Shown here: piece after piece, positions 1-57,858 of the stretch | How the letters are laid out: each line of letters starts with the position of its first letter | Numbering within the stretch: the stretch's first letter is position 1 | NCBI GenBank assembly: GCA_020428815.1 | Contig: JAGQMC010000042.1 | Span: forward strand, 1 to 57,858 | Source: Candidatus Kaiserbacteria bacterium | Lineage (GTDB): Bacteria > Patescibacteriota > Minisyncoccia > Phycocordibacterales > UBA918 | Direction: 5' to 3' | Length of the DNA: 57,858 bases | The notes under the pieces: model-generated | Told to the model about the DNA's origin: nothing | The model's input: the letters and a program-made list of their open reading frames with translations, nothing else | Database searches by the model: none | Position numbers and translations under genes: made by a program

Positions 1-1
1 T

Positions 2-30
2 GGCACGCCGCCGCTTGCGCGGCGGCGGCC
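2..30 (-). terminator. GC-only hairpin downstream of tRNA-Ser; candidate terminator or edge of another structured RNA
   Basis: 9-bp stem 6-14/19-27 (CGCCGCCGC/GCGGCGGCG), GCAA loop on the minus strand, extended by 2-4/28-30. It lies 34 nt downstream of the tRNA-Ser 3' end. The window edge hides any T-run. Confidence 0.3.
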
Positions 31-63
31 TCGGGTTCTGTTTCCGTTGATTGTCCTAAAGTG

Positions 64-150
<87 letters not shown>

Positions 151-169
151 ATGTTTTGTGGTGGGTCAG

Positions 170-178
170 ATTATAGCA
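170..178 (-). promoter_or_regulatory. extended -10 (TGcTATAAT) candidate promoter for tRNA-Ser
   Basis: The minus strand reads TGCTATAAT about 20 nt upstream of the tRNA 5' end. No clear -35. Confidence 0.4.
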
Positions 179-186
179 AGAATGAA

Positions 187-1083
187 CTAGGCGTCCATTC
201 CACGCAGCTTAGCTATCCGGTCTGAAGCTGGCGGGTGCGTCATAAATAACCCAGAAATCTTTTGACCAATCCCCCGCTTATCAGACTTGAACGGGTCAGA
301 AATAAAAAGGTGAGCTGTAGCATGAGAGGCTTTTTTCATTGGCTGCGAGTAGGTGTTAATTTTTTCTAAAGCAGAAGCCAGTCCTTCCGGATAGCGTGTA
401 AGTAGTGCTCCAGTTGCGTCAGCCAGATATTCACGTTTACGAGAAATTGCTAATTGAATCAACTTGGCAGCTATAGGCGCCAGAATTATACCGACAATTC
501 CAATTATCAAAAAAGCGGGATGACGGTCACGGTTGTTCCCTCCCCCATACATGAGCGAACGGCTGAGGATATCAGCTACTATAGCGACGAAACCAGCCAA
601 AACAACTGCGACCGTCATAACCAACATATCGCGATTACCAACGTGAGCCAGTTCATGAGCTATCACACCTTCAAGCTCGTTTCGTTCGAGTATTTGCAAA
701 AGGCCTGAAGTAACTGCCACAACAGCATGCTCTGGGTCTCTTCCGGTCGCAAAGGCATTTGGTGAAGGATCATCCACGATGTAGACCTTAGGCATTGGTA
801 ATCCGGCAGTAATAGAAAGGTTTTCGACGATATTACATAAATCTGGTGCTTCAGCGTGTGTGACCGGACGAGCATTAGTCATCTTGAGTACCATCTTATC
901 GGAATACCAATAACTCCCAACACTTGTCAAAATGGCAAAAACTGCCCCAACGTAGAGAATGATTGGGTTATTGAAATAAAATGACACGCCATAACAAATA
1001 GCTATCACCATCACCATGAAGACGGTCATTAACAGAAAGGTTTTTCTAACATTATTCGCTTGTTGAGTGTATAGAGTTGCCAT
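187..1083 (-). CDS. htpX: zinc metalloprotease HtpX (M48 family)
   Basis: 298 aa with N-terminal TM helices and the HELAH zinc motif ([13 protein letters not shown]). The C-terminal THPPxxxRI motif is typical of HtpX. Confidence 0.9.
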
Positions 1084-1123
1084 TTTTAATTACTTTTGTA
1101 CGAAATACTGTTATTACTTGTTT

Positions 1124-1230
1124 CAAAAATAGATACAGAGCGAGGAAGCTGAGAGAAATTTTTTGAGCCGTACTTAGTGGTACGGTGAAGAAAATTTCTT
1201 GAAAGATGACGACGCTATGTGCTATTTTTG
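1124..1230. repeat. 107-nt imperfect long hairpin (three helical segments)
   Basis: CAAAAATAG (1124-1132) pairs with CTATTTTTG (1222-1230). Internal AGAAATTTT pairs with AAAATTTCT. Apical CCGTAC-TTAGTG-GTACGG. Located between htpX and the MazG-like gene. Confidence 0.5.
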
Positions 1231-1239
1231 GAATAAGTG

Positions 1240-1623
1240 TTAGAGAGGGATGCCCTGGACACTTTCATCAGATCGATAGTCCACATCATCGGACCATTGC
1301 AGATAGTAACCATGCTTATAACCACCCTTTGTCACTAAATTTTCCTTGCGAAATTTAATCAATTCTTCTTTTGAAATTTCCAACTGTTTAATTAGGGTTT
1401 CTAACACCACCATTAAATCACTGTATTCCTCAAGAAACTTCTCCTTGGTCCGACACATGGACAAAGAAGCAGCTTCTTCTTGCACTTTTTTGAATAATTC
1501 TTGTTGTAACTCCTGCACATCTGTAATAGTACGAACTTCACACTTTTGGTGTTTAGACTCAATCTTGGCTGGAACATTGTCCCGTACTAATTTATTGTAA
1601 TAGACTCTGTTAATCTCAGACAT
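1240..1623 (-). CDS. MazG-like nucleoside triphosphate pyrophosphohydrolase (house-cleaning NTPase family)
   Basis: 127 aa. The N-terminal YNKLVRDNVP motif and all-alpha EE-rich core are typical of MazG/PRA-PH-like proteins. Only a 3-nt gap from lemA. Confidence 0.65.
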   Translation of the reverse strand: MSEINRVYYNKLVRDNVPAKIESKHQKCEVRTITDVQELQQELFKKVQEEAASLSMCRTKEKFLEEYSDLMVVLETLIKQLEISKEELIKFRKENLVTKGGYKHGYYLQWSDDVDYRSDESVQGIPL

Positions 1624-1626
1624 ACA

Positions 1627-2211
1627 CTAAAACTGTACTTTAACTGGTTCTCGCTCTTCGCTATTTTCCTCTAATTCAAAGTATTCCTCAGCCTTAAAGT
1701 TAAACATGTTGCCGATGATATTTGAAGGAAATGATTCTAGAAGAATATTTAAGTCACGCACATTGGTATTATAGAAACGTCGCGCGGCTTGGATTTTGTT
1801 TTCGGTATCAGACAATTCTCTCTGCAACTCTAGGAAGTTGGTGTTAGCCTTCAAGTCTGGATAATTTTCCGCCACCGCCAGTAGTCGACTCAAGGCACCA
1901 GTCAAGGCTGACTCGGCTCCAGCCATGGCAGTGATTTGCTCTGGGGTAACATTACCCGCATCGATATGTGTTGAAGTAGCATTGGCTCTTGCTTGGGTCA
2001 CTGCATCTAAAGTTTCTCGTTCATGTGCAGCGTAACCCTTTACTGTTTCAATCAAATTTGGGATAAGGTCATAACGACGTTTTAACTGTACATCGATATC
2101 AGCCCACGCTTCCTTTGCACGTTGGGTTAATCTGACAAATTTGTTGTAGATACCAATGACATATCCAATGATAACCACAATAGCAACAATCAAAATCCAC
2201 ATTCCGTTCAT
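1627..2211 (-). CDS. lemA: LemA family membrane protein
   Basis: 194 aa with an N-terminal TM helix, then the conserved LemA core (QLKRRYDLIPNLIETVKGYAAHE ... ENYPDLKAN ... LQ.EL..TENKI..AR..YN). Confidence 0.9.
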   Translation of the reverse strand: MNGMWILIVAIVVIIGYVIGIYNKFVRLTQRAKEAWADIDVQLKRRYDLIPNLIETVKGYAAHERETLDAVTQARANATSTHIDAGNVTPEQITAMAGAESALTGALSRLLAVAENYPDLKANTNFLELQRELSDTENKIQAARRFYNTNVRDLNILLESFPSNIIGNMFNFKAEEYFELEENSEEREPVKVQF

Positions 2212-2261
2212 AGAATAAAATTATGTTTTTATACCTTATATTCTAGCATAAGGAGCATATA

Positions 2262-2300
2262 AAGACACAAAAGTAGCGAGTGGTTCTAACACCCTGCTAC
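2262..2300 (-). terminator. candidate intrinsic terminator after CDS 2328..3086
   Basis: Hairpin GTAGC(2273-2277)/GCTAC(2296-2300) with additional inner pairs, followed on the minus strand by TTTTGTGTCTTT. Confidence 0.45.
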
Positions 2301-2327
2301 ACATTCTATCAGCGAATAATTTAACAT

Positions 2328-3086
2328 CTACACTGTCCCCCACTCCTGTTCTTTATCTGACAGATCTTGAGCGTTAAAGGCCGAACCGCTCCTATGCTCA
2401 TCTTCTCGTTGCAGTAAATACATGCGTCTAGCTTGAGTATCTAAATAAACAGCGGTGGCTCCTCGCTTGTCCGACTTTGGTTGGAAAACAACAGGCTGAA
2501 AGCCAAAAGTCTGTACCACCTCATCAGCTAAAAGATCAATGACTTGGTGGTAATCCGCATTATCTTCAGGCTGGTCAAGCACACTTCTGCCTCCAAATAT
2601 GACAATATCGACTGATTGGGGGACTGAGCGTTGTTTAAGTTCTGTAAATTTATCAGAAATTTTGTGCATGAACTTATCACCATCGGTTTCGGACTTAAGG
2701 AAGTAATTTGGGTCTTGGTGAGATAAAAAAGACACATTTTCACCAGTTAGAGAATCTATTCCGACACCAATAACACCAGTACAGTTATAAAATCTCTTGG
2801 AGAACTTACTGTTGTCATCAATCCCAGAGATGATCACTAAGTGTTCCTTGCCGTTGTCTAAAAAGACTAAGTTATTCTTTTCGTGGTTCGAGTTATAACG
2901 GGCGAATTCCACGTCTACTCCCTCAGCTATGATTTCTCTCATCTTCTGTGAGGTGAAGCTGTCAATGTCGTCCATATTAACCACACTGGCAATCAACGGT
3001 CTGACTTCCTCACTCAAATGTTTACCGTGAAGCGGGCTAACATGCAAATCTTCAAATTTTTCGTAGTTTTCAACAGCTCCTTCCAT
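2328..3086 (-). CDS. hypothetical protein (possible CheD-like Cys/His fold, weak)
   Basis: 252-aa ORF with normal composition and no overlapping competitor of similar length. The motifs NCTGVIGVGID...SFLSHQDP and IVIFGGRSV faintly recall the CheD deamidase signatures. Confidence 0.7.
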   Translation of the reverse strand: MEGAVENYEKFEDLHVSPLHGKHLSEEVRPLIASVVNMDDIDSFTSQKMREIIAEGVDVEFARYNSNHEKNNLVFLDNGKEHLVIISGIDDNSKFSKRFYNCTGVIGVGIDSLTGENVSFLSHQDPNYFLKSETDGDKFMHKISDKFTELKQRSVPQSVDIVIFGGRSVLDQPEDNADYHQVIDLLADEVVQTFGFQPVVFQPKSDKRGATAVYLDTQARRMYLLQREDEHRSGSAFNAQDLSDKEQEWGTV

Positions 3087-3165
3087 ATAACTGATCTGTA
3101 GTAGTGAGTAGGATTACTTAAAACACTTAATTAATTTAGTAAGATTTTAGCATAAAAGACACCTA

Positions 3166-3205
3166 TAAAAAGCAAAAGCCACCGAAGCGACTTCGCTTGG
3201 TGGCT
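3166..3205 (-). terminator. intrinsic terminator after CDS 3221..3595
   Basis: AGCCACC(3177-3183)/GGTGGCT(3199-3205) plus inner AAGCG/CGCTT. On the minus strand it is followed by TTTTGCTTTTT. Confidence 0.8.
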
Positions 3206-3220
3206 GAGTTAGCTCACTGT

Positions 3221-3595
3221 CTAGAAACGATCGGGCGTACCTTCAATCGAATCGAGACCGTGGCCGCACACAGGACGTGATGGCGTAATACGTGAAGTTG
3301 AGTCATCCAGTTCGTTCTGAAGAATCTTCAACTTACGACGCTTGCCCCCACTGACTTTCAAAGCTTTACTATACGCCTTTAATTGGCGGTCGTAAAACTT
3401 GTAAAGCTCCACACTCACCCTTCCGTCCCTCAGCGAGTGACGATCTGCGGGGAACTTCTGCTTCAAAAGCTGAAGCCCCTTTTCGGATTCCGAGTAAAAC
3501 TCAGAGACCCGCTGAATTATGTCGCCATAACTCAACTTGGACTCTCTGTAATACTCAGATGGAGCAAAATCTTCGTAAGTGTATTCCATAACCAT
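3221..3595 (-). CDS. hypothetical protein
   Basis: 124-aa ORF with a terminator directly downstream. No recognisable motifs. Confidence 0.65.
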   Translation of the reverse strand: MVMEYTYEDFAPSEYYRESKLSYGDIIQRVSEFYSESEKGLQLLKQKFPADRHSLRDGRVSVELYKFYDRQLKAYSKALKVSGGKRRKLKILQNELDDSTSRITPSRPVCGHGLDSIEGTPDRF

Positions 3596-3698
3596 GGCCT
3601 CCCTATGCCGAATTGGTTAATCTGTACATATTATGCACTCTATTTCATATTTGTCAAACACAATATGGGCATGCAATAAAAAACAACCTTAAGATTAC

Positions 3699-3726
3699 TT
3701 GACAAAGTATTTTAATTATGTATAAT
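3699..3726 (+). promoter_or_regulatory. consensus sigma70-type promoter (TTGACA-16 nt-TATAAT)
   Basis: TTGACA at 3699-3704 and TATAAT at 3721-3726, with a 16-nt spacer. Predicted TSS near 3733. Confidence 0.7.
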
Positions 3727-3732
3727 ACCAGC

Positions 3733-3994
3733 ATTCAACTTGGAGCCGAAAGAGGCAATACCACTCACCTGGTTGAATATCAGTGCTACATGGAATGCGG
3801 ACCCCATGATGACGCCCGCGTACACTGGTTAGGGGGTCCAGCTTGCTGGAGCGCCAAGGTTCCCCTGTGGTCTAGGGAGGCATGCGATGCGAGGCCAAAA
3901 AGACAAGAGTGGAAGGGGTGGCTTAGGAGCCACGTGGAGTTGCAGGATGTAACCCACAATCCCCGGCCTCATGTGTGCACGCATGGGGTTTTTT
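3733..3994 (+). ncRNA. unclassified GC-rich structured RNA; candidate riboswitch leader or stand-alone ncRNA
   Basis: 39/60 G+C in 3831-3890 versus 16/60 in 3661-3720. Helices: 3733-3739/3772-3778, 3779-3785/3823-3829, 3789-3793/3804-3808, 3831-3836/3861-3866, 3837-3841/3846-3850 (CUUG loop), 3918-3923/3928-3933 (UAGG loop). Bounded by a promoter and an intrinsic terminator. Confidence 0.6.
3967..3994 (+). terminator. intrinsic terminator closing the structured RNA
   Basis: 9-bp stem 3967-3975/3980-3988 (including 2 G-U pairs) with a TGCA loop, immediately followed by TTTTTT (3989-3994). Confidence 0.8.
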
Positions 3995-4070
3995 CTTTAT
4001 TGACTAATCAGACTCAAAATACTAGTCTGTTTCCGGACCATTTGAACCTTTAAAGCAAGGAGAAAATAAA

Positions 4071-4337
4071 TTGAGCGATTCAATCTACTATGGACCAGAA
4101 GATATGGACCGGGTTCCACCGGCAGTTCAGACTGAAATGAAAAACGGCTGTCAGGGAGTACGTTTTTACCCTAATGGCTTTGAAATGACCGAGGAATGTG
4201 GTTGTTGTGACTCGCAAACTCGACCTGGTTGGTACGCTAGTCGCACCGTTATATCGAATGTAATTGACGCCATTCCTGGGAAGTTCATTTGTGAGATTGA
4301 TGGTACTCCTGCCAAACAACCCATGTGGTGGCTCTAA
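4071..4337 (+). CDS. small Cys-rich protein (88 aa), unknown function
   Basis: AAGGAG at 4057-4062 lies 8 nt before a TTG start. 5 Cys including a CGCC cluster. Its own terminator follows at 4354-4382. Confidence 0.55.
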   Translation: MSDSIYYGPEDMDRVPPAVQTEMKNGCQGVRFYPNGFEMTEECGCCDSQTRPGWYASRTVISNVIDAIPGKFICEIDGTPAKQPMWWL

Positions 4338-4353
4338 AAAGTGCACCAAAAAT

Positions 4354-4382
4354 CAACCCGCTTTGTAGCGGGTTGTTGTTTT
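4354..4382 (+). terminator. intrinsic terminator after the small ORF
   Basis: CAACCCGC(4354-4361)/GCGGGTTG(4368-4375), 6-nt loop, then TTGTTTT. Confidence 0.8.
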
Positions 4383-5097
4383 AAAAGACCACATCTGCAT
4401 CTACACGCAACAGCGGAATGTTTGTGTGTTTGTCCAACTCGGCGACCATGGCTACCATGTCACCGATAGTTGCTGGTTGAATGGCCTTTTCCGCCTGATC
4501 TCCCAAGTTAGCCGTCATACTTTCAGTATTGATTACAGCCGGCTGGATATCAGTAACATGAACAATTTCACCGGTCGCAGCGCTTAATTGTTCAACAAAG
4601 CTGCTGATACCACTTTTGGCTGGTGCGTAGGCCATATTATTTTCAAGCACCTTATAAGCGGCATGTGAAGAAATATTTATAATTCTTCCTCCTCGATTTT
4701 CCTTTAAATACTTAGTTGCTCTAAACATAGCCATAGCCGGACCAACTAGATTTTGGGCCACCATGGAGTTTGTATCTTCTACAAACTTTTCAAAACTGTC
4801 ATCTAGACTGGTAGCAACATGCCCACCAGCGGCGACCACGACTAGGTTAATTGGGTTAGTAAAAGAACTTTCAATTTCTGAAAACAAATTATCAATAGAT
4901 TCGCTTTCAGATAAATCAGCAGCAATTATAGTTACACAATCCTTTGAAAAACTATCTGCAAAAACAGTTAACTTTTCTTTGTTTCGAGCCGAGAGAACCA
5001 CATGAAAACCAGCTTCTATTAGTTTTAAAACTATATCTTTGCCAACTCCTCCAGTTGCGCCAATTACTAACGCATTTTTTATATTATCTGTTTTCAT
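4381..5097 (-). CDS. SDR family oxidoreductase
   Basis: 238 aa. N-terminal GATGGVG Rossmann motif, NISS, and YxxxK (YAPAK) catalytic motif. Confidence 0.85.
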   Translation of the reverse strand: MKTDNIKNALVIGATGGVGKDIVLKLIEAGFHVVLSARNKEKLTVFADSFSKDCVTIIAADLSESESIDNLFSEIESSFTNPINLVVVAAGGHVATSLDDSFEKFVEDTNSMVAQNLVGPAMAMFRATKYLKENRGGRIINISSHAAYKVLENNMAYAPAKSGISSFVEQLSAATGEIVHVTDIQPAVINTESMTANLGDQAEKAIQPATIGDMVAMVAELDKHTNIPLLRVDADVVF

Positions 5098-5172
5098 AAT
5101 TTTTCTCCGTTCAGGACTATGTTTTTATTACTACTTATTCAAGTAAATATTACAGTAGAGCTCTGGGAAAGC

Positions 5173-5224
5173 AAAAGGCCGGCGCAAAGCGCCGGCCTTT
5201 TGTCCCGAGGTCCATCCTCGGGAC
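5173..5224 (-). terminator. tandem GC hairpins terminating groEL
   Basis: GTCCCGAGG(5202-5210)/CCTCGGGAC(5216-5224), then GGCCGGCGC(5177-5185)/GCGCCGGCC(5189-5197). The second hairpin is flanked by A4/T4 runs. Confidence 0.8.
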
Positions 5225-5255
5225 AAAATTAAGTTTCTTCGATTTTTTGAGCTTT

Positions 5256-6911
<1,656 letters not shown>

Positions 6912-6924
6912 TCAATAAATTTAA

Positions 6925-7242
6925 TTAGCTGTTAATTACCCCTAAAATACTTGTTTCTGTGACAATAAAAAACTCTTTGTTTTCAATTTTTACTTCATCA
7001 TAACCATATTTTGAAAACACTACTCTGTCTCCTTCCTTAACTTCCATCGGGATACGTTTTTCACCATCTTCATCCCACTTTCCTGGGCCAACTGCAATTA
7101 CCACCCCTTGTTCAGGTTTCTCCTGCTTTGCTGAATCAGGAATAATAATACCCGAGGCTGATACAGTACCAAGCTCTTGTTCGCTTAATGGTCGTACTAT
7201 CACTCGGTCGCCTAACGGCATGATTGGACTTTTGTCTGACAT
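6925..7242 (-). CDS. groS: co-chaperonin GroES
   Basis: The GroES core PLGDRVIV...GIIIPD...G.V.AVG.G is present. I trimmed the start to Met13 of the track ORF (MSDKSPIMPLGDRV), because the first 12 aa look like a spurious extension. Confidence 0.93.
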   Translation of the reverse strand: MSDKSPIMPLGDRVIVRPLSEQELGTVSASGIIIPDSAKQEKPEQGVVIAVGPGKWDEDGEKRIPMEVKEGDRVVFSKYGYDEVKIENKEFFIVTETSILGVINS

Positions 7243-7309
7243 AATGATTTTCAATAAATTACAAGTTAATAGCGACATCTAACAAAATCACAATTCCTGT
7301 CGCGGGCTC

Positions 7310-7338
7310 ATTATACTGATAGCTAGTATTGATTGCAA
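7310..7338 (-). promoter_or_regulatory. groES-groEL promoter (TTGCAA-17 nt-TATAAT)
   Basis: On the minus strand, -35 TTGCAA lies at 7333-7338 and -10 TATAAT at 7310-7315, with a 17-nt spacer. Confidence 0.6.
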
Positions 7339-7346
7339 TTTGCAAT
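7332..7346. promoter_or_regulatory. 15-bp palindrome ATTGCAA-T-TTGCAAT overlapping the groES -35
   Basis: Perfect 7-bp arms around a single central nucleotide, in the divergent intergenic region between groES and CDS 7401. Confidence 0.5.
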
Positions 7347-7400
7347 ATAAGTTGCTAATTTTCTAACAGACATAAACGGTTTTTTACAGGAGAAATAATT

Positions 7401-7955
7401 ATGAGCCTTCATGACTCACTGCAACACTTGCACGACTGGATTCAAAGGCAGTTTCAGAAATTTACAGATTGGTCGCAGATTACTCTGGGTTTAAGTAAGT
7501 TTTTTTGGGAAAAGGCTACTTGTTTGGTTTTTGCTGCTCTTGGCTGTACAGCTTTCATGTTTCTATCGGTCAAAGAAGGATTTATAATATCCTTGCTTTG
7601 CTACATGGAAGTCACTGCACACTTACTGTTAGGAGTAATCTATGTGCCTTTGTTAGATTTTTACGAAAAACAATTCTTTGAGAAAGGGTTGTTGAATAAA
7701 ACCAGAGACTTCTGGAGCAATGACATAACATTGGAGTTCGTCTTAATACCATTATTGGTATTTATTTTACTGATGCTGGCTTGTCTATTCGTTGATGTGG
7801 GTCAACTATTTTTCTCTGGTTGGCTATTTTGTTACTTTGTTATTCATTTTATTGCCAACTGTGTACCCAAACCACCTAGTCAAAGCAAGCTCAATAAGTT
7901 TGTTTCTAGCTTGCTTTGGAAAATTGTTGGAGACACGGCTCCGAAGCCGGCTTAG
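7401..7955 (+). CDS. hypothetical multi-pass membrane protein
   Basis: 184 aa with about 4 hydrophobic helices. AGGAGA lies 6 nt upstream of the ATG. Confidence 0.6.
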   Translation: MSLHDSLQHLHDWIQRQFQKFTDWSQITLGLSKFFWEKATCLVFAALGCTAFMFLSVKEGFIISLLCYMEVTAHLLLGVIYVPLLDFYEKQFFEKGLLNKTRDFWSNDITLEFVLIPLLVFILLMLACLFVDVGQLFFSGWLFCYFVIHFIANCVPKPPSQSKLNKFVSSLLWKIVGDTAPKPA

Positions 7956-8053
7956 TGTCAGTACATTATTTATACGGTGCAAATCCTTTCGGGATTTGCG
8001 CCTTTTTCCTTTAAAGTTTTATGGTTTGCTTACAGTCTTACAGTTAAGTGCCA

Positions 8054-8156
8054 CAAGCAGGGTCTGAGCAATTTGAAAGACCTCACGAAGCTCGTCATCT
8101 GGACGAGCGAGCGGAGAACTTGATTTATGTCTTTCAAATTACTCAGACCCTGCTTG
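8054..8156. repeat. 103-nt long hairpin: 28-bp inverted repeat (1 mismatch) enclosing a 7-bp apical hairpin
   Basis: 8054-8081 CAAGCAGGGTCTGAGCAATTTGAAAGAC pairs with 8129-8156 GTCTTTCAAATTACTCAGACCCTGCTTG. Inner hairpin GCTCGTC(8090-8096)/GACGAGC(8102-8108). Confidence 0.6.
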
Positions 8157-8190
8157 CCTATACATTGACTTTCTGCTAATATCACCCGAC

Positions 8191-8430
8191 ATGAATATTA
8201 TCGAAGCAGTGCAACCAGCACTACCTTACATCCAGATAATTCTCTCCATTCTGCTCGTTTCAGGCATTTTGTTGCAACAACGTGGCTCGAGTTTGGGAGG
8301 TGCATTTGGAGGCGACAACTTTAGTTCAGCTTTTCACAAGCGACGTGGTTCGGAGCTTTTCCTATTCAAATTTTCAGTAATTGTGGCAATTTTGTTTGTT
8401 TTCTCAACTTTTCTTAACATACTTGTTTAA
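8191..8430 (+). CDS. secG: preprotein translocase subunit SecG
   Basis: 79 aa, two TM helices, with the Gly-rich loop LLQQRGSSLGGAFGG typical of SecG. Confidence 0.85.
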   Translation: MNIIEAVQPALPYIQIILSILLVSGILLQQRGSSLGGAFGGDNFSSAFHKRRGSELFLFKFSVIVAILFVFSTFLNILV

Positions 8431-8534
8431 GTAACAAGTTCAAATACACACTTAATTGTCAACATATTTACATTTTATATAAGCAAACGCTTATATTGTT
8501 ATTTCATCATTCACAAAACAACCACCTTAAAACC

Positions 8535-10283
8535 ATGAAAAAACCGACCAATTCGTCGAAACTGACGATTATGGATAAATTCCTAAACATAATCGAGTCA
8601 GCCTCTCCTAGTGACAATTTAATTTTACGCTTAATTCTTTTTGTGGTTGTTTTTAGTGGCATCTGGACTGCCTTATCAATAAACAATGAACACTCCGTGC
8701 TTTCTCCCACCTACGGCGGTTCATTTACTGAAGGAATTATCGGTACTCCACGCTACATCAATCCAGTTTTAGCTATCACTCGTGCAGACCAGGATGTGGT
8801 CGCTTTAATCTATAGTGGATTACTAAAAATCAGTCCGGAAGGACAACTGGTAAATGACGTAGCCGAGGAAATAAACGTTTCTGAAGATGGTCTCACTTAC
8901 AATATCGGACTCCGTCGTGACGTAAAGTTCCACGATGACACACCATTAACCGCTCGTGACGTTGTGTACACCATTGGTTTAATTCAAGACCCTGACTTAA
9001 AAAGCCCGCTACGAGGACATTGGACAGACGTTACGGTTGAAGAAATTAACGAATATGAACTAAATATTATCCTTAAGGAACCATACGCTCCCTTTATCGA
9101 AAATTTCACTGTGGGCATCTTACCGGCACACGCTTGGAGCAGCTTACCAATTGAACAAATACCTTTCAGTCAATTAAACACCGAGCCAATTGGTTCAGGT
9201 CCATTTAAAATCACTGAGGCAAGGCGTAGCCCAGCAGGTTTAGTAACAAGATATTACCTAACCGCTTTTCCAAACCACCACATTAATCCAAAGATATCAG
9301 AAATAATCTTAACTTTCTTTGAAGATGAGGAGGACTTAATCCAAGCTGTGACTGACGAAGAAGTAGACGCTACCACGTATATACCACAAGCCAAATTGGC
9401 TTCATTGGTCAGTGACAAGTATCAACTGATAGAAAAACCATTACCCCGCACTTTTAGTGTCTTTTATAACCAAAACCGTTCACCAGTCTTACGCGAAGAC
9501 GCTGTGAGAGAAGCTCTAGATGTGGCCTTGGACAAGAATGAGTTAATCAACCAAGCTTTCCACGGGTTCGGTGTCCCCATCGACACACCTACCGCTTTTA
9601 CCCAAGCTGAGCTAGAATCTGATGACAACAGCGAAATAATTAATACTTCTAGTACAACGATTGAACAAGCTACAAGTATCCTAATAGACGCTGGCTGGGA
9701 ACAAAACGAACTCGGTTTTTGGCAAAAGGAGTTGGACGATGAGGAAGTGACTCTTAGTGTCACCTTACGCACCAGCAACGCCCCTTTGTTTGAATCCCTT
9801 TCAACCTTAATTGCTGAACAGTGGAAAAAACTAGGTGTAGAGGTAACGACGGAACAATTTGAACAGACCGGTTTAGTTCAATCTGTAATTAGACCCCGTG
9901 ATTTTCAACTGCTTTTATTTGGACACGACTTAAGTCGTTCTTATGATTTGTATCCGATTTGGCACTCATCACAGCAGAACGATCCGGGGTTAAACGTAGC
10001 TCAATATACTAATGTTGAAGTTGATGCTTTGCTAGAAAAAGCTAGAGCAGAACAATCTGAACCAGATCGACTAGCCGCTTTAATTGAAGCCAGCACCATT
10101 ATCAGTGAAGAAAAGCCAGCGATTTTTATTGCTCAACCAACCTTAACTTATTTGATTAGCAAGAGCATTACCGTCACAAATATGACCAACCTAGGCCGCT
10201 CATCAGATCGATTTGGCAACATAGCTGACTGGCACTTAGAAACGGACTCCTTGTGGTCAATTTTTAGAAAAGACATTGAATAG
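8535..10283 (+). CDS. ABC-transporter family-5 (peptide/nickel type) solute-binding protein, membrane-anchored
   Basis: SBP family-5 core (GGSFTEGIIG.PRYINP, KFHDDTPLTARDVVYT). The ATG at 8535 is preferred over the upstream TTG at 8496 used in the ORF track. Confidence 0.8.
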   Translation: MKKPTNSSKLTIMDKFLNIIESASPSDNLILRLILFVVVFSGIWTALSINNEHSVLSPTYGGSFTEGIIGTPRYINPVLAITRADQDVVALIYSGLLKISPEGQLVNDVAEEINVSEDGLTYNIGLRRDVKFHDDTPLTARDVVYTIGLIQDPDLKSPLRGHWTDVTVEEINEYELNIILKEPYAPFIENFTVGILPAHAWSSLPIEQIPFSQLNTEPIGSGPFKITEARRSPAGLVTRYYLTAFPNHHINPKISEIILTFFEDEEDLIQAVTDEEVDATTYIPQAKLASLVSDKYQLIEKPLPRTFSVFYNQNRSPVLREDAVREALDVALDKNELINQAFHGFGVPIDTPTAFTQAELESDDNSEIINTSSTTIEQATSILIDAGWEQNELGFWQKELDDEEVTLSVTLRTSNAPLFESLSTLIAEQWKKLGVEVTTEQFEQTGLVQSVIRPRDFQLLLFGHDLSRSYDLYPIWHSSQQNDPGLNVAQYTNVEVDALLEKARAEQSEPDRLAALIEASTIISEEKPAIFIAQPTLTYLISKSITVTNMTNLGRSSDRFGNIADWHLETDSLWSIFRKDIE

Positions 10284-10318
10284 ATATAAATATTGAAAAT
10301 TAAATATTAAAAATTATT

Positions 10319-12322
10319 ATGAACAATTCAGAAAAAACAAACGAAACCAGAACTTCAGATCGACCGCGACGACGGAATAATCGACGACCAGGTAATCAGA
10401 CTAGCTCAAGGAACACCCGATCAAATCGAGGTCGACATCACAGTGGACACGGCACTGGTAACCGTGCCAGCAATCAGACTGCGCGCTCTCAACAAAGCGG
10501 AGGCCGATCAGCTGGAAATAACAAAAAACGTAACGGACGCAAACGACGCAATAATCAACATCGCCGTCGTCCTGACAAAGCTCCAGCTTTGACTCACCGT
10601 CTAAATATTACCGATGAAAAAATGCCAGTCATTCCAGAAATTACTGACGAGGACACAGTACGCATTATTACAGTATCGGGAGTCGAGGAAATTGGCCGCA
10701 ACATGAACATTATTGAAACTAAAGACGATATTATCGTTGTTGATGCTGGTTTTCAGTTCGTGTCAGAAGAAAGCAATGCCCCAGGTATTAATTACATCCT
10801 ACCAAACACACAATACCTTGAAGAACGAAAACATAAAATTCGTGCTTTGGTTGTAACCCACGGTCACTTGGACCACATTGGCGGTATCCCTTTCATTATG
10901 GAACGAATTGGTAATCCTCCAATTTATACCCAATACCTAACTTCTCTTATGATTCTTAAGAGACAAGAGGAATTTCCTCAGATGGACCCAGTACAAATGA
11001 ATGTTATTAAGGAGGGTGAGAGTTTCACTGTTGGTAAGACTAGAATCAAAACCTTCCCAGTTACTCACTCAATCCCAGACGCTATGGGTGTTTGTATTGA
11101 AACCAAACACGGTGATGTGGTGATCACTGGTGATATCAAGCTAGTACATGAAGACGGAAAAGTCGTAGTGGAAGAACGACAGGAGTGGGAGAAAGTTGGT
11201 GAACACAACAACCTAGCATTACTAATCGACTCAACCAATTCTGACCGTGAAGGCTTCTCTAAAACTGAAGCTAAGGTATTTGAAACTTTGGAGACCATCA
11301 TTCGCCAAGCGACTGGTCGTCTGATTATCGGCACTTTTGCTTCTCAATTTGACCGCCTCATAAGTGTCATAAAAGTTTGTGAAGAAATGGGTAAGAAAGT
11401 TGTATTGGAGGGACGTAGTATCAAAACCAACGTAGACATTGCTTTGACCGCCAAACTAATGGAGGCTGATCCTAAAACCTTTATTCAAGCTAATGACATC
11501 AATGAATATCCGGCTGACAAAGTGGTGATTCTTTCGACAGGGGCTCAAGGTGAACAATTTGCCGCTCTCATGCGCATGGCGACTGACAAACACAAATTCA
11601 TCACCCTTAATGAACGAGACACCTTAGTTCTATCATCATCTGTGATTCCAGGTAATGAAATTGCTGTACAGAAACTTAAAGATAATATCTATCGTAAGAA
11701 CGTGAGGGTTATTAACTATCAAGGTTCTCATGTACACTCTTCTGGCCATGGTAACGCCGGAGAGTTGGTTTGGGTACATCAAGCAGTAAAACCGAAGTTC
11801 TTGATACCAGTTCATGGTCATCATTATCACCTAAAAAGCCATGCTTTTGCTGCAATAGAAAATGGTTTTCCAAAGGAAAACATTGCTATCCCTGATAACG
11901 GATCTATCATTGATATCAAAAATGGTGAAGAAATGACTATTCAGCCAATGAAAATTCCTAACGAACTATTAATGGTAGACGGTTTTACTGTTGGCACCCG
12001 TCAAGAAGTAGTGCTTAGAGACAGACAGACTCTAGCTGAAGATGGTATGTTTGTTATTATTGCCACCGTTAACACTAAAACCGGAAAGCTAAGAAAGTCT
12101 CCAGATATCATTTCTAGAGGATTTGTGTATCTGCGTGAAAACCAACAGCTACTATCTGAAGCTAGGGTGTTAATTAAGAAAACCGTTGAGAAACAAACTG
12201 AACATATGCATCCGATTGACCTAGAATTAGTAAAAGATGAACTGACTGACGTAGTGAGTGGATTCTTGATGCAAAAAACTCAAAAAACCCCAATGGTTAT
12301 CCCCGTCCTGATTGGAATTTAA
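10319..12322 (+). CDS. rnj: ribonuclease J with N-terminal Arg/Asn-rich low-complexity extension
   Basis: Metallo-beta-lactamase motif THGHLDHIGG, beta-CASP region and a C-terminal domain. The first 95 or so aa are R/N/S/G-rich. Confidence 0.9.
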   Translation: MNNSEKTNETRTSDRPRRRNNRRPGNQTSSRNTRSNRGRHHSGHGTGNRASNQTARSQQSGGRSAGNNKKRNGRKRRNNQHRRRPDKAPALTHRLNITDEKMPVIPEITDEDTVRIITVSGVEEIGRNMNIIETKDDIIVVDAGFQFVSEESNAPGINYILPNTQYLEERKHKIRALVVTHGHLDHIGGIPFIMERIGNPPIYTQYLTSLMILKRQEEFPQMDPVQMNVIKEGESFTVGKTRIKTFPVTHSIPDAMGVCIETKHGDVVITGDIKLVHEDGKVVVEERQEWEKVGEHNNLALLIDSTNSDREGFSKTEAKVFETLETIIRQATGRLIIGTFASQFDRLISVIKVCEEMGKKVVLEGRSIKTNVDIALTAKLMEADPKTFIQANDINEYPADKVVILSTGAQGEQFAALMRMATDKHKFITLNERDTLVLSSSVIPGNEIAVQKLKDNIYRKNVRVINYQGSHVHSSGHGNAGELVWVHQAVKPKFLIPVHGHHYHLKSHAFAAIENGFPKENIAIPDNGSIIDIKNGEEMTIQPMKIPNELLMVDGFTVGTRQEVVLRDRQTLAEDGMFVIIATVNTKTGKLRKSPDIISRGFVYLRENQQLLSEARVLIKKTVEKQTEHMHPIDLELVKDELTDVVSGFLMQKTQKTPMVIPVLIGI

Positions 12323-12344
12323 TCTAAAGATGAGTACAAACACG

Positions 12345-12372
12345 AAAACTGGTCATTCATTGACCAGTTTTT
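12345..12372 (+). terminator. intrinsic terminator after rnj
   Basis: ACTGGTCA(12348-12355)/TGACCAGT(12361-12368), 5-nt loop, then TTTT. Confidence 0.85.
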
Positions 12373-12422
12373 GTTAATAGCCGAAAAATATTGAGCTTTT
12401 GGCAGCTATAATATGATTAATT

Positions 12423-13625
12423 ATGCCTAGAGTTCATCACAATATAAATCTGACTCAAAAAACCGTGAAGAGACATATTATTCCAGTTTATGCAGCAATT
12501 CTACTACTCATTTTTCACACTTTCATAGTTGCTTACATAAACTCTTCTTTCCTGCAACAATTCATCCCTGAAGCTGGTGTAGGTACTATTTACACAGTTG
12601 GCTCGGCTCTCAGCGTGCTTATTTTCTTATTTATTTCTCGTGTCTTACACCGCGTCGGCAACTACAAGCTCACTCTTTCCTTGTTATTACTTAACTTACT
12701 GGCTGTCGCTGGCATGGCTTTTGCAAACGAGCTCAGAGTAGCAGTGCCATTATTTCTAATACACCTCATCACTGTCCCCTTAATTGTGTTCAATCTTGAC
12801 GTTTTCATGGAAGAACAGATTGGCAATAACGAAACTTCGACCGGTACCAAACGTGGATTGTTATTGACTTTATCCAGCTTCATCGGTGCCATTTCACCCC
12901 TTATTAGTAGTTTATTGATTGCTGACTCTGGCGGATCTTTTACAAACGCCTACATTTTGAGCGCTGCCACCTTATTACCAATTTTGTTTATTGTCACTTT
13001 TTTCTTTAGTGATTTTTCCGACCCACAATACAATGAGATAGACCTTTTTTCAGCCATTAGAACTTTCTGGGAGAAAACCAATATCCGCAATGTATTTCTA
13101 TCTCATTTTTCCCTTCAGATGTTCTTCATGGCTATGGTTGTATATTGCCCTATTTATTTAACTGATCACATTGGACTAAGTTGGACAGAGTTTGGTGTAG
13201 TGATGTTTTTTGCCCAATTAGCTTACGTACTTTTTGAATACCCAGTTGGGTTAATTGCAGATCGATATATTGGTGAAAAGGAAATGATGGGTTTTGGATT
13301 TTTAATCCTGACAATCTCTTTATCGTGGATGTCTTTTGTTTCAGTCGACAGTGTTCTCGTCTGGTCTATTATTATGTTCACTACCCGAGTAGGAGCCAGC
13401 TTGGTTGAGGTAACCACTGAAAGTTATTTCTTCAAGCAAACAAAAAGTTCTGACGCTCAAATTATTAGTTTTTTCCGAATTACCCGCCCCCTTGCCTACG
13501 TTCTTGGAGCCATGCTAGCTAGCCTTGCTCTACTCTACCTACCATTCAACCTACTTTTCTGTGCCTTTGCTTTACTAATGATACCGGCGATGTTTTTTAC
13601 CTCTAGTATAGTGGATACAAAATAG
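12423..13625 (+). CDS. MFS-type transporter
   Basis: 400 aa with about 12 predicted TM helices in two halves separated by a central loop. Confidence 0.75.
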   Translation: MPRVHHNINLTQKTVKRHIIPVYAAILLLIFHTFIVAYINSSFLQQFIPEAGVGTIYTVGSALSVLIFLFISRVLHRVGNYKLTLSLLLLNLLAVAGMAFANELRVAVPLFLIHLITVPLIVFNLDVFMEEQIGNNETSTGTKRGLLLTLSSFIGAISPLISSLLIADSGGSFTNAYILSAATLLPILFIVTFFFSDFSDPQYNEIDLFSAIRTFWEKTNIRNVFLSHFSLQMFFMAMVVYCPIYLTDHIGLSWTEFGVVMFFAQLAYVLFEYPVGLIADRYIGEKEMMGFGFLILTISLSWMSFVSVDSVLVWSIIMFTTRVGASLVEVTTESYFFKQTKSSDAQIISFFRITRPLAYVLGAMLASLALLYLPFNLLFCAFALLMIPAMFFTSSIVDTK

Positions 13626-13626
13626 C

Positions 13627-13854
13627 TTATTTTATTTCGTAATCAAATTCCATCACGTCACTTTTAGGGATAATCAACCAACCAGCTAAGTAAATTAGTA
13701 GCCCGGGAAAAATTCCGGTTAATATCAAGAAAGTAATTGCTAGTACCCTAAACAACACTGGGTCTTGATGGAAATAATCTGCTAAACCAGCTACCACTCC
13801 AGCCACCACCGCTTTTTCTTGTTTTCTGGTTAATTTACGTTTCTTCTTTGTCAT
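13627..13854 (-). CDS. PspC domain protein
   Basis: 75 aa with GVVAGLADYF..DPVLFRV followed by a TM helix. The ATGA start/stop overlap with the upstream HAD gene suggests coupling. Confidence 0.75.
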   Translation of the reverse strand: MTKKKRKLTRKQEKAVVAGVVAGLADYFHQDPVLFRVLAITFLILTGIFPGLLIYLAGWLIIPKSDVMEFDYEIK

Positions 13855-14537
13855 AAGTTGTATATTACATCTTTACGTTCTACTACTACCGGCCAATTTT
13901 GTGCTGTTGCATAGTCATATAACAAACGGTTCGGATTAAAACAAATCGGTTTATCAACCATCTCTAATAAAGCAATATCCCCTTCCGTATCTCCTACACC
14001 GATTGAATTCTTAGTACTTAATTCTGAATTGTGGTCAAATACTCGCCTAACAATATTGGCTTTATTTTGAATTAGGTGTTCATCCGTAATTTCACCAGTG
14101 AAGCAATCTTGAGGTCCAATTTCGTAAATGCGTCCGTATACTTTATCGAATCCATGCCGTTTACAAAATTCATCTAAAATTGTTTTTGGAGACTGTGAAA
14201 TAGCCACCAAAAAATATCCCTCAGATTTTAGCTCTTTTATTAAATCTCTTGTGTATCGGTAAACATAATTACTCTGCTCATCAACCACTTGTCTTCCTAC
14301 ATCTGCCAGCTGACCATAATGTACACCCTTAATATGACGCAAAAACACTTCTATTACTGCCTGAATATACTCAGTGTACTTACCCTCTCGTTCTCGCCAA
14401 AGTCGCAACTCATTATCAAACTCGGTTCTGGCATCTGCTGGAAAAACCCTCTCTCGAATCAGGCCATTAACTATTTCTATTAACAAACTAGAGCGAAAAA
14501 GAGTACCGTCTATATCGAAAAATGCTACTGGTTTCAT
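13851..14537 (-). CDS. HAD-IB family hydrolase
   Basis: FFDIDGTL motif I, SQSP-type motif II, and GVGDTEGDIALL motif III/IV. Confidence 0.8.
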   Translation of the reverse strand: MKPVAFFDIDGTLFRSSLLIEIVNGLIRERVFPADARTEFDNELRLWREREGKYTEYIQAVIEVFLRHIKGVHYGQLADVGRQVVDEQSNYVYRYTRDLIKELKSEGYFLVAISQSPKTILDEFCKRHGFDKVYGRIYEIGPQDCFTGEITDEHLIQNKANIVRRVFDHNSELSTKNSIGVGDTEGDIALLEMVDKPICFNPNRLLYDYATAQNWPVVVERKDVIYNL

Positions 14538-14543
14538 AAAACA

Positions 14544-15674
14544 CTACTTGTATTCGACTCGGAGAATCAAGGCATCAATTAGCGTTCCAATTACTATCAA
14601 CATGATGAACATAAGGGCTAAAGCTCCAATAACTGGAATCATTGACAGCAAACCAAAACCAACAGCTCCTACAAACAAAGATAATAGAGTGACAACTGAC
14701 TCCGGTTTACTAAAGGCTACCATCATATATCGGCCAATCACTGGCACCAAACCAATAATCGCTAAAGTTAAGAAAAGTAAATAACCAAATAGCAGCGGTA
14801 AAGCCACCATTAAACCAATCATGCTAGCCAACAACATTCCTACCGCGACCGGCACCATCAACAAGAAAACAAATCCGACTAAGGAATGTTTTAAAATACC
14901 TTCTACTGACCGATCAACCACCACATTTAATGTCTTGCGTGAGACCAGGAACCAAACCAAGGATGAAAAAAGTAACATCAAACCCGGAATCACCCATGAC
15001 CAAGAGTACTCAGAGGATTGCGGGATAATTGGATCACTCCTCACCAAATCACCCACGACAGTGGCTTCTTGTGCTTGTATGGCTTTGTTTGCACTTGTGT
15101 AATAAACCATCCCTTGTATCTCTGCCTTACTACCTAAGGTTAACTCGTTGGTAGTCACTTCTACCTTACCTCCCACTTCTGAGTCTATTCGCACAGTCCC
15201 AATATTACCCAAAATATCTCCGCCAATTTTTCCGGCAATTACAGCGTCTCCAGCGTAGACCAAAAGATCACCTTCAATTACAGCTGTAGGTAAAATCTCT
15301 ACTGAGCCACCGACTACTGCCAAGTCTCCTTTGACTACATCGGCAACCTTAACATCACCTGCCACAATTCTTAAATCATCTCCAATTTCACCATGAACAT
15401 CAGCTCCACCTCCCACTACCAAAGCGTTAGCATCAACTTGGCCGTTTATCGTTATCTGACCACCCATTAGGACCGCGTCTTCAGTCACCTGTCCAGATAG
15501 ACTAATCGTTCCAGCTGCTCCATAAAAATCCCCTTCTACAGTCTGATCTTCTGTGATTGAGACAGTTTCGCCTGAGCGCACTACCGTATTGGCTTCAGCT
15601 ACCGATATTGCGAGTAAACTGAGCAAAAAACTGACAATGAAAATATTTAGTGTTCGGTAGTTGCTTAAATTCAT
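14544..15674 (-). CDS. bactofilin-like beta-helix repeat protein with signal peptide and C-terminal multi-TM domain
   Basis: Repeated V.G.V.GD/I.G.V.G units across residues 30-200 or so, then about 5 hydrophobic helices. Confidence 0.55.
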   Translation of the reverse strand: MNLSNYRTLNIFIVSFLLSLLAISVAEANTVVRSGETVSITEDQTVEGDFYGAAGTISLSGQVTEDAVLMGGQITINGQVDANALVVGGGADVHGEIGDDLRIVAGDVKVADVVKGDLAVVGGSVEILPTAVIEGDLLVYAGDAVIAGKIGGDILGNIGTVRIDSEVGGKVEVTTNELTLGSKAEIQGMVYYTSANKAIQAQEATVVGDLVRSDPIIPQSSEYSWSWVIPGLMLLFSSLVWFLVSRKTLNVVVDRSVEGILKHSLVGFVFLLMVPVAVGMLLASMIGLMVALPLLFGYLLFLTLAIIGLVPVIGRYMMVAFSKPESVVTLLSLFVGAVGFGLLSMIPVIGALALMFIMLIVIGTLIDALILRVEYK

Positions 15675-15679
15675 GATGA

Positions 15680-16459
15680 TTATTGAGTCTTAATATCTTC
15701 TCGTATTACTTGGTCACTTTTATACTCTACTGAAATTTTTTCTGCCACTTCGGCAATCACTTTGTTTTCTTCTTCGATTTTTTGATCTTCTTTTTTCACA
15801 GTTGATTTGGCAATATGTTCCTTTTCAGACAAATTCATTAGCAAAAAGATAATAGTAGCAGTAACGATAATACCAATTAAGTTTAGCAGCAAAATCATTG
15901 TTGCTCCCTTAATAATAAAAGCACTGACTGCCGCAATACCAATACCTATAGTAGCTAAAGGTGGAATTAAAGCTACAGCAATTGCCACACCCGGCAGAGC
16001 ATCGCCCCATTCTGGTTTTGCTAACATGTAAGCTACCGCTGCTCCCGCCACAATCGCTACGAGCAAATGATGATAAGTAGGCTCAGTTCTTGACAATACT
16101 TCAGCCGACATATACATAGTCTCGTCACCAAAAAAGAAAGCAGCTAAAACAGATAGGATTAAGCCGGCCCCCAGAGACTTAACTAACGTATTAACGGCTC
16201 TGGTAAGTAGAGTGACATTGTCACCCATCATCACCAAACCCATTGATACCCCAAGAATCGGATACATTAACGGTGCGATTAGCATACTACCAATTACAAT
16301 CGAACCACTATCCAACAAGAGGCCAAGAGTAGCCATCAAAGTAGAAAGACCGATCAAATAAAAATAATCAAAATCAGGAGTACCATTTTGTACTAACTTT
16401 CTTATTAAAGCGGCCTTGTCTTTATCTGGCAAAGCACGAAATCTTGCAAAAACTGTCAT
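15680..16459 (-). CDS. DUF389-like hydrophobic-domain membrane protein
   Basis: 259 aa. IGSMLIAPLMYPILG and the repeated TM pattern are typical of the DUF389/TIGR00341 family. Confidence 0.65.
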   Translation of the reverse strand: MTVFARFRALPDKDKAALIRKLVQNGTPDFDYFYLIGLSTLMATLGLLLDSGSIVIGSMLIAPLMYPILGVSMGLVMMGDNVTLLTRAVNTLVKSLGAGLILSVLAAFFFGDETMYMSAEVLSRTEPTYHHLLVAIVAGAAVAYMLAKPEWGDALPGVAIAVALIPPLATIGIGIAAVSAFIIKGATMILLLNLIGIIVTATIIFLLMNLSEKEHIAKSTVKKEDQKIEEENKVIAEVAEKISVEYKSDQVIREDIKTQ

Positions 16460-16511
16460 ATATTATCTTATTTTCTATAGTATACGGTCTTTTCTATAGC
16501 CTGCAAAGTGA

Positions 16512-16604
16512 TTATCTTAAACTTGCGACAAAAACATAAACGAATACGCTAGCCAATAAAGCCAGACCAAGAAAAACAAAACTAATAGTTAAGAAACGTT
16601 TCAT
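16512..16604 (-). CDS. candidate 30-aa TM peptide overlapping the previous ORF by ATGA
   Basis: MKRFLTISFVFLGLALLASVFVYVFVASLR. Its start codon overlaps the stop of the 59-aa ORF (ATGA). Confidence 0.25.
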   Translation of the reverse strand: MKRFLTISFVFLGLALLASVFVYVFVASLR

Positions 16605-16780
16605 ACTGGTGCTACATACAGAACGGGAGCTTGTAACACACTGATAATGGTAAGGGCTAACATTAGTAAGAATAAAGCGGCACAAAATAAAGCGAGTCGC
16701 GGCCGTGACAACTCCATCTGGCCAGTGTGCCAGTTACGAACAAACAGAAAGGAAAATGCGAACTTTAGGAAACTCATCAT
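16601..16780 (-). CDS. candidate 59-aa hydrophobic small protein (below the ORF-track cutoff)
   Basis: The minus-strand ORF translates as MMSFLKFAFSFLFVRNWHTGQMELSRPRLALFCAALFLLMLALTIISVLQAPVLYVAPV. No clear SD. Confidence 0.3.
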   Translation of the reverse strand: MMSFLKFAFSFLFVRNWHTGQMELSRPRLALFCAALFLLMLALTIISVLQAPVLYVAPV

Positions 16781-16853
16781 GGTTTTATTCTTTTATATAT
16801 AGTGTACCAGCAAACACCCACCTGGAGGGGCTAAAGAAGAGGAAAACTAAAGT

Positions 16854-17861
16854 TTAATCTACGTACAAAGTTTTACTATATTCCCACATTTCTGATTCAC
16901 CTTGGAGGTGTAACCAATACCACCATTCAGCTCCCCATAAATATTGCATGTCATAGCGGGTATCTTCGGCATAACTTAGAATATCAACAAACTTTTCTAA
17001 ATTCATTCTCGTAAACTGAGTCTCAATTGGAACTTCGACAATTGGCTCAATTAACCAAGGCTCGGCTGACAGCTCAATTAAAACGGTCGGCTTGTCTCCA
17101 TAGAGTAAGCGCATGAAATTATCTTTTACACGGTAAAACCAAGGAGGCAGTAGTGTTCTAAACTGCCCCAGCTCAGGATTCCAAAAATGTACGTAGACAC
17201 TAGTCCCGAACATATCTCCACGAGAAAACGATCCTATCCATGAGCCTAAATTACCACTATCAGTCAATAAAATTGGTCTAGTTCCATCAAGTTTCTTTAC
17301 TAAAGCAATTTCTTCATCAAGTAAATCTTTATCCAGTCGGCCGCAATGTTCATAGGCAAAAACTGTTAAAAATGGTTCATTTTCTACTTGCCAAATTTTT
17401 ATCGCCGGACTGTGTTTATAGCGTTCAACTACTGCTGTCACGTACTCTACTTGTCGCTGCTTCACTTGTTCTTCTGATAATTTATCCACCCACTCCGGAA
17501 TGTGACATTCGGGCCAGCGAGGTAATCTGCGACCAATTGCCAGCACCACTTCAGCCCCTACTTCCTCAGCTCTTTCAACTTGATAATCAAGCTCTTCAAA
17601 ATTATAAATACTCGGCCTTGGTTCTACCATCGGCCAATGAGCAGCCAACCGCAAATGTCTAACCTCTAATTCATCTAAAACAGCATCATATGCTTCTCGC
17701 CAATTTAGACCTAGTTCACGAGCATAGGGAGTATTGAAAGAAACTCCATAAGTAATGCGTTCAGGTACAGGCTTCTGCAACAAGAAAATTAGGAACAACA
17801 GACCACAGGCGACCATTCCAAGTACAATCATCAGAGCTGTTTTCCAACTAAACCATTTCAT
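16854..17861 (-). CDS. membrane-anchored TIM-barrel glycoside hydrolase (clan GH-A, GH5/GH42-like)
   Basis: N-terminal TM helix. HWPMVEPRPSIYNFEELD and WQVENEP (acid/base NEP) motifs. Confidence 0.6.
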   Translation of the reverse strand: MKWFSWKTALMIVLGMVACGLLFLIFLLQKPVPERITYGVSFNTPYARELGLNWREAYDAVLDELEVRHLRLAAHWPMVEPRPSIYNFEELDYQVERAEEVGAEVVLAIGRRLPRWPECHIPEWVDKLSEEQVKQRQVEYVTAVVERYKHSPAIKIWQVENEPFLTVFAYEHCGRLDKDLLDEEIALVKKLDGTRPILLTDSGNLGSWIGSFSRGDMFGTSVYVHFWNPELGQFRTLLPPWFYRVKDNFMRLLYGDKPTVLIELSAEPWLIEPIVEVPIETQFTRMNLEKFVDILSYAEDTRYDMQYLWGAEWWYWLHLQGESEMWEYSKTLYVD

Positions 17862-17864
17862 AGT

Positions 17865-18797
17865 TTAAGTAAATAATACTATGTATCCAGTTAATATAAT
17901 TACAATATAAAGCAGCCGTCTAAAAAATACTTGTGGGCGCATGTCACGATCAGCCGCTGCGGGAGGCAGCCATTGTGCAAGCGTTAAGGTGATAAACAAA
18001 ATGAATACGTATTGTAGACCACCAAGCGCCTGAACTACAGATACATCACCTAAATCAGTAGCCTTAAGTAACATGAAAGCTGCTATACCAGCTAAAACTT
18101 TATTTATAAGTACTAGCTCACCAGCTTTTCTTGAAGTCTCTTTAGTTTGATTCTTAATTTTATTAAAATAAGCGGGTACTAAAAGTAGCGACAATGTGAA
18201 TAGCACAAAACCAATTCTTGACCAGAAAAAGCCATCATCAAAACTAGTTTCCAAAAACAGACCTTTCATAGTGATGTAATGTAAAGCAAAAAATAAACCG
18301 CTATGAATTACTTGCAAAAAAACATCAGCCTTCGGTAAAGTCTGAGCCACCAAAAGGGTACCCACCGACAGCAAAACTACTCCCACAATGAAATTGTCGT
18401 GTAACACTACATCCAGAAACAAATAACTAAGTCCAAATGATGAAAGCGCCGATATTGAACCAATAATTGGCATAGCTGTAGAAGCATCAGTTCTGCGTAA
18501 TGAGTCATATAGTGACACCAACGCAATAAAGAAAGTGTAAGCCGCTAAAAATGACATGGCCACCACCTGAATCGATGGTACTTGCACATTACTCAGTGAA
18601 GGCATTCCTAACTTAGCTAAACCAGGTATAAAACCTAGAAAGTAAATCAAGACCCAAGTTCCAGTCAGCAAGCAGGTATAGAAAGCATAAACGAAAGGTT
18701 TGGGGAGGACCTTATCATCTGACACAATGTATTTATCCAGAATAGCCACTACAGCGTTTATCAGTTGTCCAGCTGTTGCCAATAATATCCAAGTCAT
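17865..18797 (-). CDS. polytopic membrane protein (DMT/EamA-like)
   Basis: 310 aa with about 10 TM helices. 3-nt gap to the downstream GH gene. Confidence 0.6.
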   Translation of the reverse strand: MTWILLATAGQLINAVVAILDKYIVSDDKVLPKPFVYAFYTCLLTGTWVLIYFLGFIPGLAKLGMPSLSNVQVPSIQVVAMSFLAAYTFFIALVSLYDSLRRTDASTAMPIIGSISALSSFGLSYLFLDVVLHDNFIVGVVLLSVGTLLVAQTLPKADVFLQVIHSGLFFALHYITMKGLFLETSFDDGFFWSRIGFVLFTLSLLLVPAYFNKIKNQTKETSRKAGELVLINKVLAGIAAFMLLKATDLGDVSVVQALGGLQYVFILFITLTLAQWLPPAAADRDMRPQVFFRRLLYIVIILTGYIVLFT

Positions 18798-18810
18798 AAT
18801 AAGTTTAATT

Positions 18811-20034
18811 TTATTCTACTACGGCATTTTGCTCACAGATTTCTTTATACACGTAGGCAGATGGTCGGATTTTTCTCTCTAATGTCTCATAATCAATAGC
18901 CACTAGACCAAACCGTTTTTCAAAACCTAAAGCCCACTCATAGTTATCCAACAACGACCAATACATGTGCCCTCGTACATCTACTCCAGCCTGAATAGCC
19001 CGCCATACTCCCTCTACTTGTTTAGTAATATATTCAGCGCGATCTGAATCATCAGCATCGGCTAGACCCGATTCAGAGACAAATAATGGTTTTTTGTATT
19101 TTGCCAACATCATTAGGGCATCATATATGTGTTCGGGAGCAAAATTCCAATCCATGTCAGTCTTCTTCCACTGACGTTTATCACCAAATTGAGTATAAAA
19201 GTAGTAATTTAAACCAATCGAATCACAGTGACGATACGTTCTACGCATAAAAATACTCGTCCATACGAAATTAGCGACTAACGCCTTAATTTTATTCAAA
19301 GGATTCCAGTTAGCATCAAACACAATTACATGCTTAACAACACTAATATTCAAACCTGGGTTAACTTTTTTAATTGCCAAGTAAGCTTCATTATGTGCTT
19401 TGGTTAAATTTTTCAGAACCCTCCAATATAAAAATAGTGGTCGCAAGCCCTTTTGTGACCTTGGTTCATACGATTTACCAGAATTAGTAATAGACACCAA
19501 GTCTGTCAGAGCAAAACGTTTAAACGGTGGCCAAGTACCGCGTAACCAACCATTACTAGCAAACACATTGGGTTCATTCATGGTTGAGAAGTCATTACAT
19601 AAATCACCAAGTTCTTTTGTGACATAGGAAGCAAAACGCGCAAATATTTCTGGGGCATCAGTTCGCTCAAAACCACCAGACTGGGTAAACCAAAGCGGCA
19701 ATGTAAAGTGCCAAATTGTGATAAATGGTTTAATTCCTCTGTCATGTAAAGCTTTTAGCATCGCACGATAGTGCTCAATTGCATCATGGTTAAATTTCCC
19801 TTCTTCTGGCTCAATTCTAGCCCACTCTACCGAAAAGCGGTGGGCTGTATGTCCAAGCTCTTTAGCAATATCAAAATCCTGCTTAAATCGATTGAAGTGG
19901 TCACAAGCTCGCCCACATGGTGGTACCCGTTTGGCACGTGCCGCCTCTGCCCAGTCACAGTTTTCAATGCCACCTTCGACTTGATATGAAGCGGTGGCAG
20001 CACCCCAGTAAAAATCTTTCGGAAACTCTTTCAT
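18811..20034 (-). CDS. GH1 family beta-glucosidase
   Basis: FYWGAATASYQVEGG N-terminal signature, TMNEPN acid/base motif, and a SESG nucleophile region. Confidence 0.9.
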   Translation of the reverse strand: MKEFPKDFYWGAATASYQVEGGIENCDWAEAARAKRVPPCGRACDHFNRFKQDFDIAKELGHTAHRFSVEWARIEPEEGKFNHDAIEHYRAMLKALHDRGIKPFITIWHFTLPLWFTQSGGFERTDAPEIFARFASYVTKELGDLCNDFSTMNEPNVFASNGWLRGTWPPFKRFALTDLVSITNSGKSYEPRSQKGLRPLFLYWRVLKNLTKAHNEAYLAIKKVNPGLNISVVKHVIVFDANWNPLNKIKALVANFVWTSIFMRRTYRHCDSIGLNYYFYTQFGDKRQWKKTDMDWNFAPEHIYDALMMLAKYKKPLFVSESGLADADDSDRAEYITKQVEGVWRAIQAGVDVRGHMYWSLLDNYEWALGFEKRFGLVAIDYETLERKIRPSAYVYKEICEQNAVVE

Positions 20035-20037
20035 ACC

Positions 20038-20673
20038 TTAAATCATTTCTAACGTATTTATAAAACTTTTGGGAGCCAGATTTATCAACCATTTTTGATA
20101 CAGGCTCACAATTGCCAACACATCCCGACCATTATACTTAGCGATTTCTTTAGTCTTTTTTTCCAGAAATGTTTCAGTAACATCTTCTCCTCTCATGGCT
20201 AGCTTGGGATTATCGATACCAAAAGCTTCACATAAAGACTGCAGCGATGGTTTTTTTGTAACACTGCCATAGAAAGAAAATTCATCGAATAAATCAACGT
20301 GATAGGGACATTGCTGCTTGGTTACATAACGTTGTCTAGCTATCTCTATAGATGGCTTAACCCCCAAAGCAATCGAGCGAATATATAAAAACGGTATATC
20401 AAATGCTCTTCCATTAAAACTAACCACAACATCATACTCTCTCACGCTATCCCAAAAATCCTCCAACAACTCCTTTTCGTCCCTTGGCTTGTAAGAAAAG
20501 CTATCATCCGAAAATACATCGTCCTTATTCTTGCTAACAAAATACACTGAGCCTAATTCACGTTCCAAATCAAACAGACCCAATGAGACAATTTGACCTT
20601 TGTATGGAGATAAGGAATCTTGATTATCGGAATCGAACCCAACTGTTTCTAAATCAATAATTAACGTAGACAT
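20038..20673 (-). CDS. RNase H-fold 3'-5' exonuclease (PolB-exonuclease-like)
   Basis: IIDLET (Exo I-like) and FNGRAFDIPFL (Exo II-like) motifs. 211 aa. Confidence 0.65.
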   Translation of the reverse strand: MSTLIIDLETVGFDSDNQDSLSPYKGQIVSLGLFDLERELGSVYFVSKNKDDVFSDDSFSYKPRDEKELLEDFWDSVREYDVVVSFNGRAFDIPFLYIRSIALGVKPSIEIARQRYVTKQQCPYHVDLFDEFSFYGSVTKKPSLQSLCEAFGIDNPKLAMRGEDVTETFLEKKTKEIAKYNGRDVLAIVSLYQKWLINLAPKSFINTLEMI

Positions 20674-20676
20674 ACT

Positions 20677-21474
20677 TTAGATTGCAACTGGTTGTGAAAT
20701 AAAGCAATTGATAATTGTTTCAGACTCGGCTGTTATAACATATCTGTAGCCAGCAACATTTAATACCTCTCCGCAAATCCCTCGACTATCACTCGAGACA
20801 CCGTAAATGGGTAGACCGTCTAGAGCATAACCAATCAACACCTCTGACCCAAATACACTGTACAGACCGACTTCATGGTTTCTGATTAGTGAACCGTCTT
20901 TAGCTACCCCAATCACATCAGTCTTAAGACAGTGCTGAGTTACCTTTGAAACACTAGCGACAGGCAGCTGTAAAATAACATCTTTAGTCACCTTCTCAAA
21001 AATAGTTGGTGTACCAGTTGCAGTTTCAGCTGGTATAAAAACTTCCTCTATACCATCTACAAAAAATATACGTCCCCCTTCTACCACTTCATTTAGAACC
21101 CCTGTTTGAGGCCATGAACCTGTAAAAGATTTATAATCGTCACACTGCACTACACCCAAAGTCTCAGATTTTGAACCATCACTTCCTGTTTCCTCAAACA
21201 CATCATCGTTTATGTTGTTTATATCCGCACTAGCTATAACAACCTCCCTACTCTCAGCAACCTTACGACGCATTTCAGACAACTTTTCTTCTCTAGCTAT
21301 TTGTTCTGGAACATACAATTCAACTTCGTACTCTCTATCAATCACCTCGGTGAATTTCACACGGCTATCATCAGTATTATTAATACTAAGACGTGTCAGA
21401 ACCGTTGAACCAATTGCCACTAATAAAAATACAATAGTAACAAACAACAATAAAAAATCACGAGTTCTGAACAT
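20677..21474 (-). CDS. hypothetical membrane-anchored/secreted protein
   Basis: 265 aa with an N-terminal TM helix. Last gene of a tightly packed minus-strand operon. Confidence 0.65.
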   Translation of the reverse strand: MFRTRDFLLLFVTIVFLLVAIGSTVLTRLSINNTDDSRVKFTEVIDREYEVELYVPEQIAREEKLSEMRRKVAESREVVIASADINNINDDVFEETGSDGSKSETLGVVQCDDYKSFTGSWPQTGVLNEVVEGGRIFFVDGIEEVFIPAETATGTPTIFEKVTKDVILQLPVASVSKVTQHCLKTDVIGVAKDGSLIRNHEVGLYSVFGSEVLIGYALDGLPIYGVSSDSRGICGEVLNVAGYRYVITAESETIINCFISQPVAI

Positions 21475-21482
21475 CAGTTAAT

Positions 21483-21516
21483 AATAGCAAAGGGCGGCAG
21501 GCTTTGCCTGCCGCCC
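21483..21516 (-). terminator. intrinsic terminator after ATP-grasp gene
   Basis: GGGCGGCAGG(21492-21501)/CCTGCCGCCC(21507-21516). On the minus strand it is followed by TTTGCTATT. Confidence 0.8.
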
Positions 21517-21525
21517 ACTCCACAA

Positions 21526-22869
21526 CTACTTCTTTTTAGTTTTTATGGTTTTTTTGGCCACCTTTTTACCGTTATTTCCATTTCCACGACTGGCCACTTT
21601 GATTTCTACCAGTTTTTCTACGCGTCTAATATCAGCCAGTAACTGAGACCGGTCCGCGTTATACATCAAAAGATTGAAGACTGATCTGCCACCATTACGG
21701 GCAAAAACTGCTCTATCTCCAACTTTTTTGTTAACCACAATTTTATGAAAAGAGTCTAGTTCTTCAATTTTTTTCACTCCCTTAAGTTCAGTAATACTAC
21801 CTTCTTTTTCAGCAAACCACTTCATAGCACAAGCAAAGCCTTGGCATTTTTTGGGAACTACAGGTTTCTTGGGGATCCGTATCAATATGTCATTTAGAGT
21901 ATGATTAATATCACAACTGAGTTTATGTAACACATTTCTAAAACCACCTACTCGTGCCCCGACTTCTACAATTTTCCACTCGTCATCTATTTTCATCAAC
22001 TCAACATGGGCTGTGGTACTTCGTAGACCCAATGCATGAATGGCTTTTTCAGCGGCGGCCTCAGCCTTCTTAACAGTTTCAGATTTGAGAGCTGTTGGGG
22101 TCATTTGTAAATAATTGAAGAAATCATCGTGGCCAATTTCTCGGCCAGTCTTCTGTCTTACTAGCGGGCAATGATAAACTTTCCCTCGAGAGCTAACATA
22201 AGAATCAATAGAATACATATCTCCCTCCATATACTCTTCAGCCACCACTTTTGGCAAGGCCTTGCTGTTTTCGGTTTCGTAAGCTTTTTTAATCTTTCTA
22301 AAAATTGTTCTCAGGGTTTTATCAAGTTCTTCTTCGTGGTAGCAAATTGTGACGAACAAGCTAGCAGCTAGATTAGCCGGCTTAACTATCATTGGAAAAC
22401 CAATCTTTTTCACTACTCTGTCACGCTCAACTTTTGTATTATTTTTCACCCAAGTAAAGGCTGGGGTAATCTTTGCGTCATAAGTTTGTAAACGCTTCCT
22501 CATTTCATACTTGTCACTAGCCCACTCTAAAGACTCTGTATTGGGTGTACGTAAATATGGAACGTGCGGAATAACCTGCATGAAACGACGAATGTGTTTT
22601 TCAGACCGGCAGGTCACCGCTAATAATTCATCTTCATACTCAAGCAACACTTCGGCAATTTTATCTGGATTAGAAAAATCACAACTCTTGTAAATATCTA
22701 GTCCGGGAGTCTCTGTTAAAAATCTTGTATTACGGACGCGAGAATCCACCAACAACATCATTCTAAGTGGACCGCCAAACTCTTTTTCATATTCTCTTAC
22801 CGCCTTGATAGTATCCGCCCCTTCAGGCAAATTCATCACAAACAAGATAATATTTTTCTCTTTTTTCAT
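21526..22869 (-). CDS. ATP-grasp domain ligase with Lys-rich C-terminal tail
   Basis: 447 aa. Pre-ATP-grasp region, then PMIVKPANLAAS, EEYMEGDMYSID and VEVGARVGG motifs. Tail is KKVAKKTIKTKKK. Confidence 0.75.
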   Translation of the reverse strand: MKKEKNIILFVMNLPEGADTIKAVREYEKEFGGPLRMMLLVDSRVRNTRFLTETPGLDIYKSCDFSNPDKIAEVLLEYEDELLAVTCRSEKHIRRFMQVIPHVPYLRTPNTESLEWASDKYEMRKRLQTYDAKITPAFTWVKNNTKVERDRVVKKIGFPMIVKPANLAASLFVTICYHEEELDKTLRTIFRKIKKAYETENSKALPKVVAEEYMEGDMYSIDSYVSSRGKVYHCPLVRQKTGREIGHDDFFNYLQMTPTALKSETVKKAEAAAEKAIHALGLRSTTAHVELMKIDDEWKIVEVGARVGGFRNVLHKLSCDINHTLNDILIRIPKKPVVPKKCQGFACAMKWFAEKEGSITELKGVKKIEELDSFHKIVVNKKVGDRAVFARNGGRSVFNLLMYNADRSQLLADIRRVEKLVEIKVASRGNGNNGKKVAKKTIKTKKK

Positions 22870-23013
22870 ATTTTTATGAAAGTAAAAAATCAGCTAAAGA
22901 CGCCGACTAAACATTCAACATATTATTTAGATAAACAAAAGCATACACCTAATTTTCCAAAAAAACACACCTCAACACACATGTTGTACACTGGCAACTC
23001 TTGACAATGAAAT

Positions 23014-23874
23014 TTAATTTTTAGCAGCCAGGCCAATTAACCACTCAGCCACTTCAGCACTCACCCGTTCGTCTCCACTCTCCTCAAGACCACGCCAACC
23101 AGGATTGATATTTGATTCAATAAAATATAGCTCTTTGGTTACCAGATGCTCGATTACATCAATCCCCGCGACATCTAGCTCATAATGTCTACATATTTTT
23201 TCTGTTATGGCAGACAGGCTCTTTAATAAAGCAACATCTGTCACCCTTTCTACTAAACCTCCTTGAGATACATTGGCTTTAAAACTTCCTTGAGCTGGTA
23301 CCCTTTTATATACATGTTTTACTTTATCAGCAAAAAACAAAGCGCGAAAATCTCCAGCATTTGGAATATACTCCTGTGCTAACGTGTCGCCTTTAGTGCA
23401 TTTTTTTGCTTCTTCGAAATCAGTAACTGTATCGATAAGATAAACCTGATCCCCTTGTATGCCATGTGCTGCCTTAAACACAAAAGGTACACCCAATGAT
23501 TGAGCTGTTTCCTTAAAGTCAATTGGTCGTGGCACCGTCTTTGGTATTTTAATACCAAGTTTTTGCGCCTGCACTGCTTGGTACAACTTGTTGGAAATCA
23601 AGTAATTACTGAGCACACTTCTGTTTAAAATTGGAACTTTGTTATCAATCTGTAGACCCAGTTCTGCTTTCAAAGCTTCACCCAAACCCGTTCGGTAGTA
23701 AACCAAGTCATATTGTTGAAAACTATCCCAGAATTTTTTGTCACACTGAGTGAGCGTTTCTGGCAATACTCCAAAATCAACCAATACACCTCGGTCCTTA
23801 AGCTCTTCTGCCACTCGCAACAGCTCCGGAATTGGTTTATTGCCAGCCCACAGCAGAATCTTCATAGACCTCAA
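23014..23874 (-). CDS. RimK-like ATP-grasp ligase
   Basis: 286 aa. PFVFKAAHGIQGDQVYL, AQEYIPNAGDFR and ESNINPGW motifs are typical of RimK/GshB-type ATP-grasp enzymes. Confidence 0.75.
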   Translation of the reverse strand: MRSMKILLWAGNKPIPELLRVAEELKDRGVLVDFGVLPETLTQCDKKFWDSFQQYDLVYYRTGLGEALKAELGLQIDNKVPILNRSVLSNYLISNKLYQAVQAQKLGIKIPKTVPRPIDFKETAQSLGVPFVFKAAHGIQGDQVYLIDTVTDFEEAKKCTKGDTLAQEYIPNAGDFRALFFADKVKHVYKRVPAQGSFKANVSQGGLVERVTDVALLKSLSAITEKICRHYELDVAGIDVIEHLVTKELYFIESNINPGWRGLEESGDERVSAEVAEWLIGLAAKN

Positions 23875-23877
23875 TGA

Positions 23878-24543
23878 TTAAAGGCCAAACTTAACATCTT
23901 CGCCTACCACCTCAGAGGAAGTGGTGTTTGGATTAACAGCGTCGGCTATTTGTCCTAGGAAAGCCTCATAACTGTCGTACTGCATTTTTTGTCCATTTAG
24001 AAAGAAAGTTGGTGTACCAGTAACACCAAGTCCACGACCCTCGTCAAATTCACTTTTCACCTTGTCGCGCAAAACTGATGAGCGCATCTGATCTTTAAAC
24101 TGTTCAACATTTAAACCTAATTCTTCTGCAATTGAAATTAAGGTTGGATTAATTACTGCCAAACCAGACCATTCAGACTGAGTCTCGAATACTCGATCGT
24201 GGAACTCATAAAACTTACCCTGTTGTCCAGCCGCTTCAACTGCCATTGCTACCGCCAGAGCATGAGGGTGAATGTTTGATAGCGGAAAATGTTTATATTC
24301 AAAACTAATTTGATCACCATACTCATCCAACACAGTTTTGACCACTGGTTGGAAGGCCGCACAAGCGGGACACTGAAAATCGCTGTACTCCACTAATTTC
24401 ACTGTTGCGTCAGGATTGCCCTTAACGTAAGACTTAATCTCTACTCCTTCATTACTGGAAGTGGAAGCTTGTCCAGATAGCCAGATAGCCCCTCCAAATA
24501 ACACTACTGTAAAAACAGCAATAATAACCCATGGATTTTTCAT
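23878..24543 (-). CDS. DsbA-family thiol:disulfide oxidoreductase, membrane-anchored
   Basis: N-terminal TM helix, CPAC active site, and GTPTFFLNG cis-Pro loop motif. Confidence 0.85.
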   Translation of the reverse strand: MKNPWVIIAVFTVVLFGGAIWLSGQASTSSNEGVEIKSYVKGNPDATVKLVEYSDFQCPACAAFQPVVKTVLDEYGDQISFEYKHFPLSNIHPHALAVAMAVEAAGQQGKFYEFHDRVFETQSEWSGLAVINPTLISIAEELGLNVEQFKDQMRSSVLRDKVKSEFDEGRGLGVTGTPTFFLNGQKMQYDSYEAFLGQIADAVNPNTTSSEVVGEDVKFGL

Positions 24544-24664
24544 ATGTAGCCATCATACCAAACTATGCTCTATTTTTATAGCCTATTAATATAGGTCGCA
24601 ATTCGCACATAAACCACCAACAGACAAACCTCTTTCAGCTCAGTTTATTTGATACACTTAAGTA

Positions 24665-27313
24665 ATGCTAAAAGTTCCACACAGTCCGTGGTCAATTACC
24701 ATTGATGACATAGAAACAAGTCTTAAAACAGACTTGGTCAATGGCCTATCTGAAAATGAGGCGAGACAACGACTCAAGCAAGTAGGTGAAAATATCTTTG
24801 AAGCCAGTAAAACCAAAAGTTCCCTGTCTATCTTAGGAAGTCAGTTTACTAGCCCACTAATCATTATTCTTTGTGTAGCAGTAGTGATAACTGGTCTGTT
24901 AGCTGAGTGGATTGACATGTTAATCATTGCTTTTGCGGTACTAGTCAACGCAATCTTAGGCTTTATTCAAGAATACAAAGCTGAAAAAGCTATCAATAGT
25001 CTACACTCTTACATTACACATCGCACAAGGGTAATTAGAGACGGACACGAATTTGAGATTGATCCACGTTTTTTGGTACCAGGGGACTTGATTCATATTA
25101 CTCACGGCGCTCGGATCACTGCCGACGCCAGAATCGTTAAAGAAATTAACTTCACAGCCGATGAAGCGATTCTGACTGGTGAGTCTTTACCTGTAGAAAA
25201 ATCAATCGATCCTTTATCAGAAACTACCCCACTACCAGATAGAGAAAACCTTGTTTTCGCTGGGACATTAGGAATAGACGGATCGGCTTACGCAGTAGTG
25301 ACCAAAACGGGCTACGAAACTGAAATTGGTTTGCTGGCAAAATTAGTGGACGAAACCACTGCTGAAAAAACTCCCCTCCAGTCTGCCCTCGGCAAACTTA
25401 CTTGGGTCATCATTATCTTTACTCTAATTGCCGTCATTTTGTTATTCATAATTGGCATTACACAAGATAGAGCCTTTACAGAGATGCTGATTATTTCCAT
25501 TGCTGTTTTCGTTGGTTCTGTACCAGAAGCTTTACCAATCGGCTTGACTTCAATTTTGGCCATTGGAGTGGAAAGAATTGCCAAGAAAAAAGGGATTATG
25601 CGCAGTTTAACAGCCGCTGAAACACTTGGCTCAACTACATTGATTATTACTGACAAAACTGGCACCCTGACTGAAGCCAACATGGAGTTGGTTGACATTG
25701 ATACCATCGAGCAACTACTGGCAGAAGATTTTACCCCCTCAAACCATCAAGATGATTTTGACCAAACACAAAAGGAAATACTGTTGTTAGCTCGTTCGGC
25801 TAGTGATGTAGTGATTGAAAACCCCGAAGAAGATTATCAAACCTGGGTCATGGACGGCTCAGACCTGGAAGTGAATATCGTTAAAGCCGCTGCCCACCAC
25901 GGCATCACCCAAAACCAAGCTGATCGTTCAGAAATCCAGATCAGAATCCCTTTTAGTTCTAAATACAAGTTTTCTGCTGTTCGAGTTCCGTCTTCTCATT
26001 TACCTAAACACCTCAGTCAATTTGAGGATCCTCATGTAGTAATGGGGGCACCAGATATTATCCTTAATCGATCTTATCTATCTCACGAGGATCGCGAACG
26101 TCTTCAAGCCGCCGTTACAGAGCATAGCCACTACGGTCGACGAGTGTTAGGGATCGGTTTGCTGACTCCGCACACTGACCCGTCCTCAATCACTATCGAC
26201 CACGTAAAGGATGTTACCTTTTTAGGAGTCTTAAGTTTCCACGACCCAGTCAGACAAGAAGTTCCAGACGCCCTGCGTCGAATAAATTCATACGGCACTA
26301 AAGTGATTATGGCTACTGGTGATTTACCAGGTACAGCTCTGGCTGTTGCAAAAGAAATCGGCTGGGATGTAAATGTGGCAAATATCCTGACCGGTCAACA
26401 ACTTCAACAGCTGTCTGATGATGACTTGATTCAGATTTTAGATCGTATATCTATTTATGCTAGAGTGACGCCAAAAGACAAATTACGCATCACCAAACTA
26501 CACCAAAGCCAAGGTGAAATCGTGGCCATGACAGGAGACGGAGTCAACGACTCTCCTTCATTAAAGGCTGCTAATATTGGCATTGCTGTTGGTTCAGGTA
26601 GCGATGTTGCTAAAAGTGTAGCTGATTTGATACTACTTGATGATAATTTCAAAACTATTGTCGCCACGATAGAAGAAGGTAAACAAATTCTCGCTAATAT
26701 TAAAAAGATGTTTGTCTATTTAATGTCTAACGCTTTAGATGAATTAATCCTGATTGGTGGAGCAATTTTAGCCGGGGTAGCCCTACCTCTCTCCGCGGTA
26801 CAAATTATTTGGGTCAATCTATTCACCGGTAGCCTTCCCGCAATTGCCTTTGCCTTTGACCGACAAAGTATGATTGAAACTGAAAAAACAAGCCGCCAGT
26901 TCTTCGACAAAAGAGTTGTCTTTCTTACTGTTTTTATTGGTATTGTTATTTCTCTAATGCTCTTCGGATTGTATCTGACCCTTCTAAAATCAGGTCTAGC
27001 TGTGGACTTAGCTCGCAGTATTTTATTTGCTAGTTTTGGTAGCTACACTCTATTCATTGCTTTTTCTTTCCTAGACTTAAGTCGACCGATTTACAAATAC
27101 TCGTTACTGGAGAATAAACTCCTTCTAGCAGGCGTAGGCATCGGCACCATTTTACTCTTTGCTACCTTTACCGTCCCATTTTTCCAAAGAATATTTGATG
27201 TTCAGTCCCTTCCTTTTATTTGGATTATATTTGTAGTCTTTTGGATTATTATTAACTTAGTCGTAGTTGAAGGAGCCAAATGGATAGCTAATACTTTTTT
27301 AATAAAAAGGTAG
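24665..27313 (+). CDS. cation-transporting P-type ATPase (type II, Ca2+/cation-like)
   Basis: 882 aa. TGES, PEALP, DKTGTLT and MTGDGVNDSPSLKAANIGIAVG motifs. Confidence 0.9.
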   Translation: MLKVPHSPWSITIDDIETSLKTDLVNGLSENEARQRLKQVGENIFEASKTKSSLSILGSQFTSPLIIILCVAVVITGLLAEWIDMLIIAFAVLVNAILGFIQEYKAEKAINSLHSYITHRTRVIRDGHEFEIDPRFLVPGDLIHITHGARITADARIVKEINFTADEAILTGESLPVEKSIDPLSETTPLPDRENLVFAGTLGIDGSAYAVVTKTGYETEIGLLAKLVDETTAEKTPLQSALGKLTWVIIIFTLIAVILLFIIGITQDRAFTEMLIISIAVFVGSVPEALPIGLTSILAIGVERIAKKKGIMRSLTAAETLGSTTLIITDKTGTLTEANMELVDIDTIEQLLAEDFTPSNHQDDFDQTQKEILLLARSASDVVIENPEEDYQTWVMDGSDLEVNIVKAAAHHGITQNQADRSEIQIRIPFSSKYKFSAVRVPSSHLPKHLSQFEDPHVVMGAPDIILNRSYLSHEDRERLQAAVTEHSHYGRRVLGIGLLTPHTDPSSITIDHVKDVTFLGVLSFHDPVRQEVPDALRRINSYGTKVIMATGDLPGTALAVAKEIGWDVNVANILTGQQLQQLSDDDLIQILDRISIYARVTPKDKLRITKLHQSQGEIVAMTGDGVNDSPSLKAANIGIAVGSGSDVAKSVADLILLDDNFKTIVATIEEGKQILANIKKMFVYLMSNALDELILIGGAILAGVALPLSAVQIIWVNLFTGSLPAIAFAFDRQSMIETEKTSRQFFDKRVVFLTVFIGIVISLMLFGLYLTLLKSGLAVDLARSILFASFGSYTLFIAFSFLDLSRPIYKYSLLENKLLLAGVGIGTILLFATFTVPFFQRIFDVQSLPFIWIIFVVFWIIINLVVVEGAKWIANTFLIKR

Positions 27314-27348
27314 ACAACTCCATTAAAATATCCTAAGTTGCTTAGATT

Positions 27349-28080
27349 ATGGCCATGAAACCAAACTTCGTTAGAAAGAAAAAGCGCAAAGTCCACGGCG
27401 CAACTTTTTGGGATAAAGAGTACACCACCCCCGAACACTTGAAGCTTTCCACTAATGAGAGTGAGGACCTTGCCAAGTTCACAAGATGGTTAAGTAGACG
27501 AGACCGTGCAGATTTACTAAATAAAGATAGTAGTGTAATAGATGCTGGTTGCGGTAACGGACGTAATCTAATTTTTTTACATAAGCAATTTGGTATGTCC
27601 GGCATTGGTGTAGATATATCCGCGGCTGCAATTGCTCAAGCTAAGAAAGCATCAAAAGAACTACCTATAAGTTATCAAGTTGCCAGTGCTGGACACACCT
27701 TACCAACCCCAGACGAATCACAAGCTCTAGCCCTAGACATGATGACTTCTCATTTCCTTAGCAAAGAAGAGCGTACTAAACTGCGTGATGAGCTATACCG
27801 AACCCTCGTGCCTGGCGGTTACTTATTTATGAAAACCTTCCTGAAGGACAAGGACTTACACACCAAGAGATTGCTTGAGGAACGTCCCGGACCAGAGCTG
27901 GGTAGCTATATTCACCCTGTAATGGGGGTGGCTGAATATGTGTACAGCGAAGAAGAATTGGTAAATTTTTTGAGTGAAAAATTCATTGTCCATAAAATCT
28001 ACCGTTCTCACAAACACTCATTTAAAGGTCGCGCTCGTAAACGGCGAACCATTTCTATCTACGCTGAAAAAGATTATTAG
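27349..28080 (+). CDS. class I SAM-dependent methyltransferase
   Basis: VIDAGCGNGRN motif I. 243 aa. Confidence 0.8.
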   Translation: MAMKPNFVRKKKRKVHGATFWDKEYTTPEHLKLSTNESEDLAKFTRWLSRRDRADLLNKDSSVIDAGCGNGRNLIFLHKQFGMSGIGVDISAAAIAQAKKASKELPISYQVASAGHTLPTPDESQALALDMMTSHFLSKEERTKLRDELYRTLVPGGYLFMKTFLKDKDLHTKRLLEERPGPELGSYIHPVMGVAEYVYSEEELVNFLSEKFIVHKIYRSHKHSFKGRARKRRTISIYAEKDY

Positions 28081-28237
28081 GAAGAATCATAAAGCGCTTA
28101 TAATCCAAACCAGATTTATAGCAATGTTTTATCCCACTCCAACTAGTATCCATCATATCGAGATCTTACCAGCGGCAAACTCTTGGACATATTGATACCG
28201 CTAAAGATGGAAGATATGTCATAATATAGGCATAACT

Positions 28238-28597
28238 ATGATAAAGAGATACTTATCACGTTTCACTCATGCCCTCAATGGACTAAAATTTGCCAGTCTA
28301 AATGATCAAGGTTTTCGCTCACAGATTTATCTCGGTGTGCTACTGCTGTTTATATGTTTGGCTTTTCTACTACCCCTGACTGGCACTGAAATATTGTTCA
28401 TTTTAGGCGCCTACGCATTGATCCTAATTACTGAATTACAAAACTCCGCCCTTGAAATTGCGCTTGATAAGATCCACCCTGAACACAATGACCATATAAA
28501 AAAAAGTAAAGACATGGCGGCGGCATCAGTTTTAGTAGCCGGATTATTTTTACTGACGGTTCTAATCTCTCTTGGCTTAGACCGCTTATTTATATAA
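28238..28597 (+). CDS. dgkA: diacylglycerol/undecaprenol kinase (DgkA family)
   Basis: 119 aa, 3 TM helices, ELQNSALE...D motif typical of prokaryotic DAGK. Confidence 0.8.
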   Translation: MIKRYLSRFTHALNGLKFASLNDQGFRSQIYLGVLLLFICLAFLLPLTGTEILFILGAYALILITELQNSALEIALDKIHPEHNDHIKKSKDMAAASVLVAGLFLLTVLISLGLDRLFI

Positions 28598-28630
28598 AAA
28601 ATGCGCAGGCTAGACCCGTGCATTTTTTAT
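28598..28630. terminator. bidirectional terminator-like hairpin between convergent genes
   Basis: AAAAATGCGC...GTGCATTTTT, an imperfect stem flanked by an A-run and a T-run. Confidence 0.45.
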
Positions 28631-28633
28631 TCT

Positions 28634-29266
28634 CTAGAATGGTAATTCCATATCTTCCTCGTAGATAGTCCCGTACTCCATGCCGGCCTCAAATATTTCA
28701 TTCACATCACGAAACAGAATATCTTGAGGTGGTTCAAAAACAGTATTATCAACATTTAGCCAAGGCTGACAGTCGTAATCCACTTCTTGATCCAGTGATT
28801 CATGTGATTTATCAAACTGTTCTACTGAAACATCTGTATCTGATACGTTCATCTTGGTACCGAAAGTTTGTCCATCAATATCAGACCAAACATACAAAAC
28901 TCCCCCATTGACAATCATTGAACTAACAATCTGGCCCATTTCTGATGAATTAATCACGTAATCAGATCGTATTCGATCCTGACTAACGAAAGCCGTTCCG
29001 TCTACTTGAGTTACCTCACTTTCTTGGTCAATCTTAACTTTTACAGTGCACTCTAGGTTCTGTCCAATATTAAGTAGTGAAGCAAAGGTGCCGGCGCCAG
29101 CTACTGGCTGCGGAGCTTCAACTGCCTCCCCTGTCTTTGATAACTCATCCTGAGCCTCATTAATATTTTCTAAATTATCCGTGGCTGGTGTAGAAAAAAC
29201 CGCAAAATAACCAAAACCAATTAGCACGGCTGCTACCACTATAACTATGATAATATTTTTTCTCAT
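28634..29266 (-). CDS. hypothetical membrane-anchored secreted protein
   Basis: 210 aa, N-terminal TM helix, acidic ectodomain. Confidence 0.65.
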   Translation of the reverse strand: MRKNIIIVIVVAAVLIGFGYFAVFSTPATDNLENINEAQDELSKTGEAVEAPQPVAGAGTFASLLNIGQNLECTVKVKIDQESEVTQVDGTAFVSQDRIRSDYVINSSEMGQIVSSMIVNGGVLYVWSDIDGQTFGTKMNVSDTDVSVEQFDKSHESLDQEVDYDCQPWLNVDNTVFEPPQDILFRDVNEIFEAGMEYGTIYEEDMELPF

Positions 29267-29362
29267 ATAAGCATTTCTTATTATAATTTATTCTATTCTA
29301 CCCTACTTTAGAAAGACTGATAACTCACAATTAAGCCCTGGCCAATATGCGATAATTAAGCC

Positions 29363-30367
29363 ATGCGACACTTAGAGTTTTATATCAGAGCTGCTTATAG
29401 CTTTGTCGTTTTTGCCAGTATTTGTACAGCGTTTTTGATTGTTTTACTTTTACAGTCTAAAAACCATATTTTTGAATATGCTAGCGAACAAGCAAGCGTT
29501 GAACGCCATGAGCCATTCCCCATATCAGTAGACCCAGAAAGTAAGACTATTGAAGAAAACCCTTTAGTTAAAAACTACTTTAGTGAACATCTAGCCCACA
29601 ATCAGAACTCCAAACAGAATTGGTGGAACCAAATCGCCGCTATTTTCGCCCCGAAAGACTGGTACCAAAATCTAGCCTCCCCAGTTAGTCGAATAATTGT
29701 TATTTGGCCAGGAGAAAGAAAAGAGGAAGCAGCTAAGAATATTAGCGATATTTTGGGCTGGAACAATACTGAAAAAACTGAATTCAAATCCTTGGTAGAC
29801 ACTGAGTTTCCCATTATGCCTGACGGTAAGTATTTCCCCAGTCAATACATTATTCATAAGTACGCCACACCGTCAGAGGTTGCTGAGTTAGTAAACAGTA
29901 AATTTAACGACGAGGTCTTAAGTCGTTACCCGCCAGAACTGGATGAGATTATCCCTCTTGAAGACACCCTGACTATTGCTTCTTTATTAGAAAGAGAAGC
30001 TAGTGACTTTGACAATATGCGAGAGATTTCTGGAGTTATCTGGAATAGATTATTCATTGATATGCCCCTACAACTTGATGCCAGCTTACAATATGTGAAA
30101 GGTAGTAACGCCTACGAGCCAGCTTGGTGGCCAAAAATATACCCTCGTGACAAGTTTATAAAATCTCCTTTTAATACTTATCAAAATGAAGGCTTACCGC
30201 CAGCTCCAATTGCCAACCCATCAGTCGAAGCAATCGTCGCGGCTCTTAATCCGGTGGTAACGGATTGTTTATTCTATTTTCATACCAACAATGGTGAATA
30301 CCACTGTTCTACTAACTACAAAGAACACGTTTCAAAACTCCGTTCTATTTACGGTCGGGGGTCATAG
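29363..30367 (+). CDS. mltG: endolytic murein transglycosylase MltG (YceG-like)
   Basis: N-terminal TM helix. LASLLEREA and NTYQNEGLPPAPIANPS motifs of the YceG family. Confidence 0.85.
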   Translation: MRHLEFYIRAAYSFVVFASICTAFLIVLLLQSKNHIFEYASEQASVERHEPFPISVDPESKTIEENPLVKNYFSEHLAHNQNSKQNWWNQIAAIFAPKDWYQNLASPVSRIIVIWPGERKEEAAKNISDILGWNNTEKTEFKSLVDTEFPIMPDGKYFPSQYIIHKYATPSEVAELVNSKFNDEVLSRYPPELDEIIPLEDTLTIASLLEREASDFDNMREISGVIWNRLFIDMPLQLDASLQYVKGSNAYEPAWWPKIYPRDKFIKSPFNTYQNEGLPPAPIANPSVEAIVAALNPVVTDCLFYFHTNNGEYHCSTNYKEHVSKLRSIYGRGS

Positions 30368-30913
30368 TTTTGCCGGACAAACCAGCGGATCACTCACTCG
30401 TTTAGCAATGTAATAGACCGACAACAATAATGAAATTAAACCAATAAAGGCAAATTCCACTCCGTGAAGCGGTAACAAAGCAATCAAGCTACCAGCTCCA
30501 AATAAGCTAAACACTGCTGTCAAAACTACTGATCCGCAAGCCGCACAGCCAATCCCTAAAAAAGCGCTGACAAAACCACCAATACTAGCAATATGGATAT
30601 GCTTTGAGTTTGTCATTTCTTGTCTTCGTCTGATGTAAAAAGTTAATAACGCAACATTAACTCCAAACAAAAAGCTTATCAGCAATAAATAACCAGCCGA
30701 AAGCATAGTGAAGTTAGTTGTAATTGAAGCATATAAACTAATAAAAAATTCTAACTTAGTTAGTAAAGATAAACTATTCGAAGTTAAAATTTGCCACAAA
30801 ACTGACCAGTTCGGCAACAACAAAGCCGCACTCAAAACTAAGAATGCGACTCCGACCACTACCCACCGATATCTGACATGTCTAAAGACGCGTTTTAATA
30901 CCGGTATAAACAT
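30362..30913 (-). CDS. polytopic membrane protein with intramembrane CAAC motif
   Basis: 183 aa, about 5 TM helices, GIGCAACGSV. 2-nt gap after the upstream DsbA-like gene. Confidence 0.6.
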   Translation of the reverse strand: MFIPVLKRVFRHVRYRWVVVGVAFLVLSAALLLPNWSVLWQILTSNSLSLLTKLEFFISLYASITTNFTMLSAGYLLLISFLFGVNVALLTFYIRRRQEMTNSKHIHIASIGGFVSAFLGIGCAACGSVVLTAVFSLFGAGSLIALLPLHGVEFAFIGLISLLLSVYYIAKRVSDPLVCPAKL

Positions 30914-30915
30914 GA

Positions 30916-31677
30916 TTAATTAGACAAGTAACTGTCAGCAAACTTCCAAAAAGCATCGTTGCCCTCTAGCTTAGCCACACACTCTGACGCAATCGCTACT
31001 GACTTGGCATTAGGATGTAGTTGTTCTAGTGGGAAGTGGCGATAAACCCAAGCCACTTCACCATCGTATTCTTTGACAACCTGATTCATTGTCGCGTGAA
31101 AACGGGTACAGAAGGGGCAGTCAAAATCAGAATACTCCACAATCACAATACCCGCATCTGGATTCCCTTTAATATTATCGGACTCAGTCACAGGATCCAT
31201 ATTTTCATAAGCCAATTCCTCTTCTGATGAGCCAGGTCCTTCCGCTGCTTCCGCTTTAGCCACTTCAACTAACTGTTTAATAGAAGCGAGCGGAAGAGCA
31301 CCATTAACTGGGTACTTTTTACCATTTGGACCTATTAAAATACTCCAAGGTGTCCCTCTTCCGCCAGTCTCGAAAGCGTCTTCCATTTGAGTTTCAACTA
31401 CCGCCACCGTATCACCATTATTGACACACTCATCGAAAGCTTTCTCTTTAACTCCCGCGGCCTTGGCCAATTCACTCACTCCACCAACTACCGGCTGAAT
31501 GATCACTTCTTCCTTATCAGGAGCCATGGGCGCACCACCAAAATAAAGACCTGCTCCCACGAACAACCCAGCGACTACAATTGAAATTGGGATTAATAAA
31601 TCTTTCACTGTTAACATACTAGATGTTGATACCACTTCGCCCTTAACTACTGTTTCTGAGTTGTTTTCTTCCGACAT
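30916..31677 (-). CDS. DsbA/thioredoxin-fold oxidoreductase, membrane-anchored
   Basis: 253 aa, TM anchor, CPFC active site. Confidence 0.8.
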   Translation of the reverse strand: MSEENNSETVVKGEVVSTSSMLTVKDLLIPISIVVAGLFVGAGLYFGGAPMAPDKEEVIIQPVVGGVSELAKAAGVKEKAFDECVNNGDTVAVVETQMEDAFETGGRGTPWSILIGPNGKKYPVNGALPLASIKQLVEVAKAEAAEGPGSSEEELAYENMDPVTESDNIKGNPDAGIVIVEYSDFDCPFCTRFHATMNQVVKEYDGEVAWVYRHFPLEQLHPNAKSVAIASECVAKLEGNDAFWKFADSYLSN

Positions 31678-31774
31678 AAACTAAATTTAAACTATTTTAT
31701 TAAGTATACACTGCAAGTGATTAGCTATCCATAATACGAAAAAGCCAATGTTTTATTTCTCTAATAGATTCTCT

Positions 31775-31975
31775 CTAAATAATTCCCATCAAATATCCGA
31801 TAAATAATACTAGTATTAAATATACGGCAGACCAACCTTTAGCCGGTGGAAAATATTCTGAGAACCGACCAATAGTATAAAGCCACCAATTCTGTCCAAA
31901 CCAAGACATTAAGACGGCTCCGACACTATCAATCAACAGCAGCACAAAAATTATTAATTCCCAATCTAAGCTCAT
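31775..31975 (-). CDS. small 2-TM membrane protein
   Basis: 66-aa ORF with two hydrophobic helices. Confidence 0.45.
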   Translation of the reverse strand: MSLDWELIIFVLLLIDSVGAVLMSWFGQNWWLYTIGRFSEYFPPAKGWSAVYLILVLFIGYLMGII

Positions 31976-32027
31976 GAAAAAATTGTAACAAAGTTTGCTT
32001 AATTTTTGCTATTTTTTAATAACAATA

Positions 32028-33020
32028 CTACCGACCACTTAATCTCTGCCGCTTGATTGCTTCAATTTTTTGACTGAGTCTTTTTTCATTTTGCACACGA
32101 TGTCTCATTGCATTAGTCGAATACTTACTATCTTGAAACTCGCGTTCTCTTAATAGTTTGTGGTAATTATCAAGTTCACGCTGATTCAATTCACCGATCG
32201 CTATCGCTTCTAAAACGGCACAGCCTGCACTCCGCTCATGATCACAATTGCGAAACCGGCAATTCTCAGCTAATTTTTCAATCCGTTCAAACACCGCCAG
32301 TTCATCTTCCGTATCAGATTCAATCACTCCCAACTCACGCATTCCCGGAGTATCTATTAAAAAGGCGCCGTTTGGTAAAGCAAACAACTGTCTCGAAGTG
32401 GTGGTGTGACGACCTCGACTATCATCTTCACGAATCTTATTGACCGCCTGCTTTTCTTCTCTAAGCAACCAGTTTGTAATGGTAGATTTACCAGCCCCCG
32501 ATGAACCAAGTAGAACCGCTGTCATATCTGTTTTTAGATAATCGAGTAAAGTGTCCATACCGTCACCAGTTAGACCCGACACACTAAACACCGGCACTGA
32601 GCCGGCTATCTCAGTCACTTCAGACACACACTGGTCTAAATCAACCGCTATATCTGTCTTATTCAAAACTACTACAGGCTTAACTTCGCTTTGTTCAGCT
32701 AGTAACAAATAACGTTCGAGACGACTAAGGTTATAGTCTCCATCTAATCCCATCACGATAATTATTAAATCAACATTAGCCACTATCACCTGCTCTTCAT
32801 CACTATCAGCTGAACGTCTTTTAATTACTGAGTTTCTCGATTGAACTTTTTCAATCACGGCCTTACCAGCTTCGAGAAGTTCAAGTTCTACATAATCTCC
32901 AACTTTTGGGAAAGTACCTTCCTCGTGAAAAGTGCCCCGTACAGTAGCCAATAAGACTTCATTGTCAGTTTTAACTGTGTAGTTGGTTCGATGAGCTTCA
33001 ATTATTCTACCGACTGCCAT
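32028..33020 (-). CDS. rsgA: ribosome small-subunit-dependent GTPase A
   Basis: Circularly permuted GTPase: NKTD ... GSSGAGKST ... DTPG, plus the C-terminal zinc knuckle CRFRNCDHERSAGCAV. Confidence 0.9.
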   Translation of the reverse strand: MAVGRIIEAHRTNYTVKTDNEVLLATVRGTFHEEGTFPKVGDYVELELLEAGKAVIEKVQSRNSVIKRRSADSDEEQVIVANVDLIIIVMGLDGDYNLSRLERYLLLAEQSEVKPVVVLNKTDIAVDLDQCVSEVTEIAGSVPVFSVSGLTGDGMDTLLDYLKTDMTAVLLGSSGAGKSTITNWLLREEKQAVNKIREDDSRGRHTTTSRQLFALPNGAFLIDTPGMRELGVIESDTEDELAVFERIEKLAENCRFRNCDHERSAGCAVLEAIAIGELNQRELDNYHKLLREREFQDSKYSTNAMRHRVQNEKRLSQKIEAIKRQRLSGR

Positions 33021-33034
33021 ATTTTGAGTAGTTA

Positions 33035-34828
33035 TTACATTTCATCAATGGTCGAAATCCCAAGTAGGGCCAGACCATTTTGGATTGTAACTGCGACTGA
33101 CTTAACAATAGCCAATTTATACATCTCTCTTTCGCTACCATCGAGAATTGATTCCTGTGCATACCAGCCATTGAAATCGCTACACAGTTGTAACAAATAC
33201 TGAGCCACGTGGTGAACAGACAAATCATCGATGGATTTCGCTACCACGTCTTCAAAGTAAAGCAGACTCCTGACTAACTCGGCCTCTTCTCCTAATTCTG
33301 AGGGCTGGTTAACGCCTTCTACGTCAAATCCAGCGGACTTCCGCAAGATTGATTGAGCTCTCACAAAAGTGTACATCACATATAAGCCGGAGTCTCCGTG
33401 CACATCTATCGAATGTTCAATATCAAAATCGATGTCCTGCATTTTATCCATCTTAATAAAACCAAACTTAACTGCCGCCAGCGCTAGCTTTTCAGCAATT
33501 TCTTCTCTGTTTTCTGGCTGATGACGCTCTTCGTCTTCAAATCGCTTAATTATGGTTTCTTTAACCTCATCTATCACATCATCTGCCAACACCACCGTAC
33601 CGTCCCGTGAAGACATCTTGGCTGAGCTGCCATCAGCACTCTTTAGTCCCACTTTTCCGTACGGCACATGAGTGAAGTCTTCTCGATTACCAATCCCTAA
33701 TTGCTCGCACACTGCAAATAACTGCTTCATGTGTAGAGACTGCTCTGGACCAACCACCCACACCAATTTATCAGCCTTGTAAGTAGTTTTTTTAAGATCG
33801 GTCAGAGCAATATCTTGAGTTAGATACAAAGAAGTACCGTCGTTTTTAAGCACCACTGTATCACTTAGTCCGTAGTCATCTTCCAGCTTAGTAATCACCG
33901 CACCGTCTTCCAGCTTCTTAAACACTCCTTTCTCTAAACCATCTAGAACGTAATCCTTTCCTTTTTGGTAATGTTCATGTTCATACCAAACTTTATCCCA
34001 GTGACTACCAAGACGCTGAAATACCCTTTCATTACCTTCATAAACATAACTGAGGATTTGTCGCCATAGCTCCCAGGTGACCTCGTCATTAGCTTCCCAA
34101 TCCACCACCATTTGCCGGACCGACTTTTCTACCCTTTCGTCATTTGAAAAATCTTGCTCCCCCAGCACATAGGTATCGGAGACAAAAACATCCGGTTTTA
34201 TATCTGATTCTAGAGGAGTAACCCACTCTTCCTTATGTAGAGCCCAATAGTGAATGTCAGTTGGTGTAGATTCAGTTTTTTTGCGATGAGCTAAGTAACC
34301 GTACATAACCTTAGCAATCGAAATCCCTCGGTCGTTATAAATACCGTCAGCTACCACCTCTGCTCCAGCCGCTTTCATCAGCCTGACAATACCCATACCA
34401 ATCAAATTGATGCGTAAGTGACCAATATGCATCGCTTTATTCGGGTTAGGCGAAGTATGTTCAATCACCCATTTTTCACTTTTATGACTCTCGTTATTAC
34501 CGAACTTGTTGCCAGCGGATAAAATACTTAGCACGTGTTTTGTTTTAGCCTCTGGCGTGAGGTAGAAATTCACAAAACCAGGTTGAACAGCCGTCACATC
34601 GGCCAAAAAGTCCAGTCTCTTTTCTTTCAGGAAATCAGCCAGATCAGAAGCTAAATCCTGAGGGTTCTTTTTTAACTCCTTAGCGTAGCGCATTGCCACA
34701 TTAGTTGAAAATTCACCAAACTTAACATCGACAGAGCGTTCAATCAGTACTACTGGTGAACTTACCCCGACATTTTTTAGCCAATCTGAAATTTGAAATT
34801 CTAATTGTTGTAAATACTCCCTAACCAT
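33035..34828 (-). CDS. argS: arginine--tRNA ligase
   Basis: 597 aa. SPNPNKAMHIGHLR (HIGH) motif, MSSRDG (KMSK-like) motif and the ArgS anticodon-binding C-terminus. Confidence 0.95.
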   Translation of the reverse strand: MVREYLQQLEFQISDWLKNVGVSSPVVLIERSVDVKFGEFSTNVAMRYAKELKKNPQDLASDLADFLKEKRLDFLADVTAVQPGFVNFYLTPEAKTKHVLSILSAGNKFGNNESHKSEKWVIEHTSPNPNKAMHIGHLRINLIGMGIVRLMKAAGAEVVADGIYNDRGISIAKVMYGYLAHRKKTESTPTDIHYWALHKEEWVTPLESDIKPDVFVSDTYVLGEQDFSNDERVEKSVRQMVVDWEANDEVTWELWRQILSYVYEGNERVFQRLGSHWDKVWYEHEHYQKGKDYVLDGLEKGVFKKLEDGAVITKLEDDYGLSDTVVLKNDGTSLYLTQDIALTDLKKTTYKADKLVWVVGPEQSLHMKQLFAVCEQLGIGNREDFTHVPYGKVGLKSADGSSAKMSSRDGTVVLADDVIDEVKETIIKRFEDEERHQPENREEIAEKLALAAVKFGFIKMDKMQDIDFDIEHSIDVHGDSGLYVMYTFVRAQSILRKSAGFDVEGVNQPSELGEEAELVRSLLYFEDVVAKSIDDLSVHHVAQYLLQLCSDFNGWYAQESILDGSEREMYKLAIVKSVAVTIQNGLALLGISTIDEM

Positions 34829-35118
34829 AAGACTAAATTAAGAAACTATTCAATATCTTCCGTAGCACTAAGAATGGCAAAATTTGCGGCAGAAATCTGA
34901 TAAATTTTAGCAGTTTTATGACCAAATTTTGACATTCAACTACCCGGGACAAGTCATTTTCGTTCTTTATATCAGACTTTGAACAGTTTCTAATACTACA
35001 TAACATAGCACAAAACCAAGAAACACCTAGCTATTAACGCCCACAGATTTGACTTTTTGGGAATATGTATTTAAATATTAACTAGCTCCACCCAGTTCAT
35101 CACACAAGGACACTTTAA

Positions 35119-35562
35119 ATGTACAGACGCCAGCAGTTAATGAACGAACTTGAACTAAGTCGTCAGTCGCAACCAGAAGACATCCCAGAACTTAAGTTAA
35201 TTCAGTGCCAAGTCTTGATTTATTCAAGTCACGCCAGACTACACTTAGCGATCTCCAATGGAATCGCCAACGTGTTTTCTGGGGTAAAAACTGTCAGTTT
35301 TTACCCAGGCAAACATGAAAATGAGTTTATCATTCGCCCTTACAAACTTTTAGCTGGTGATTTTAGTAGAAGATTCGTGAGACTAGAAAAATCTTCCCAG
35401 CCTGAATTTGCTTACGAATGCGTGTTGCCTCAAGAATTGGTTAACCGAAAGAAACCCATAGCTAACCTGAAAGATGACCCGAAGAAAACAGCTAGATTCA
35501 AATTTCGATTTGAAGCTAGTACCAGCGAAACTGGTTATGATATTTTAGTTACCATGGAGTAA
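35119..35562 (+). CDS. hypothetical protein
   Basis: 147-aa ORF. AAGGA lies 8 nt upstream of the ATG and a terminator follows directly downstream. Confidence 0.6.
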   Translation: MYRRQQLMNELELSRQSQPEDIPELKLIQCQVLIYSSHARLHLAISNGIANVFSGVKTVSFYPGKHENEFIIRPYKLLAGDFSRRFVRLEKSSQPEFAYECVLPQELVNRKKPIANLKDDPKKTARFKFRFEASTSETGYDILVTME

Positions 35563-35577
35563 ACTAACTCCATCTTT

Positions 35578-35606
35578 CCCACCCATCGAAGTTTCGGTGG
35601 GTTTTT
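35578..35606 (+). terminator. intrinsic terminator after CDS 35119..35562
   Basis: CCCACC(35578-35583)/GGTGGG(35596-35601) followed by TTTTT. Confidence 0.7.
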
Positions 35607-36240
35607 ATTTACCTATTGCTTTAATATTGCCAAAGGCCGATTGCCAACACTTTTCTATCTGCCAGCCGGAATCTTCCAATAATTGCTCAAACTCTGCTTG
35701 ACTGTACAAACATACTGACTCAGTTATACCAAACAACTCTTGAGTAAAATCTTGCAGCTTTCCAAATCTATCTTCGACTACGTTTTCTTTAGCTGGGTAG
35801 TTGTTCCCAATTTCAGAATCAATCCCTGTCGTTGATAGATATAGCTTGTTCTTTGTTATCTGCTTTAAAAAACGCAGCAATAACAAGGCCTCAGAATAGC
35901 GCAAATAGTGCAAAGTACGTTGACAAATCACAAAGTCAAACTGACGCTCAGCCAACAATTTAGGCAGGTCTCTCAAATCCCCCTGTATAAACTCTATATT
36001 ATGATTAAGAAACTGTTGACTAAAGTCATACTTATCGAGTGCTGTCACTCGAGCACCAACCGCAGCCATCCTTACTGCCTGTCCGCCAGCTCCACACCCT
36101 AAATCAAGCACGGATACCTCACCATAGTCCTTCAGCTCCCCTAATATAGCCTTATCCAAATCATCAGCTCGATTAACACCCACGTCCATCCCGTGCCCAC
36201 CAAAACTCTTATATTCGTGTTTTTTACTTGCATTTGGCAT
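35605..36240 (-). CDS. class I SAM-dependent methyltransferase
   Basis: VLDLGCGAGGQA motif I. I trimmed the start to Met61 of the track ORF (MPNASKK). The upstream 60 codons overlap ppk2 and its terminator and look non-protein-like. Confidence 0.75.
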   Translation of the reverse strand: MPNASKKHEYKSFGGHGMDVGVNRADDLDKAILGELKDYGEVSVLDLGCGAGGQAVRMAAVGARVTALDKYDFSQQFLNHNIEFIQGDLRDLPKLLAERQFDFVICQRTLHYLRYSEALLLLRFLKQITKNKLYLSTTGIDSEIGNNYPAKENVVEDRFGKLQDFTQELFGITESVCLYSQAEFEQLLEDSGWQIEKCWQSAFGNIKAIGK

Positions 36241-36254
36241 GAGCAGAGTATAAC

Positions 36255-36287
36255 AAAGAAAAAAACCGGAACAGCTTGTGCTCCGGT
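36255..36287 (-). terminator. intrinsic terminator after ppk2
   Basis: ACCGGA(36265-36270)/TCCGGT(36282-36287). On the minus strand it is followed by TTTTTTT. Confidence 0.8.
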
Positions 36288-36304
36288 CTATAAATGAGTG
36301 GCCG

Positions 36305-37255
36305 TTACTTCTTCGGCCGCCGACTCGGTGGAATAGTACCAGTGAGTATCTGATGTTGTACTCCAATAACATCACGACTAGAACCAACAATGAAACGGTC
36401 TGGATGTGTAACGACCTCAAAGTTTTTCTCAGGATATGGCAGAAGATTCAAAAAATGCATCATCATAGCCAATCTAGCTCGTTTCTTGTCGTTTGATTTA
36501 ATAACCGTCCAAGGGGCATCAGCTGTATCTGTATTAAAGAACATCAGTTCCTTGGCTTCAGTATATTCATCCCACTTATCCATCGAGGCCTTATCGACTG
36601 GTGACAACTTCCATTGTTTTAAAGGATCATTTGCTCTCGCTTCAAACCGTCTATGCTGTTCATCTTTTGTCACCGAAAACCAATACTTGAACAGGATTAT
36701 GCCATCATTAACCCACATTCGTTCCAGATCAGGACACTGTCTCATGAACTCCAGATATTGATTTGGGGTACAGAACCCCATCACCCTCTCCACTCCGGCT
36801 CGGTTGTACCAGGAACGGTCAAAAATGGTCATTTCGCCGACGTCCGGAAAGTGCTTGATGTAACGCTGGAAATACCACTGCCCCTGCTCTTCGACATTAG
36901 GTTTCTCAAGCGCCACTACTCTGGCACCACGAGGATTCAGCTTTTCGGTCAAACGTTTGATAACACCTCCCTTACCTGCCGCATCACGACCTTCACACAG
37001 AATAATAATGCGCTTTTTCTTATCTTTTACCCAAGCTTGGACCTTAAGAAGCTCTATTTGCAAAAGCCTTTTTTGCTCCTCATACTCTGCGGTAGATATT
37101 TTATCCAGATAAGGGTATTTGCCCGACTCAAAATAGTGCAAAAAATCCTCAGGATTATTCACGTCAATTTCATCGAGGTCAGATTGCGCTCTTCGACTAA
37201 GCTTACCCTCAACTTCGACGTCACCTGATGGTGTATGAACATCTCTTTTTGTCAT
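36305..37255 (-). CDS. ppk2: polyphosphate kinase 2 family (polyphosphate:nucleotide phosphotransferase)
   Basis: Walker A GRDAAGKGG and PPK2 core FDRSWYNR. Start set at the ATG at 37255, which is preceded by AAGGAG. Confidence 0.9.
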   Translation of the reverse strand: MTKRDVHTPSGDVEVEGKLSRRAQSDLDEIDVNNPEDFLHYFESGKYPYLDKISTAEYEEQKRLLQIELLKVQAWVKDKKKRIIILCEGRDAAGKGGVIKRLTEKLNPRGARVVALEKPNVEEQGQWYFQRYIKHFPDVGEMTIFDRSWYNRAGVERVMGFCTPNQYLEFMRQCPDLERMWVNDGIILFKYWFSVTKDEQHRRFEARANDPLKQWKLSPVDKASMDKWDEYTEAKELMFFNTDTADAPWTVIKSNDKKRARLAMMMHFLNLLPYPEKNFEVVTHPDRFIVGSSRDVIGVQHQILTGTIPPSRRPKK

Positions 37256-37347
37256 CGTCTTCTCCTTGTAATGAACAAACAAAGCCCCAACAGCGGCGCT
37301 TACAGCCGGCCTGGATTATTCCATTCAAAGATAATAAAGTCAACGCA

Positions 37348-37761
37348 CTAATGATTTTTTGGGTTAAACATGTTAGCTAAATCAGTCACGGTAGAAAAAA
37401 CTTCTATCTCAGGCAGATCTGTCTTGTTAATGAACCTTATCGCTTGGCACTCATTTGATGGTGTGAAATCAAGACTGACTAACTCAACCTCAAATAATAC
37501 ATTTACGCACCACCCTTCTGACCTGGTCATTTTAGCAGTGATGAAGTAACACGGATTATCTGCCATCCGTTTTACTTCAAGACCCATTTCTTCCTTTATT
37601 TCACGCTTCATTTCATCGGCTACTGACTGACCAAAGTCCAGACCTCCACCCGGCAACTCCCAGCGACCATTATCCTCCTGACAAACTAAAAATTTATCCT
37701 TAGTTTCGTTCAGCACTAGCGCTTTGACACTCACTCGATAAAAACAATCTGGAATGTTCAT
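37348..37761 (-). CDS. NUDIX hydrolase
   Basis: Nudix box GGGLDFGQSVADEMKREIKEEMGLEV (REUxEExGU satisfied). The ATG at 37761 overlaps the stop of the upstream gene as TAATG. Confidence 0.85.
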   Translation of the reverse strand: MNIPDCFYRVSVKALVLNETKDKFLVCQEDNGRWELPGGGLDFGQSVADEMKREIKEEMGLEVKRMADNPCYFITAKMTRSEGWCVNVLFEVELVSLDFTPSNECQAIRFINKTDLPEIEVFSTVTDLANMFNPKNH

Positions 37762-37940
37762 TATTTTTTCCAATCTTTAATTACCAACTCTTTACCCCGA
37801 AGTTCAATCGTTACCTTTTGCCCACGTTGCCATCTTAGTTTACGAATCAACTCAATCGGCAGTGTCATAGCCACACTCCGACCACTACCTGACTTTGATA
37901 ATTTGCGAGTAAACCTATCTTCTAATTTATTTCTTGCCAT
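37761..37940 (-). CDS. AbrB/MazE/SpoVT-type DNA-binding protein (antitoxin-like), 59 aa
   Basis: SVAMTLPIELIRKLRWQRGQKVTIELRGKELVIKD matches the swapped-hairpin AbrB pattern. Start trimmed to MARNK, because the track ORF extension runs through the upstream palindrome. Confidence 0.65.
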   Translation of the reverse strand: MARNKLEDRFTRKLSKSGSGRSVAMTLPIELIRKLRWQRGQKVTIELRGKELVIKDWKK

Positions 37941-37956
37941 ATCTAGTAGCATACCA

Positions 37957-38002
37957 TTGCGCAGAGCTTGCTCCGAGCATGCGCAGAGCAAGCTCTGCGC
38001 AA
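37957..38002. promoter_or_regulatory. perfect 16-bp inverted repeat (TTGCGCAGAGCTTGCT / AGCAAGCTCTGCGCAA), 14-nt spacer; candidate operator
   Basis: Arms at 37957-37972 and 37987-38002. GC-rich in an AT-rich divergent intergenic region, 17 nt upstream of the AbrB-like start. Confidence 0.65.
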
Positions 38003-38069
38003 ACCCACACTCCTGATGATAGATTGGGGTATGCTATAGTAAATTTCATAAAATAAATACGAACCATCT

Positions 38070-38444
38070 ATGACAATGTATCAAGGAAATTGGAAGTGTA
38101 GCGCCTGTGGCGGAACCATCACTGAACTACCTTTTCAACCTAGAAGCGAGTCTGGTCTAACTTGTCGTACTTGTTGGAGTCAGAAAAACCAACCAGTAAC
38201 CGCTAACTCTCCGACCGAAGTACCTCCTTACGATATTCCAGAAGAAGCTGGCTTGGCCAGCGAACCAATGGCTGACGATGGATTTGGAGCCGATGCTATA
38301 CCAGTAGCACCTGGCGAGAAGCCTAGGTTTAGTGGTGAATGGGAGTGTGCGGGCTGTGGTACTACCATCACTTCGCTTCCATTCCAACCCCGAGATACTA
38401 GTAATTTAAAATGTCTAGACTGTTTTAAAGCTAGTAAACAGTGA
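38070..38444 (+). CDS. tandem zinc-ribbon protein (two CxxC-x19-20-CxxC modules)
   Basis: WKCSACGGTITELPFQPRSESGLTCRTCW and WECAGCGTTITSLPFQPRDTSNLKCLDCF are separated by an acidic linker. Confidence 0.7.
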   Translation: MTMYQGNWKCSACGGTITELPFQPRSESGLTCRTCWSQKNQPVTANSPTEVPPYDIPEEAGLASEPMADDGFGADAIPVAPGEKPRFSGEWECAGCGTTITSLPFQPRDTSNLKCLDCFKASKQ

Positions 38445-38451
38445 GTCAAAA

Positions 38452-38484
38452 ATGGTCCGGAAGCTTTGCTTCCGGCCCATTTTT
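38452..38484. terminator. bidirectional intrinsic terminator between convergent genes
   Basis: CCGGAAGC(38457-38464)/GCTTCCGG(38468-38475), flanked by A-run and T-run. Confidence 0.85.
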
Positions 38485-38495
38485 ACAAAACCTAC

Positions 38496-39248
38496 CTAAT
38501 CGACAAAATCCAAATATTTGACCGCTACTCCCGATTCGGTCATTTCCCCCTTTACGTATACCTTAGCCGCCTCTGTAAATCGCTCATTTAAACACGGTAG
38601 TGACTCACCAGTTTCGTTGTAACAAGCAGATGATTCGTCGAAGAATAGTGGTACAGCATGACCAGGCTCCCCATCTTGTACAAATATCAGGTGCCAATTT
38701 TCACTATTTAACAATGATGATAAGCTGTCTTTAAGTAAATATCCCTCATAAGAAAAACTAAATTCTCTTTCCGGTAACACATCACCCATTGAGCACTCAA
38801 TTTTATCCAACACCCATTCACCCGCTTTGGCTACTACAGTAACAATCGCCATACCAGCTTCATCTGAGCCTCGAGGCAACACCATCACCTGTCCCTCGGT
38901 ATCATTACTAAAAATTGGTTTAGCCCCAATCCGTGGCGGCACCACTGACTGACACAACACCTTGTCCACAGCAAAATTTTCTTCAGTTTGTCCGGTCGCG
39001 AGCTCAGTTTTTAAATTATCACTTAACAGAGGTGAATTGTGTAAATTAGCAGCGTAAGGATCAGTAGTTGTTGATAGTATCGCCTTAAGCCATGAATTAT
39101 AAAAATCCAGCACAATGTCAATTGGTTCTTCTTCTGGAACAGTTTGTTCATTTACCACTTCAACCTTATCGCCAGATAAAGACCGTACAACCACCACCAG
39201 TATTATTAGCCCTAATGCTAATAACAGAATTTTAAACAAATTTTTCAT
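38496..39248 (-). CDS. hypothetical membrane-anchored secreted protein
   Basis: 250 aa with an N-terminal TM/signal helix. Confidence 0.65.
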   Translation of the reverse strand: MKNLFKILLLALGLIILVVVVRSLSGDKVEVVNEQTVPEEEPIDIVLDFYNSWLKAILSTTTDPYAANLHNSPLLSDNLKTELATGQTEENFAVDKVLCQSVVPPRIGAKPIFSNDTEGQVMVLPRGSDEAGMAIVTVVAKAGEWVLDKIECSMGDVLPEREFSFSYEGYLLKDSLSSLLNSENWHLIFVQDGEPGHAVPLFFDESSACYNETGESLPCLNERFTEAAKVYVKGEMTESGVAVKYLDFVD

Positions 39249-39276
39249 ATTTTTATCCGCTTATTGTACTACTTTT

Positions 39277-39498
39277 TTATAAAAGACCCTCAAAACTAGC
39301 TGTGTAGGAATTTATAAAAGCAGGTATAGCAAAAATGAGCCCAAGGGCGGGTAATACTACCACCGCCAGACTAACCCACATCATGACCAAAAAATATTTA
39401 CGGGTTTTCTCAACAGAATCATAAATAGCATCAATTTTCTCTTCCAATTGCTCAATTTTACTAGTTGTTTCAGTTTCCATTTCTCTAGTATACCGCAC
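39277..39498 (-). CDS. small membrane protein
   Basis: 73 aa, helical N-terminus followed by a TM hairpin. Confidence 0.45.
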   Translation of the reverse strand: MRYTREMETETTSKIEQLEEKIDAIYDSVEKTRKYFLVMMWVSLAVVVLPALGLIFAIPAFINSYTASFEGLL

Positions 39499-39519
39499 TA
39501 TATATAAATCAAATACTTC

Positions 39520-41937
39520 TTATTTGTGGCTAGGTGAAGTTGGTTGAGGATGAACATTTTGCTTATACCAGTCGATAACTTTGTAAGTTAGAACTTTTAT
39601 CTGATCATTGATCAAAAACCATACCGTTGCATACACCCAGACTAAAGCAATTGTAGACAATGAAATAGCTGGCATTAAAATGCCGAAGTAAGCGATGACG
39701 CTACCAATTAGACGAGATGAGAAAGCTGGCAAGAAAAATTTGAGTGATGGGAAAGGTCTTTCCCAGAAGTGACCACGTCCGGCACGAGTCAAATAAAGAG
39801 TTGAGTGACCTGCCACATCAAGTTTTACAAAAAAGATTGTTTGAATTATGGCTATTTCCCAACCAGACACATCAAGATAGTACAACAAAGCAAAGGAGGA
39901 AATGAGCCCAGTCACTCCCAGCACCGAAGCCACAATTAGAGTTTCATTGATATGCCAGCGAACAGGTTTGTCGCTGAGTCGAACGTTGTCGTACGCAATA
40001 GCCAAGACGGGAATATCATTCAATAAAGCTAACATTATGACCATACCGGCCGTTAGTGGCGAAAAGTCAAAAATTAGTACCGTTAAGGCAATAAAAAATA
40101 CAATTCTGATTGTCTCAGAAATACGGAAAGTAGCATAAGACTGCATTCGAGCAAAGGTCTGACGAGCTAAATCAATTGCTTCTTTAATTACTGACAAACC
40201 ATTGTCTAGTAAGACCAAATCGGAAGCCGAACGAGCAGCTGGTGTAGATCCTGAAACTGCAATTCCTACATCAGCTTTTTTCAAGGCTGGCGCATCGTTT
40301 ACCCCATCACCAGTCATGGCCACAATCTGACCGTCAGACTGAAAAGAACTAACAATGTTAAATTTATCGGCTGGAACTACTTCCGCGAATATGTCAGTTG
40401 TTTGTATTAAATTTTTATTATCTTTATCATCCGGCGTTTCATCTACTTTTTCTAACTCAGACCGACTGACTACCACCTGACCAATATTGAGCAATTTGCC
40501 TATATACCGGGCAATGGCTGTATTATCTCCAGTTAGCATCTTCACCACCACCCCTCGTTTCTTTAATTCTTTGATCACTTCACGAGAATCATCTCGTGGC
40601 GGGTCCATCAGCGGGATTAAACCTACTGGATAATTACCGCGCGGCCATTTAATAGCGACTGCTAGAGATCTGAAACCATCAACAGCCAACGCTTCCGTGT
40701 CAGCCATTAATTGGGCACTGTCTGTCTCTGCTGAAAGAGACTGGGCAATAACTTGAGGCGCCCCCATAATAACCCGCACCTCTTCACCAGCATGATCAAA
40801 GACAGCTTCGGTTGTTTTTTTGACTGGATCAAAAGAATAGAACTCTTTAACTGTAAACTTATTAGCCGCTTCTTGGAAACCGTTATCCAAGACATGCTTG
40901 TGGACGGCTCGTTCAATCGATGAACGCTCACCGTCTTCTAGTGCCAGATAAGCGAATACGAATAATTCTTCTTCTGTATGCTGACCATAAACATTGGCAC
41001 CAGAGACTGCTATTTCATTTTTAGTGAGCGTTCCTGTCTTATCAACACACAAATAACTCACCCCTGCCAGTTCTTCAATTACCTGAAAATTTGAAACGAT
41101 TGTATGTCGACGGGCCAACAAATTAGCGCCAATTGCCATAGTCACTGACAATACCGCTGGTAAAGCAACTGGAATTGAAGCAATAGCTAAAACCAAAGCA
41201 AAACGAGCTACGTCAATAATAGGATCACCATTAATTAATAGTAATGATGAGGTAAAAATGACCAAGAGACTGGCGACAATGATTAAAAATTTACCAATCC
41301 TTAAAATTGCCCGCTGGAAATGACTTTCTTCCATTACTTCGGCTTGACCAACTAGTTCAATATTCTTACCCATCGCAGTAGCTACTCCAATTGTGATCAC
41401 CTTGGCATACACTGTACCCTTTTGAATCATTGACCCTGAATAAAGCTGGTCTTTTGCCGTAGCTGTGATTGGTAATGATTCACCGGTAATAGCTGATTGA
41501 TCAACCGTCACCTCATCATGACTGATTATCTCAACATCAGCCGGGACGACCTCCCCAATAGCTAACTTAACCACATCAGCTGGCACTAATTCACGTGCTG
41601 GTATTTCTTGAAGTTTATTATCGCGAATCACCCACGCGGTAGGTGCTAATGTTTTCTTTAAAATTGACAAAGCCTTATGGGCTTTTTGTTCCTGTGACAA
41701 ATCAACTGCCAGATTCACAATTAACAGCACCGCAATGACCACCGCATCTTCCCAACGCTGAACAAAGATCGACAAACCTAACGCGACTTCAATCATCAGT
41801 GGAATTGGGCTGATGATTTTCTTAACAAATCTCCAGTATAGATTCTCTTCAGTCTCAATAATTTCATTGAAGCCTTCAGTTTTTCTGATTTGCTCCACTT
41901 CTGCAGTTGTGAGACCAGATGGTATACGATGCTCCAT
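39520..41937 (-). CDS. P-type ATPase, plasma-membrane H+-ATPase-like (type III)
   Basis: 805 aa. TGES, CVDKTGTLT and MTGDGVNDAPALKKADVGIAV motifs. Confidence 0.9.
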   Translation of the reverse strand: MEHRIPSGLTTAEVEQIRKTEGFNEIIETEENLYWRFVKKIISPIPLMIEVALGLSIFVQRWEDAVVIAVLLIVNLAVDLSQEQKAHKALSILKKTLAPTAWVIRDNKLQEIPARELVPADVVKLAIGEVVPADVEIISHDEVTVDQSAITGESLPITATAKDQLYSGSMIQKGTVYAKVITIGVATAMGKNIELVGQAEVMEESHFQRAILRIGKFLIIVASLLVIFTSSLLLINGDPIIDVARFALVLAIASIPVALPAVLSVTMAIGANLLARRHTIVSNFQVIEELAGVSYLCVDKTGTLTKNEIAVSGANVYGQHTEEELFVFAYLALEDGERSSIERAVHKHVLDNGFQEAANKFTVKEFYSFDPVKKTTEAVFDHAGEEVRVIMGAPQVIAQSLSAETDSAQLMADTEALAVDGFRSLAVAIKWPRGNYPVGLIPLMDPPRDDSREVIKELKKRGVVVKMLTGDNTAIARYIGKLLNIGQVVVSRSELEKVDETPDDKDNKNLIQTTDIFAEVVPADKFNIVSSFQSDGQIVAMTGDGVNDAPALKKADVGIAVSGSTPAARSASDLVLLDNGLSVIKEAIDLARQTFARMQSYATFRISETIRIVFFIALTVLIFDFSPLTAGMVIMLALLNDIPVLAIAYDNVRLSDKPVRWHINETLIVASVLGVTGLISSFALLYYLDVSGWEIAIIQTIFFVKLDVAGHSTLYLTRAGRGHFWERPFPSLKFFLPAFSSRLIGSVIAYFGILMPAISLSTIALVWVYATVWFLINDQIKVLTYKVIDWYKQNVHPQPTSPSHK

Positions 41938-42112
41938 GTCGATATTATGACATAGAGCATCTCTGTATAAATAAATAATATACTCATACTACCTCTAATA
42001 AGACAGGATTTTAAATTGTGAAGTGTTGCTTGCAATTATGTTCTTAATAAGAAAAATATTTGGTATACTAGCTAAACGACAGATCTACCCACTCCTCTCT
42101 TCTTGTTAGGCG

Positions 42113-43162
42113 TTGATCACGTCAAAACTAATGACAACAGTTGTTTATTCTTGGCTGAAGAGCATCTCATATAAAACAGTAATTCTTTCCCTGTTATTTT
42201 TTTCTATTGGTGTACTAACTGGCAAGGTCTTACCATCACCAGAAGCCACCCAAGATGTGACCACTAAACATATGGGGCGTATTAAATACACCAATCCACT
42301 AGTAGACCACCCTGGAATAAACGAATCGAACAAAGAGTATTTGACTAAAAAAAAGCAAATTGAAAAAACTATTCAAGAATATCTAAAAACTAAATCGGCA
42401 CAAACCATATCGGTTTACTACCAAGACTTAGAAACCAATAGATGGTTTAGCATTAACGAAACTGAGCGCTATACACCAGCCAGTCTAATGAAAGTCACTC
42501 TGCTACTCGCCTATTTAAAATTATCAGAAGTAAGACCCGCCCTACTTCAAGAAACAATAGTAAATGAAGGTCAGTACACAGATTTAGCAAACGTACCGCC
42601 AGCTCAAAGACTGGCCGTAAATAAAACCTATACAGTTCAGGAACTTTTATTCAATATGATTGTCCACTCCAATAACGAAGCCCAACATCTGCTCTCGGAT
42701 TATCTCGATGCTCGAGTTACCCCAGAAACCAGATCCAGATTAGTCTATGAAACCATGACTCTCATTCCTGCCTCGTACGAAATTAGCGACCAATACAATT
42801 TAACTGTTGTAGATTATGCTGGTATCTTCCGTATTTTGTATAACGCTACTTATCTATCAGAAAGTTTATCAGAACAAGCTTTAGCCCTACTGGCAGAATC
42901 CTCTTTTGATAGTGGTATCGTAAATGGTCTACCTGAAAATGTTATAACCGCCAACAAATTCGGTTTCAAAGAAAATAAACAGTCCCCCGACAGTATGCAA
43001 TTTCATGATTGCGGTATTGTTTATGCAGAACCAACACCATACATACTTTGTGTGATGACCAAAACCGACGACCCTCTGAAAGCCCAAAAAATTGTCTCGG
43101 AAATATCAAATCAGGTCTATAACCTTGTCTTATCGCCTGAGCAAAAAGAAACCTCATTTTGA
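42113..43162 (+). CDS. class A beta-lactamase-related serine hydrolase (PBP/carboxypeptidase-like), membrane-anchored
   Basis: SxxK (SLMK), SxN (SNN) and KTG-like (KFG) motifs in the canonical order. TTG start in the track; an alternative ATG lies at 42131. Confidence 0.7.
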   Translation: MITSKLMTTVVYSWLKSISYKTVILSLLFFSIGVLTGKVLPSPEATQDVTTKHMGRIKYTNPLVDHPGINESNKEYLTKKKQIEKTIQEYLKTKSAQTISVYYQDLETNRWFSINETERYTPASLMKVTLLLAYLKLSEVRPALLQETIVNEGQYTDLANVPPAQRLAVNKTYTVQELLFNMIVHSNNEAQHLLSDYLDARVTPETRSRLVYETMTLIPASYEISDQYNLTVVDYAGIFRILYNATYLSESLSEQALALLAESSFDSGIVNGLPENVITANKFGFKENKQSPDSMQFHDCGIVYAEPTPYILCVMTKTDDPLKAQKIVSEISNQVYNLVLSPEQKETSF

Positions 43163-43199
43163 ATTTGTACTGGCTGTCTGAAACGAAGTTAGAACTCAA

Positions 43200-43655
43200 T
43201 TACAATGAAAGGCTATTTTCTTCGTAAAACTCTGAGTAAGACTTACCCTGCAACATCGACTCCAGTGCTTCCTTCATAAATGGCACAAATTCGTCCAGTC
43301 GTTCTCCAACTGGAATCCACATAACTTCGCTACATTTGTGCGGTTCAGTATTTACTGGCTCTTGGTCGCAGCATTCAATTTTAAAATAGTAATGAGTTCT
43401 ATCGTGCCGACCGTCTACATTTCGATTGTATTGAATATGCACAAACTCAATATCTTCTGCTGACACATCAACACCAACCTCTTCTCTCGCTTCTCTGACC
43501 GCAGCTTCACGTGGAGTCTCATCTGGGTCAATATGTCCTGCTGGCATATTTAAACAATCATCACAAAATCCGGTATTTTGTCGTCGCCCAACAAACCACT
43601 TGCTCTCACATTCAAGCAACAAACATACCGCGGGTATAATTACATGTTTTTCCAT
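43200..43655 (-). CDS. NUDIX hydrolase
   Basis: Canonical Nudix box GHIDPDETPREAAVREAREEVGV. Confidence 0.85.
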   Translation of the reverse strand: MEKHVIIPAVCLLLECESKWFVGRRQNTGFCDDCLNMPAGHIDPDETPREAAVREAREEVGVDVSAEDIEFVHIQYNRNVDGRHDRTHYYFKIECCDQEPVNTEPHKCSEVMWIPVGERLDEFVPFMKEALESMLQGKSYSEFYEENSLSL

Positions 43656-43730
43656 TCAATGAGTATATCAAACCAGAGATTCGAACTGAATCCGCGTTGA
43701 TAAATAAATCTAATTAGCGAGCTGACTGTC

Positions 43731-43749
43731 TGGGACGATGTTTGAACTT
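43731..43749. repeat. direct repeat copy A (TGGGACGATGTTTGAACTT)
   Basis: 18/19 identical to 45285-45303. Lies between the foreign cassette and the NUDIX gene. Confidence 0.6.
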
Positions 43750-43960
43750 TACTTAATAACAGAAAGATAAAGGCCTCATAAATATGCGGGACCTAAAAGT
43801 CCACCAGATATTGTCACCAACTACTATTGTTTCTTTTCTGGACCCATGCACACTACACTTAGTAAAACCGTGGTCGTACTAACTCTGAGATATACATAAG
43901 ATCAAAATGTGCTGCCCAAGCCGTAACCTAGACATGACACACATTTCAATTTGATTATAC

Positions 43961-43997
43961 AAAAAAAATCCCTCGGGCGCGCGAAGCGTCCGAGGGA
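43961..43997 (-). terminator. strong intrinsic terminator after the high-GC gene
   Basis: TCCCTCGG(43969-43976)/CCGAGGGA(43990-43997). On the minus strand it is followed by T8. Confidence 0.9.
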
Positions 43998-44022
43998 CAA
44001 AGGTTCAAAGGGCTGAAAGAGC

Positions 44023-44649
44023 TCAGGCCTGAGTGGCAGTTGCCGAGAATGCCCGATCGCCAGGATCGCCAGCACGCCACCGATAGCCACCGGGGCGATA
44101 GGCGCTGCAGCCCCACCACCGGTAGTCGGCGCTCCAGTCGACGCTGACAGCGAAGACTTCACCGTTCACCTTCACGTAGAAGATGTTGGCGTAGCCATTG
44201 TTGAGGAGCGTGCCTTCCTTGCCACCCCACTGACCCTCGATGAGAGTCGCGAGGTGAGCGAGAAACGTATCGACGTCCTCGAAGACGTAGCCTTCGGGGA
44301 GTTCGCTACCGATCTCGGCGTCGTTGGCGGATTGAGCCAAGTCAGCGTAGCCGACGACCATTTCATTCACCGACACCTTCTTCTTCGATAACCCAGAAAG
44401 GATGTAGTCGTTGAAGTTGTTCGACGTCCACAAACCTTCACGGGTCTGGAAGAAGTCGTGCGGATTGACGGTGTTGCTGGCGACGCCGAGCGAGGTCAGG
44501 CTGGTGAGGCGAGTTTCTGCCGGAACGAGTCCAGACAGAAGTTTCTTGAGGGCCTTGGGATTGTCAATCCAGCCCTGCATCACCTCCGGAGACATGTTCG
44601 GTGTATTTTCGAACATGCGTGCCCAAAATTTCATCTCTTGCTTGTTCAT
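44023..44649 (-). CDS. hypothetical protein, compositionally foreign (high-GC)
   Basis: 208-aa ORF with AAGGAG 7 nt upstream of the ATG. 40/60 G+C in 44041-44100 versus 20/60 in 43741-43800. Long ORFs in several frames are typical of high-GC DNA. Confidence 0.75.
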   Translation of the reverse strand: MNKQEMKFWARMFENTPNMSPEVMQGWIDNPKALKKLLSGLVPAETRLTSLTSLGVASNTVNPHDFFQTREGLWTSNNFNDYILSGLSKKKVSVNEMVVGYADLAQSANDAEIGSELPEGYVFEDVDTFLAHLATLIEGQWGGKEGTLLNNGYANIFYVKVNGEVFAVSVDWSADYRWWGCSAYRPGGYRWRAGDPGDRAFSATATQA

Positions 44650-44704
44650 GACGGTTTCTCCTTACGGTTTTCGTCATTCGCTAGCGGGCTCCCAAAATCT
44701 TAGG

Positions 44705-44756
44705 TTTACCATAGCTTAAAATCAACAAACTTTTACTGACTTGAAGCTATGGTAAA
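44705..44756. promoter_or_regulatory. perfect 13-bp inverted repeat (TTTACCATAGCTT / AAGCTATGGTAAA), 26-nt spacer, in the leader of the high-GC gene
   Basis: Arms at 44705-44717 and 44744-44756, downstream of the predicted promoter. Confidence 0.55.
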
Positions 44757-44776
44757 TATGAAAAGAACTTATATAC

Positions 44777-44805
44777 ATAATAACACGATTTAAGTTAAAA
44801 GTCAA
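44777..44805 (-). promoter_or_regulatory. candidate promoter (TTGACT-17 nt-TATTAT) for the high-GC gene
   Basis: On the minus strand, -35 lies at 44800-44805 and -10 at 44777-44782. Confidence 0.5.
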
Positions 44806-44846
44806 TGCTAGCTGTTTGGGGCCACGTTAGAACTTTTTTGATAATA

Positions 44847-44886
44847 TAAAAAGTCTCGTTGCTAAGACTTCTCCCAGCAACGAGAC
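44847..44886 (-). terminator. intrinsic terminator after the small membrane protein gene
   Basis: GTCTCGTTGCT(44853-44863)/AGCAACGAGAC(44876-44886). On the minus strand it is followed by TTTTT. Confidence 0.85.
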
Positions 44887-44890
44887 GTGA

Positions 44891-45196
44891 TTACTTGGGA
44901 ATAACCCAAGAAAGTATATACTCGCGGAATGTCGGATCGGCAGCCATTTCACCCATCACCGCACCAATCAGGTAACACAGAGACAACATGATGAAAGTTG
45001 TTGCTACCGGATGAGAAACTGGCTGCCCGGTAGTTGCAGCACTGATGATATCGAAAATATTCAGATAACTCAGTACGCTCAGGCTGACGATGGCAATAGC
45101 GACCACCGCCATCAAACCTGAAAGGAATCCCGGAGCATTCATTTGTACGACATACCTCAAGAACAGCAGTGCGAACGCTTTAAACAAATTAGCCAT
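44891..45196 (-). CDS. small 3-TM membrane protein (101 aa)
   Basis: Start trimmed to MANLFKAF, which is preceded by GAGGAAG. Hydrophobic throughout, with visibly higher G+C than neighbouring host genes. Confidence 0.65.
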   Translation of the reverse strand: MANLFKAFALLFLRYVVQMNAPGFLSGLMAVVAIAIVSLSVLSYLNIFDIISAATTGQPVSHPVATTFIMLSLCYLIGAVMGEMAADPTFREYILSWVIPK

Positions 45197-45284
45197 GCTT
45201 CCATCTTCCTCGCTATGTTTTGGTTGAACAAACTTACTAACGTAAAATAGCACATTAAGTGACATTTGTCATGTCTTGCTGGTT

Positions 45285-45303
45285 TGGGACGATGTTGGAA
45301 CTT
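45285..45303. repeat. direct repeat copy B (TGGGACGATGTTGGAACTT)
   Basis: 18/19 identical to 43731-43749. Abuts and overlaps the stop codon of the HIT gene. Confidence 0.6.
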
Positions 45304-45721
45304 ATCTCAACAATTCAATTAACGTCATAACCTCTTCTTGAGGTAAAGGTTTAAATATTTCTCGGTCATGAATATGGCTTTTTAGATATAGTTCATCCTC
45401 GTACTCACGTGGTTGTAAGTGGATATGCACATGATCAACTTTGAGGTCGTTTTCTTGAATAAAAGGTCGATTGTGTTGTTTCAGGTCGCACCCAGAAGCT
45501 ACGCTTTTCAAAATTTTTTCTTGATATTCAATTGCTGTATCAAATAACTCTTGTTTTTCTTCTACAGTGAGTTCACTCAAGTTTAGTACATGTCGTTTGG
45601 GAATGATGAGCAAATGACCGGGCATTAGTCGCGGGTTGCTAAATATTACCGTACAAGTTTCTCTAACCTCTAAGACTCGCTGTTTTTCTTTTTTCTCTAA
45701 ATCACAAAATCTGCAGTTCAT
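45302..45721 (-). CDS. HIT (histidine triad) family nucleotide hydrolase/transferase
   Basis: 139 aa, N-terminal CxxC and the HVHIHL histidine triad. Confidence 0.85.
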   Translation of the reverse strand: MNCRFCDLEKKEKQRVLEVRETCTVIFSNPRLMPGHLLIIPKRHVLNLSELTVEEKQELFDTAIEYQEKILKSVASGCDLKQHNRPFIQENDLKVDHVHIHLQPREYEDELYLKSHIHDREIFKPLPQEEVMTLIELLR

Positions 45722-46033
45722 GAAAAGAGTATATCAAAGTTCTAAAGTCCGCTGGAATGTATGCCCGACAGATATGCGAAGCATGCAGCTTCAGTACAAG
45801 TTGTCGATATTTTTACTCCTTTCAATCGCAAAATACCTGACAAACCCTCTGAAACAATCTACCATATGTTTCAGCCCCAGTTTTTGGTGCTAGGTAAAAC
45901 AGCCTGGGTGAGGAGTGACTAAATGTCACTTTGCAAGACCTTTTGAGAAATTTTGAGTTTATGAGAAATTTCCAAAAGATGTACAGATTCTGTAAGAAGA
46001 CTGTTTTACGGACGTCTTGTTTTGTGTTCAAAG

Positions 46034-46104
46034 CTGCCAGACTAGGATTCGAACCTAGGTGACGAGTGCCAGAAACTCGCATCCTACCACTAGATGATCT
46101 GGCA
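46034..46104 (-). tRNA. tRNA-Gln (anticodon CUG)
   Basis: Acceptor TGCCAGA/TCTGGCA (U1-A72), D stem ATCT/GGAT, anticodon stem CGAGT/ACTCG with loop TTCTGGC, T arm CTAGG-TTCGAAT-CCTAG, discriminator G. Confidence 0.92.
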
Positions 46105-46221
46105 GCTTTGAAAGCAAAACGCTTATCCACTAGACGTGTCCGGCAAGGTAATCGGTGCGATTGCGCTAGCTTTCGCACCAGTCGCACTATACTGCCAGAA
46201 TCTATGAAAGATTCAAGTGAG

Positions 46222-46842
46222 TTAATTCTGTAAATTAACAGACCAAGCACACTGACCTGAGTTAGTTTCTGGATTATAAGTCACTGCTTTTATTTGTGTA
46301 TTTGGCATAGTTAATAAATTGAAGAAAGTCTTTGTAGCTTGAAATACATTCAACTTCTTTGTCTGACACATGTGTGCTACGAAAAAATTAATAAAGACTG
46401 AATGTGACACGATAACTAATTTAGCATCGGGCGGTAAGCTGGCCACTTTTTCTTTTACTATCTCAATTCTTTTAAGTAAGTCTGCGTAAGACTCACCATC
46501 AGTAGACTCTTTGCCCTCTCTTCCGAGAAACCATTTAAAATAAAAAATAAATGAGCCGATACTAAAGTGATAATTCCCATACAATTTGTCTGGTCGTTTG
46601 AGCTCGTTTAAGTAAGAAAATGTATCAGGCACTAAGTCACACTCCTTCCCAATTACTTTAGCGGTATCTAGTGCTCGTACCAGAGAACTGGTCATTAGAT
46701 GAGTTGGTTTTAAAGCCTTAATCAGCAAAGCGGCCTTTCGCACTTCCTCTTCTCCTTTAAAGGTCAGTGGGCTATGTTCAGCTTGGTGACGCCGAGCAAC
46801 ATTACCATTCGTTTCGCCGTGTCTAATAAAGTAAATTTCCAT
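46222..46842 (-). CDS. histidine phosphatase (phosphoglycerate mutase-like) family protein
   Basis: N-terminal IRHGETNGN catalytic motif. 206 aa. Confidence 0.8.
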   Translation of the reverse strand: MEIYFIRHGETNGNVARRHQAEHSPLTFKGEEEVRKAALLIKALKPTHLMTSSLVRALDTAKVIGKECDLVPDTFSYLNELKRPDKLYGNYHFSIGSFIFYFKWFLGREGKESTDGESYADLLKRIEIVKEKVASLPPDAKLVIVSHSVFINFFVAHMCQTKKLNVFQATKTFFNLLTMPNTQIKAVTYNPETNSGQCAWSVNLQN

Positions 46843-46844
46843 CT

Positions 46845-47873
46845 TTATTCTGTTACCTCAATAATGGCAATCTCTAACGGCGCCTGAGGAATAGGCGAAC
46901 GAGACACTAGCTCAGCGGCTTCGAGTAATCTTAACAACAGATGTGAGTTGATGGATGTTTCTTCTGCGACGATGTCTTTAATTTTCAGCTGTGTATCGGT
47001 ACCAAATGAAGCTAAAATATCACTTTCTTTAGTTGGCAAATTTCGTAACAGCATGACCGCTCGCACGTGTTCCAGTAGAACTCGCACAAACAATTTCATA
47101 TCTACCCCCGTCTTTACTGCCTCTTGAATTGCTTCCAAGGCAACCGTCTTTTGCTTGGTATGTAACGCAGTCAATAAACTCTGCATCGTAGCCACTTTGG
47201 GCGCGCCAATAATTGCCGCCACTTCATCGGCATCACCAATTTTGTCACCCGAAGCCATAATGACTTTTTGAGTCACTCCGAGAGCATCGCGAAATGAACC
47301 ATCAGCGGCCATAGCAATTAAATCTGCGGCGTCAGGATTAAGTTTAAACCCTTCTTTTTTGGCTACATCTGTCACAATTTCAGCCAACACAGCCCGTGAA
47401 GGTGAGTGCATACGGAACACCTGACAACGTGACAAAATAGTATCAAGCAACTTATCCTCCTCCGTTGTAGCTAAAATAAAGACAACATGAGCTGGTGGTT
47501 CTTCAAGAGTTTTAAGTAGAGCATTAAAAGCCTCTTTGGTTAGCATGTGAACCTCGTCGATAATATACACCTTATGCTCAGATTCATAAGGTAACGTATG
47601 AACTGCTTCTTTTAGTTCACGAACGTCATCGATTCCACGATTTGATGCAGCGTCAATTTCGTACAAGTCTAAATCAGCGGTACCAATTGCTTTAGCAAAA
47701 ATTCTTGCAAGCGTGGTTTTACCAGTACCTCTAGTCCCTGAAAAGAGCATTGCGTGAGGTATTTCCCCTTTCTTAATAGCCCCCTCTAATACTTTTACAA
47801 TATGATCTTGATCACGCACTTCGGCAAAGTTTTGTGGCCGGTATTTGCGGTATAAAGCTCCTGTTACAGACAT
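46845..47873 (-). CDS. dnaX: DNA polymerase III subunit gamma/tau (short form)
   Basis: AAA+ clamp-loader motifs: GTRGTGKTT Walker A, IIDEVHML Walker B, SRC motif (LSRCQ). Confidence 0.9.
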   Translation of the reverse strand: MSVTGALYRKYRPQNFAEVRDQDHIVKVLEGAIKKGEIPHAMLFSGTRGTGKTTLARIFAKAIGTADLDLYEIDAASNRGIDDVRELKEAVHTLPYESEHKVYIIDEVHMLTKEAFNALLKTLEEPPAHVVFILATTEEDKLLDTILSRCQVFRMHSPSRAVLAEIVTDVAKKEGFKLNPDAADLIAMAADGSFRDALGVTQKVIMASGDKIGDADEVAAIIGAPKVATMQSLLTALHTKQKTVALEAIQEAVKTGVDMKLFVRVLLEHVRAVMLLRNLPTKESDILASFGTDTQLKIKDIVAEETSINSHLLLRLLEAAELVSRSPIPQAPLEIAIIEVTE

Positions 47874-48019
47874 GGAAAGTAGTATACCTCACCCTTGTCA
47901 TTTAGTCAGTCAATATTCAGAATTTGAAACTAACCACAAACTACAATAATCAAAGATGGCCCTGACATAATCTTTGTTAGAAGGCACAATACTAGGGTCG
48001 AAGTATGACAAATCATTCT

Positions 48020-48553
48020 TTATTCTGACCCGTCCAAAACCCGACAGATTTGTTCAATAAAATCATCACTGGTATAACCGTACTCTTCTAAATATTTCTC
48101 TAATTCTTCTGGATCAAGCAAATGCGGCGCCTCTTTATAGATTTCAATAATTTCTTTTTTGTATTTGGTCTCAACTTCATCTACAGACTCAGCGTCGTTA
48201 GTTAAATTGAATTCAGTATTTACGGTCGAATCTTTAGCGCTAAGATCATACTTTTTGTCATCTTGGTTAAACAACAGATTACTAACAACTGAGCCTGTCA
48301 ATGAGTCTGGCTCTAGACCTAAAGTGACGTCTGACTCCTCCACTACCATCACCACACTTTCCTCTGCTTCCTGCCTAGCCTTATCCGAAACTTCCAAAAC
48401 TGTATCAGACACACCATTTTTTATACTGATTCCGACCTCAGTCAGATTGTCTTTGGTGTTTTCTGCTGTCACATCAGTATCTATCAAGGTTGAAGCATGG
48501 TAAAACCCAGCTGCAATAGCTGTCATGACCGTGGTTAGTAAAAACTTCTTCAT
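48020..48553 (-). CDS. hypothetical secreted acidic protein
   Basis: 177 aa, signal/TM helix, D/E-rich. Confidence 0.6.
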   Translation of the reverse strand: MKKFLLTTVMTAIAAGFYHASTLIDTDVTAENTKDNLTEVGISIKNGVSDTVLEVSDKARQEAEESVVMVVEESDVTLGLEPDSLTGSVVSNLLFNQDDKKYDLSAKDSTVNTEFNLTNDAESVDEVETKYKKEIIEIYKEAPHLLDPEELEKYLEEYGYTSDDFIEQICRVLDGSE

Positions 48554-48567
48554 TATCTATATCATAG

Positions 48568-48599
48568 CAAAGAGGCGCCGGCTTTGCCGGCGCCTCTTT
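48568..48599 (-). terminator. intrinsic terminator (14-bp stem) after the YtxH-like gene
   Basis: AAAGAGGCGCCGGC(48568-48581)/GCCGGCGCCTCTTT(48585-48598). Confidence 0.85.
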
Positions 48600-48609
48600 T
48601 AGCTCAATC

Positions 48610-49068
48610 CTATTTTTTCTTCGCTATCTTCTTGGTAGTTTTTTTGGCTACTTTCTTGGCGACTTTTTTAGTTGGTTTTTTAGTTATCTTCTTAGCAGCT
48701 TTTTTGACCGCCTTTTTTGCTGGCTTAGCTGATTTTTCAATTGCCTTCCAATGCTCTTTCATTTCAGTCTGGAATTCCTTCAAATCCTTCTTGGTGGCAG
48801 ATTTAACTGTCGCGTAACCTGCTGCTACATTACCAATCAGTTCTTCGTACTCTTCTTGAGTCATCTCTTTGGCGTCTTCCAACTTCTCCAACACTTCTGC
48901 CTTAGCCTTCAACGCCCAACTCTTTACTGTCTTACGATTCTTGGCAGCATTTTTGCTACCATGCAAAAAATAAGCTCCAGCGGCCGCTACCGCTGCGGCT
49001 GTTAAACCAACCCCGATACCAATTTTTTCTGTTGACGATAATTCGTGTTTTTTCTTTTTTTGTGCCAT
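48610..49068 (-). CDS. YtxH-like protein with Lys-rich histone-H1-like tail
   Basis: N-terminal TM helix/Gly-zipper, helical middle, and C-terminal AKKAVKKAAKKITKKPTKKVAKKVAKKTTKKIAKKK. Confidence 0.65.
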   Translation of the reverse strand: MAQKKKKHELSSTEKIGIGVGLTAAAVAAAGAYFLHGSKNAAKNRKTVKSWALKAKAEVLEKLEDAKEMTQEEYEELIGNVAAGYATVKSATKKDLKEFQTEMKEHWKAIEKSAKPAKKAVKKAAKKITKKPTKKVAKKVAKKTTKKIAKKK

Positions 49069-49079
49069 GAATATTAAAA

Positions 49080-49364
49080 TTAGTCTTTCTTGCGGCGTCT
49101 AGTTCTTTTCTTACCAGTGCCACTTAATTTCATTATAAATTGAAGTATGCTGGCAAAAAAACCTCCATCTGTGATAGCGGTGCGTAAGTGATCAATATCA
49201 TCAGCAATCTTTTCACTACCAGCATCGATCCTATCAACAATTGATCTGATGCTTTTTGTAATCTTAATAACGTTGTACAAAATAACACAAGTTAATATGC
49301 AAAAAATTACTGTCGCTACACTGGCAATCACAAAAAATATGTTTGCATGCAATACTTCATTCAT
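49080..49364 (-). CDS. small membrane protein with basic C-terminus
   Basis: 94 aa, one TM helix, RRRKKD tail. 11-nt gap to the downstream gene. Confidence 0.55.
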   Translation of the reverse strand: MNEVLHANIFFVIASVATVIFCILTCVILYNVIKITKSIRSIVDRIDAGSEKIADDIDHLRTAITDGGFFASILQFIMKLSGTGKKRTRRRKKD

Positions 49365-49390
49365 CTGTATTAGTGTATCAGTGAATCACC

Positions 49391-50517
49391 TTACTGACCA
49401 TTTATATTCACAGCAGACAAATACTCTTCCACCAACTGCTCCACTTCTAGTGGACTGTCAGCTTCCATTAGTTTTATCCTCAAATCAGCTGCTCCAGCAA
49501 ACGAGTTCACGTAGGCTTTGTAATGTTTCTTCATAATTGAAAAATTCTTGAAGGGTAGCAACTCGACAAATAACCTGGTGCGTTCAACTAGTACCCGTAA
49601 CCGCTCGGGAATACTCACAAACTCCACCCCGACCTCCTCTTCCTTAACTGCAGTAATACTATCGCGATTGACACCGTGAGTCGGCAAGGCAGTTAGGTGC
49701 ACTGGTAAACTCTTACTTGGGTTGAAGAACCAGGGATTACCAAATAATGCTCGTCCCACCATCACTCCATCGACGCCATAAGTCTTGGCCTTATGGTGAG
49801 CGTCAGCCAAAGAAAGCACGTCACCATTACCAATAATTAAAGTATCAACTGACAACTCATCACGAATCATCACAGCTCGCCTTATTCGCTCCCAATCAGC
49901 TGGCACCTTACTGAGTTCTTGTCGTGTTCTCGCATGAATAGTTACTGCCGCCGGAGCTTCAGCGAGAATCGCTGGTAGCCATTCTTCAAGTTGATTCTGA
50001 TAATAACCTACCCGGGTTTTTACCGAGACTGGTATACCATCGACTCTCCCCATTCTTGCTCCTCGTTTTGCAGCTTGAATTATTTCTTTAGCCTTTGCTG
50101 GATTCTTAATCATCGCTGCACCACATCCTTGTTTTTCAATACTTCGATCCGGACAACCCATATTGATATCAACTCCATCAAAACCTAGTTCAAGACACAA
50201 TCCGGCAGCGTATTCCATATGTTCAGGCGTACTGGAAAACAACTGTGCCACAATGGTCTTTCCGCTTCTGAATACATCAGATCTGCCATTAATTTTTTCT
50301 TACCCTCCGGTGTTGCCCGCACCAGACCATCAGCCGCTACAAACTCCGTCCACATTACATCAGGACCACCAACTGGCTTTTTAGACTCACTATCAGTTGG
50401 CCACTCACCATTCCACTTTGAGTACTTGGCCAACATACGTCGAAATGGCGCGTCAGTAACATCAGCCATTGGCGCCACAGCTAGAAAGGGTTTGGGTAAT
50501 TGTTGCCAAAAATTCAT
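49391..50517 (-). pseudogene. dus: tRNA-dihydrouridine synthase interrupted by a 1-nt frameshift
   Basis: The N-terminal ORF (50185..50517, LAVAPMADVTD...SEAERP) and the C-terminal ORF (49391..50251, IVAQLFSSTPE...DINMGCP...) join as ERP|IVAQLF only after a -1 shift at 50252-50256. Confidence 0.8.
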
Positions 50518-50595
50518 TGTCGTGGCATTGTACCGAGGGCAGCACTAATTGCAAGTCGCACTTGTGTCTTTGTTCTTATAATTTAGGGGAAGGAA

Positions 50596-50787
50596 ATGCA
50601 AAAAAATATTCATAGCTACACCGGACACCTCATAAACCTACTGGTTATTTCTGGTTTGGTATTTTTTGCACTTGGCCTAGTTGGCACTATCTGCAAAATA
50701 AACTGTGATTTTGCTCTACCGGCCACCTTACTTGGTTTTGTGGTGTTGGTTATTGGAGCAAGCTTGGCACCACTAAACCAAGTATAA
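50596..50787 (+). CDS. small 2-TM membrane protein
   Basis: 63 aa. GGGGAAGGAA lies directly upstream of the ATG. Confidence 0.5.
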   Translation: MQKNIHSYTGHLINLLVISGLVFFALGLVGTICKINCDFALPATLLGFVVLVIGASLAPLNQV

Positions 50788-50803
50788 ATATAAACATCTG
50801 GCT

Positions 50804-51646
50804 TTAGCCTAAAGTACTACTCGCTGTTTCAATTTCTGGAACAGCGGGTTCTTCATTTATATAAACCTTGCTACCAAATCTCAAATCAATGTATTGGAAA
50901 TTACCTGGGGCTAAGTGAGAAAATTCGGGTGAAGCTAAGATAGCTCGAAGATTATCAACAATTTCCTCTGGTGGATTTGCAATTGTCACCTTTAATTCAC
51001 CACCGCCAACTATTGTTAAAAAAGCGTCTCCCACGTTATCTAATTCTACGCGCGAGACGTACCAATCGTTAGCAGCTAGTAATTCCACCAATTCATTTAC
51101 CATTGAAAATATATCAAATGGTAAGACTAACTTACCGACTTCCATTTGCTCTCCTGAAGTCACGAATCTTAAGTATGTACCACCTGACAAAACTGGCGCC
51201 TTTGAGAAAGCCAGCCCTGTCTCATCAAGAAATAAACATTTTTCTGAGGATAAATCCCCGTCACACCACAGAGCATATGGCACATATTCATCAAAACTTA
51301 CAGATAAAGCGCGTTTTGTTTGAGACACTTCAACACTATGTACTCGATCAATCGCACTAACCGAATCAATAATCCTCGACTCTGGATACGTCCAAGTGAA
51401 ACGCTTGGGTATCAACCCAAGATAATCACCACTAAGCTCAGCTGCTACGATTTCTTCAATTACTCTATGCTTAATAGTTTCGCCTCCATAAACATTAATT
51501 TCATCGATGGTAACTGCCGGTAATCTTGTACCGTGCCAAACACCAGTTATAAATAATGCCAATAAACCAAAAACCAAAGCACCGATTCCTATTTGTTTTA
51601 ACAAGACTTTAGTTTCTGGTCTGATTTTTTGTCGACGACTACTCAT
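50804..51646 (-). CDS. ftsQ: cell division protein FtsQ/DivIB-like (POTRA)
   Basis: 280 aa with a basic N-terminus, a single TM helix, a POTRA-like region (I.V.G......I) and a beta-rich ectodomain. Confidence 0.6.
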   Translation of the reverse strand: MSSRRQKIRPETKVLLKQIGIGALVFGLLALFITGVWHGTRLPAVTIDEINVYGGETIKHRVIEEIVAAELSGDYLGLIPKRFTWTYPESRIIDSVSAIDRVHSVEVSQTKRALSVSFDEYVPYALWCDGDLSSEKCLFLDETGLAFSKAPVLSGGTYLRFVTSGEQMEVGKLVLPFDIFSMVNELVELLAANDWYVSRVELDNVGDAFLTIVGGGELKVTIANPPEEIVDNLRAILASPEFSHLAPGNFQYIDLRFGSKVYINEEPAVPEIETASSTLG

Positions 51647-51669
51647 GTCAGTATGGTATCACGAATCAA

Positions 51670-51706
51670 TTGAAAAACCGGTTCGCTGAGCGAACCGGTT
51701 TTTCAA
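51670..51706 (-). terminator. intrinsic terminator after serS
   Basis: AAAAACCGGTTCGC(51673-51686)/GCGAACCGGTTTTT(51690-51703), 3-nt loop. Confidence 0.9.
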
Positions 51707-51709
51707 CAA

Positions 51710-52975
51710 TTATTTTTCAATTTTATCCTTTCCAAAGTATGACCGAAGTGGCTCAGGGATAACAATACTTTCATCCGCTTGTTGAAAATTCTCCATCAAT
51801 GACACCAGAATGCGCGGAGTCGGAATGGCAGTACAGTTTAGTGAGTGGGCATAACGAATCTTTCCATCTTCGTCACGATAGCGAATGTTAAATCGTCTAG
51901 TCTGGAAGTCATGGAAGTATGAAGCAGAACTAATCTCTCGATATTTTTGTTCTCCGGGCACCCATAGCTCAATATCATACTTTTTAACCTGACCTTGTCC
52001 CAAGTCACCTCCACAGTTCACCACTGTCCGGTAAGGAATACCTAGTGATTCAATAAATTCCTCAGTGTTACGGTTTAGCCATTCGTGCCACTTAACACTC
52101 TCTTCATGTGACGCTTCGCAAAGCATCACTTGTTCGAGCTTGTAGAATTCATGTACTCGAATCAAACCCCGAGTGTCTTTACCGTGGCTACCAGCCTCCC
52201 GTCGATAACAAGGAGAAAAACCTAGATACTTTATCGGAAACTCACTCTTATCTAAAATCTCATCACTACGATAACCCATTACTGACACTTCACTGGTACC
52301 AATCAAATAATCTTCATCTTGGGTACGATATACATCATCAGCTTCATTAGGCAAATGGCCCGTACCATACAAATTAGCCTTGCGTACAATTGAAGGTGGT
52401 AGTACCGGAGTAAAACCTTTTTGTTGAAAGAAGTCATTAGCATAGTTCCAAATTGCCCATGACAATCGTGCTCCATCACCGATCAAGTAATAACCACGAA
52501 AACCATGCACTTTTGATCCACGCTCAAAGTCCACCATTTGATGATCTTGCATCAAATCAACGTGATCTTTAGCTGTAAAAGAGAATTTTGTCTGATCTCC
52601 CCAAATCTTAAACTCTTCGTTATCTTCATCAGAGTCTCCGTCTGGAACTGACATATCTGGGACATTTGGAACCTGTAACATTAAAGACTGCCATTCTTCC
52701 ATCACTGGCTTTAACTTATCTTCATCCTGCTGAATTGCCGCCTTCACTATCTGCATTTCCCCAATTAATCGCTGTTTTTCTACAGGATCAGTGGTAATGG
52801 GAATTTGTTCCGAGACTTTGTTTTGTTTAGCTCGCTCTTCCTCGATTTGACTCACTAGTGATCGGCGAGAATCATCTACTACTATCAGTCTATCCAAATC
52901 AATACTCGACTTTTTCTTAGTCGCCGCCATTTTTACCACGTCTAAATTTTCCCTAATGAATTTAATATCAAGCAT
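51710..52975 (-). CDS. serS: serine--tRNA ligase
   Basis: 421 aa. N-terminal coiled-coil arm and class II motifs (FRGYYL, CYRREAGS, TAIPTPRIL). Confidence 0.95.
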   Translation of the reverse strand: MLDIKFIRENLDVVKMAATKKKSSIDLDRLIVVDDSRRSLVSQIEEERAKQNKVSEQIPITTDPVEKQRLIGEMQIVKAAIQQDEDKLKPVMEEWQSLMLQVPNVPDMSVPDGDSDEDNEEFKIWGDQTKFSFTAKDHVDLMQDHQMVDFERGSKVHGFRGYYLIGDGARLSWAIWNYANDFFQQKGFTPVLPPSIVRKANLYGTGHLPNEADDVYRTQDEDYLIGTSEVSVMGYRSDEILDKSEFPIKYLGFSPCYRREAGSHGKDTRGLIRVHEFYKLEQVMLCEASHEESVKWHEWLNRNTEEFIESLGIPYRTVVNCGGDLGQGQVKKYDIELWVPGEQKYREISSASYFHDFQTRRFNIRYRDEDGKIRYAHSLNCTAIPTPRILVSLMENFQQADESIVIPEPLRSYFGKDKIEK

Positions 52976-53081
52976 AATGTCAGATTATACACGAGAGACT
53001 TAAGATATAAAGCTAATAATAACCGAGGAACGACCTTTTCCGACACAGAGTGTCTCCTCAAGGTCGCACCTCTGTTCTTTT

Positions 53082-53381
53082 TTAGCCCAGCACCTTTTCC
53101 ACTTCGTCTTGCAAAGCTTTTGTTTCTTCTTTAATAATATCTTCAAAGTTTGGATATTTCTCAGCCAGAGCAACAAGGATGTTTTCGGTCTCGGGTAATG
53201 ACTCCATATAATCTTGCAGTTCTCCCACCTGAGCATCGTCTAGCTTAATTAGTAGCCGGTTTAGTGATGAGTCTAGTATCAAACTCCCAAAGCGAGCCAG
53301 TAGAGCTTCTTGTTGCTCTGGCGTCATTTTTTCTAGCCCTAGTAGTTCTGCTATTTTGTTGGTTTGATTTTCTTCAGACAT
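53082..53381 (-). CDS. small acidic helical protein, unknown function
   Basis: 99 aa. 3-nt gap after the 961-aa gene. Confidence 0.65.
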   Translation of the reverse strand: MSEENQTNKIAELLGLEKMTPEQQEALLARFGSLILDSSLNRLLIKLDDAQVGELQDYMESLPETENILVALAEKYPNFEDIIKEETKALQDEVEKVLG

Positions 53382-53384
53382 AAA

Positions 53385-56270
53385 CTATACATTACTAAAC
53401 AAGACTTCCTTGTTTCCGGTAAAAATAAATTCTACTAATTTTCCAAGTGGTAAGGTGTCATTAACTGACAAAATTCTCGGGTCGCCACTCGCAATACCAA
53501 GTCGTTGCCACTCATCACTAGTTAAAGCGTCGGTATGACCAATCATTACCCCTTCACCCAAATCAGGTAACCGTTCAGCTATATAACCTTCTAGATTGTC
53601 GTTATAATCCCTAAAACCAATCGACATATCATCAGGCAGAGACATCTTACCCTCCTCAACTCCACGATTGATGAAGTTTATTATGTGATCATATACTTTG
53701 ACTGGCTCTCCTTGCTCGTTAACCAATCTTAAAAATTCATACGACTGGTCTTGATACTGCTCACTCATTTGATAACCAGCTAAGTTATACTCCGATGCAA
53801 CACCTTCTGTTTGAGCCCCTGCAACCGAAGCTTCTCCAGTACCACTCCAAACTGCCCCCGCTTCGCGAGCAGCTTCAAACTCTTCTGGAGAATTTACAAT
53901 TTGTTCAGACCCGTCTGGCATGATTACTCCTCTTGGATAACCCTCGGTGACAACCTCCCCTTCAACCCCAGCAGCTGTCACTGGTGTATTACTGTTTGCT
54001 TCAGCCCCCTCAAAACCAGTCGCTTCTACAACTCCAGTAGTATCTACAGCAGTAGAAGCGTCAGGTGATACACCGTCAAGCTGCGTACCTTCCATTAGTT
54101 CGACCAGACTTTGCATATCAATGGTTTCTCCTGGGTAAATAAGATTTGGATCACCACTACCCACTCCTAGTTGGACCCATTGTTCTGGGGTTAATCGAGG
54201 TGCTACATCCTGAGCACTAGTGAACTCAGGGAAGGTTTGATACATCTTGGCTGCCAAGCCGTTACGATCAACTCCTTCTGGTAACTTTAGTTCACCAGCG
54301 TCTAGTCTTTCTCTTAAGTTATTCAGAAGTGTCTCCGATAAAGTATCTCCTCTTTGCACCTCATGAGTTGTCTCGATGTTAGCCAGTGATTCCGCGGAGA
54401 CAGCTGTTTGTGCACTTGGAGTAGACTCTACTGCCCCAATCTCGTCTGGACCCTGACTTAAATCCCAACCCTCAGTACTGGTATCAAACACCTTAGGTGC
54501 TTCACTCATTTCTTTGATGTTATCGGCGGTGAATGTTGGAGCGTCAGGGTCAAGATTGTAAACTGTCTTGTCGTTATTCAAATCAAGATTAGACTGTGAC
54601 CACCTATCATCACCAATGACTTGCGTATTGGACTGAGATGAGACTGGATCACCAGTTTCTACAGGTCCATCTGACGGTAAATCTACCCCATCCATAGGCA
54701 CATTGTCCGGTGGCGCCCAAGCTCCACCATCGGGCGAGACAGCTTCTGGGATTGGGCTGGGGCTTAAATCAACCTCAACCGAACCTAGGTTTAAGGAATC
54801 AATATATTCTGAAGCTGATTCAACGATTTGTGGACCAGCCATGGTCAACACGGCCGTTAGTGTAGCTAACCTCTTAGCACTTTCTGCGCTCTTTATATTA
54901 GAGGCACTTTCTAAGTATAGTTCTTCTAATTCTTCAAAAGCGGCTACATTAGCTTTGATTTGTTTAGCAATATCTATTTTTTGTTCCTGATGTTCACTCT
55001 CGACCCTTTTTACCATTTTCCCACCAAGCCAATTTACTCCCATCACAACACCAGCCCCTAGAGGATTCATTAACTTTGCACCAACACTAACTCCCAAGGC
55101 AAAAATACCCACCCCTTTGACCACATTAGGATGCTCTCTCAACTTCTCTACCAACCGTCTCTTCAACTTTTGAGCTGATTCTGGCAACTGACTCGACTGA
55201 ATTTCAATCCTCTTCTGCACAACATCCCACACATACCGGTCACCAATCGCAAGCTCCATTGCCCCTTCACCAATTTTTGCTTCTATCTGTTGGTAAGCGC
55301 CACTATTAAGTTGAGCTTCTCGTAGTTGTCCAAAAGCCTCTTTATACTTATCACGAGCTAATATTGAAGCTTGAGACAGAGCTTCTTCAGCTTCTCTATC
55401 TCGACGAAAACCGAACATTTTCTTCGTTCCTTTACTTTCTTTGGTTATAGCTTCTAAGTACTCACGCTTAGCTTGCTTAAAGTCGGATTTAGCGGCTATG
55501 TACTCACGGTTGCGTACCCCCTCAACCGTTTCAGTAGCCTGTTCAACCGTGGCTACACGATGACCTTTTGGTATTGTGTCAGCAGTTTCCACCTCAGATT
55601 CACCCTCTACTGATTCCGCTGTTTCTTCTTGGTCGCCCACCTCCCCACCTTCGGTCGACACAGAATCACCTCCAATCTCTCTTTCTAGGCGACGAATCTC
55701 AGACTCCTTATCTAATACTAGATTTTCATTTTCATCATGATGGATAGTGAAGTTTCTTTCTTTGTCATTAATGTGGTCTACCTCTTGTTTGAGAGCATTG
55801 ATTTTTTCTTTCTTTAGTTTATTCAACTTTTCTGTCTCTCTTTTAATTTCCGCATCTCTTTGCTCTCGTTCATATTCATAAATCTGTCCTTCCAGCGTTA
55901 ACACTTTGGCATCAGCCTCGGTGGTATCCATCTTACCTTCACGCACCAAAGTATTGATCTCATCTATCTTACTCTTCCGCTCTAAAATCTCTTGACTGTA
56001 TTCAGTGTCATTTTCTTCAATCTCGTTGTCATTATTTTTCTCTTGGTTAGATTGTGTGGGAAATTTCTCTGACATATCTTGATTATTAATTTTCAATTCT
56101 TCCTTTTCACTATTCGACTTGTCTTTTTTATTCCTTTCTAACTGCCGTTTTCTTTCTTTCACTATTTTTGCATAACCTCTCTGTAAACCGTCAACAACAT
56201 CTGGCTGCAACATAGTTTCTTTTCCCTCTTCACCTTCCTGCCGCTCAAGTGCAGACTCTCTTTGCATCAT
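53385..56270 (-). CDS. large coiled-coil / TM / repeat-bearing surface protein (961 aa)
   Basis: E/K-rich coiled-coil N-terminal third, hydrophobic segment VKGVGIFALGVSVGAKLMNPLGAGVVMGVNWLGG, and an acidic C-terminal half. The C-terminal half has two copies of a module ending in W..LG..SGDP (about residues 712-742 and 909-941). Confidence 0.75.
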   Translation of the reverse strand: MMQRESALERQEGEEGKETMLQPDVVDGLQRGYAKIVKERKRQLERNKKDKSNSEKEELKINNQDMSEKFPTQSNQEKNNDNEIEENDTEYSQEILERKSKIDEINTLVREGKMDTTEADAKVLTLEGQIYEYEREQRDAEIKRETEKLNKLKKEKINALKQEVDHINDKERNFTIHHDENENLVLDKESEIRRLEREIGGDSVSTEGGEVGDQEETAESVEGESEVETADTIPKGHRVATVEQATETVEGVRNREYIAAKSDFKQAKREYLEAITKESKGTKKMFGFRRDREAEEALSQASILARDKYKEAFGQLREAQLNSGAYQQIEAKIGEGAMELAIGDRYVWDVVQKRIEIQSSQLPESAQKLKRRLVEKLREHPNVVKGVGIFALGVSVGAKLMNPLGAGVVMGVNWLGGKMVKRVESEHQEQKIDIAKQIKANVAAFEELEELYLESASNIKSAESAKRLATLTAVLTMAGPQIVESASEYIDSLNLGSVEVDLSPSPIPEAVSPDGGAWAPPDNVPMDGVDLPSDGPVETGDPVSSQSNTQVIGDDRWSQSNLDLNNDKTVYNLDPDAPTFTADNIKEMSEAPKVFDTSTEGWDLSQGPDEIGAVESTPSAQTAVSAESLANIETTHEVQRGDTLSETLLNNLRERLDAGELKLPEGVDRNGLAAKMYQTFPEFTSAQDVAPRLTPEQWVQLGVGSGDPNLIYPGETIDMQSLVELMEGTQLDGVSPDASTAVDTTGVVEATGFEGAEANSNTPVTAAGVEGEVVTEGYPRGVIMPDGSEQIVNSPEEFEAAREAGAVWSGTGEASVAGAQTEGVASEYNLAGYQMSEQYQDQSYEFLRLVNEQGEPVKVYDHIINFINRGVEEGKMSLPDDMSIGFRDYNDNLEGYIAERLPDLGEGVMIGHTDALTSDEWQRLGIASGDPRILSVNDTLPLGKLVEFIFTGNKEVLFSNV

Positions 56271-56387
56271 ATTTTCTATTTATTACTTCAGTCTATACAG
56301 GAGCATCGTCCTTGGTAAAAGTCTCATTTTTTCCCATAAAAAAATTCTATCACAGGTTTAGTTGCCTACGCTAGGTTTTATACAAAT

Positions 56388-56632
56388 AAAAAGACCTGAT
56401 GGCTCTGCGATGAAATGCAGTAGCCACCAGGCCAGCGTGTCGAATCACAATCTGATGTAGAGCCAAGCGATATTTCAAAAGCGCTCGACTGAGGTCTTGC
56501 TCGTCACGTGGACCTTCAGATTTGTGTGACTGGGGTCATGAACCTCACTCAGACACGCACCTGCCGTCATTGGGTACGACAGGGTGGTAGGAGCGGCGTG
56601 CTCCCTACTCAGCGCTAGCAATTACGCAGAGT
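56388..56632 (-). ncRNA. unclassified GC-rich structured RNA / 5' leader of the 961-aa protein gene
   Basis: 37/60 G+C in 56541-56600. Helices: 56587-56594/56600-56608, 56560-56567/56576-56583, 56489-56496/56510-56519, 56401-56408/56417-56425, and long-range 56445-56451/56552-56558. A promoter lies directly upstream on the minus strand. Confidence 0.5.
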
Positions 56633-56638
56633 TTCAAC

Positions 56639-56666
56639 ATAATACATGAAATTTAGATATTGTCAA
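56639..56666 (-). promoter_or_regulatory. candidate promoter (TTGACA-16 nt-TATTAT) for the structured RNA / giant-protein operon
   Basis: On the minus strand, -35 lies at 56661-56666 and -10 at 56639-56644. Predicted TSS near 56632. Confidence 0.55.
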
Positions 56667-56700
56667 TCTCTAACGAGCCCATGATAAAATATTAATAATT

Positions 56701-57567
56701 ATGGACTTTCCTATTCACAGGCTAGCGGCAGCGGGATTTCCGACAGGCTTGCAGGAAATCCCGCAACCACCAGCCGCCTTATATTACCGCGGCCAACTAC
56801 CAACCGCTGATCTAACTCTCCTATCTGTCGTTGGACCGCGCAAATACTCTCTCTACGGTAAGCAAGTCGTGGAGGAATTAGTCAGTGGTTTGAGAGATTA
56901 TCCTTTAGGCATAGTGTCAGGTTTAGCTTTAGGGATGGACTCTCTGGCTCACGAAGTAGCATTGCGTAACCATATCTATACATTAGCGATTCCTGGGGGC
57001 GGGATAAATGACGAAGTCATTTATCCCGCCCGCCATAAATCTTTAGCTCGTCGTATTTTAGAGTCGGGAGGTGGTTTACTATCTGAATTTGAACCAGACT
57101 TTAGGGCGACCAAATGGTCATTCCCGCAACGAAATAGATTAGTAGCTGGCATCAGTCAGGCCACTCTATTGGTTGAAGCTGCTGAAAAATCTGGCACTTT
57201 AATTACTGCCCGTATGACTGTCGACTACAATCGAGACCTGATGGTTGTCCCGGGTAATATTTTTCACAACACTAGTCGTGGTGTACATCAATTCTTAAAA
57301 CTAGGAGCCACTCCAGTAACTTGTAGCGAGGACATCCTTGAAGTATTAAAGATTAAACAACAATCACCTCTTCCGGTCACACCAATAGTTAGCTTATCCC
57401 CAGCCGAACAACAAGTGATAAAACACTTATCCGAACCGACTCACCGTGACGAACTAATCAGAAGATTAGACTTACCTACCAACGAAGCAGCTCAATTATT
57501 GATGATGATGGAACTGGCCGGTCAGATTAAAAGTGAACAAAATATTTATCGCCATACTCTAACTTAA
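56701..57567 (+). CDS. dprA: DNA processing protein DprA (Smf)
   Basis: 288 aa. VVGPRKYS.YG, IVSGLALGMDS.AH and SGTLITA motifs of the DprA Rossmann domain, plus a C-terminal winged-helix-like tail. Confidence 0.9.
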   Translation: MDFPIHRLAAAGFPTGLQEIPQPPAALYYRGQLPTADLTLLSVVGPRKYSLYGKQVVEELVSGLRDYPLGIVSGLALGMDSLAHEVALRNHIYTLAIPGGGINDEVIYPARHKSLARRILESGGGLLSEFEPDFRATKWSFPQRNRLVAGISQATLLVEAAEKSGTLITARMTVDYNRDLMVVPGNIFHNTSRGVHQFLKLGATPVTCSEDILEVLKIKQQSPLPVTPIVSLSPAEQQVIKHLSEPTHRDELIRRLDLPTNEAAQLLMMMELAGQIKSEQNIYRHTLT

Positions 57568-57624
57568 CAGATTTAAAAATTTGACAGATTAGACCAAGCC
57601 TAGTATTTATGTTCGGACATATAT

Positions 57625-57858
57625 ATGAGTAAGCAAACTTTGGTAATAGTTGAGTCACCCGCTAAAAGCAAGACTATCGAAAAATATTTAGGTAAAGGAT
57701 ATAAAGTCATGTCCTCTGTCGGACACATTAGAGACCTACCTAAGACTAGTAAAGACGCCGTTGATATCGAAGGGGGTTTTATTCCTCGTTATATTGTTTC
57801 GCCAGGTAAAGAAAAAGTAATAGAAGGACTACAGGACGCCGCTTTAAAATCTGATGAA
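57625..57858 (+). CDS. topA: DNA topoisomerase I, 5' partial (runs off the window)
   Basis: [39 protein letters not shown] is the Toprim N-terminus of TopA. The dprA-topA order is a conserved arrangement. Confidence 0.9.

Follow-up and report, generated by a model that had tools for sequence, protein, structure and literature searches.

The DNA upstream of a small cysteine-rich gene in the contig analysed here (57,858 nucleotides, referred to below as the window) contains a GC-rich segment bounded by a promoter and a terminator, which a first-pass annotation had described as a candidate for an unclassified riboswitch or non-coding RNA. The locus raises the question of whether this segment, here called RNA1, controls the gene that follows it, encodes a protein, is an autonomous RNA gene, or is transcribed without having any function.

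Predicted limits of the RNA1 transcription unit

RNA1 is a predicted non-coding transcript of ~262 nt (3733-3994, plus strand) with a G-rich sense strand. The consensus promoter already recognized in the annotation, TTGACA-16-TATAAT (3699-3726, plus strand), is a perfect sigma-70-type promoter that matches at 12/12 positions and is predicted to start transcription at ~3733. It is the only perfect 12/12 promoter in the 57.9-kb window, where ~0.07 would be expected by chance, and only three sites reach at least 11/12, namely those of RNA1, of its divergent neighbour and of a second ORF-less GC-rich unit. In one relative (L016) the GroES gene is preceded, at a distance of ~117 nt, by a 12/12 promoter, from which it appears that highly expressed genes of this lineage make use of the consensus. 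At the other end, the intrinsic terminator (3965-3994, plus strand) is as clean as had been claimed, with an 11-bp stem GGCCUCAUGUG/CGCAUGGGGUU (3965-3990), the loop UGCA and a run of six U (3989-3994). The hairpin is worth 11.7 kcal/mol and has a pairing probability of 0.97 in the full transcript. Since the minus strand lacks a T-run at this place, termination would occur on the plus strand only.

The annotated contrast in base composition was reproduced, with 39/60 G+C at 3831-3890 versus 16/60 at 3661-3720. Over its 262 nt RNA1 has 55.7% G+C, versus 41.1% in the window as a whole, the remaining intergenic regions ranging from 30 to 43%, and the segment ranks second in G+C among the 260-nt stretches of the window. 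The promoter, the terminator and the G+C excess exceed chance expectation. An intergenic segment of 50-300 nt between a dedicated promoter and a Rho-independent terminator is characteristic of sRNA genes, and RNA1 shows this arrangement.

Folding of RNA1

At least six helices had been drawn by eye in the segment, and those listed are present: a hairpin UCCAG-CUUG-CUGGA (3837-3850) within an AGGGGG/UCCCCU helix (3831-3836/3861-3866), a hairpin GUGGCU-UAGG-AGCCAC (3918-3933) and a long-range pair AUCAGUG/CACUGGU (3779-3785/3823-3829), all on the plus strand and at the positions given before. The fold as a whole, however, is no better than that of dinucleotide shuffles. With a minimum free energy (MFE) of -96.3 kcal/mol, RNA1 scores z = -0.70 and -0.92 in two shuffle runs; hence, any G-rich sequence of such composition would be expected to give helices like those found by eye. 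The putative aptamer core (3779-3900) folds like shuffled sequence. The lowest z among the sub-regions was that of 3900-3964 (-2.9), the 5' part (3733-3830) being weaker (-1.7). The former region includes the 3' domain (3915-3964, plus strand), in which a GGG/CCC closing helix encloses two hairpins, the UAGG-capped one and GUGG-A-GUUGCA-GGA-UGUAAC-CCAC, both exposing GGA in their loops. The label "structured" is therefore supported by the folding models for the 3' domain of RNA1 only.

Coding potential

An ORF of 111 codons (3718-4053, plus strand) overlaps RNA1. A protein-coding role, exerted through this ORF, through a shorter form beginning at ATG 3790 or through a 21-aa peptide, is nevertheless very unlikely. 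A frame that stays open for 111 codons is a little longer than chance would readily give (~0.01-0.04 by our own estimate), and it was called as a gene in seven contigs, but its first ATG lies within the promoter, ATG 3790 has no Shine-Dalgarno (SD) sequence and the frame runs straight through the intrinsic terminator. Its codon score, -0.14 per codon versus a training minimum of 0.019, is under that of every 88-codon window of real genes and resembles non-coding DNA, and 17% of its residues are W, C or H. A phmmer search of 1.84 billion representative proteins returned only the ORF itself, and for none of the ORFs overlapping RNA1 (111 aa on the plus strand, 57 and 51 aa on the minus strand) was protein similarity or a Pfam match found. 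The whole region was without match in Pfam, PHROG, PADLOC and NCBIfam. The 21-aa ORF (ATG 3887 to TAA 3952) starts 7 nt past an SD-like GGGAGG, a good SD with good spacing; once it is set aside, RNA1 carries no protein-coding signal, as would be expected of an sRNA.

Searches for known families and homologues

The opinion that RNA1 belongs to no known RNA family was borne out. In the whole window, Rfam 15 at the gathering threshold returned two tRNAs only, and at E<=10, with lax filters and with the query reduced down to the isolated 270 nt, the plus strand of 3727-3996 remained without match; ARAGORN found no tmRNA. RNase P, SRP, 6S and tmRNA identities were dismissed by motif inspection and covariance-model searches. 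A likeness by eye to TPP P4/P5 (ACCUGGUUGAAUAUCAG) was dropped because the CUGAGA motif is absent and the covariance model was silent. The weak resemblance to cobalamin and T-box cores noticed earlier amounts to short strings that are indeed present, but no covariance model matched them at E<=10.

The conservation in relatives that the annotation had proposed as a check was not observed: neither nhmmer nor a covariance model found a diverged copy of RNA1 in 237-244 kb of the relatives' loci, and a covariance model built on the 3' domain recovered from 237 kb only itself. JGI metagenomes and IMG/VR, searched with six degenerate 24-nt patterns derived from a pseudo-protein translation, and phage and plasmid sequences, searched by BLAST, did not contain RNA1 homologues either. 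The arrangement recurs in one metagenome contig (L025) and in short contigs of several other ENA and Logan metagenome assemblies; the contigs stem from ERZ28655133, ERZ27309393, ERZ28655857, ERZ795057, SRR15882951 and SRR6747717. All copies of RNA1 in them are clonal, 100% identical apart from one SNP. No direct repeats were found inside 3733-3994, and the duplex energies of RNA1 with the translation start regions of the window genes were within the range of shuffled RNA.

A species-specific insertion

The gene order in relatives is HtpX-127aa-LemA-GroEL-GroES, with LemA either beside GroEL or followed by a 105-nt gap, a small ORF and GroEL; the lineage formed by L020, L023 and L024 retains a homologue of the small ORF in that slot. 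GroEL assigns the organism to Parcubacteria. When genome contigs were searched with the SDR protein encoded beyond the small ORF, only relatives at 24-29% identity were found. In the window, a ~1.8-kb block (2212-3999) missing from the closest syntenic relatives is flanked on one side by the LemA promoter region and on the other by the promoter-like element that precedes the small ORF. The block contains a 252-aa orphan gene (minus strand), a 124-aa orphan gene (minus strand) and RNA1 (plus strand) and is, as gene order indicates, a species-specific insertion. The 124-aa gene (3221-3595) probably encodes 122 aa from ATG 3589, 8 nt past the SD GGGAGG. Its G+C is raised and its codon usage atypical. 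The gene is oriented divergently from RNA1 and has a promoter TTGACA-16-CATAAT (3630-3657, minus strand, 11/12), the -35 boxes of both units being 41 nt apart. Its product was without match in Pfam, PHROG, PADLOC, NCBIfam and PDB, and PDB sequence searches with the neighbouring proteins gave none.

The insertion opens the way to a reading in which RNA1 is functionless transcribed DNA, a foreign fragment of higher G+C or a decayed gene, brought in with the insertion and flanked by a promoter and a terminator only by chance. Another clearly foreign GC-rich gene is present in the window (44023-44649, 57-63% G+C). The chance-level fold of the whole molecule points in the same direction and counts against an sRNA, as does the lack of a diverged homologue in the relatives' loci, the metagenomes and the phage and plasmid sequences searched. 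Nonetheless, we consider this reading rather unlikely: a perfect promoter and a strong terminator frame the GC-rich segment exactly, which would hardly be an accident; the three overlapping ORFs have no protein similarity that would betray a decayed gene; the sequence is the same in all recovered metagenome contigs bar the one SNP; and small Patescibacteria genomes retain little non-functional DNA.

The downstream gene and the question of a leader

The small ORF (4057-4337, plus strand, SD included) was found as annotated, with the SD AAGGAG (4057-4062), a TTG start at 4071, 88 aa and five cysteines. The distance of about 75 nt from RNA1 is also correct, the terminator ending 76 nt ahead of the ORF start, and the terminator attributed to the ORF itself exists at 4354-4375 as a bidirectional one, common to the ORF (plus strand) and to the SDR gene (minus strand). 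Directly 3' of the RNA1 terminator there is a weak promoter-like element, TTGACT-17-TAGTCT (4000-4028, plus strand), which overlaps a palindrome CAGACT-N9-AGTCTG (4009-4029) and scores below the threshold of the promoter scan. Residues 1-55 of the ORF are 38% identical to an 81-aa ORF at the equivalent syntenic position of L020, L023 and L024, with CGCC, PGWY and FIC kept; since the N-terminus is kept, the TTG start (88 aa) is favoured over the 77-aa NCBI call. The 81-aa homologue has its own promoter, TTGACT-17-GATATT, 62 nt upstream of the ORF, and just 105 nt of upstream DNA containing no RNA1-like sequence, and is therefore leaderless. Judging from this arrangement, the 88-aa gene is a separate unit, older than RNA1. 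Its -10 box TAGTCT is poorer than GATATT of the relative, which would fit a small gene now relying on read-through from RNA1.

Neither Pfam nor the PADLOC defence and toxin families matched the 88-aa protein, and among 5.8e9 proteins the 88-aa and 124-aa products matched only sequences at least 97% identical. The AlphaFold2 models (pLDDT 49 for the 88-aa and 41 for the 252-aa protein) were too poor for a fold search. A diversity-generating retroelement, suggested by five changes to A at 4128-4139 in one contig, was discarded because the window has no template repeat and the pattern resembles an assembly artefact.

If RNA1 were a cis-acting leader of the 88-aa gene, either a riboswitch or an attenuator responding to a protein or an RNA, the gene would be OFF by default through the terminator and a signal stabilizing an alternative helix would allow read-through into the gene. 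The switch suggested in the annotation, in which CCCC (3961-3964) would leave the terminator for the G-run at 3915, was not upheld: both in the MFE structure and in the ensemble CCC of this stretch is bound to GGG 3915-3917, and the terminator still forms in full (P = 0.97), so that the two coexist. The only real candidate for an antiterminator pairing in our models is that of GAGGCC (3891-3896, plus strand) with GGCCUC (3965-3970), the initial six bases of the terminator 5' arm. Its predicted probability is 0.55-0.84 in the nascent RNA as long as the 3' arm has not been made and then falls to 0.03, although 6-mer matches of this kind are at chance level (~0.4 expected, by our own estimate). 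The common strand, the short distance to the ORF and the weak -10 box of the latter are in agreement with a leader. Nevertheless, a leader remains unlikely in view of the lack of any Rfam aptamer class, the chance-level fold of the core 3779-3900 and the promoter-like element placed between terminator and ORF. Moreover, a riboswitch would lie in the 5' UTR of the controlled gene and be kept with it in relatives, whereas the only homologous gene is leaderless and no diverged RNA1 homologue turned up in the sequences searched, unlike riboswitch aptamers, which are typically widespread. Of the original proposal, the non-coding RNA part stands, and the riboswitch interpretation, with no diverged copy of the aptamer-like region in the sequences searched and a suggested CCCC switch that does not compete with the terminator, is not supported.

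A proposed stand-alone small RNA gene

The explanation that we favour, giving it a little less than an even chance, is that RNA1 constitutes a small non-coding RNA gene in its own right, strongly transcribed and lineage-specific. The predicted promoter and terminator, the lack of coding signal and of a known family, and the insertion status follow from the sequence and its comparison with relatives; we infer that the RNA is made, is stable and acts in trans by base-pairing or protein binding. RNA polymerase would start at the consensus promoter and stop by default at the strong intrinsic terminator, releasing a G-rich RNA of ~262 nt in which the two hairpins of the 3' domain and, after them, the terminator hairpin would be the best-defined structure. 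RNA1 would have arrived, or been kept, within the ~1.8-kb block alongside the two orphan protein genes, of which the 124-aa one has a divergent, almost equally strong promoter and, like RNA1, raised G+C. The 88-aa gene would be a distinct unit of greater age, served by a weak promoter of its own and receiving at most some read-through from RNA1.

A more particular role, as sponge or partner of a protein, is quite unlikely. RNA1 might titrate a CsrA-type regulator by the GGA loops of the two 3' hairpins, or form a module with the divergent 124-aa protein, part of whose ribosome-binding region recurs in RNA1 (UAGGGAGGC). Both GGA (3926 and 3945, 19 nt apart) have an unpaired probability of ~1, and one of the loops, CAGGAUGU, is close to the CsrA SELEX consensus. 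However, GGA occurs 9 times versus 6.2 expected (P = 0.12), only 2-3 of them are exposed, and neither the window nor the relatives' loci examined contain a csrA gene; enrichment of GGA, mostly in loops, together with a CsrA gene would define a CsrB/Rsm sponge, and RNA1 lacks this combination within the window. In favour of a CsrA route, a study of ultra-small groundwater prokaryotes reported csrA to be one of their highly expressed genes (PMC9938205). The second route draws on the 9-mer common to RNA1 and the SD region of the 124-aa gene, on 10 nt of the RNA1 5' end that are complementary to the 124-aa mRNA, and on the near-consensus promoters and raised G+C of both. Against it, the chance expectation of such short common motifs is ~0.04-0.1 (own estimate) and no RNA-binding domain could be recognized in the 124-aa protein.

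A second unit and its implications

A second ORF-less GC-rich promoter-to-terminator unit, RNA2 (56385-56632, minus strand), matches no family either. It is far better folded than RNA1 and cannot be aligned with it, the two sequences being unrelated. Its presence alongside RNA1 hints at several strongly expressed orphan RNAs in these tiny genomes, and the possession by both units of two of the three best promoter matches in the window suggests that abundant lineage-specific RNAs occur even in such minimal genomes as these. RNA1 could even be the founder of an undescribed RNA class of Patescibacteria, which we regard as a long shot; such a class might be a horizontally mobile RNA-protein module with the 124-aa protein, or a new cis-regulatory leader gating read-through to a fast-evolving Cys-rich protein. 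A literature search found no study of regulatory RNAs in Patescibacteria (Candidate Phyla Radiation), whose regulatory RNAs are essentially uncharted. If RNA1 is a real regulator, it would provide an entry point to post-transcriptional control in uncultivated episymbionts. As a candidate from a single species, with no diverged copy in the sequences searched, it is a lead for metatranscriptomics rather than a discovery.

Comparison with known systems

Like the cobalamin (RF00174), T-box (RF00230) and TPP (RF00059) leaders, RNA1 lies 5' of an ORF, ends in a terminator and has a possible 6-bp antiterminator, and strings such as GCCCGC..ACUGG, GGGUGG and ACCUG..AUAUCAG recall riboswitch cores. It differs from them in the silence of their covariance models at E<=10, in the absence of the TPP-defining CUGAGA, and in a downstream gene which has no link to those ligands, a leaderless homologue and an intervening promoter-like element.

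With CsrB, RsmY and RsmZ, RNA1 shares its stand-alone, terminator-ended design and the GGA in hairpin loops, one of them as CAGGAUG. Its GGA density, though, is ~1 per 29 nt, unenriched and with two clearly exposed sites, in contrast to ~1 per 15-17 nt in CsrB and RsmZ, and it has no Rfam match and no csrA gene nearby. Type III toxin-antitoxin systems (ToxIN) share with this locus the order of their elements, a strong promoter followed on one strand by a non-coding RNA, its terminator and a protein gene. They consist, however, of a tandem-repeat RNA and a ToxN/AbiQ-type toxin, whereas RNA1 is free of tandem repeats, PADLOC gave no match for the 88-aa protein, and the homologue of that protein occurs where there is no such RNA.

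In pairs such as oxyS-oxyR, gcvB-gcvA and sgrS-sgrR of Enterobacteria, the sRNA gene has a promoter and an intrinsic terminator of its own, and often the partner gene is transcribed divergently. RNA1 is unrelated to these RNAs in sequence, its divergent partner has no recognisable DNA-binding domain, and Patescibacteria are not known to offer an Hfq or ProQ context. Its resemblance is to species-specific sRNA genes in general: RNA1 is, by prediction, autonomous, intergenic and non-coding, 50-300 nt long, flanked by a sigma-70 promoter and a Rho-independent terminator, and placed divergently from a small neighbour gene in lineage-specific DNA.

Transcription signals and coding potential of RNA1

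RNA1, the predicted non-coding transcript of ~262 nt on the plus strand (3733-3994), is preceded by the promoter TTGACA-16-TATAAT (3699-3726) and closed by a terminator stem (3965-3990) followed by U6, both located on the plus strand by pattern scan. Reading of the sequence placed on the same strand a CUUG-capped hairpin (3837-3850) within an AGGGGG/UCCCCU helix, a UAGG-capped hairpin (3918-3933) and a 7-bp helix (3779-3785 with 3823-3829), and a direct count gave 39/60 G+C in 3831-3890 versus 16/60 in 3661-3720. Every element listed in the first-pass annotation was recovered in its place by reading of 3400-4700 and pattern scans. Perfect promoters are expected by chance ~0.07 times in the window, where matches of at least 11/12 number three: that of RNA1, a divergent one 41 nt from it and that of a minus-strand, ORF-less unit at 56666. 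The RNA1 segment, with 55.7% G+C, is the second-richest 260 nt of the window (41.1% overall; other intergenic regions, 30-43%). The transcription-unit signals of RNA1 are above chance.

The claim that RNA1 belongs to no known RNA family held when the Rfam covariance search was run. At the gathering threshold Rfam 15 returned two tRNAs and nothing else in the whole window, and at E<=10 there was no plus-strand match in RNA1, even with the isolated 270 nt and the laxest filters; ARAGORN found no tmRNA. The annotation of several assemblies includes a gene for a 111-aa ORF (3718-4053) that spans the segment. That this ORF is real is very unlikely, because its ATG falls between the -35 and -10 boxes, its frame crosses the terminator, W+C+H make up 17% of its translation, its codon score (-0.14 per codon) is lower than that of any 88-codon window taken from real genes, a phmmer search of 1.84 billion representatives returned only the query itself, and Pfam, PHROGs, PADLOC and NCBIfam gave no match. 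Coding of a peptide by this region is highly improbable.

Folding of RNA1

The minimum free energy of RNA1 is -96.3 kcal/mol, for which two comparisons with dinucleotide shuffles gave z = -0.70 and z = -0.92, and its centre (3779-3900) folds no better than shuffled sequence. The 3' domain, the two hairpins just before the terminator (3900-3964), reaches z = -2.9 and the 5' part, weakly, z = -1.7; no other part stands out. Of the proposed structured RNA, the individual helices are present and structure is supported for the 3' domain, whereas the fold as a whole is within chance. The alternative pairing of the CCCC, put forward as a switch, does not behave as one: CCC 3962-3964 paired with GGG 3915-3917 coexists with the full terminator (P = 0.97). 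In nascent transcripts a competitor pairing, GAGGCC 3891-3896 with GGCCUC 3965-3970, has P = 0.55-0.84 before the 3' arm is made; once it is made, the terminator is favoured by 11.7 kcal/mol. Attenuation at RNA1 would be possible yet is not indicated, because chance alone would supply ~0.4 such 6-mer complements, by our own estimate.

The LemA-GroEL junction in relatives

Assignment of the organism to Patescibacteria was right, as judged from the labels on GroEL homologues: GroEL (5256-6908, minus strand) shares 85-92% identity with proteins that carry the names Candidatus Kaiserbacteria, Nomurabacteria, Parcubacteria or Pacebacteria. Relatives' loci were obtained via GroEL homologues; L023 and L024 came from a JGI scan. 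All those fetched via GroEL have the order GroES, GroEL, LemA, with HtpX (usually plus a 127-129-aa ORF) further downstream wherever the contig extends that far. GroEL-LemA spacing is 60-420 nt in relatives versus ~3 kb in the window (LemA, 1627-2211), where the stretch holds a 252-aa orphan (-), a 124-aa orphan (-), RNA1 (+), an 88-aa ORF (+) and an SDR gene (-). Compared with L012, L017, L020, L021, L023 and L024, the junction (window 2212-5255) is a variable slot; in one relative lineage it holds only an 81-aa Cys-rich ORF, and in the window's species four genes and RNA1. A second insertion, the SDR gene (4381-5097), separates the small ORF from GroEL.

The small ORF, of 88 aa with a TTG start and five Cys (4071-4337, plus strand), follows the SD AAGGAG (4057-4062), both identified by sequence reading, and precedes a bidirectional terminator (4354-4375, both strands, pattern scan). 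In tblastn with the proteins of the island against the relatives' loci, the 81-aa ORF of L020 (6043-6288, minus strand), L023 and L024 showed 38% identity to residues 1-55 of the 88-aa protein, keeping the motifs YGP (YGPxD), PP.V, CGCC, PGWY and FIC. Slot and orientation are those of the window, in the order HtpX, 127aa, LemA, small ORF, GroEL, GroES, and the neighbours of the ORF share 80-90% identity across the two lineages. Since a homologue sits in the same slot, the small ORF is, on this comparison, a real, fast-evolving gene, and conservation of its N-terminus bears out a start at TTG 4071, the 77-aa NCBI form from ATG 4104 being truncated. The protein represents a tiny Cys-rich family seen in just two Parcubacteria lineages. 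The only matches to the 88-aa and 124-aa proteins among 5.8 billion clusters are at least 97% identical. L001, a metagenome contig carrying the same region, differs at 4128-4139 in a cluster of five positions, each changed to A (from C, G, C, T and G), which fall in the 88-aa ORF (Q20K, T21N, M23K); its tail is chimeric beyond 4891. The cluster probably arose as an artefact of assembly; no repeat that could be its template was found in the window.

In the relative, 105 nt separate the start of LemA from that of the small ORF; this gap holds a promoter of the small ORF's own, TTGACT-17-GATATT, and no RNA1-like sequence. The window counterpart of this promoter, TTGACT-17-TAGTCT (4000-4028), immediately follows the terminator of RNA1. 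Because the relative's promoter matches this element in a gap devoid of RNA1, sequence comparison indicates that RNA1 and the 124-aa and 252-aa genes form a species-specific block, just upstream of the promoter-like element, and that RNA1 is not a conserved leader of the small ORF. A cis-acting leader or riboswitch, the latter one of two candidates in the first-pass annotation, is an unlikely reading: the association with a regulated gene fails, as one relative lineage has the small ORF without RNA1, and the CCCC pairing is compatible with the terminator. A perfect palindrome, CAGACT-N9-AGTCTG (4009-4029), overlaps the weak -10-like box of the small-ORF promoter and could be an operator site.

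The 124-aa gene has an 11/12 promoter divergent from RNA1, raised G+C and atypical codon usage. The SD GGGAGG (region 3589-3606) precedes its second ATG (3589, minus strand) by 8 nt, and the gene probably starts at this ATG, giving 122 aa; an NCBI record also has a 122-aa form. The 252-aa protein (2328-3086, minus strand) has no Pfam, NCBIfam or PDB match and a poor AlphaFold2 model (pLDDT 41); its NCTGV...SHQDP pattern recalls CheD-type cysteine hydrolase motifs.

Searches for RNA1 relatives were negative in 237-244 kb of loci from related genomes (nhmmer and a 3'-domain covariance model), in IMG/VR and JGI metagenomes (six degenerate 24-nt patterns), and in phages and plasmids (BLAST). All other RNA1-bearing contigs are identical in sequence and context, one SNP excepted, so population data yield no covariation. 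A GTDB genome scan with the SDR protein returned distant SDRs only, which suggests that the window's species is absent from GTDB representative genomes. That RNA1 is functionless foreign DNA is rather unlikely.

A second GC-rich, ORF-less unit

Pattern scan and folding revealed that RNA2 (56385-56666, minus strand) is likewise GC-rich, free of ORFs and bounded by a promoter, TTGACA-16-TATTAT (11/12; 56666-56639), and a terminator. Its predicted transcript of ~245 nt ends in a long bulged hairpin and UCUUUUUAUUU near 56393. The unit is divergent from dprA, and 115 nt separate it from a downstream 961-aa ORF that has no Pfam match. RNA2 cannot be aligned to RNA1 and has no Rfam match at E<=10; its minimum free energy is -103.7 kcal/mol (z = -6.0), far better than that of RNA1, and it is arguably the stronger structured-RNA candidate. 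Elsewhere, a 208-aa ORF (44023-44649, minus strand; GC-rich stretch 43883-44575) stands out from the 41% genome with 57-63% G+C and GC3 of 0.73. It has an SD and a terminator of its own and no match in Pfam, and has the look of a gene recently acquired by horizontal transfer from a donor of high G+C.

Interpretation and comparison with known RNAs

We tentatively read RNA1 as a stand-alone, strongly expressed, lineage-specific sRNA ending at 3994, a reading given slightly less than an even chance and the likeliest of those considered. It may have been acquired or retained together with the divergently transcribed 124-aa gene. Its 5' end includes ten nucleotides that could pair with the 124-aa mRNA, and the 9-mer UAGGGAGGC is common to RNA1 and the SD region of that gene, neither being significant; 7 nt after UAGGGAGGC in RNA1 an AUG opens a 21-aa ORF. 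A protein-binding RNA is quite improbable. The 3' hairpin loops expose two GGA 19 nt apart, one in the context CAGGAUGU, which recall CsrA sites without significance (9 GGA in RNA1 versus 6.2 expected, P = 0.12); csrA is reported to be highly expressed in ultra-small groundwater prokaryotes (PMC9938205), and there is no csrA gene within the window.

The main value of these observations is that a Parcubacteria genome puts two of its three best promoter matches before orphan non-coding units, RNA1 and RNA2. Compared with known systems, RNA1 lacks the features tested for Csr/Rsm sponges, for type III antitoxins and, as to linkage with a regulated gene in relatives, for riboswitches, and it falls outside every Rfam family by the covariance-model search. 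In function and architecture it resembles ordinary species-specific bacterial sRNA genes, of which it would be a new candidate.

What the first reader, a model, noticed from the sequence alone, without database searches (positions are those of the whole stretch)
37348..38002. AbrB/MazE-like small gene translationally coupled to a NUDIX hydrolase behind a perfect 16-bp palindrome: toxin-antitoxin-like architecture with an unusual partner
A 59-aa protein with a SpoVT/AbrB swapped-hairpin signature (SVAMTLPIELIRKLRWQRGQKVTIELRGKELVIKD) ends in TAA, which overlaps the ATG of a 137-aa NUDIX hydrolase (TAATG at 37759-37763).

Seventeen nt upstream of the small gene lies a perfect 16-bp inverted repeat (37957-37972/37987-38002). 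It is GC-rich against AT-rich surroundings, as expected for an autoregulatory operator.

A small AbrB/MazE antitoxin first, an overlapping larger enzyme second, and a palindromic operator upstream together form the canonical type II TA layout. However, I do not recognise a NUDIX hydrolase as a described toxin partner for MazE/AbrB antitoxins. In this Nudix box the Glu of the GX5E position is replaced by Gln (GGLDFGQ).

Alternatively the small protein is simply a transcription factor controlling a nucleotide-housekeeping operon.
Basis: partly seen in the sequence, partly recalled or inferred. Interest (0 to 1): 0.7.

Follow-up and report, generated by a model that had tools for sequence, protein, structure and literature searches.

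The report
Self-regulating mini-AbrB gene beside ordinary NUDIX
The small gene and its palindrome are one copy of a widespread but undescribed unit in candidate-phyla-radiation bacteria, a 58-residue AbrB/MazE-type DNA-binding protein with its own probable operator, and the NUDIX hydrolase behind it is an ordinary enzyme that happens to sit downstream, not a toxin.

Summary
The sequence features are real. A 59-aa SpoVT/AbrB-fold ORF (37940-37761, minus strand) overlaps a 137-aa NUDIX ORF (37761-37348) by TAATG. A 46-bp near-perfect GC-rich palindrome (37957-38002) lies 16 nt upstream.

- NUDIX orthologues occur widely in Patescibacteria, and none of the 80 genome loci examined has an AbrB-type gene within 4 kb.
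- The small protein belongs to a large family of about 58-aa stand-alone proteins (at least 2,886 clusters).
- These proteins lack the C-terminal tail that MazE-type antitoxins use to neutralise toxins.
- Their downstream genes are unrelated to each other, ranging from enolase and a tRNA synthetase to TatD, Fic and NUDIX.

What is conserved is the palindrome plus the small gene. Long, mostly loop-less palindromes built of tandem sub-palindromes (usually 12-bp period) lie 0-30 nt before the start codon across the family. Their sequence changes along with the protein sequence.

Best explanation: an autorepressing mini-AbrB module whose transcript also carries a passenger NUDIX. Binding and repression are inferred, not shown.

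The parts
37957..38002 (.). 46-bp near-perfect palindrome, the putative operator. It consists of two tandem 22-bp palindromes (37958-37979, with 2 mismatches, and 37980-38001, perfect 10+10 arms around AA), each TGCGCAGAGC-WW-GCTCTGCGCA.
   Evidence: for the sequence and its rarity. The family-wide equivalent element is shown. It is 100% identical in six other metagenome contigs of the same organism.
37948..37956 (-). Candidate extended -10 element, TGGTATGCT, directly abutting the palindrome. Seven nt separate it from ATG 37940, which would give a leaderless mRNA.
   Evidence: Read from the sequence. The same geometry (TGnTAnnnT, 6-9 nt before the ATG, no Shine-Dalgarno) appears in other family loci. 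Inference, not mapped.
38016..38043 (-). Alternative sigma-70-like promoter, TTTACT-16-TATCAT (9 of 12 matches), upstream of the palindrome. If this one is used, the palindrome is transcribed as positions about +7 to +52.
   Evidence: consensus scan only.
37761..37940 (-). 59-aa stand-alone SpoVT/AbrB (MazE-like) swapped-hairpin protein with no C-terminal tail.
   Evidence: Pfam. AlphaFold2 pLDDT 85.6 with a beta-beta-alpha-beta-beta order over residues 14-56. Foldseek top hits are MazE 1ub4_C (TM 0.74, rmsd 1.1 A), SpoVT, AbrB-N and VapB1. Family size: 383 representatives and 2,886 clusters.
37759..37763 (-). TAATG stop/start overlap. No Shine-Dalgarno sequence precedes the NUDIX ATG, so termination-reinitiation coupling is likely.
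   Evidence: The coupling itself is inferred.
37348..37761 (-). 137-aa NUDIX hydrolase with an intact REIKEEMG catalytic motif. It is an orthologue of a widespread Patescibacteria NUDIX family.

Best explanation
The palindrome and the 59-aa gene form a self-contained autoregulatory module.

- The protein is a minimal AbrB/MazE-type swapped-hairpin DNA binder. It presumably dimerises.
- It probably binds the two tandem 22-bp palindromes that abut its own -10 element, and so represses its own transcription.
- The NUDIX gene is an ordinary housekeeping-type hydrolase. In this lineage it lies directly behind the module, is co-transcribed, and is translated by stop-start coupling (TAATG). Its expression is therefore tied to the module's promoter and operator.
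- The NUDIX enzyme is not a toxin and the small protein is not its antitoxin.

Shown: fold, family membership, non-conservation of the pairing, family-wide conservation of the palindrome architecture and its position, and change of palindrome sequence along with protein sequence.

Inferred: dimerisation, DNA binding, repression, promoter position, co-transcription and translational coupling.
For: (1) Fold. Pfam PF04014 scores above its gathering threshold. The AlphaFold2 model has pLDDT 85.6. It matches MazE, SpoVT, AbrB-N and VapB1 with TM up to 0.74.

(2) The palindrome is a family feature.
- In 75 non-redundant family loci the best inverted repeat in the 150 nt upstream scores a mean of 13.2.
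- The comparison values are 8.4 downstream, 6.1 shuffled, and 7.9 for upstream regions of 111 other genes in the same loci.
- 45% of family loci score 14 or more, against 4.5% of those controls.
- 43 of 58 palindromes end 30 nt or less before the ATG.

(3) The features fit a DNA site rather than an RNA hairpin.
- 41 of 58 palindromes have no loop.
- 32 of 35 long ones are tandem sub-palindromes with a 12-nt period, for example TTACGTAA x3, ATACGTAT x3 and CTCnnGAG x3. The window's period is 11.
- Mismatches show no G.U bias (AC 3, GT 2).

(4) Related proteins share operator types, and groups with different beta1-beta2 loop sequences have entirely different operators of the same architecture.

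(5) Between loci with related proteins, DNA homology is confined to about 230-280 bp. This covers the palindrome plus the gene and ends at the stop codon, while the flanks differ.

(6) A -10-like element directly abuts the palindrome, and no Shine-Dalgarno sequence is present.

(7) Precedent: three MazE dimers bind a 47-bp operator upstream of mazE (PMC4333400).

(8) The NUDIX gene is a passenger.
- It has 589 homologous clusters at 53-64% identity and 286 genome loci.
- 0 of the 80 loci examined has a family member within 4 kb, tested with the family HMM at E<=10.
- Upstream neighbours all differ.
Against: - No binding, transcription or expression data exist. Every functional step is inferred from sequence.
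- The six other contigs of this organism are 100% identical in the region, so there is no within-species covariation.
- The window's operator is atypical for the family: GC-rich, 11-nt rather than 12-nt period, and two mismatches in one half.
- The promoter is ambiguous. If the upstream promoter is used, the palindrome is transcribed and would fold at -41.8 kcal/mol, so an RNA-level effect could coexist.
- The link between operator type and protein sequence is confounded by shared ancestry.
- A 59-aa protein has no sensor domain, so what relieves repression is unknown.
- In about one third of family loci the next gene is convergent. Control of a downstream gene is therefore not the family's general role.
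Confidence: 0.62

Rival explanations
1. Type II toxin-antitoxin pair. The NUDIX enzyme is a growth-arresting toxin (for example by depleting NAD, nucleotides or capped RNA). The AbrB-like protein neutralises it by direct binding and autoregulates the operon through the palindrome.
For: - The layout is canonical for such pairs: small DNA-binding gene first, overlapping enzyme second, palindrome upstream.
- Automated annotations call family members 'antitoxin component of MazEF'.
- The closest structural match is MazE.
- A weak PADLOC hit links the NUDIX to the candidate defence family PDC-S07 (E=4e-10). This is no stronger than the generic NUDIX match.
Against: - The pairing is not conserved. 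0 of 80 NUDIX-orthologue loci have an AbrB-family gene.
- The AbrB family has 22 unrelated tight downstream partners out of 23, including enolase, a class II tRNA synthetase and a Mur ligase. Its closest relative is solitary.
- There is no toxin-binding tail. The fold spans residues 14-56 of 59, whereas MazE neutralises MazF with residues 50-82.
- A toxin would not persist unpartnered in hundreds of genomes.
- No paper in the searchable library links Nudix with AbrB/MazE antitoxins.
Confidence: 0.04
2. The palindrome acts at the RNA level only. It would be a very stable 5'-UTR hairpin controlling mRNA stability or translation of the small gene, and would not be a protein-binding DNA operator.
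For: - Predicted hairpin of -41.8 kcal/mol, z = -5.6.
- A promoter-like site lies upstream of it (38043-38016).
- In several family loci a TATAAT lies immediately upstream of the palindrome, so it would be transcribed there.
Against: - 41 of 58 family palindromes are symmetric through the centre with no loop.
- 32 of 35 long ones are tandem repeats of short sub-palindromes at a 12-nt period, which an RNA stem does not require.
- There is no G.U over A.C bias in mismatches.
- In the window and several relatives the best -10 lies downstream of the palindrome, so it may not be transcribed at all.
- No Rfam family matches.
- It is not a terminator. There is no T-run, and the flanking genes diverge from it.
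Confidence: 0.1
3. The adjacency has no regulatory meaning. The small protein would be a general nucleoid-associated or global regulator with targets elsewhere, and the NUDIX gene would be expressed independently of it.
For: - The family's genomic contexts are essentially random.
- One third of downstream genes are convergent.
- The protein is very basic and tiny, like the archaeal AbrB-type chromatin protein Sso7c4, which is a distant structural hit (rank 47).
Against: - In the window the stop and start codons overlap, with no Shine-Dalgarno sequence, promoter or terminator between the two genes. Independent expression of the NUDIX gene is therefore unlikely.
- The operator sub-site occurs nowhere else in 57.8 kb, which argues for a dedicated rather than global binder. 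Only about 58 kb of the genome is visible.
Confidence: 0.15

Closest known systems
E. coli MazE acting as transcription factor of mazEF (PDB 1ub4, 2mrn, 2mru; PMC4333400)
   Same: - Swapped-hairpin beta-beta-alpha-beta-beta fold (TM 0.74, rmsd 1.1 A).
- Its own promoter region carries a roughly 47-bp operator with several tandem dimer sites next to the start codon. The window has 46 bp with two 22-bp sites.
   Different: - No intrinsically disordered C-terminal tail (MazE residues 50-82), so no evident means of neutralising a toxin.
- No MazF-like or any other conserved partner.
- Operators are long perfect palindromes rather than one short palindrome plus degenerate sites.
- There is a 12-residue basic N-terminal extension.
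AbrB / Abh / SpoVT transition-state regulators of Bacillus (PDB 1yfb, 2fy9, 2w1t)
   Same: They are stand-alone transcription factors using the same DNA-binding fold. AbrB is negatively autoregulated (own knowledge).
   Different: - Those proteins carry additional C-terminal oligomerisation or GAF domains (94-178 aa) and bind many promoters with weak consensus (own knowledge).
- This protein is the bare domain, with a highly specific, strictly symmetric site found only at its own gene.
AbrB-type VapB antitoxins bound to operator DNA (Caulobacter VapBC1 5l6l, Rickettsia VapBC2 3zvk)
   Same: Same fold, and they bind palindromic operators upstream of their own operon.
   Different: Those have C-terminal toxin-wrapping segments and an obligate PIN-domain partner. 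Neither is present here.
Sso7c4 and virus/plasmid C56/C68 mini AbrB-like proteins of Sulfolobus (PDB 2l66, 7xi6, 3o27)
   Same: Single-domain SpoVT/AbrB-superfamily DNA binders of about 56-68 aa without partner genes.
   Different: They are only weak structural matches (TM 0.35-0.45), are archaeal or viral, and have no known tandem-palindrome operator architecture.
Minimal NUDIX hydrolases related to the catalytic domain of PDB 3o8s / 3q1p ('ADP-ribose pyrophosphatase', MutT/nudix family)
   Same: Best sequence matches among solved structures (E=1.2e-11 and 1.3e-6). The same Gln, or another non-Glu residue, occupies the GX5E position.
   Different: Those proteins have an extra roughly 65-residue N-terminal domain. 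The substrate of the Patescibacteria family is unknown.

Membership tests
Type II toxin-antitoxin system (MazEF/VapBC-like) | The two genes co-occur as a conserved pair across genomes. | tested here: not met
   0 of 80 NUDIX-orthologue loci have an AbrB-family ORF within 4 kb. AbrB-family genes have 22 unrelated tight downstream partners out of 23.
Type II toxin-antitoxin system (MazEF/VapBC-like) | The antitoxin has a toxin-neutralising segment in addition to the DNA-binding domain. | tested here: not met
   The fold occupies residues 14-56 of 59. The family is uniformly 57-62 aa. MazE uses residues 50-82.
Type II toxin-antitoxin system (MazEF/VapBC-like) | The second gene product arrests growth and is rescued by the first. 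| not testable with these tools
   This needs expression experiments. Indirectly unlikely, because orthologues are unpartnered in hundreds of genomes.
Type II toxin-antitoxin system (MazEF/VapBC-like) | A palindromic operator at the promoter is bound by the antitoxin. | tested here: inconclusive
   The palindrome is present and conserved in architecture across the family. Binding was not tested.
SpoVT/AbrB (swapped-hairpin) DNA-binding superfamily | Sequence match to PF04014 above the curated threshold. | tested here: met
   29.1 bits against a 24.7 cut-off, E=9.5e-7.
SpoVT/AbrB (swapped-hairpin) DNA-binding superfamily | A beta-beta-alpha-beta-beta half-barrel fold superposable on MazE/AbrB/SpoVT. 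| tested here: met
   AlphaFold2 pLDDT 85.6. Foldseek: MazE TM 0.74 with rmsd 1.1 A, SpoVT 0.68, AbrB-N 0.62.
SpoVT/AbrB (swapped-hairpin) DNA-binding superfamily | Homodimerisation into an interdigitated barrel, and DNA binding. | not testable with these tools
   Only a monomer could be modelled. The symmetric tandem sites are consistent with dimers.
NUDIX hydrolase superfamily | The Nudix box GX5EX7REUXEEXGU. | tested here: met
   The sequence is GGLDFGQSVADEMKREIKEEMGL, and all positions are met except the first Glu, which is Gln. That position is variable in the orthologue family, while E54 and E58 are invariant and R53 and E57 are conserved in at least 90% of members. PF00293 E=7e-11.
NUDIX hydrolase superfamily | Pyrophosphohydrolase activity on a nucleoside-diphosphate-X substrate. 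| not testable with these tools
   No equivalog model reaches its cut-off. The substrate is unknown.

The most novel reading that the evidence does not exclude
The palindrome plus 58-aa gene unit is a portable, self-repressing promoter-operator-repressor cassette, about 250 bp long, that relocates within and between Patescibacteria genomes.

- On landing it would capture whatever gene lies downstream.
- A subset of its cargo could be conditionally harmful enzymes kept in check transcriptionally: Fic, RadC, DUF3800, TatD, Dam, EVE, MazG-like and NUDIX.
- That would make it a tail-less, transcription-only analogue of a hyper-promiscuous antitoxin.

The evidence does not exclude this.
- Homology between loci stops exactly at the module borders.
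- Contexts are unrelated.
- Nucleotide pyrophosphatases follow the module three times among 24 tight pairs. Excluding the window, that is 2 of 23, with P about 0.15 at an assumed 3% background (my estimate).
Probability: 0.1. Interest if true: 0.65.

Novelty: new member of a known kind. Interest (0 to 1): 0.33.

Why it matters
For this locus the result is a correction. An apparently canonical toxin-antitoxin layout is not one, and automated 'MazE antitoxin' labels on thousands of Patescibacteria proteins are probably misleading.

More broadly, the work brings out a large, unstudied family of minimal AbrB-type proteins. Each appears to carry its own long tandem-palindrome site directly at its promoter, and sites and proteins diversify together.

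Such pairs are a natural data set for working out how the swapped-hairpin fold reads DNA sequence, which is poorly understood for AbrB itself. They also give rare, directly testable regulatory predictions for uncultivated candidate-phyla-radiation bacteria.

The NUDIX enzyme family is widespread in Paceibacteria and has no assigned substrate.

Tried and rejected
1. A word-indexed protein search with the small protein alone found only one relative and wrongly suggested an orphan. The exhaustive HMMER search and a profile search revealed the large family.
2. The first structure prediction, with a 2-sequence alignment, was poor (pLDDT 57.5). It was repeated with 68 sequences.
3. The search for related loci with the 68-sequence alignment failed for lack of a conserved stretch. 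It was redone with 12 closer sequences.
4. I looked for any small same-strand ORF upstream of the NUDIX orthologues that could be a divergent AbrB. None was found. Most were spurious, and there was one RHH-type ORF in L084.
5. Terminator reading of the palindrome: rejected. There is no T-run and the genes diverge from it.
6. Repeated or mobile palindromic element (REP/MITE-like): rejected. The motif occurs once in the window.
7. Known RNA family: none.
8. Phage or plasmid origin of the small protein: no relatives in viral contigs or PLSDB plasmids.
9. NUDIX enrichment near family genes: only L102 and L137 by a strict Nudix-box regex, plus L001. These NUDIX proteins resemble the window's only over the Nudix box. 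This is compatible with chance.
10. Literature: no paper links Nudix with AbrB/MazE antitoxins, or AbrB with Patescibacteria/CPR.
11. A loop-length versus operator-class table used a sloppy regular expression. I cite only the qualitative grouping.
Full report
**1. What is in the sequence**

On the minus strand a 59-codon ORF runs from ATG 37940 to TAA 37763-37761. Its stop overlaps the ATG (37761-37759) of a 137-codon ORF that ends at TAG 37350-37348.

The 129-nt region between the small ORF and a divergent plus-strand gene contains a palindrome at 37957-38002. That divergent gene (38070-38444) encodes a double treble-clef zinc-finger protein. The palindrome has perfect 17-nt arms, extending to 23+23 nt with two mismatches and no spacer. 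Read closely, it is two tandem 22-bp palindromes, TGCGCAGAGC-WW-GCTCTGCGCA.

Its GC content is 0.61. The rest of the intergenic region is 0.35. It is one of the three strongest inverted repeats in the window, and its sub-site occurs nowhere else in 57.8 kb. Six other metagenome contigs of the same organism carry the whole arrangement with an identical intergenic region.

- Tight or overlapping gene junctions are common in this window. 11 of 48 same-strand pairs have gaps of 5 nt or less.
- The Glu-to-Gln change in the Nudix box falls at a position that varies freely across the orthologues. It is also Gln in the nearest solved structure, 3o8s.

**2. What the two proteins are**

The small protein matches Pfam MazE_antitoxin (PF04014) above the curated threshold. 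With a 68-sequence alignment AlphaFold2 gives a confident model: pLDDT 85.6, strand-strand-helix-strand-strand over residues 14-56. Its best PDB matches are MazE (TM 0.74, rmsd 1.1 A), SpoVT, the AbrB N-domain and AbrB-type VapB antitoxins. The fold claim holds.

The chain stops three residues after the last strand. MazE neutralises MazF with a disordered tail spanning residues 50-82 (PMC4333400). Here there is no tail, only a 12-residue basic N-terminal extension.

The second protein is a minimal NUDIX domain with an intact REIKEEMG motif. No NCBIfam equivalog model reaches its cut-off, so its substrate is unknown.

**3. Is the pair conserved? The NUDIX side**

The NUDIX protein has 589 homologous clusters at 53-64% identity, named where named as Paceibacteria, Kaiserbacteria, Nomurabacteria or Parcubacteria. 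A scan of species-representative genomes found 286 loci encoding relatives, and I examined the best 80.

None has a relative of the small protein within 4 kb, either by phmmer or by a family HMM at E<=10. The upstream neighbours differ in every locus. PPK2, the methyltransferase and the zinc-finger neighbour are also not syntenic.

A protein that persists without a partner in hundreds of genomes is not behaving as a toxin.

**4. Is the pair conserved? The AbrB side**

The word-indexed search found only one relative. An exhaustive HMMER search found 383 representative clusters, 111 of them at E<=1e-10. A profile search found 2,886 clusters at 90% identity.

Almost all are 57-62 aa and align end to end. 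The consensus is MARRKLEDRNIRKLTKtGrGSxxVTLPIExVReLgWRexQKVvVkxxGKKLIIEDWKK. Where named, they come from Patescibacteria. This consensus also fixes the start of the window's gene at 37940, not at 37952 as gene callers chose.

I collected 86 loci. They contain 83 family genes, sorted as follows:

| Subset | Count |
|---|---|
| Family genes with a downstream ORF | 70 |
| Downstream ORF on the same strand | 48 |
| Same strand, gap 60 nt or less | 23 |

The 23 close downstream ORFs fall into 22 unrelated sequence clusters. Pfam identifies among them a short-chain dehydrogenase, DUF924, a NUDIX of another subfamily, a Mur ligase, TatD, a histidine kinase, an SDH-type protease, a MazG-like protein, RadC, a Dam methylase, DUF3800, an EVE domain, RhuM-Fic, a PfkB kinase, a class II aminoacyl-tRNA synthetase and enolase.

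The closest relative of the window's protein (63% identity) is solitary.

**5. What is conserved instead: palindrome plus small gene**

In 75 non-redundant family loci I scored the best inverted repeat within 150 nt upstream of the start codon.

| Region | Mean best inverted-repeat score | Share scoring 14 or more |
|---|---|---|
| Upstream of family genes (n=75) | 13.2 | 45% |
| Downstream of family genes | 8.4 | not computed |
| Shuffled sequence | 6.1 | not computed |
| Upstream of 111 other genes in the same loci | 7.9 | 4.5% |

Among the 58 palindromes scoring 10 or more:
- The median span is 35 bp.
- 43 end 30 nt or less before the ATG.
- 41 have no central loop.
- Of the 35 that are at least 30 nt long, 32 have a 12-nt internal period. 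They are two or three tandem copies of a short palindrome, for example TTACGTAA x3 in L139, ATACGTAT x3 in L089, and CTCnnGAG x3 in L103, L104 and L144.
- The window's element has an 11-nt period.
- The few mismatches show no G.U preference (AC 3, GT 2).

Symmetry through the centre, helical-repeat spacing of sub-sites and the lack of wobble bias all point to a site read on double-stranded DNA by several symmetric dimers. They do not point to an RNA hairpin.

Groups of related proteins share an operator type. Groups that differ in the loop between the first two strands have quite different operators of the same architecture. This is suggestive of co-evolving recognition, but it is confounded by common descent.

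Between loci with related proteins, nucleotide homology covers only about 230-280 bp. It runs from just upstream of the palindrome to the stop codon, and the flanks are unrelated. L089 and L116, for example, have near-identical modules, followed by a dehydrogenase in one and a protease in the other.

**6. Promoter geometry**

Family start codons are not preceded by a Shine-Dalgarno sequence. G frequency is 0.03-0.16 at positions -12 to -5.

In the window and several relatives an extended -10 element abuts the downstream end of the palindrome, 6-9 nt before the ATG. In the window it is TGGTATGCT at 37956-37948. This predicts a leaderless mRNA, with the palindrome at -17 to -62.

In other relatives a TATAAT lies directly upstream of the palindrome. 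The window also has a weaker upstream candidate, TTTACT-16-TATCAT at 38043-38016. If that one is used, the palindrome is transcribed and would fold at -41.8 kcal/mol.

Either way the palindrome touches a -10 element, which is where a repressor site would be expected. Which promoter is used cannot be settled from sequence.

**7. Most likely mechanism and rivals**

I commit to an autorepressing mini-AbrB module with a passenger NUDIX (confidence 0.62).
- Dimers of the 59-aa protein occupy the two 22-bp palindromes and limit transcription of a bicistronic mRNA.
- The NUDIX gene has no Shine-Dalgarno sequence, promoter or terminator separating it from the small gene. It is translated by reinitiation at TAATG.
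- The fold, the family, the lack of a conserved pair and the family-wide cis element are shown. Binding, repression, co-transcription and coupling are inferred.

Rivals:
- True toxin-antitoxin pair: 0.04.
- RNA-only hairpin: 0.10.
- Fortuitous neighbours with independent expression: 0.15.

The palindrome is not a terminator, because it has no T-run and the genes diverge from it. It is not a dispersed repeat, and it matches no Rfam family.

**8. Comparison with known systems**

Functionally it most resembles MazE acting as a transcription factor. MazE has the same fold and a 47-bp operator with three tandem dimer sites at its own promoter. This protein is not a member of the MazEF or VapBC toxin-antitoxin class, because two defining features were tested and not met: a conserved partner and a neutralising tail.

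It is a member of the SpoVT/AbrB superfamily by both sequence and fold. It differs from AbrB, Abh and SpoVT in being the bare domain with a strictly symmetric, apparently private operator. The archaeal and viral mini AbrB-like proteins (Sso7c4, C56, C68) are similar in size but only weakly similar in structure.

No paper in the searchable library connects Nudix with AbrB/MazE antitoxins, or AbrB with Patescibacteria/CPR. The family has no relatives in the viral-contig scan or in PLSDB plasmids.

**9. Novelty and score**

The locus as flagged is a new member of a known kind: an AbrB/MazE-type autoregulator next to an ordinary NUDIX gene. The unusual-toxin idea is not supported.

The side result does not appear in the searched literature and is experimentally tractable. 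It is a very large family of minimal AbrB proteins, each with a long tandem-palindrome site at its own promoter and with modular conservation that stops at the stop codon. That lifts interest somewhat above a plain negative (0.33).

The most novel reading not excluded is that the roughly 250-bp unit is a portable self-repressing cassette that captures downstream genes, some of them potentially harmful (probability about 0.1).

**10. Limits**

- Only about 58 kb of this genome is visible, so other binding sites and the copy number per genome are unknown.
- ORF calls in the comparison loci are mechanical (longest ORF, greedy selection).
- The palindrome score is ungapped and underestimates imperfect sites.
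- The pattern-based locus scans sample the family rather than exhaust it.

Noticed in passing
L084:3688-3975 (Levyibacteriota MAG, upstream of the NUDIX orthologue starting near 3992): A 95-aa ribbon-helix-helix, antitoxin-like ORF (...QVYLPQQLSQTLDLVAKREKK...DLSANIDKYLY...) lies about 17 nt upstream of a NUDIX orthologue, with no PIN or other toxin gene. This is a second, independent case of an antitoxin-type DNA binder directly before this NUDIX family (1 of 80 loci).
   Followed up: partly
L102:98-1915: This is the only other tight AbrB-family to NUDIX junction found. The AbrB-like gene is at about 1200-1385. A 183-aa NUDIX of a different subfamily follows (ORF from 1364), and a second NUDIX-box ORF lies upstream (98-694). 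A MazG-like pyrophosphohydrolase follows the family gene in L117 (3181-3528). This may be a weak tendency towards nucleotide pyrophosphatases, but it is not significant (2 of 23 excluding the window).
   Followed up: partly
L112:50-232 and 499-684: Two different AbrB-family genes lie in tandem, 266 nt apart on one contig. This suggests paralogues can coexist in one genome.
   Followed up: no
window 43200-43655 (-): A second, unrelated NUDIX gene (151 aa, PF00293 E=2e-18) lies 5.4 kb away. NUDIX genes are therefore frequent in this genome, which raises the chance of fortuitous adjacency.
   Followed up: partly
window 38070-38444 (+): The divergently transcribed 124-aa protein has two CxxC...CxxC treble-clef zinc-finger modules (PF23477, zf_Tbcl_2) separated by an acidic, proline-rich linker. 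A candidate extended -10 for it (TGCTATAGT, about 38031-38039) overlaps the minus-strand -35 candidate, so the two genes may share a control region with the palindrome.
   Followed up: no
window 36263-37343 (-): The PPK2 polyphosphate kinase gene (36305-37255) has its own strong promoter-like site (TTGACT-17-AATAAT with TG, 37343-37315) and a terminator-like hairpin (36289-36263). It looks like a separate transcription unit from the AbrB-NUDIX pair.
   Followed up: partly
window 38457-38475: A perfect 8-bp GC-rich hairpin with T-runs on both strands lies between the convergent genes at 38070-38444 (+) and 38496-39248 (-). It looks like a bidirectional intrinsic terminator.
   Followed up: no
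window 8054-8156: This is the strongest inverted repeat in the window: 28-nt arms, 96% complementary, 47 nt apart. It lies in the intergenic region between ORFs ending at 7955 and starting at 8496. Unexplained.
   Followed up: no
window 51670-51706: A perfect 18-nt inverted repeat with a 1-nt spacer (TTGAAAAACCGGTTCGCT / AGCGAACCGGTTTTTCAA) lies between two minus-strand genes (50804-51646 and 51710-52975). It could be a terminator or an operator.
   Followed up: no
L001:2255-2291: Downstream of the closest AbrB-family relative, TTTCTAACACT and its complement AGTGTTAGAAA occur as a triple inverted/direct repeat within 37 nt. Its function is unknown.
   Followed up: no
window 37938-37952 (-): Gene callers in public assemblies annotate the small protein as 63 aa starting at ATG 37952 (MLLDMARNK...). 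The family alignment shows that the conserved start is ATG 37940 (MARNK...). The longer call would place the start codon inside the candidate -10 element.
   Followed up: yes

Follow-up and report, generated by a model that had tools for sequence, protein, structure and literature searches.

The window, the whole stretch of 57.8 kb of DNA analysed here, contains a short array of minus-strand genes just downstream of a tRNA-Gln gene. Read along the minus strand, its order is tRNA-Gln, a HIT gene, motif copy D, a 3-TM gene, motif copy C, the variable-protein module of a diversity-generating retroelement (DGR), motif copy B, a NUDIX gene and motif copy A. The features of the array are:

46033 to 46104, minus strand: tRNA-Gln (CTG), the upstream anchor of the array (ARAGORN; Rfam tRNA, 55 bits)
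45302 to 45721, minus strand: cassette 1, HIT-family hydrolase gene (Pfam HIT, 1.7e-9), GC3 0.31, native composition
45273 to 45303, minus strand: motif copy D (AAGTTCCAACATCGTCCCAAACCAGCAAGAC), PWM score 33.4 bits, including the second repeat of the earlier note
45272 to 45244, minus strand: promoter-like site of cassette 2
44891 to 45196, minus strand: cassette 2, ORF for a 101-aa hydrophobic protein (~3 TM)
44886 to 44853, minus strand: terminator of cassette 2
44805 to 44835, minus strand: motif copy C (AAGTTCTAACGTGGCCCCAAACAGCTAGCAT), PWM score 38.8 bits
43783 to 44805, minus strand: captured DGR target module, consisting of promoter, 5'-UTR hairpin, variable-protein gene, terminator and a spacer of ~240 nt
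44805 to 44777, minus strand: promoter of the DGR module
44705 to 44756, minus strand: hairpin with 25-nt arms in the 5' leader of the variable-protein gene (inverted repeat I1)
44023 to 44649, minus strand: DGR variable protein gene, 208 aa, GC 0.571
44038 to 44158, minus strand: variable region (VR) with the IMH-like conserved end ATCGGGCATTCTCGGCAACT and a polymorphic 9-nt duplication inside
43750 to 43782, minus strand: 33-nt leftover from the DGR breakpoint to motif copy B, its sequence reading …TGTTATTAA GTAA
43719 to 43749, minus strand: motif copy B (AAGTTCAAACATCGTCCCAGACAGTCAGCTC), PWM score 44.0 bits, including the first repeat of the earlier note
43200 to 43655, minus strand: cassette 4, NUDIX hydrolase gene (Pfam NUDIX, 2.1e-18), native composition
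43167 to 43197, minus strand: motif copy A (GAGTTCTAACTTCGTTTCAGACAGCCAGTAC), PWM score 25.0 bits, degenerate, last in the array and followed by a convergent gene

The motif is non-palindromic, spans about 33 nt and reads (A)AAGTTCYAACATCGTCCCAGAC-N-GCCAGCAA. A repeat search and a PWM scan (27-33 nt) located four direct, same-strand copies within 2.1 kb, which occupy consecutive intergenic regions just downstream of tRNA-Gln and follow the HIT, 3-TM, GC-rich 208-aa and NUDIX genes, respectively. No further copy was found elsewhere in the 57.8-kb window, and none between tRNA-Gln and the first gene of the array; 300 kb of shuffled sequence yielded a maximum PWM score of -3.3 bits. The degenerate copy A has no downstream gene on its own strand, and a strain variant of it in the contig L015 scores 32.1. 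Parts of copies B and D had been reported in the earlier note as a direct repeat, TGGGACGATGTT[T/G]GAACTT, at 43731-43749 and 45285-45303 of the plus strand. This repeat is present exactly as described, has no other match in the window at up to three mismatches, and two matches were obtained in 0 of 100 shuffles. We also find the HIT stop codon (45302-45304) overlapping the second repeat, and the two enclosed ORFs of 101 and 208 aa, each followed by a terminator-like hairpin, as had been noted; both ORFs are on the minus strand. B and D are the most similar pair of copies in the window because both lie near the consensus of a widespread family, and not because of a recent duplication. With four copies present, every gene of the array is thus bracketed, including HIT and NUDIX, which have a native-looking composition.

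The 101-aa protein contains hydrophobic stretches at residues ~19-54 and 62-86, and Pfam, NCBIfam and PHROG searches returned no match for it. Its gene has a GC content of 0.464 and a GC3 of 0.51. The GC content of 0.571 in the 208-aa gene compares with 0.411 for the window, and its GC3 of 0.73 with 0.31-0.35 for its neighbours. Of the two genes described as a foreign cassette, only the 208-aa gene is thus strongly foreign in composition. A chimeric assembly or a contaminant could account for the sharp GC change at the 208-aa gene and for the several short contigs that end within or near the DGR module; contigs end at 45197 in several assemblies, and one begins at 44893. We regard such an artifact as next to impossible. 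Both junctions are spanned at 99.6-100% identity by contigs assembled independently from no fewer than six samples and four sources (L008-L012, L020, L021), which contradicts it, and a VR, or a module that occurs in two contexts, is a place where contigs can be expected to break. The population is present in SRR15882951, in the WANG18-1 digester samples and in JGI 3300010350.

The 208-aa gene encodes the variable (target) protein of a DGR and is cut off from the reverse transcriptase (RT). A 99.9% identical copy is found in L013, a contig of only 1.6 kb from another sample, where a template repeat (TR) and then bAvd follow the gene. Over 111 aligned nt, the window VR differs from the L013 TR at 15 TR adenines and at 3 other positions (Fisher p = 3e-8). 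The corresponding counts of adenine versus non-adenine mismatches are 13 versus 6 for the VR/TR pair of L001, 19 versus 3 for L104 and 11 versus 1 for the VR of L015, where the same NUDIX-linked locus carries another A-site variant. The IMH end reads …GGGCATTCTCGGCAACT in the VR and …GGGCATTCTC-GCAACT in the TR, a one-base difference that is kept in four VR/TR pairs. RVT_1 and/or bAvd adjoin homologues of the gene in L001, L104, L013, L243 and L244. In the 57.8-kb window itself, tblastn detected no RT and blastn no TR. A search via Avd homologues for a longer contig of the cognate DGR returned relatives only, with the exact Avd on contigs of at most 1.6 kb.

We compared the module with its homologues by blastn. 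It matches L001 at 85% (44771-43783), L013 at 99.9% (44766-43783), L104 at 77% (44512-43783) and L007 at 85% (44800-44029), the last being a copy located between rplE and rpsN, while the match of ~1 kb in L001 resides in a 48%-GC genome. These comparisons, together with a syntenic relative that lacks all four genes of the array (see below), support the view that the GC-rich gene is horizontally mobile. Homology to complete DGRs stops at window position 43783 in three independent comparisons, ~68 nt short of the position of the TR in complete DGRs. The 5'-leader hairpin is kept upstream of the L104 and L107 homologues, with arms that differ in sequence and still pair. The edges of module homology lie ~5 nt from motif C and ~35 nt from motif B, and the 33 nt left between the breakpoint and motif B read like the 3' end of a gene that was probably displaced. 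Since one edge is 35 nt away from B and the motif does not flank the module where it occurs in other genomes, insertion of the module need not have used the motif.

These edges bear directly on the model put forward in the earlier note, in which a single acquired two-gene cassette lies between HIT and NUDIX and the repeats represent its att sites or a target-site duplication. The likeness of B and D and the foreign composition of the 208-aa gene are in line with it. However, copy C separates the two genes and copy A follows NUDIX, the foreign block consists of the 208-aa module alone with the 3-TM gene outside, and its edges are not at B and D. The repeats can thus not be read as scars around one two-gene insertion, and the motif family is widespread, adjoining unrelated genes in at least 74 unrelated metagenome loci, a kind of recurrence that the earlier note itself had named as speaking against an insertion scar. 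The model is contradicted by these observations, and we consider it highly improbable. The finding that neither integrase nor transposase is encoded in the segment agrees with our domain search, which detected no such domain there and none among 20 window ORFs of 250-420 aa.

The variable protein belongs to a family for which we collected 82 homologues of about 200 aa; a profile search extends it to 3445 representative clusters, and the family is unannotated. Its members are conserved through EVFAV, and only the last ~35 residues are hypervariable. An AF2 model of the 208-aa protein has a pLDDT of 92. A Foldseek search with it against the PDB gave a best E of 0.09 and TM below 0.25, with no CLec variable protein among the matches, and a BFVD fold search gave no match. 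Pfam and PDB sequence searches with 69 family members were likewise negative, as was a search of viral contigs with the 208-aa protein. These searches thus gave no match of the predicted model to a C-type lectin (or Ig-like) fold; the protein could still be a very divergent CLec.

DGRs whose targets are remote or orphan include a clade restricted to CPR bacteria (clade 2; Roux et al. 2021, PMC8144416), and the same study reported a C-type lectin fold for all annotated VR regions. Our module resembles DGRs with remote targets in its C-terminal VR, in the adenine-rich TR with AAC/AAT codons at variable sites, in a VR end that is IMH-like and one base off the TR, in the bAvd and RVT_1 genes beside its homologues, and in a target gene that can sit apart from the RT. 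It differs in that 57.8 kb of window contain neither TR, Avd nor RT, with the module ending before the TR, in that the variable protein is small (~200 aa) and unannotated, and in that its confidently predicted AF2 structure found no counterpart among solved or viral structures, C-type lectins included. DGRs with multiple targets are known from Treponema and Legionella.

We next turn to the motif, for which a pattern scan of metagenomes returned at least 120 matching stretches; a false family, a GC-rich coding gene, made up 6 of 80 metagenome loci. The non-redundant set comprises 72 loci with 152 motif copies, none of which is inverted. Copies are spaced by a median of 600 nt and at the least by 245 nt, and 58 of 80 inter-motif intervals hold exactly one ORF, usually small and in the same orientation (72 of 92 ORFs in these intervals are co-oriented). 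Where a co-oriented ORF lies upstream, its stop codon is found 0-12 nt ahead of the motif in about half of the cases. Of the two suggestions in the earlier note, a common regulatory motif ahead of each following gene came nearer the mark than an insertion scar, but it is the 3' end of the gene before it with which the position of the motif goes along. Positions +24 to +29 (GCCAGC), which lie beyond the search pattern, are 78-96% conserved. DnaX is encoded upstream in five motif loci, and ~30 contiguous motif positions are conserved across lineages whose DnaX is 36-72% identical to that of the window. All 16 tRNAs detected in 73 motif-bearing metagenome loci are tRNA-Gln, co-oriented and upstream of the copies. 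The loci derive from groundwater, lake, sludge and digester metagenomes, and their cargo consists of typical accessory enzymes (NUDIX, glyoxalase, GNAT, methyltransferases, APH, HAD), with NUDIX the commonest family beside the motif elsewhere (8 of 282 ORFs).

Several known types of element were compared to the motif and rejected. An attC-like palindrome does not fit: the 5' box of the motif had a reverse-complement partner in the 200 nt that follow it in 1 of 91 cases, and just as often on the upstream side. A small RNA with a conserved fold is not indicated either, as there is no consistent secondary structure that involves the motif. GC skew is negative throughout the window without a switch and the motif lacks inverted arms, unlike a Xer/dif terminus site of IMEX arrays. 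CRISPR arrays have spacers of 25-75 nt, whereas the smallest and median spacings here are those given above and genes lie within the intervals. A promoter element at fixed distance is rejected because -10 boxes follow the motif at anything from 31 to 86 nt; this, and copy A with no same-strand gene downstream, also speak against a fixed placement upstream of the next gene. A readthrough extension is rejected because the frame of the motif relative to the stop codon is not constant. A copy of the 3' end of the local tRNA-Gln reaches a best alignment of 11-12 of 16 nt, with a shuffle p of 0.04-0.4. Rfam searches of window positions 42900-46300 and of 13 array loci (63 kb) returned only tRNA at E values of 0.1-1 or better, BLAST of the motif against plasmids and phages nothing meaningful, and the IMG/VR viral contigs only four chance matches inside a GC-rich coding gene. 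A literature search by sequence and keywords found no description of the motif.

Taken together, we slightly favor a motif-punctuated cassette array at a variable island linked to tRNA-Gln, which has captured a DGR target module. The 1.55-kb segment would then represent two adjacent units out of four in a gene-cassette array beginning at tRNA-Gln; in many CPR (Paceibacteria-type) genomes, the motif follows each small gene of a same-strand array in a tRNA-Gln-linked island. The island is variable: a relative with 85%-identical DnaX and matching core synteny lacks all four genes and the motif, and its interval from tRNA-Gln to argS is an unrelated 4.0 kb instead of 11.6 kb. A genome-collection scan with DnaX yielded a best relative at 55% identity, lacking both synteny and the motif. 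No empty site came up in look-ups of the exact 208-aa, NUDIX and HIT proteins, which gave only contigs collinear with the window, except for L013 with its DGR context. Among strain-level contigs of the species, no cassette was seen to be present in some and absent from others with a junction inside the motif.

In such an array, single-gene units may enter, leave or be swapped at the motif, which would thus act as a junction. Between unrelated loci, homology ends at motif position +31/+32 (L143/L193, L173/L182) or starts at positions -6 to +9 (L170/L194, L179/L181, L161/L180, L126/L194 and others). For a junction role speak these edges of homology, the start of the DGR module within ~5 nt of motif C and the typical accessory enzymes among the cargo. 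Against it, homology that stops at a conserved element can arise without recombination there, no recombinase was found, the motif has neither inverted arms nor an attC-like partner, and the composition of HIT and NUDIX is native. Most of the 282 motif-adjacent ORFs match Pfam families, the top 25 of which include no recombinase (Phage_integrase included) and reveal no integrase remnant. A proposal we make tentatively is that the ~33-nt motif serves as the recombination site of an undescribed, integron-like cassette-capture system of CPR bacteria. Such a system would be anchored at tRNA-Gln, would use a short linear site shared across lineages instead of attC hairpins, and would depend on a recombinase (or a transformation/RecA route) whose genes lie off the array. 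Exchange could be carried out by a site-specific recombinase acting in trans, or alternatively by RecA, for which the 33 nt would serve as portable homology once DNA has been taken up.

The sense-strand placement of the motif can be explained differently. It may be a cis-acting RNA or transcription punctuation signal, with a function in 3'-end processing, stability or termination, and possibly a mimic of a tRNA 3' end; the DGR module would have arrived by unrelated illegitimate recombination, and arrays would exist since the genes of a tRNA-Gln-proximal string share the signal. Relative to the upstream gene, the motif is always on the sense strand, and in about half of the cases with a co-oriented upstream ORF it starts 0-12 nt past the stop codon; conservation of ~30 positions across distant lineages fits recognition by a conserved RNA or protein machine. 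Its 3' half matches the last 16 nt of tRNA-Gln at 11-12 positions, many weaker copies start with the T-loop-like GGTTC, and a recombinase is missing both from the window ORFs and from the motif-adjacent Pfam families. Yet the likeness to tRNA is statistically marginal, and neither a consistent secondary structure nor an Rfam match was found. Moreover, 17 of 143 copies with enough flank, window copy C included, lie past a terminator hairpin and T-run and may thus not be co-transcribed with the upstream gene. By itself, a punctuation signal also leaves unexplained the reassortment of unrelated genes around the motif and its complete absence from the close relative. We judge this explanation unlikely, while taking it seriously.

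The position next to a tRNA gene raises another alternative, namely that the copies are attR-type remnants of serial integration of a family of small mobile elements at tRNA-Gln (tycheposon-like accretion), with the genes as decayed cargo of elements that have lost their integrases. Here, the array directly adjoins tRNA-Gln on its 3' side and its first gene is not preceded by a motif, all copies are direct, degenerate ones such as window copy A look like decaying sites, the motif weakly resembles the tRNA-Gln 3' end and the island differs between syntenic relatives. The acceptor stems of the local tRNA-Gln genes vary (TCTGGCA, TCCGGCA, TCCCCCA, TCCGCGA), however, and the motif keeps its own consensus; the motifs are therefore not copies of the resident tRNA end. 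The regular units, mostly of one ORF, would not be expected from random decay, no integrase remnant was seen, and searches of IMG/VR viral contigs, plasmids and phages yielded no copy. Serial integration thus appears quite improbable to us.

Returning to the favored motif-punctuated array, the DGR module may derive, by copying or excision, from a complete DGR in which variable protein, TR, inverted Avd and RT follow one another. The break would have occurred ~68 nt before the TR, and the module would have landed directly 3' of motif C, replacing most of an earlier cassette. It carries a promoter and a terminator of its own, together with a structured leader and a VR whose end is IMH-like. This VR can be rewritten only in trans, which requires that the cell encodes a cognate TR, Avd and RT at another place; in a cell that has none, the VR would represent a frozen variant.

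The array is reminiscent of integron arrays and CALINs (attC-site clusters without an integrase), which likewise carry mostly single, small, co-oriented ORFs of mixed accessory function on the same strand, with units of ~0.3-1 kb, a repeated site at or just past the stop codon, a first unit without a preceding site, and units without an integrase. In contrast to the 55-140-nt imperfect palindrome of those systems, which is conserved in structure, the site here is linear, ~33 nt long and highly conserved in sequence even among distant lineages; no IntI was found, the platform is a tRNA-Gln, and many units have their own promoters and terminators. Prochlorococcus tycheposons (bioRxiv 10.1101/2020.12.28.424599) are reportedly tRNA-linked genomic islands that grow by tandem accretion. 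They resemble our locus in that a variable island directly follows a tRNA gene, direct repeats separate the blocks of cargo, and content differs among relatives with the same core synteny, but the repeats here are not copies of the resident tRNA 3' end, the units are single genes and no recombinase genes were seen. In T4-type phages, PeSL 'mobile regulatory cassettes' place a conserved promoter and stem-loop between small ORFs that undergo modular shuffling. As with PeSL, a short repeated intergenic element among small accessory ORFs could double as a homology patch; our motif is neither promoter nor stem-loop, and the genomes that carry it, at a single tRNA-linked locus, are those of CPR cells.

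The genomes of CPR/Patescibacteria are tiny, and few mobile elements have been recognised in them; how accessory genes are exchanged in this group is therefore poorly understood. A punctuation motif that marks single-gene units would provide a searchable handle on their flexible gene pool, and if the motif is a recombination site, it would define a new kind of cassette platform. A very large, unannotated family of DGR targets whose confidently predicted structure matched no solved or viral one bears on the question of which scaffolds tolerate hypermutation. With a target that is cut from its TR and RT and a different A-site VR in another population, the locus offers a natural test case for trans-acting DGR diversification. 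If the motif does serve as the site of a cassette-capture system, ultra-small symbiotic bacteria would own a locus devoted to the exchange of single accessory genes, and in the present case this locus would even have taken in a target of DGR hypermutation.

The 18/19-nt direct repeat TGGGACGATGTT[T/G]GAACTT, which the earlier note described as bracketing a two-gene foreign cassette, is present at 43731-43749 and 45285-45303. The window holds no third match at up to three mismatches, and the pair was found in 0 of 100 shuffles. A repeat search extended the match to 27-32 nt and placed a direct copy in each of four successive intergenic regions; the earlier observation is correct but leaves out part of the picture. 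The minus strand holds every gene of the local region, and on this gene strand each copy of the motif (in the order D, C, B, A) comes after a gene:

45302-45721, minus strand: HIT gene; motif D overlaps its stop codon
44891-45196, minus strand: gene for a 101-aa hydrophobic protein (3-TM gene); motif C lies downstream of its terminator
44023-44649, minus strand: gene for a 208-aa protein; motif B lies 274 nt past it
43200-43655, minus strand: NUDIX gene; motif A begins 3 nt past its stop codon, with a convergent gene opposite

The four copies score 35-39 in a PWM scan of the window, the next best site scores 11, and nothing comparable is found in the remaining 55 kb. Both inner genes had been credited with their own terminators, and a terminator-like hairpin is indeed found 3' of the 101-aa gene and of the 208-aa gene. 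The sequence TTTGATATACTC is located 7-8 nt upstream of the ATG in both NUDIX and HIT (43653-43672 and 45719-45738). It constitutes an extended -10 box directly before the start codon, and the two mRNAs would thus be leaderless or nearly so. At other loci, many motif copies are followed by the same arrangement.

We scanned metagenomes with AAGTTCNAACRTSGYCCCARAC and obtained at least 120 stretches, with 80 loci among the matches listed, six of which were dropped as chance matches within one GC-rich coding gene. The repeat recurs next to unrelated genes: the other 74 listed loci have unrelated flanks around the consensus A.AA-AAGTTCYAACATCGTCCCAGAC-N-GCCAGC-AA, in which the positions left free by the search pattern are 78-96% conserved. 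Two to eight copies are present in 40 of these 74 loci, none of them on the opposite strand. The listed matches comprise 152 copies in 72 non-redundant loci (PWM null maximum, -3.3 bits), spaced by a median of 600 nt (interquartile range 452-755). In the listed loci, 58 of 80 intervals contain a single ORF of at least 50 aa (median 154 aa), and 72 of 92 ORFs inside intervals are co-oriented with the motif. The nearest upstream ORF is likewise co-oriented in 64 of 82 cases, with its stop codon 0-12 nt before the motif in about half of the 64. The neighbors in these loci are small accessory enzymes (NUDIX (8), glyoxalase, GNAT, methyltransferases, HAD, His_Phos, and APH), with no integrase or transposase among the families with most matches. 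The motif has no inverted partner, no consistent fold, and no matching Rfam family; viral contigs, plasmids, and phages contain no true matches, and literature searches by sequence or keyword returned no description. The meaning initially given to the repeats was wrong: they are copies of a conserved motif punctuating arrays of single genes that, in CPR bacteria, lie downstream of tRNA-Gln.

Homology runs ~75 nt past the motif at 75-78% identity in a subset of loci (L120 3199-3305, L169 101-207, L167 4550-4658, and L177 4245-4351). These stretches share a hairpin-like …GAGAYMGACTGAG… without an Rfam match and may represent a second conserved element. At another locus (L179, 407-514 and 1539-1646), mreB is interrupted at its 5' end by an inserted 321-aa gene, and 83 nt of the mreB start are duplicated (78% identity). 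L181, a related locus, is free of the insertion.

ARAGORN identified 16 tRNAs in 73 listed motif loci, and all 16 are tRNA-Gln on the motif strand, located 0.4-3.3 kb upstream of the first motif copy with no motif in the gap. The window has the same arrangement. Five loci carry dnaX upstream of the tRNA, encoding proteins 36-72% identical to the window DnaX, which itself is 78-87% identical to proteins labeled Nomurabacteria or Paceibacteria. A syntenic relative, L248 (DnaX 85% identical), shares the gene order of the window on either side, from DprA to His_Phos and from ArgRS to YceG, and has the tRNA-Gln, but its tRNA-to-argS interval is an unrelated 4.0 kb, compared with 11.6 kb in the window, and L248 has no copy of the motif. 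The array thus lies in a variable island, at the end nearest the tRNA. This island spans the entire interval (window 34721-46358, L248 11519-15495) and contains, in the window, the array, a beta-lactamase-like gene, a P-type ATPase, a MazE-like gene, a second NUDIX, PPK2, and a methyltransferase, and in L248, RimK and a metallophosphatase. Contigs of independent assemblies stop or start at fixed points here: four end at 45197, one base before the start codon of the 3-TM gene, one begins at 44893, its stop codon, and five begin at 46096-46106, the tRNA-Gln 5' end. These look like assembly-graph forks, with alternative 3-TM ORFs and tRNA-upstream sequences in co-occurring strains. A replication terminus at the array was rejected, as GC skew is negative over the entire window.

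The earlier note called the 208-aa gene GC-rich and suggested horizontal acquisition, rightly in both respects. Its GC content is 0.571 (window, 0.411) and its GC3 0.73 (neighbors, 0.31-0.35). The protein has no match in Pfam, NCBIfam, PHROGs, or PDB sequences, and we found 82 homologues of ~200 aa in CPR metagenomes. In two loci (L001 and L104) the homologue is followed by an RVT_1 reverse transcriptase (RT), and a ~110-nt repeat joins the gene 3' end to the spacer preceding the RT. L013 carries a 99.9%-identical copy of window 44766-43783, followed by a repeat of this type and an opposite-strand bAvd gene, and L244 has the full layout of a diversity-generating retroelement (DGR): variable protein, template repeat (TR), inverted Avd, and RT. 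Over 111 nt, the window variable region (VR, 44158-44038) differs from the L013 TR at 15 template adenines and three other positions (p = 3e-8). The AAC/AAT codons of the TR are exactly the positions varying among family members, C-terminal to the conserved residues EVFAV. The terminal GGGCATTCTC(G)GCAACT stretch differs by one G between VR and TR in 4/4 pairs, as expected for IMH versus IMH*. The GC-rich gene is an orphan target of a DGR and belongs to a large family that has no annotation. A 9-nt duplication in the VR (44048-44056 region), adding residues DPG, is present in the window and L008-L013 and absent from the otherwise nearly identical L016, L018, and L020-L023; the NCBI MAG protein P0001 (205 aa) represents the shorter version.

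The window contains neither a TR copy nor an RT, and homology with three complete DGRs ends at the identical base, 43783, ~68 nt short of their TRs; the window copy is cut off from its retroelement. L015, with the same NUDIX linkage, has a different VR (11 adenine mismatches and one other relative to the TR); different variants written by a DGR have therefore occupied the orphan locus. A further orphan copy lies upstream of fusA in L107. The genes keep a GC content of 0.56-0.62 in host loci of 0.43-0.53. Another orphan, a homologue at 80% aa identity with its own promoter and leader, sits between rplE (L5) and rpsN (S14) in a ribosomal protein operon (L007 5555-6166), with no RT within 6 kb. 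The complete DGR of L001 (target, TR, and RT) lies between 42-nt direct repeats (5742-5783 and 8581-8622, 74% identity) that hold a tRNA 3'-end-like GGTTCGATTCC stretch and adjoin a tRNA-Arg gene (8685-8757), suggesting that it came there on a tRNA-targeting element.

A profile search expanded the family to 3445 representative clusters. C-type lectin folds have been reported for all annotated VR regions (Roux et al., PMC8144416). Our family is not recognizable as such: a Foldseek search with an AF2 model (pLDDT 92) matched nothing in PDB or BFVD (best E 0.09), and 0/69 members match Pfam or PDB sequences. The profile matches P0203 (926 aa) five times in tandem, and hence a multi-domain version exists. 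A hairpin with ~25-nt arms is located in the gene's 5' leader (window 44705-44756, minus strand; L001 5895-5945, L104 5882-5933, L107 5882-5932). Both arms are changed in L104 and L107 with pairing kept (TTTACCATAGC…GCTATGGTAAA versus GGTCACAGCC…GGCTGTGACC), which points to an RNA structure or an operator conserved specifically in this target family.

The main rival explanation for the motif is a punctuation signal at the RNA or transcription level, in line with its strict strand rule and its closeness to stop codons. The motif also weakly resembles the tRNA-Gln 3' end (11-12 of 16 nt; shuffle p 0.04-0.4), and weaker copies begin with GGTTC, part of this likeness. Against a role as a junction, where single-gene units enter, leave, or swap, we found no recombinase, no symmetry in the motif, and no polymorphism caught in the act, and the DGR module has its right-hand boundary 35 nt away from motif B. 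The module begins ~5 nt past motif C. Homology between otherwise unrelated loci stops at motif +31/+32 (L143/L193, 396 nt, 84% identity; L173/L182, 550 nt, 67% identity) or begins at -6 to +9 (L170/L194, L179/L181, L161/L180, L126/L194, L120/L169, L137/L170, and others). A site-specific recombinase that acts in trans could be the enzyme at such junctions; homologous exchange through the 33 nt of portable identity is the alternative and is conceivable, because the window encodes DprA. As genes reassort on either side of the motif, the unit structure of the array is integron-like, and the variable island is tRNA-linked, we favor a junction role for the motif.

Follow-up and report, generated by a model that had tools for sequence, protein, structure and literature searches.

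Trans-acting small RNAs (sRNAs) are known to be encoded in bacteria by genes with their own promoter and a Rho-independent terminator, examples being the competence-linked csRNAs of Streptococcus and RocR of Legionella. The RNA described here, encoded on the minus strand at 56388–56632 of the window, i.e., of the whole stretch of 57,858 nucleotides that was analysed, resembles such genes in its intergenic location, in its strong promoter and in a terminator hairpin that forms the 3' end, and it is likewise predicted to be an independent unit. As in generic sRNA genes, its sequence turns over fast and a short segment alone is conserved, and it adjoins a competence gene, dprA. It does, however, exceed most base-pairing sRNAs in size and, by far, in its degree of structure, and shows no homology to them, and it differs from the csRNAs and RocR in that its link to competence is one of position only, with neither an identified target nor a known chaperone.

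Two other kinds of described RNAs invite comparison. Like the 6S and CsrB-type RNAs, the window RNA, as a candidate for a structured RNA that stands alone, has a primary sequence that is poorly conserved, but it gives no match to the 6S model (RF00013), both its minimum-free-energy (MFE) fold and its centroid are multi-branched, where 6S RNA has a rod opened by a central bubble, and, unlike CsrB-type RNAs, it contains no statistically solid repeated loop motif. As in T-box leaders (RF00230), it is located upstream of a serS-containing operon, ends in a terminator hairpin and has a GGUGG-containing segment; it differs from them in lacking a model match at E ≤ 10 and a stable antiterminator, in having a promoter motif after its terminator, and in being missing from relatives with the same operon. 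It is a well-bounded candidate RNA gene that is absent from databases, and of an ordinary kind, that of bacterial sRNAs equipped with both a promoter and a terminator. The explanation that we favour, with moderate confidence, is that of a stand-alone, lineage-specific sRNA gene, independently transcribed and acting in trans, and not of a leader; at present the RNA can be considered one orphan sRNA candidate.

The source organism is an uncultivated bacterium of the Paceibacteria (Patescibacteria/CPR). DNA identical to that of the window has been recovered by several studies in metagenomes of activated sludge and wastewater, and the genomes nearest to it carry the label Candidatus Nomurabacteria or Paceibacteria. 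In the public DNA runs the organism reaches a depth of only ~3–6x. The 430-nt space that houses the RNA separates dprA, on the plus strand, from the divergent gene of a 961-aa protein on the minus strand. The features of the region are as follows.

56701–57567, plus strand: dprA, outside the RNA (Pfam DNA_processg_A, E = 4e-62)
56682–56690, plus strand: extended -10 sequence motif of dprA, TGATAAAAT
56639–56666, minus strand: sigma-70-type promoter of the RNA (-35 TTGACA at 56666–56661, 16-nt spacer, -10 TATTAT at 56644–56639)
56607–56632, minus strand: 5' hairpin P1 (ACUC.GCGU / GCGC.GAGU) of the MFE fold, outer pair probability 0.89
56589–56605, minus strand: hairpin P2 (GGGAGC-ACGCC-GCUCCU) of the MFE fold, previously given as 56587–56594/56600–56608, pair probability 0.90
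56567–56585, minus strand: 19-nt island ACCCUGUCGUACCCAAUGA, with the version ACCCUGUCGUAUCCUAUGA in the related locus L014, overlapping the 5' arm and loop of P3
56560–56583, minus strand: hairpin P3 (CCUGUCGU-ACCCAAUG-ACGGCAGG) of the MFE fold, pair probability 0.87
56435–56558, minus strand: multi-branched central domain of the MFE fold, 124 nt, with three inner hairpins
56388–56433, minus strand: intrinsic terminator, made up of a singly bulged 16-bp stem, an 8-nt loop and U5 (56392–56388), followed by AUUU
56344–56352, minus strand: extended -10 element TGATAGAAT (TGnTAnnnT motif), the putative promoter for the operon downstream, 82 nt upstream of the start codon (ATG) of the 961-aa protein
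53385–56270, minus strand: gene of the 961-aa protein, downstream neighbour, outside the RNA
53082–53381, minus strand: gene of a 99-aa protein, the L014 counterpart of which has a weak DUF5663 match
51710–52975, minus strand: serS, the third gene downstream of the RNA, after the 99-aa gene

The ATG at 56270 and the 961-aa open reading frame that an earlier note on this DNA had assigned to the downstream gene were both borne out by an ORF check. The protein has no Pfam match; its N-terminal half is a Glu/Lys-rich coiled coil, a single hydrophobic stretch probably spans the membrane, and a C-terminal domain of ~90 aa is present twice (..EQWVQLGVGSGDPNLIYPGETI.. and ..DEWQRLGIASGDPRILSVNDTL..). 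Its identity to the large proteins encoded at the same position in relatives is 24–44%, against 70–75% for DprA; by this comparison it is their homologue, evolving much faster than the proteins of the neighbouring genes. On the other side of the RNA, the extended -10 motif of dprA lies just 16 nt past the -35 element of the RNA promoter, which leaves the two divergent promoters in a tight back-to-back arrangement. The -35 element, TTGACAA, is nearly palindromic, the dprA strand reading TTGTCAA in the 56661–56690 region, and the predicted leader of the dprA mRNA comprises only a few nucleotides. Motifs of the type TGnTAnnWT are 2.6-fold denser in the intergenic than in the coding DNA of the window and often stand 15–20 nt ahead of start codons, that of dprA included, as well as, for example, those of the genes ending at 51646, 48553, 24543, and 21474. 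This distribution suggests that many mRNAs of the source organism may be leaderless or nearly so.

The promoter of the RNA, TTGACA-16-TATTAT, had been recognised on the minus strand in the earlier note; it matches the consensus at 11 of 12 positions, is the best promoter-like site within 56000–57000, and places the predicted transcription start at ~56632. The GC content of the RNA (56388–56632) is 53.5% compared with 41.1% for the window, and the count of 37 G or C among the 60 positions 56541–56600 reported before is exact. The minus strand folds with an MFE of -104 kcal/mol (z -5.5), which none of 200 dinucleotide shuffles equalled, while the plus strand gives z -1.8, so that the structure is strand-specific. 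The body of the RNA without the terminator still folds with z -3.5, again with none of 200 shuffles as good. In its fold z, GC content and promoter, the segment agrees with what had been proposed, an RNA that is GC-rich, structured in a strand-specific manner and served by a promoter of its own.

Most of the pairings suggested previously are compatible with this fold. The four local helices are complementary and all belong to the MFE fold, the last of them (56401–56408/56417–56425) being just the top of the 16-bp terminator stem. The long-range helix GCGUGUC/GACACGC closes the central domain (56558–56552 with 56441–56435, closing-pair probability 0.88); its pairing stands, but its 3' strand had been placed at 56445–56451, where the sequence is AUUGUGA. 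The helix CTCTGCG/CGCAGAG, thought to close the RNA in competition with the 3'-terminal hairpin, is complementary as well, but it is an alternative outside the MFE fold, and it costs +15.7 kcal/mol to force. Since covariation is absent, the fold rests on single-sequence thermodynamics. Neither direct or tandem repeats inside the RNA nor copies of it elsewhere in the window were found, and a repeat or guide array was rejected on these grounds.

The stem of the terminator, GGCCUGGUGGCU.CUGC / GCAG.AGCCAUCAGGUC at 56433–56393, has a free energy of -28.7 kcal/mol and pair probabilities of 0.97–1.0. The gap of 8 nt between hairpin and T-run on which the idea of read-through had been based is absent; the 16-bp stem directly abuts U5, and the terminator is therefore a canonical intrinsic one. 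A simple terminator scan missed it, and it was identified from the fold and the pair probabilities.

Comparison with known RNA families was based on Rfam 15, with 4227 models including those of RNase P, tmRNA, SRP, 6S, T-box, riboswitches, ribozymes, OLE, GOLLD, HEARO, ROOL, and raiA. At the gathering score only two tRNAs were matched in the whole window, and at E ≤ 10 the 561 nt of 56200–56760 gave two chance-level matches, both outside the RNA, and none within it. The earlier observation that signatures of RNase P, tmRNA, SRP, and 6S are missing thus holds even at this permissive threshold, and ARAGORN found no tmRNA in the window. The positional counterparts in 27 related loci were likewise unmatched at the gathering score, and the search of the L018 counterpart at E ≤ 10 revealed no family, with terminator-like noise at most. 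RNase P was considered for the ~400-nt counterparts, L018 having AAGAAAGUC and CAAAUAGGG, and was rejected, as the model match is absent. The T-box model RF00230 matched neither the RNA at E ≤ 10 nor the counterparts at the gathering score, and the RNA has no antiterminator/terminator pair of comparable stability, the forced CCACC/GGUGG antiterminator costing +17.9 kcal/mol and the forced CUCUGCG/CGCAGAG helix the amount given above; in the thermodynamic model no plausible terminator/antiterminator switch exists in this RNA. No translated similarity to 100 related loci was detected in any of the six frames, and a pseudogene was rejected for this reason. With its own promoter, its own intrinsic terminator and no conserved reading frame, the RNA has the sequence features expected of a stand-alone sRNA gene.

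A similar organization recurs at the dprA locus in other Paceibacteria. Counting the window and 17 related loci, 18 sources have a TTGACA-16/17-TAnnnT promoter at a distance of 16–37 nt from the start of dprA; in L020 and L091 this distance is ~90–95 nt. The promoter is followed, in 14 or more related loci, by a non-coding, GC-enriched segment of 120–460 nt and then by a terminator; this count comes from reading the sequences, and an automated scan confirmed both ends in only part of them. All ten counterparts tested fold beyond their shuffles (z -3.3 to -8.6). Of 15 RNAs, 9 (2.5 expected) contain the pentamer UUCGG, a sequence able to give a C(UUCG)G tetraloop; no other motif is common to the 15, and the counterparts are otherwise unrelated to each other in sequence. 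Fast-evolving structured RNA genes seem to have a hot spot here, in the slot that adjoins dprA towards serS.

Among the counterparts, three RNAs of ~400 nt on the minus strand (L014, 6852–7250; L017, 4540–4935; L018, 4525–4935) have in common a CCRCCG-hairpin-CGAAG-hairpin module with compensatory changes in the stems, and a search with the CCRCCG...CGAAG pattern matched L014/15/16, L017, and L018 only, at that locus. L017 and L018 also share CAUAAAU..GCGCGAU. A model built from L017 (R2) found L014 as its best non-self match, with 13.1 bits and in a syntenic position, and nothing in the window RNA. Because Rfam matches none of them, the three RNAs may form an undescribed family. The window RNA agrees with them in position, strand, and the layout of promoter and terminator; it shares the 19-nt island with L014 and CGACACGCU..GGCUACUG with L017. 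It differs from them in being ~150 nt shorter and devoid of the module, and its predicted fold (model R1) does not align to them. It is also worth mentioning that in L037, at ~635–975 on the minus strand upstream of dprA, two sRNA-like units of ~125–140 nt each are arranged in tandem, that each unit has a separate TTGACA promoter and a terminator, that their 5' hairpins are similar (GGUAUCAAxC..GUUUGAUACC), and that they carry the C-rich single-stranded stretches CACCCUCUCU and CACCCUCAUCCACC. They look like a recent duplication of an sRNA gene.

The sequence of the RNA itself could be followed over a very short and a very long distance. In eight metagenomes (five studies, 2016–2025) the region 55700–57300 was retrieved with zero nucleotide differences in the RNA, and the only divergent piece was one contig within dprA, derived from a different dprA; the population appears remarkably clonal across these metagenomes, and, with zero SNPs in the RNA, they provide no covariation. 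The closest DprA among 5.8 billion proteins is 75% identical, which, together with the identity of the metagenome copies, means that close or intermediate relatives are missing. An exact 38-nt pattern from the RNA had no match in species-representative genomes, nhmmer and blastn searches of 96–100 related loci (767 kb) detected no homologue of the RNA beyond the 19-nt island, and a covariance model of the whole predicted fold (R1), run over ~700 kb of related loci both with and without filters, gave no match except to itself. MAFFT and RNAalifold gave no consensus structure for the counterparts, which are few and highly divergent.

The 19-nt island is identical to L014 at 17 of 19 positions, with a local-alignment z of 5.2 that none of 200 shuffles reached, on the same strand of the same locus; it is unique within the window and within the related loci. 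The rest of the RNA is unalignable to L014, the closest relative, and DprA is only 75% identical. A second island of 23–25 nt, CGACACGCU..GGUGGCUACUG (56442–56418, reaching into the terminator), resembles L017 with z 2.8; apart from this weaker match, the 19-nt island stands alone as a clearly conserved part of the RNA. A pattern scan of IMG/VR returned 0 matches for the 19-nt island and 54 for the second motif, about the chance level by a rough estimate of the collection size.

The relation of the RNA to the operon downstream is the point on which the explanations diverge most. In the earlier note the RNA was said to lead into the 961-aa operon with plausible read-through, and it could accordingly be a riboswitch- or T-box-like leader or attenuator acting in cis on the 961-aa/99-aa/serS operon through regulated read-through. 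The RNA is indeed upstream of, and co-oriented with, an operon ending in serS, many counterparts stand directly before serS, and the terminator 5' arm contains GGUGGCUAC, which we take to resemble loosely the T-box core, with a CCACC upstream that could pair with GGUGG. Against this reading stand the missing T-box and riboswitch matches, the 16–18 kcal/mol that the alternative pairings cost while the terminator has a probability of ~1, and the lack of sequence conservation in the RNA bodies. Moreover, the terminator is followed by the putative extended -10 promoter of the operon, and equivalent TGCTAnnnT elements come after the RNA terminator in L014 (TGCTATTCT), L017 (TGCTACTAT), and L018 (TGCTAAAAT); most counterparts have a conserved TGTATAAT between the terminator and serS. 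The operon of large protein, DUF5663 protein and serS also occurs without the RNA, with intergenic distances of 53–96 nt, in L011, L002, L097, and L099, as well as in L098, where the upstream gene is cut by the contig end; in L100, which has the small protein and serS but not the large-protein gene, the RNA is absent too (69 nt). Conversely, promoter, structured RNA and terminator are found directly before serS, without a large gene, in L020, L005, L040, L062, L066, L087, L089, and L091, and in all of these the serS promoter stands between the terminator and serS. Judging from gene order in these relatives, each occurs without the other, and the RNA is uncoupled from the downstream gene. A leader is thus unlikely, and of the two options that the earlier note had considered, the independent sRNA is favoured.

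An independent RNA need not act by base pairing. One that binds or sequesters proteins, as a 6S- or CsrB-like sponge or scaffold, would be consistent with the length of 245 nt (400–460 nt in L014, L017, L018, and L020) and the dense structure, both above those typical of base-pairing sRNAs, and with motifs recurring in five of the RNAs (AUGAC 9 times vs. 2.4 expected, CCACC 7 times vs. 1.8), as expected if protein-binding motifs alone are kept while the rest drifts. We nevertheless find it rather unlikely: this enrichment is marginal once the number of pentamers tested, 1024, is taken into account, no motif other than UUCGG is shared when all 15 RNAs are considered, the 6S match is absent and the fold branched, and no partner protein is evident at the locus. 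That the patchy presence in relatives and the near absence of sequence conservation betray a non-functional relic, i.e., a decayed insertion or gene fragment behind a divergent promoter whose terminator was retained as an insulator, is quite improbable, even though the divergent promoter at the same position drives protein-coding genes in L058, L083, L090, and L097. A strand-specific fold well beyond shuffles, elevated GC, the significant structure of all counterparts tested, the UUCGG enrichment of the wider set and the conserved 19-nt island all argue against it, and neither a protein-coding remnant nor a repeat or mobile-element signature is present. Finally, the list of open reading frames includes a TTG-initiated frame of 48 codons (56621–56475), and 31 codons can be read from the AUG of the island, so that the RNA could be the mRNA of a small protein, possibly with a dual function. 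Both differences between the islands of the window and L014 fall at third codon positions and are synonymous (Y, P), and in both the frame continues from the island AUG; however, the differences are 3 nt apart, and such a pattern is estimated to arise by chance in about one case in four. Neither start is preceded by a Shine-Dalgarno sequence, L014 has a stop immediately upstream and does not preserve the 48-codon frame, the downstream peptides (31 aa, and 20 aa in L014) are unrelated, no locus shows translated similarity, and the start region is buried in P3. Translation of the RNA is therefore regarded as very improbable.

If the RNA is a stand-alone sRNA gene, RNA polymerase with the housekeeping sigma factor would start at ~56632, from the promoter placed back to back with that of dprA, and the transcript of ~241–245 nt would stop at the 16-bp hairpin and U5. 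It is predicted to fold into two 5' hairpins, a third hairpin, the multi-branched domain of 124 nt, and the terminator hairpin at its 3' end. The downstream operon of the 961-aa gene, the 99-aa gene and serS would be transcribed separately, from the putative extended -10 promoter. We infer that the RNA regulates in trans, with the 19-nt island (56585–56567) as the likeliest functional site, acting through base pairing or protein binding. A target search in which windowed duplexes were predicted for the window's 54 start regions yielded no candidate that stood out, and none at dprA or the operon; seed matching that tolerated G-U pairs, applied to the window and to L014, brought up no convincing target either. 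The RNA would then be one of many fast-evolving, lineage-specific structured RNAs beside dprA, on the serS side, in Paceibacteria.

It is possible, though doubtful, that the window RNA belongs, in a shortened form, to a very fast-evolving and as yet undescribed class of large structured RNAs (120–460 nt) of the divergent dprA/serS intergenic region in Paceibacteria. In such a class only short functional islands and the promoter-terminator frame would be conserved, and its members could be CPR-specific riboregulators or components of a ribonucleoprotein, possibly tied to DNA uptake or to the hypervariable surface protein. A literature search found no description of non-coding RNAs from the Candidate Phyla Radiation. 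Organisms of this group have tiny genomes, an epibiotic lifestyle and a reliance on DNA uptake and surface proteins, and an RNA between dprA and the operon of a hypervariable surface protein is a concrete candidate for a regulator. Were this so, CPR genomes, reduced as they are, would continue to spend resources on lineage-specific RNAs with a rapid turnover, and the dprA locus would offer a defined place to study how such RNAs originate and are replaced.

Several further features of the window were noted. A second GC-rich RNA candidate is located at 3733–3994 on the plus strand, with a TTGACA/TATAAT promoter at ~3700–3728 and a terminator at ~3965–3996; Rfam gives no match to it at E ≤ 10, it resembles none of the dprA-locus RNAs, and its dissimilarity to the window RNA, noticed previously, is reflected in a local-alignment z of -1.6. 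The 111-aa open reading frame that overlaps it (3718–4053) is probably spurious. A 142-aa open reading frame at 45822–46250 is likewise unlikely to be a gene; it is read from the minus strand, as is the tRNA-Gln (46033–46104) with which it overlaps. The 540 nt listed as intergenic at 7956–8495 fold with z -6.5 on both strands; they contain a long inverted repeat (~8055–8155) and, at ~8191–8430, an unlisted small open reading frame that by eye looks like a SecG-type membrane protein. The region does not represent a relative of the dprA-locus RNA. Other intergenic segments fold far beyond shuffles at 1084–1239 (plus strand, z -9.7), 5098–5255 (minus strand, z -7.0), 37774–38069 (z ~-4), 44650–44890 (plus strand, z -5.8), and 50549–50803 (plus strand, z -3.8), and the genome may contain several further structured RNAs or long terminators.
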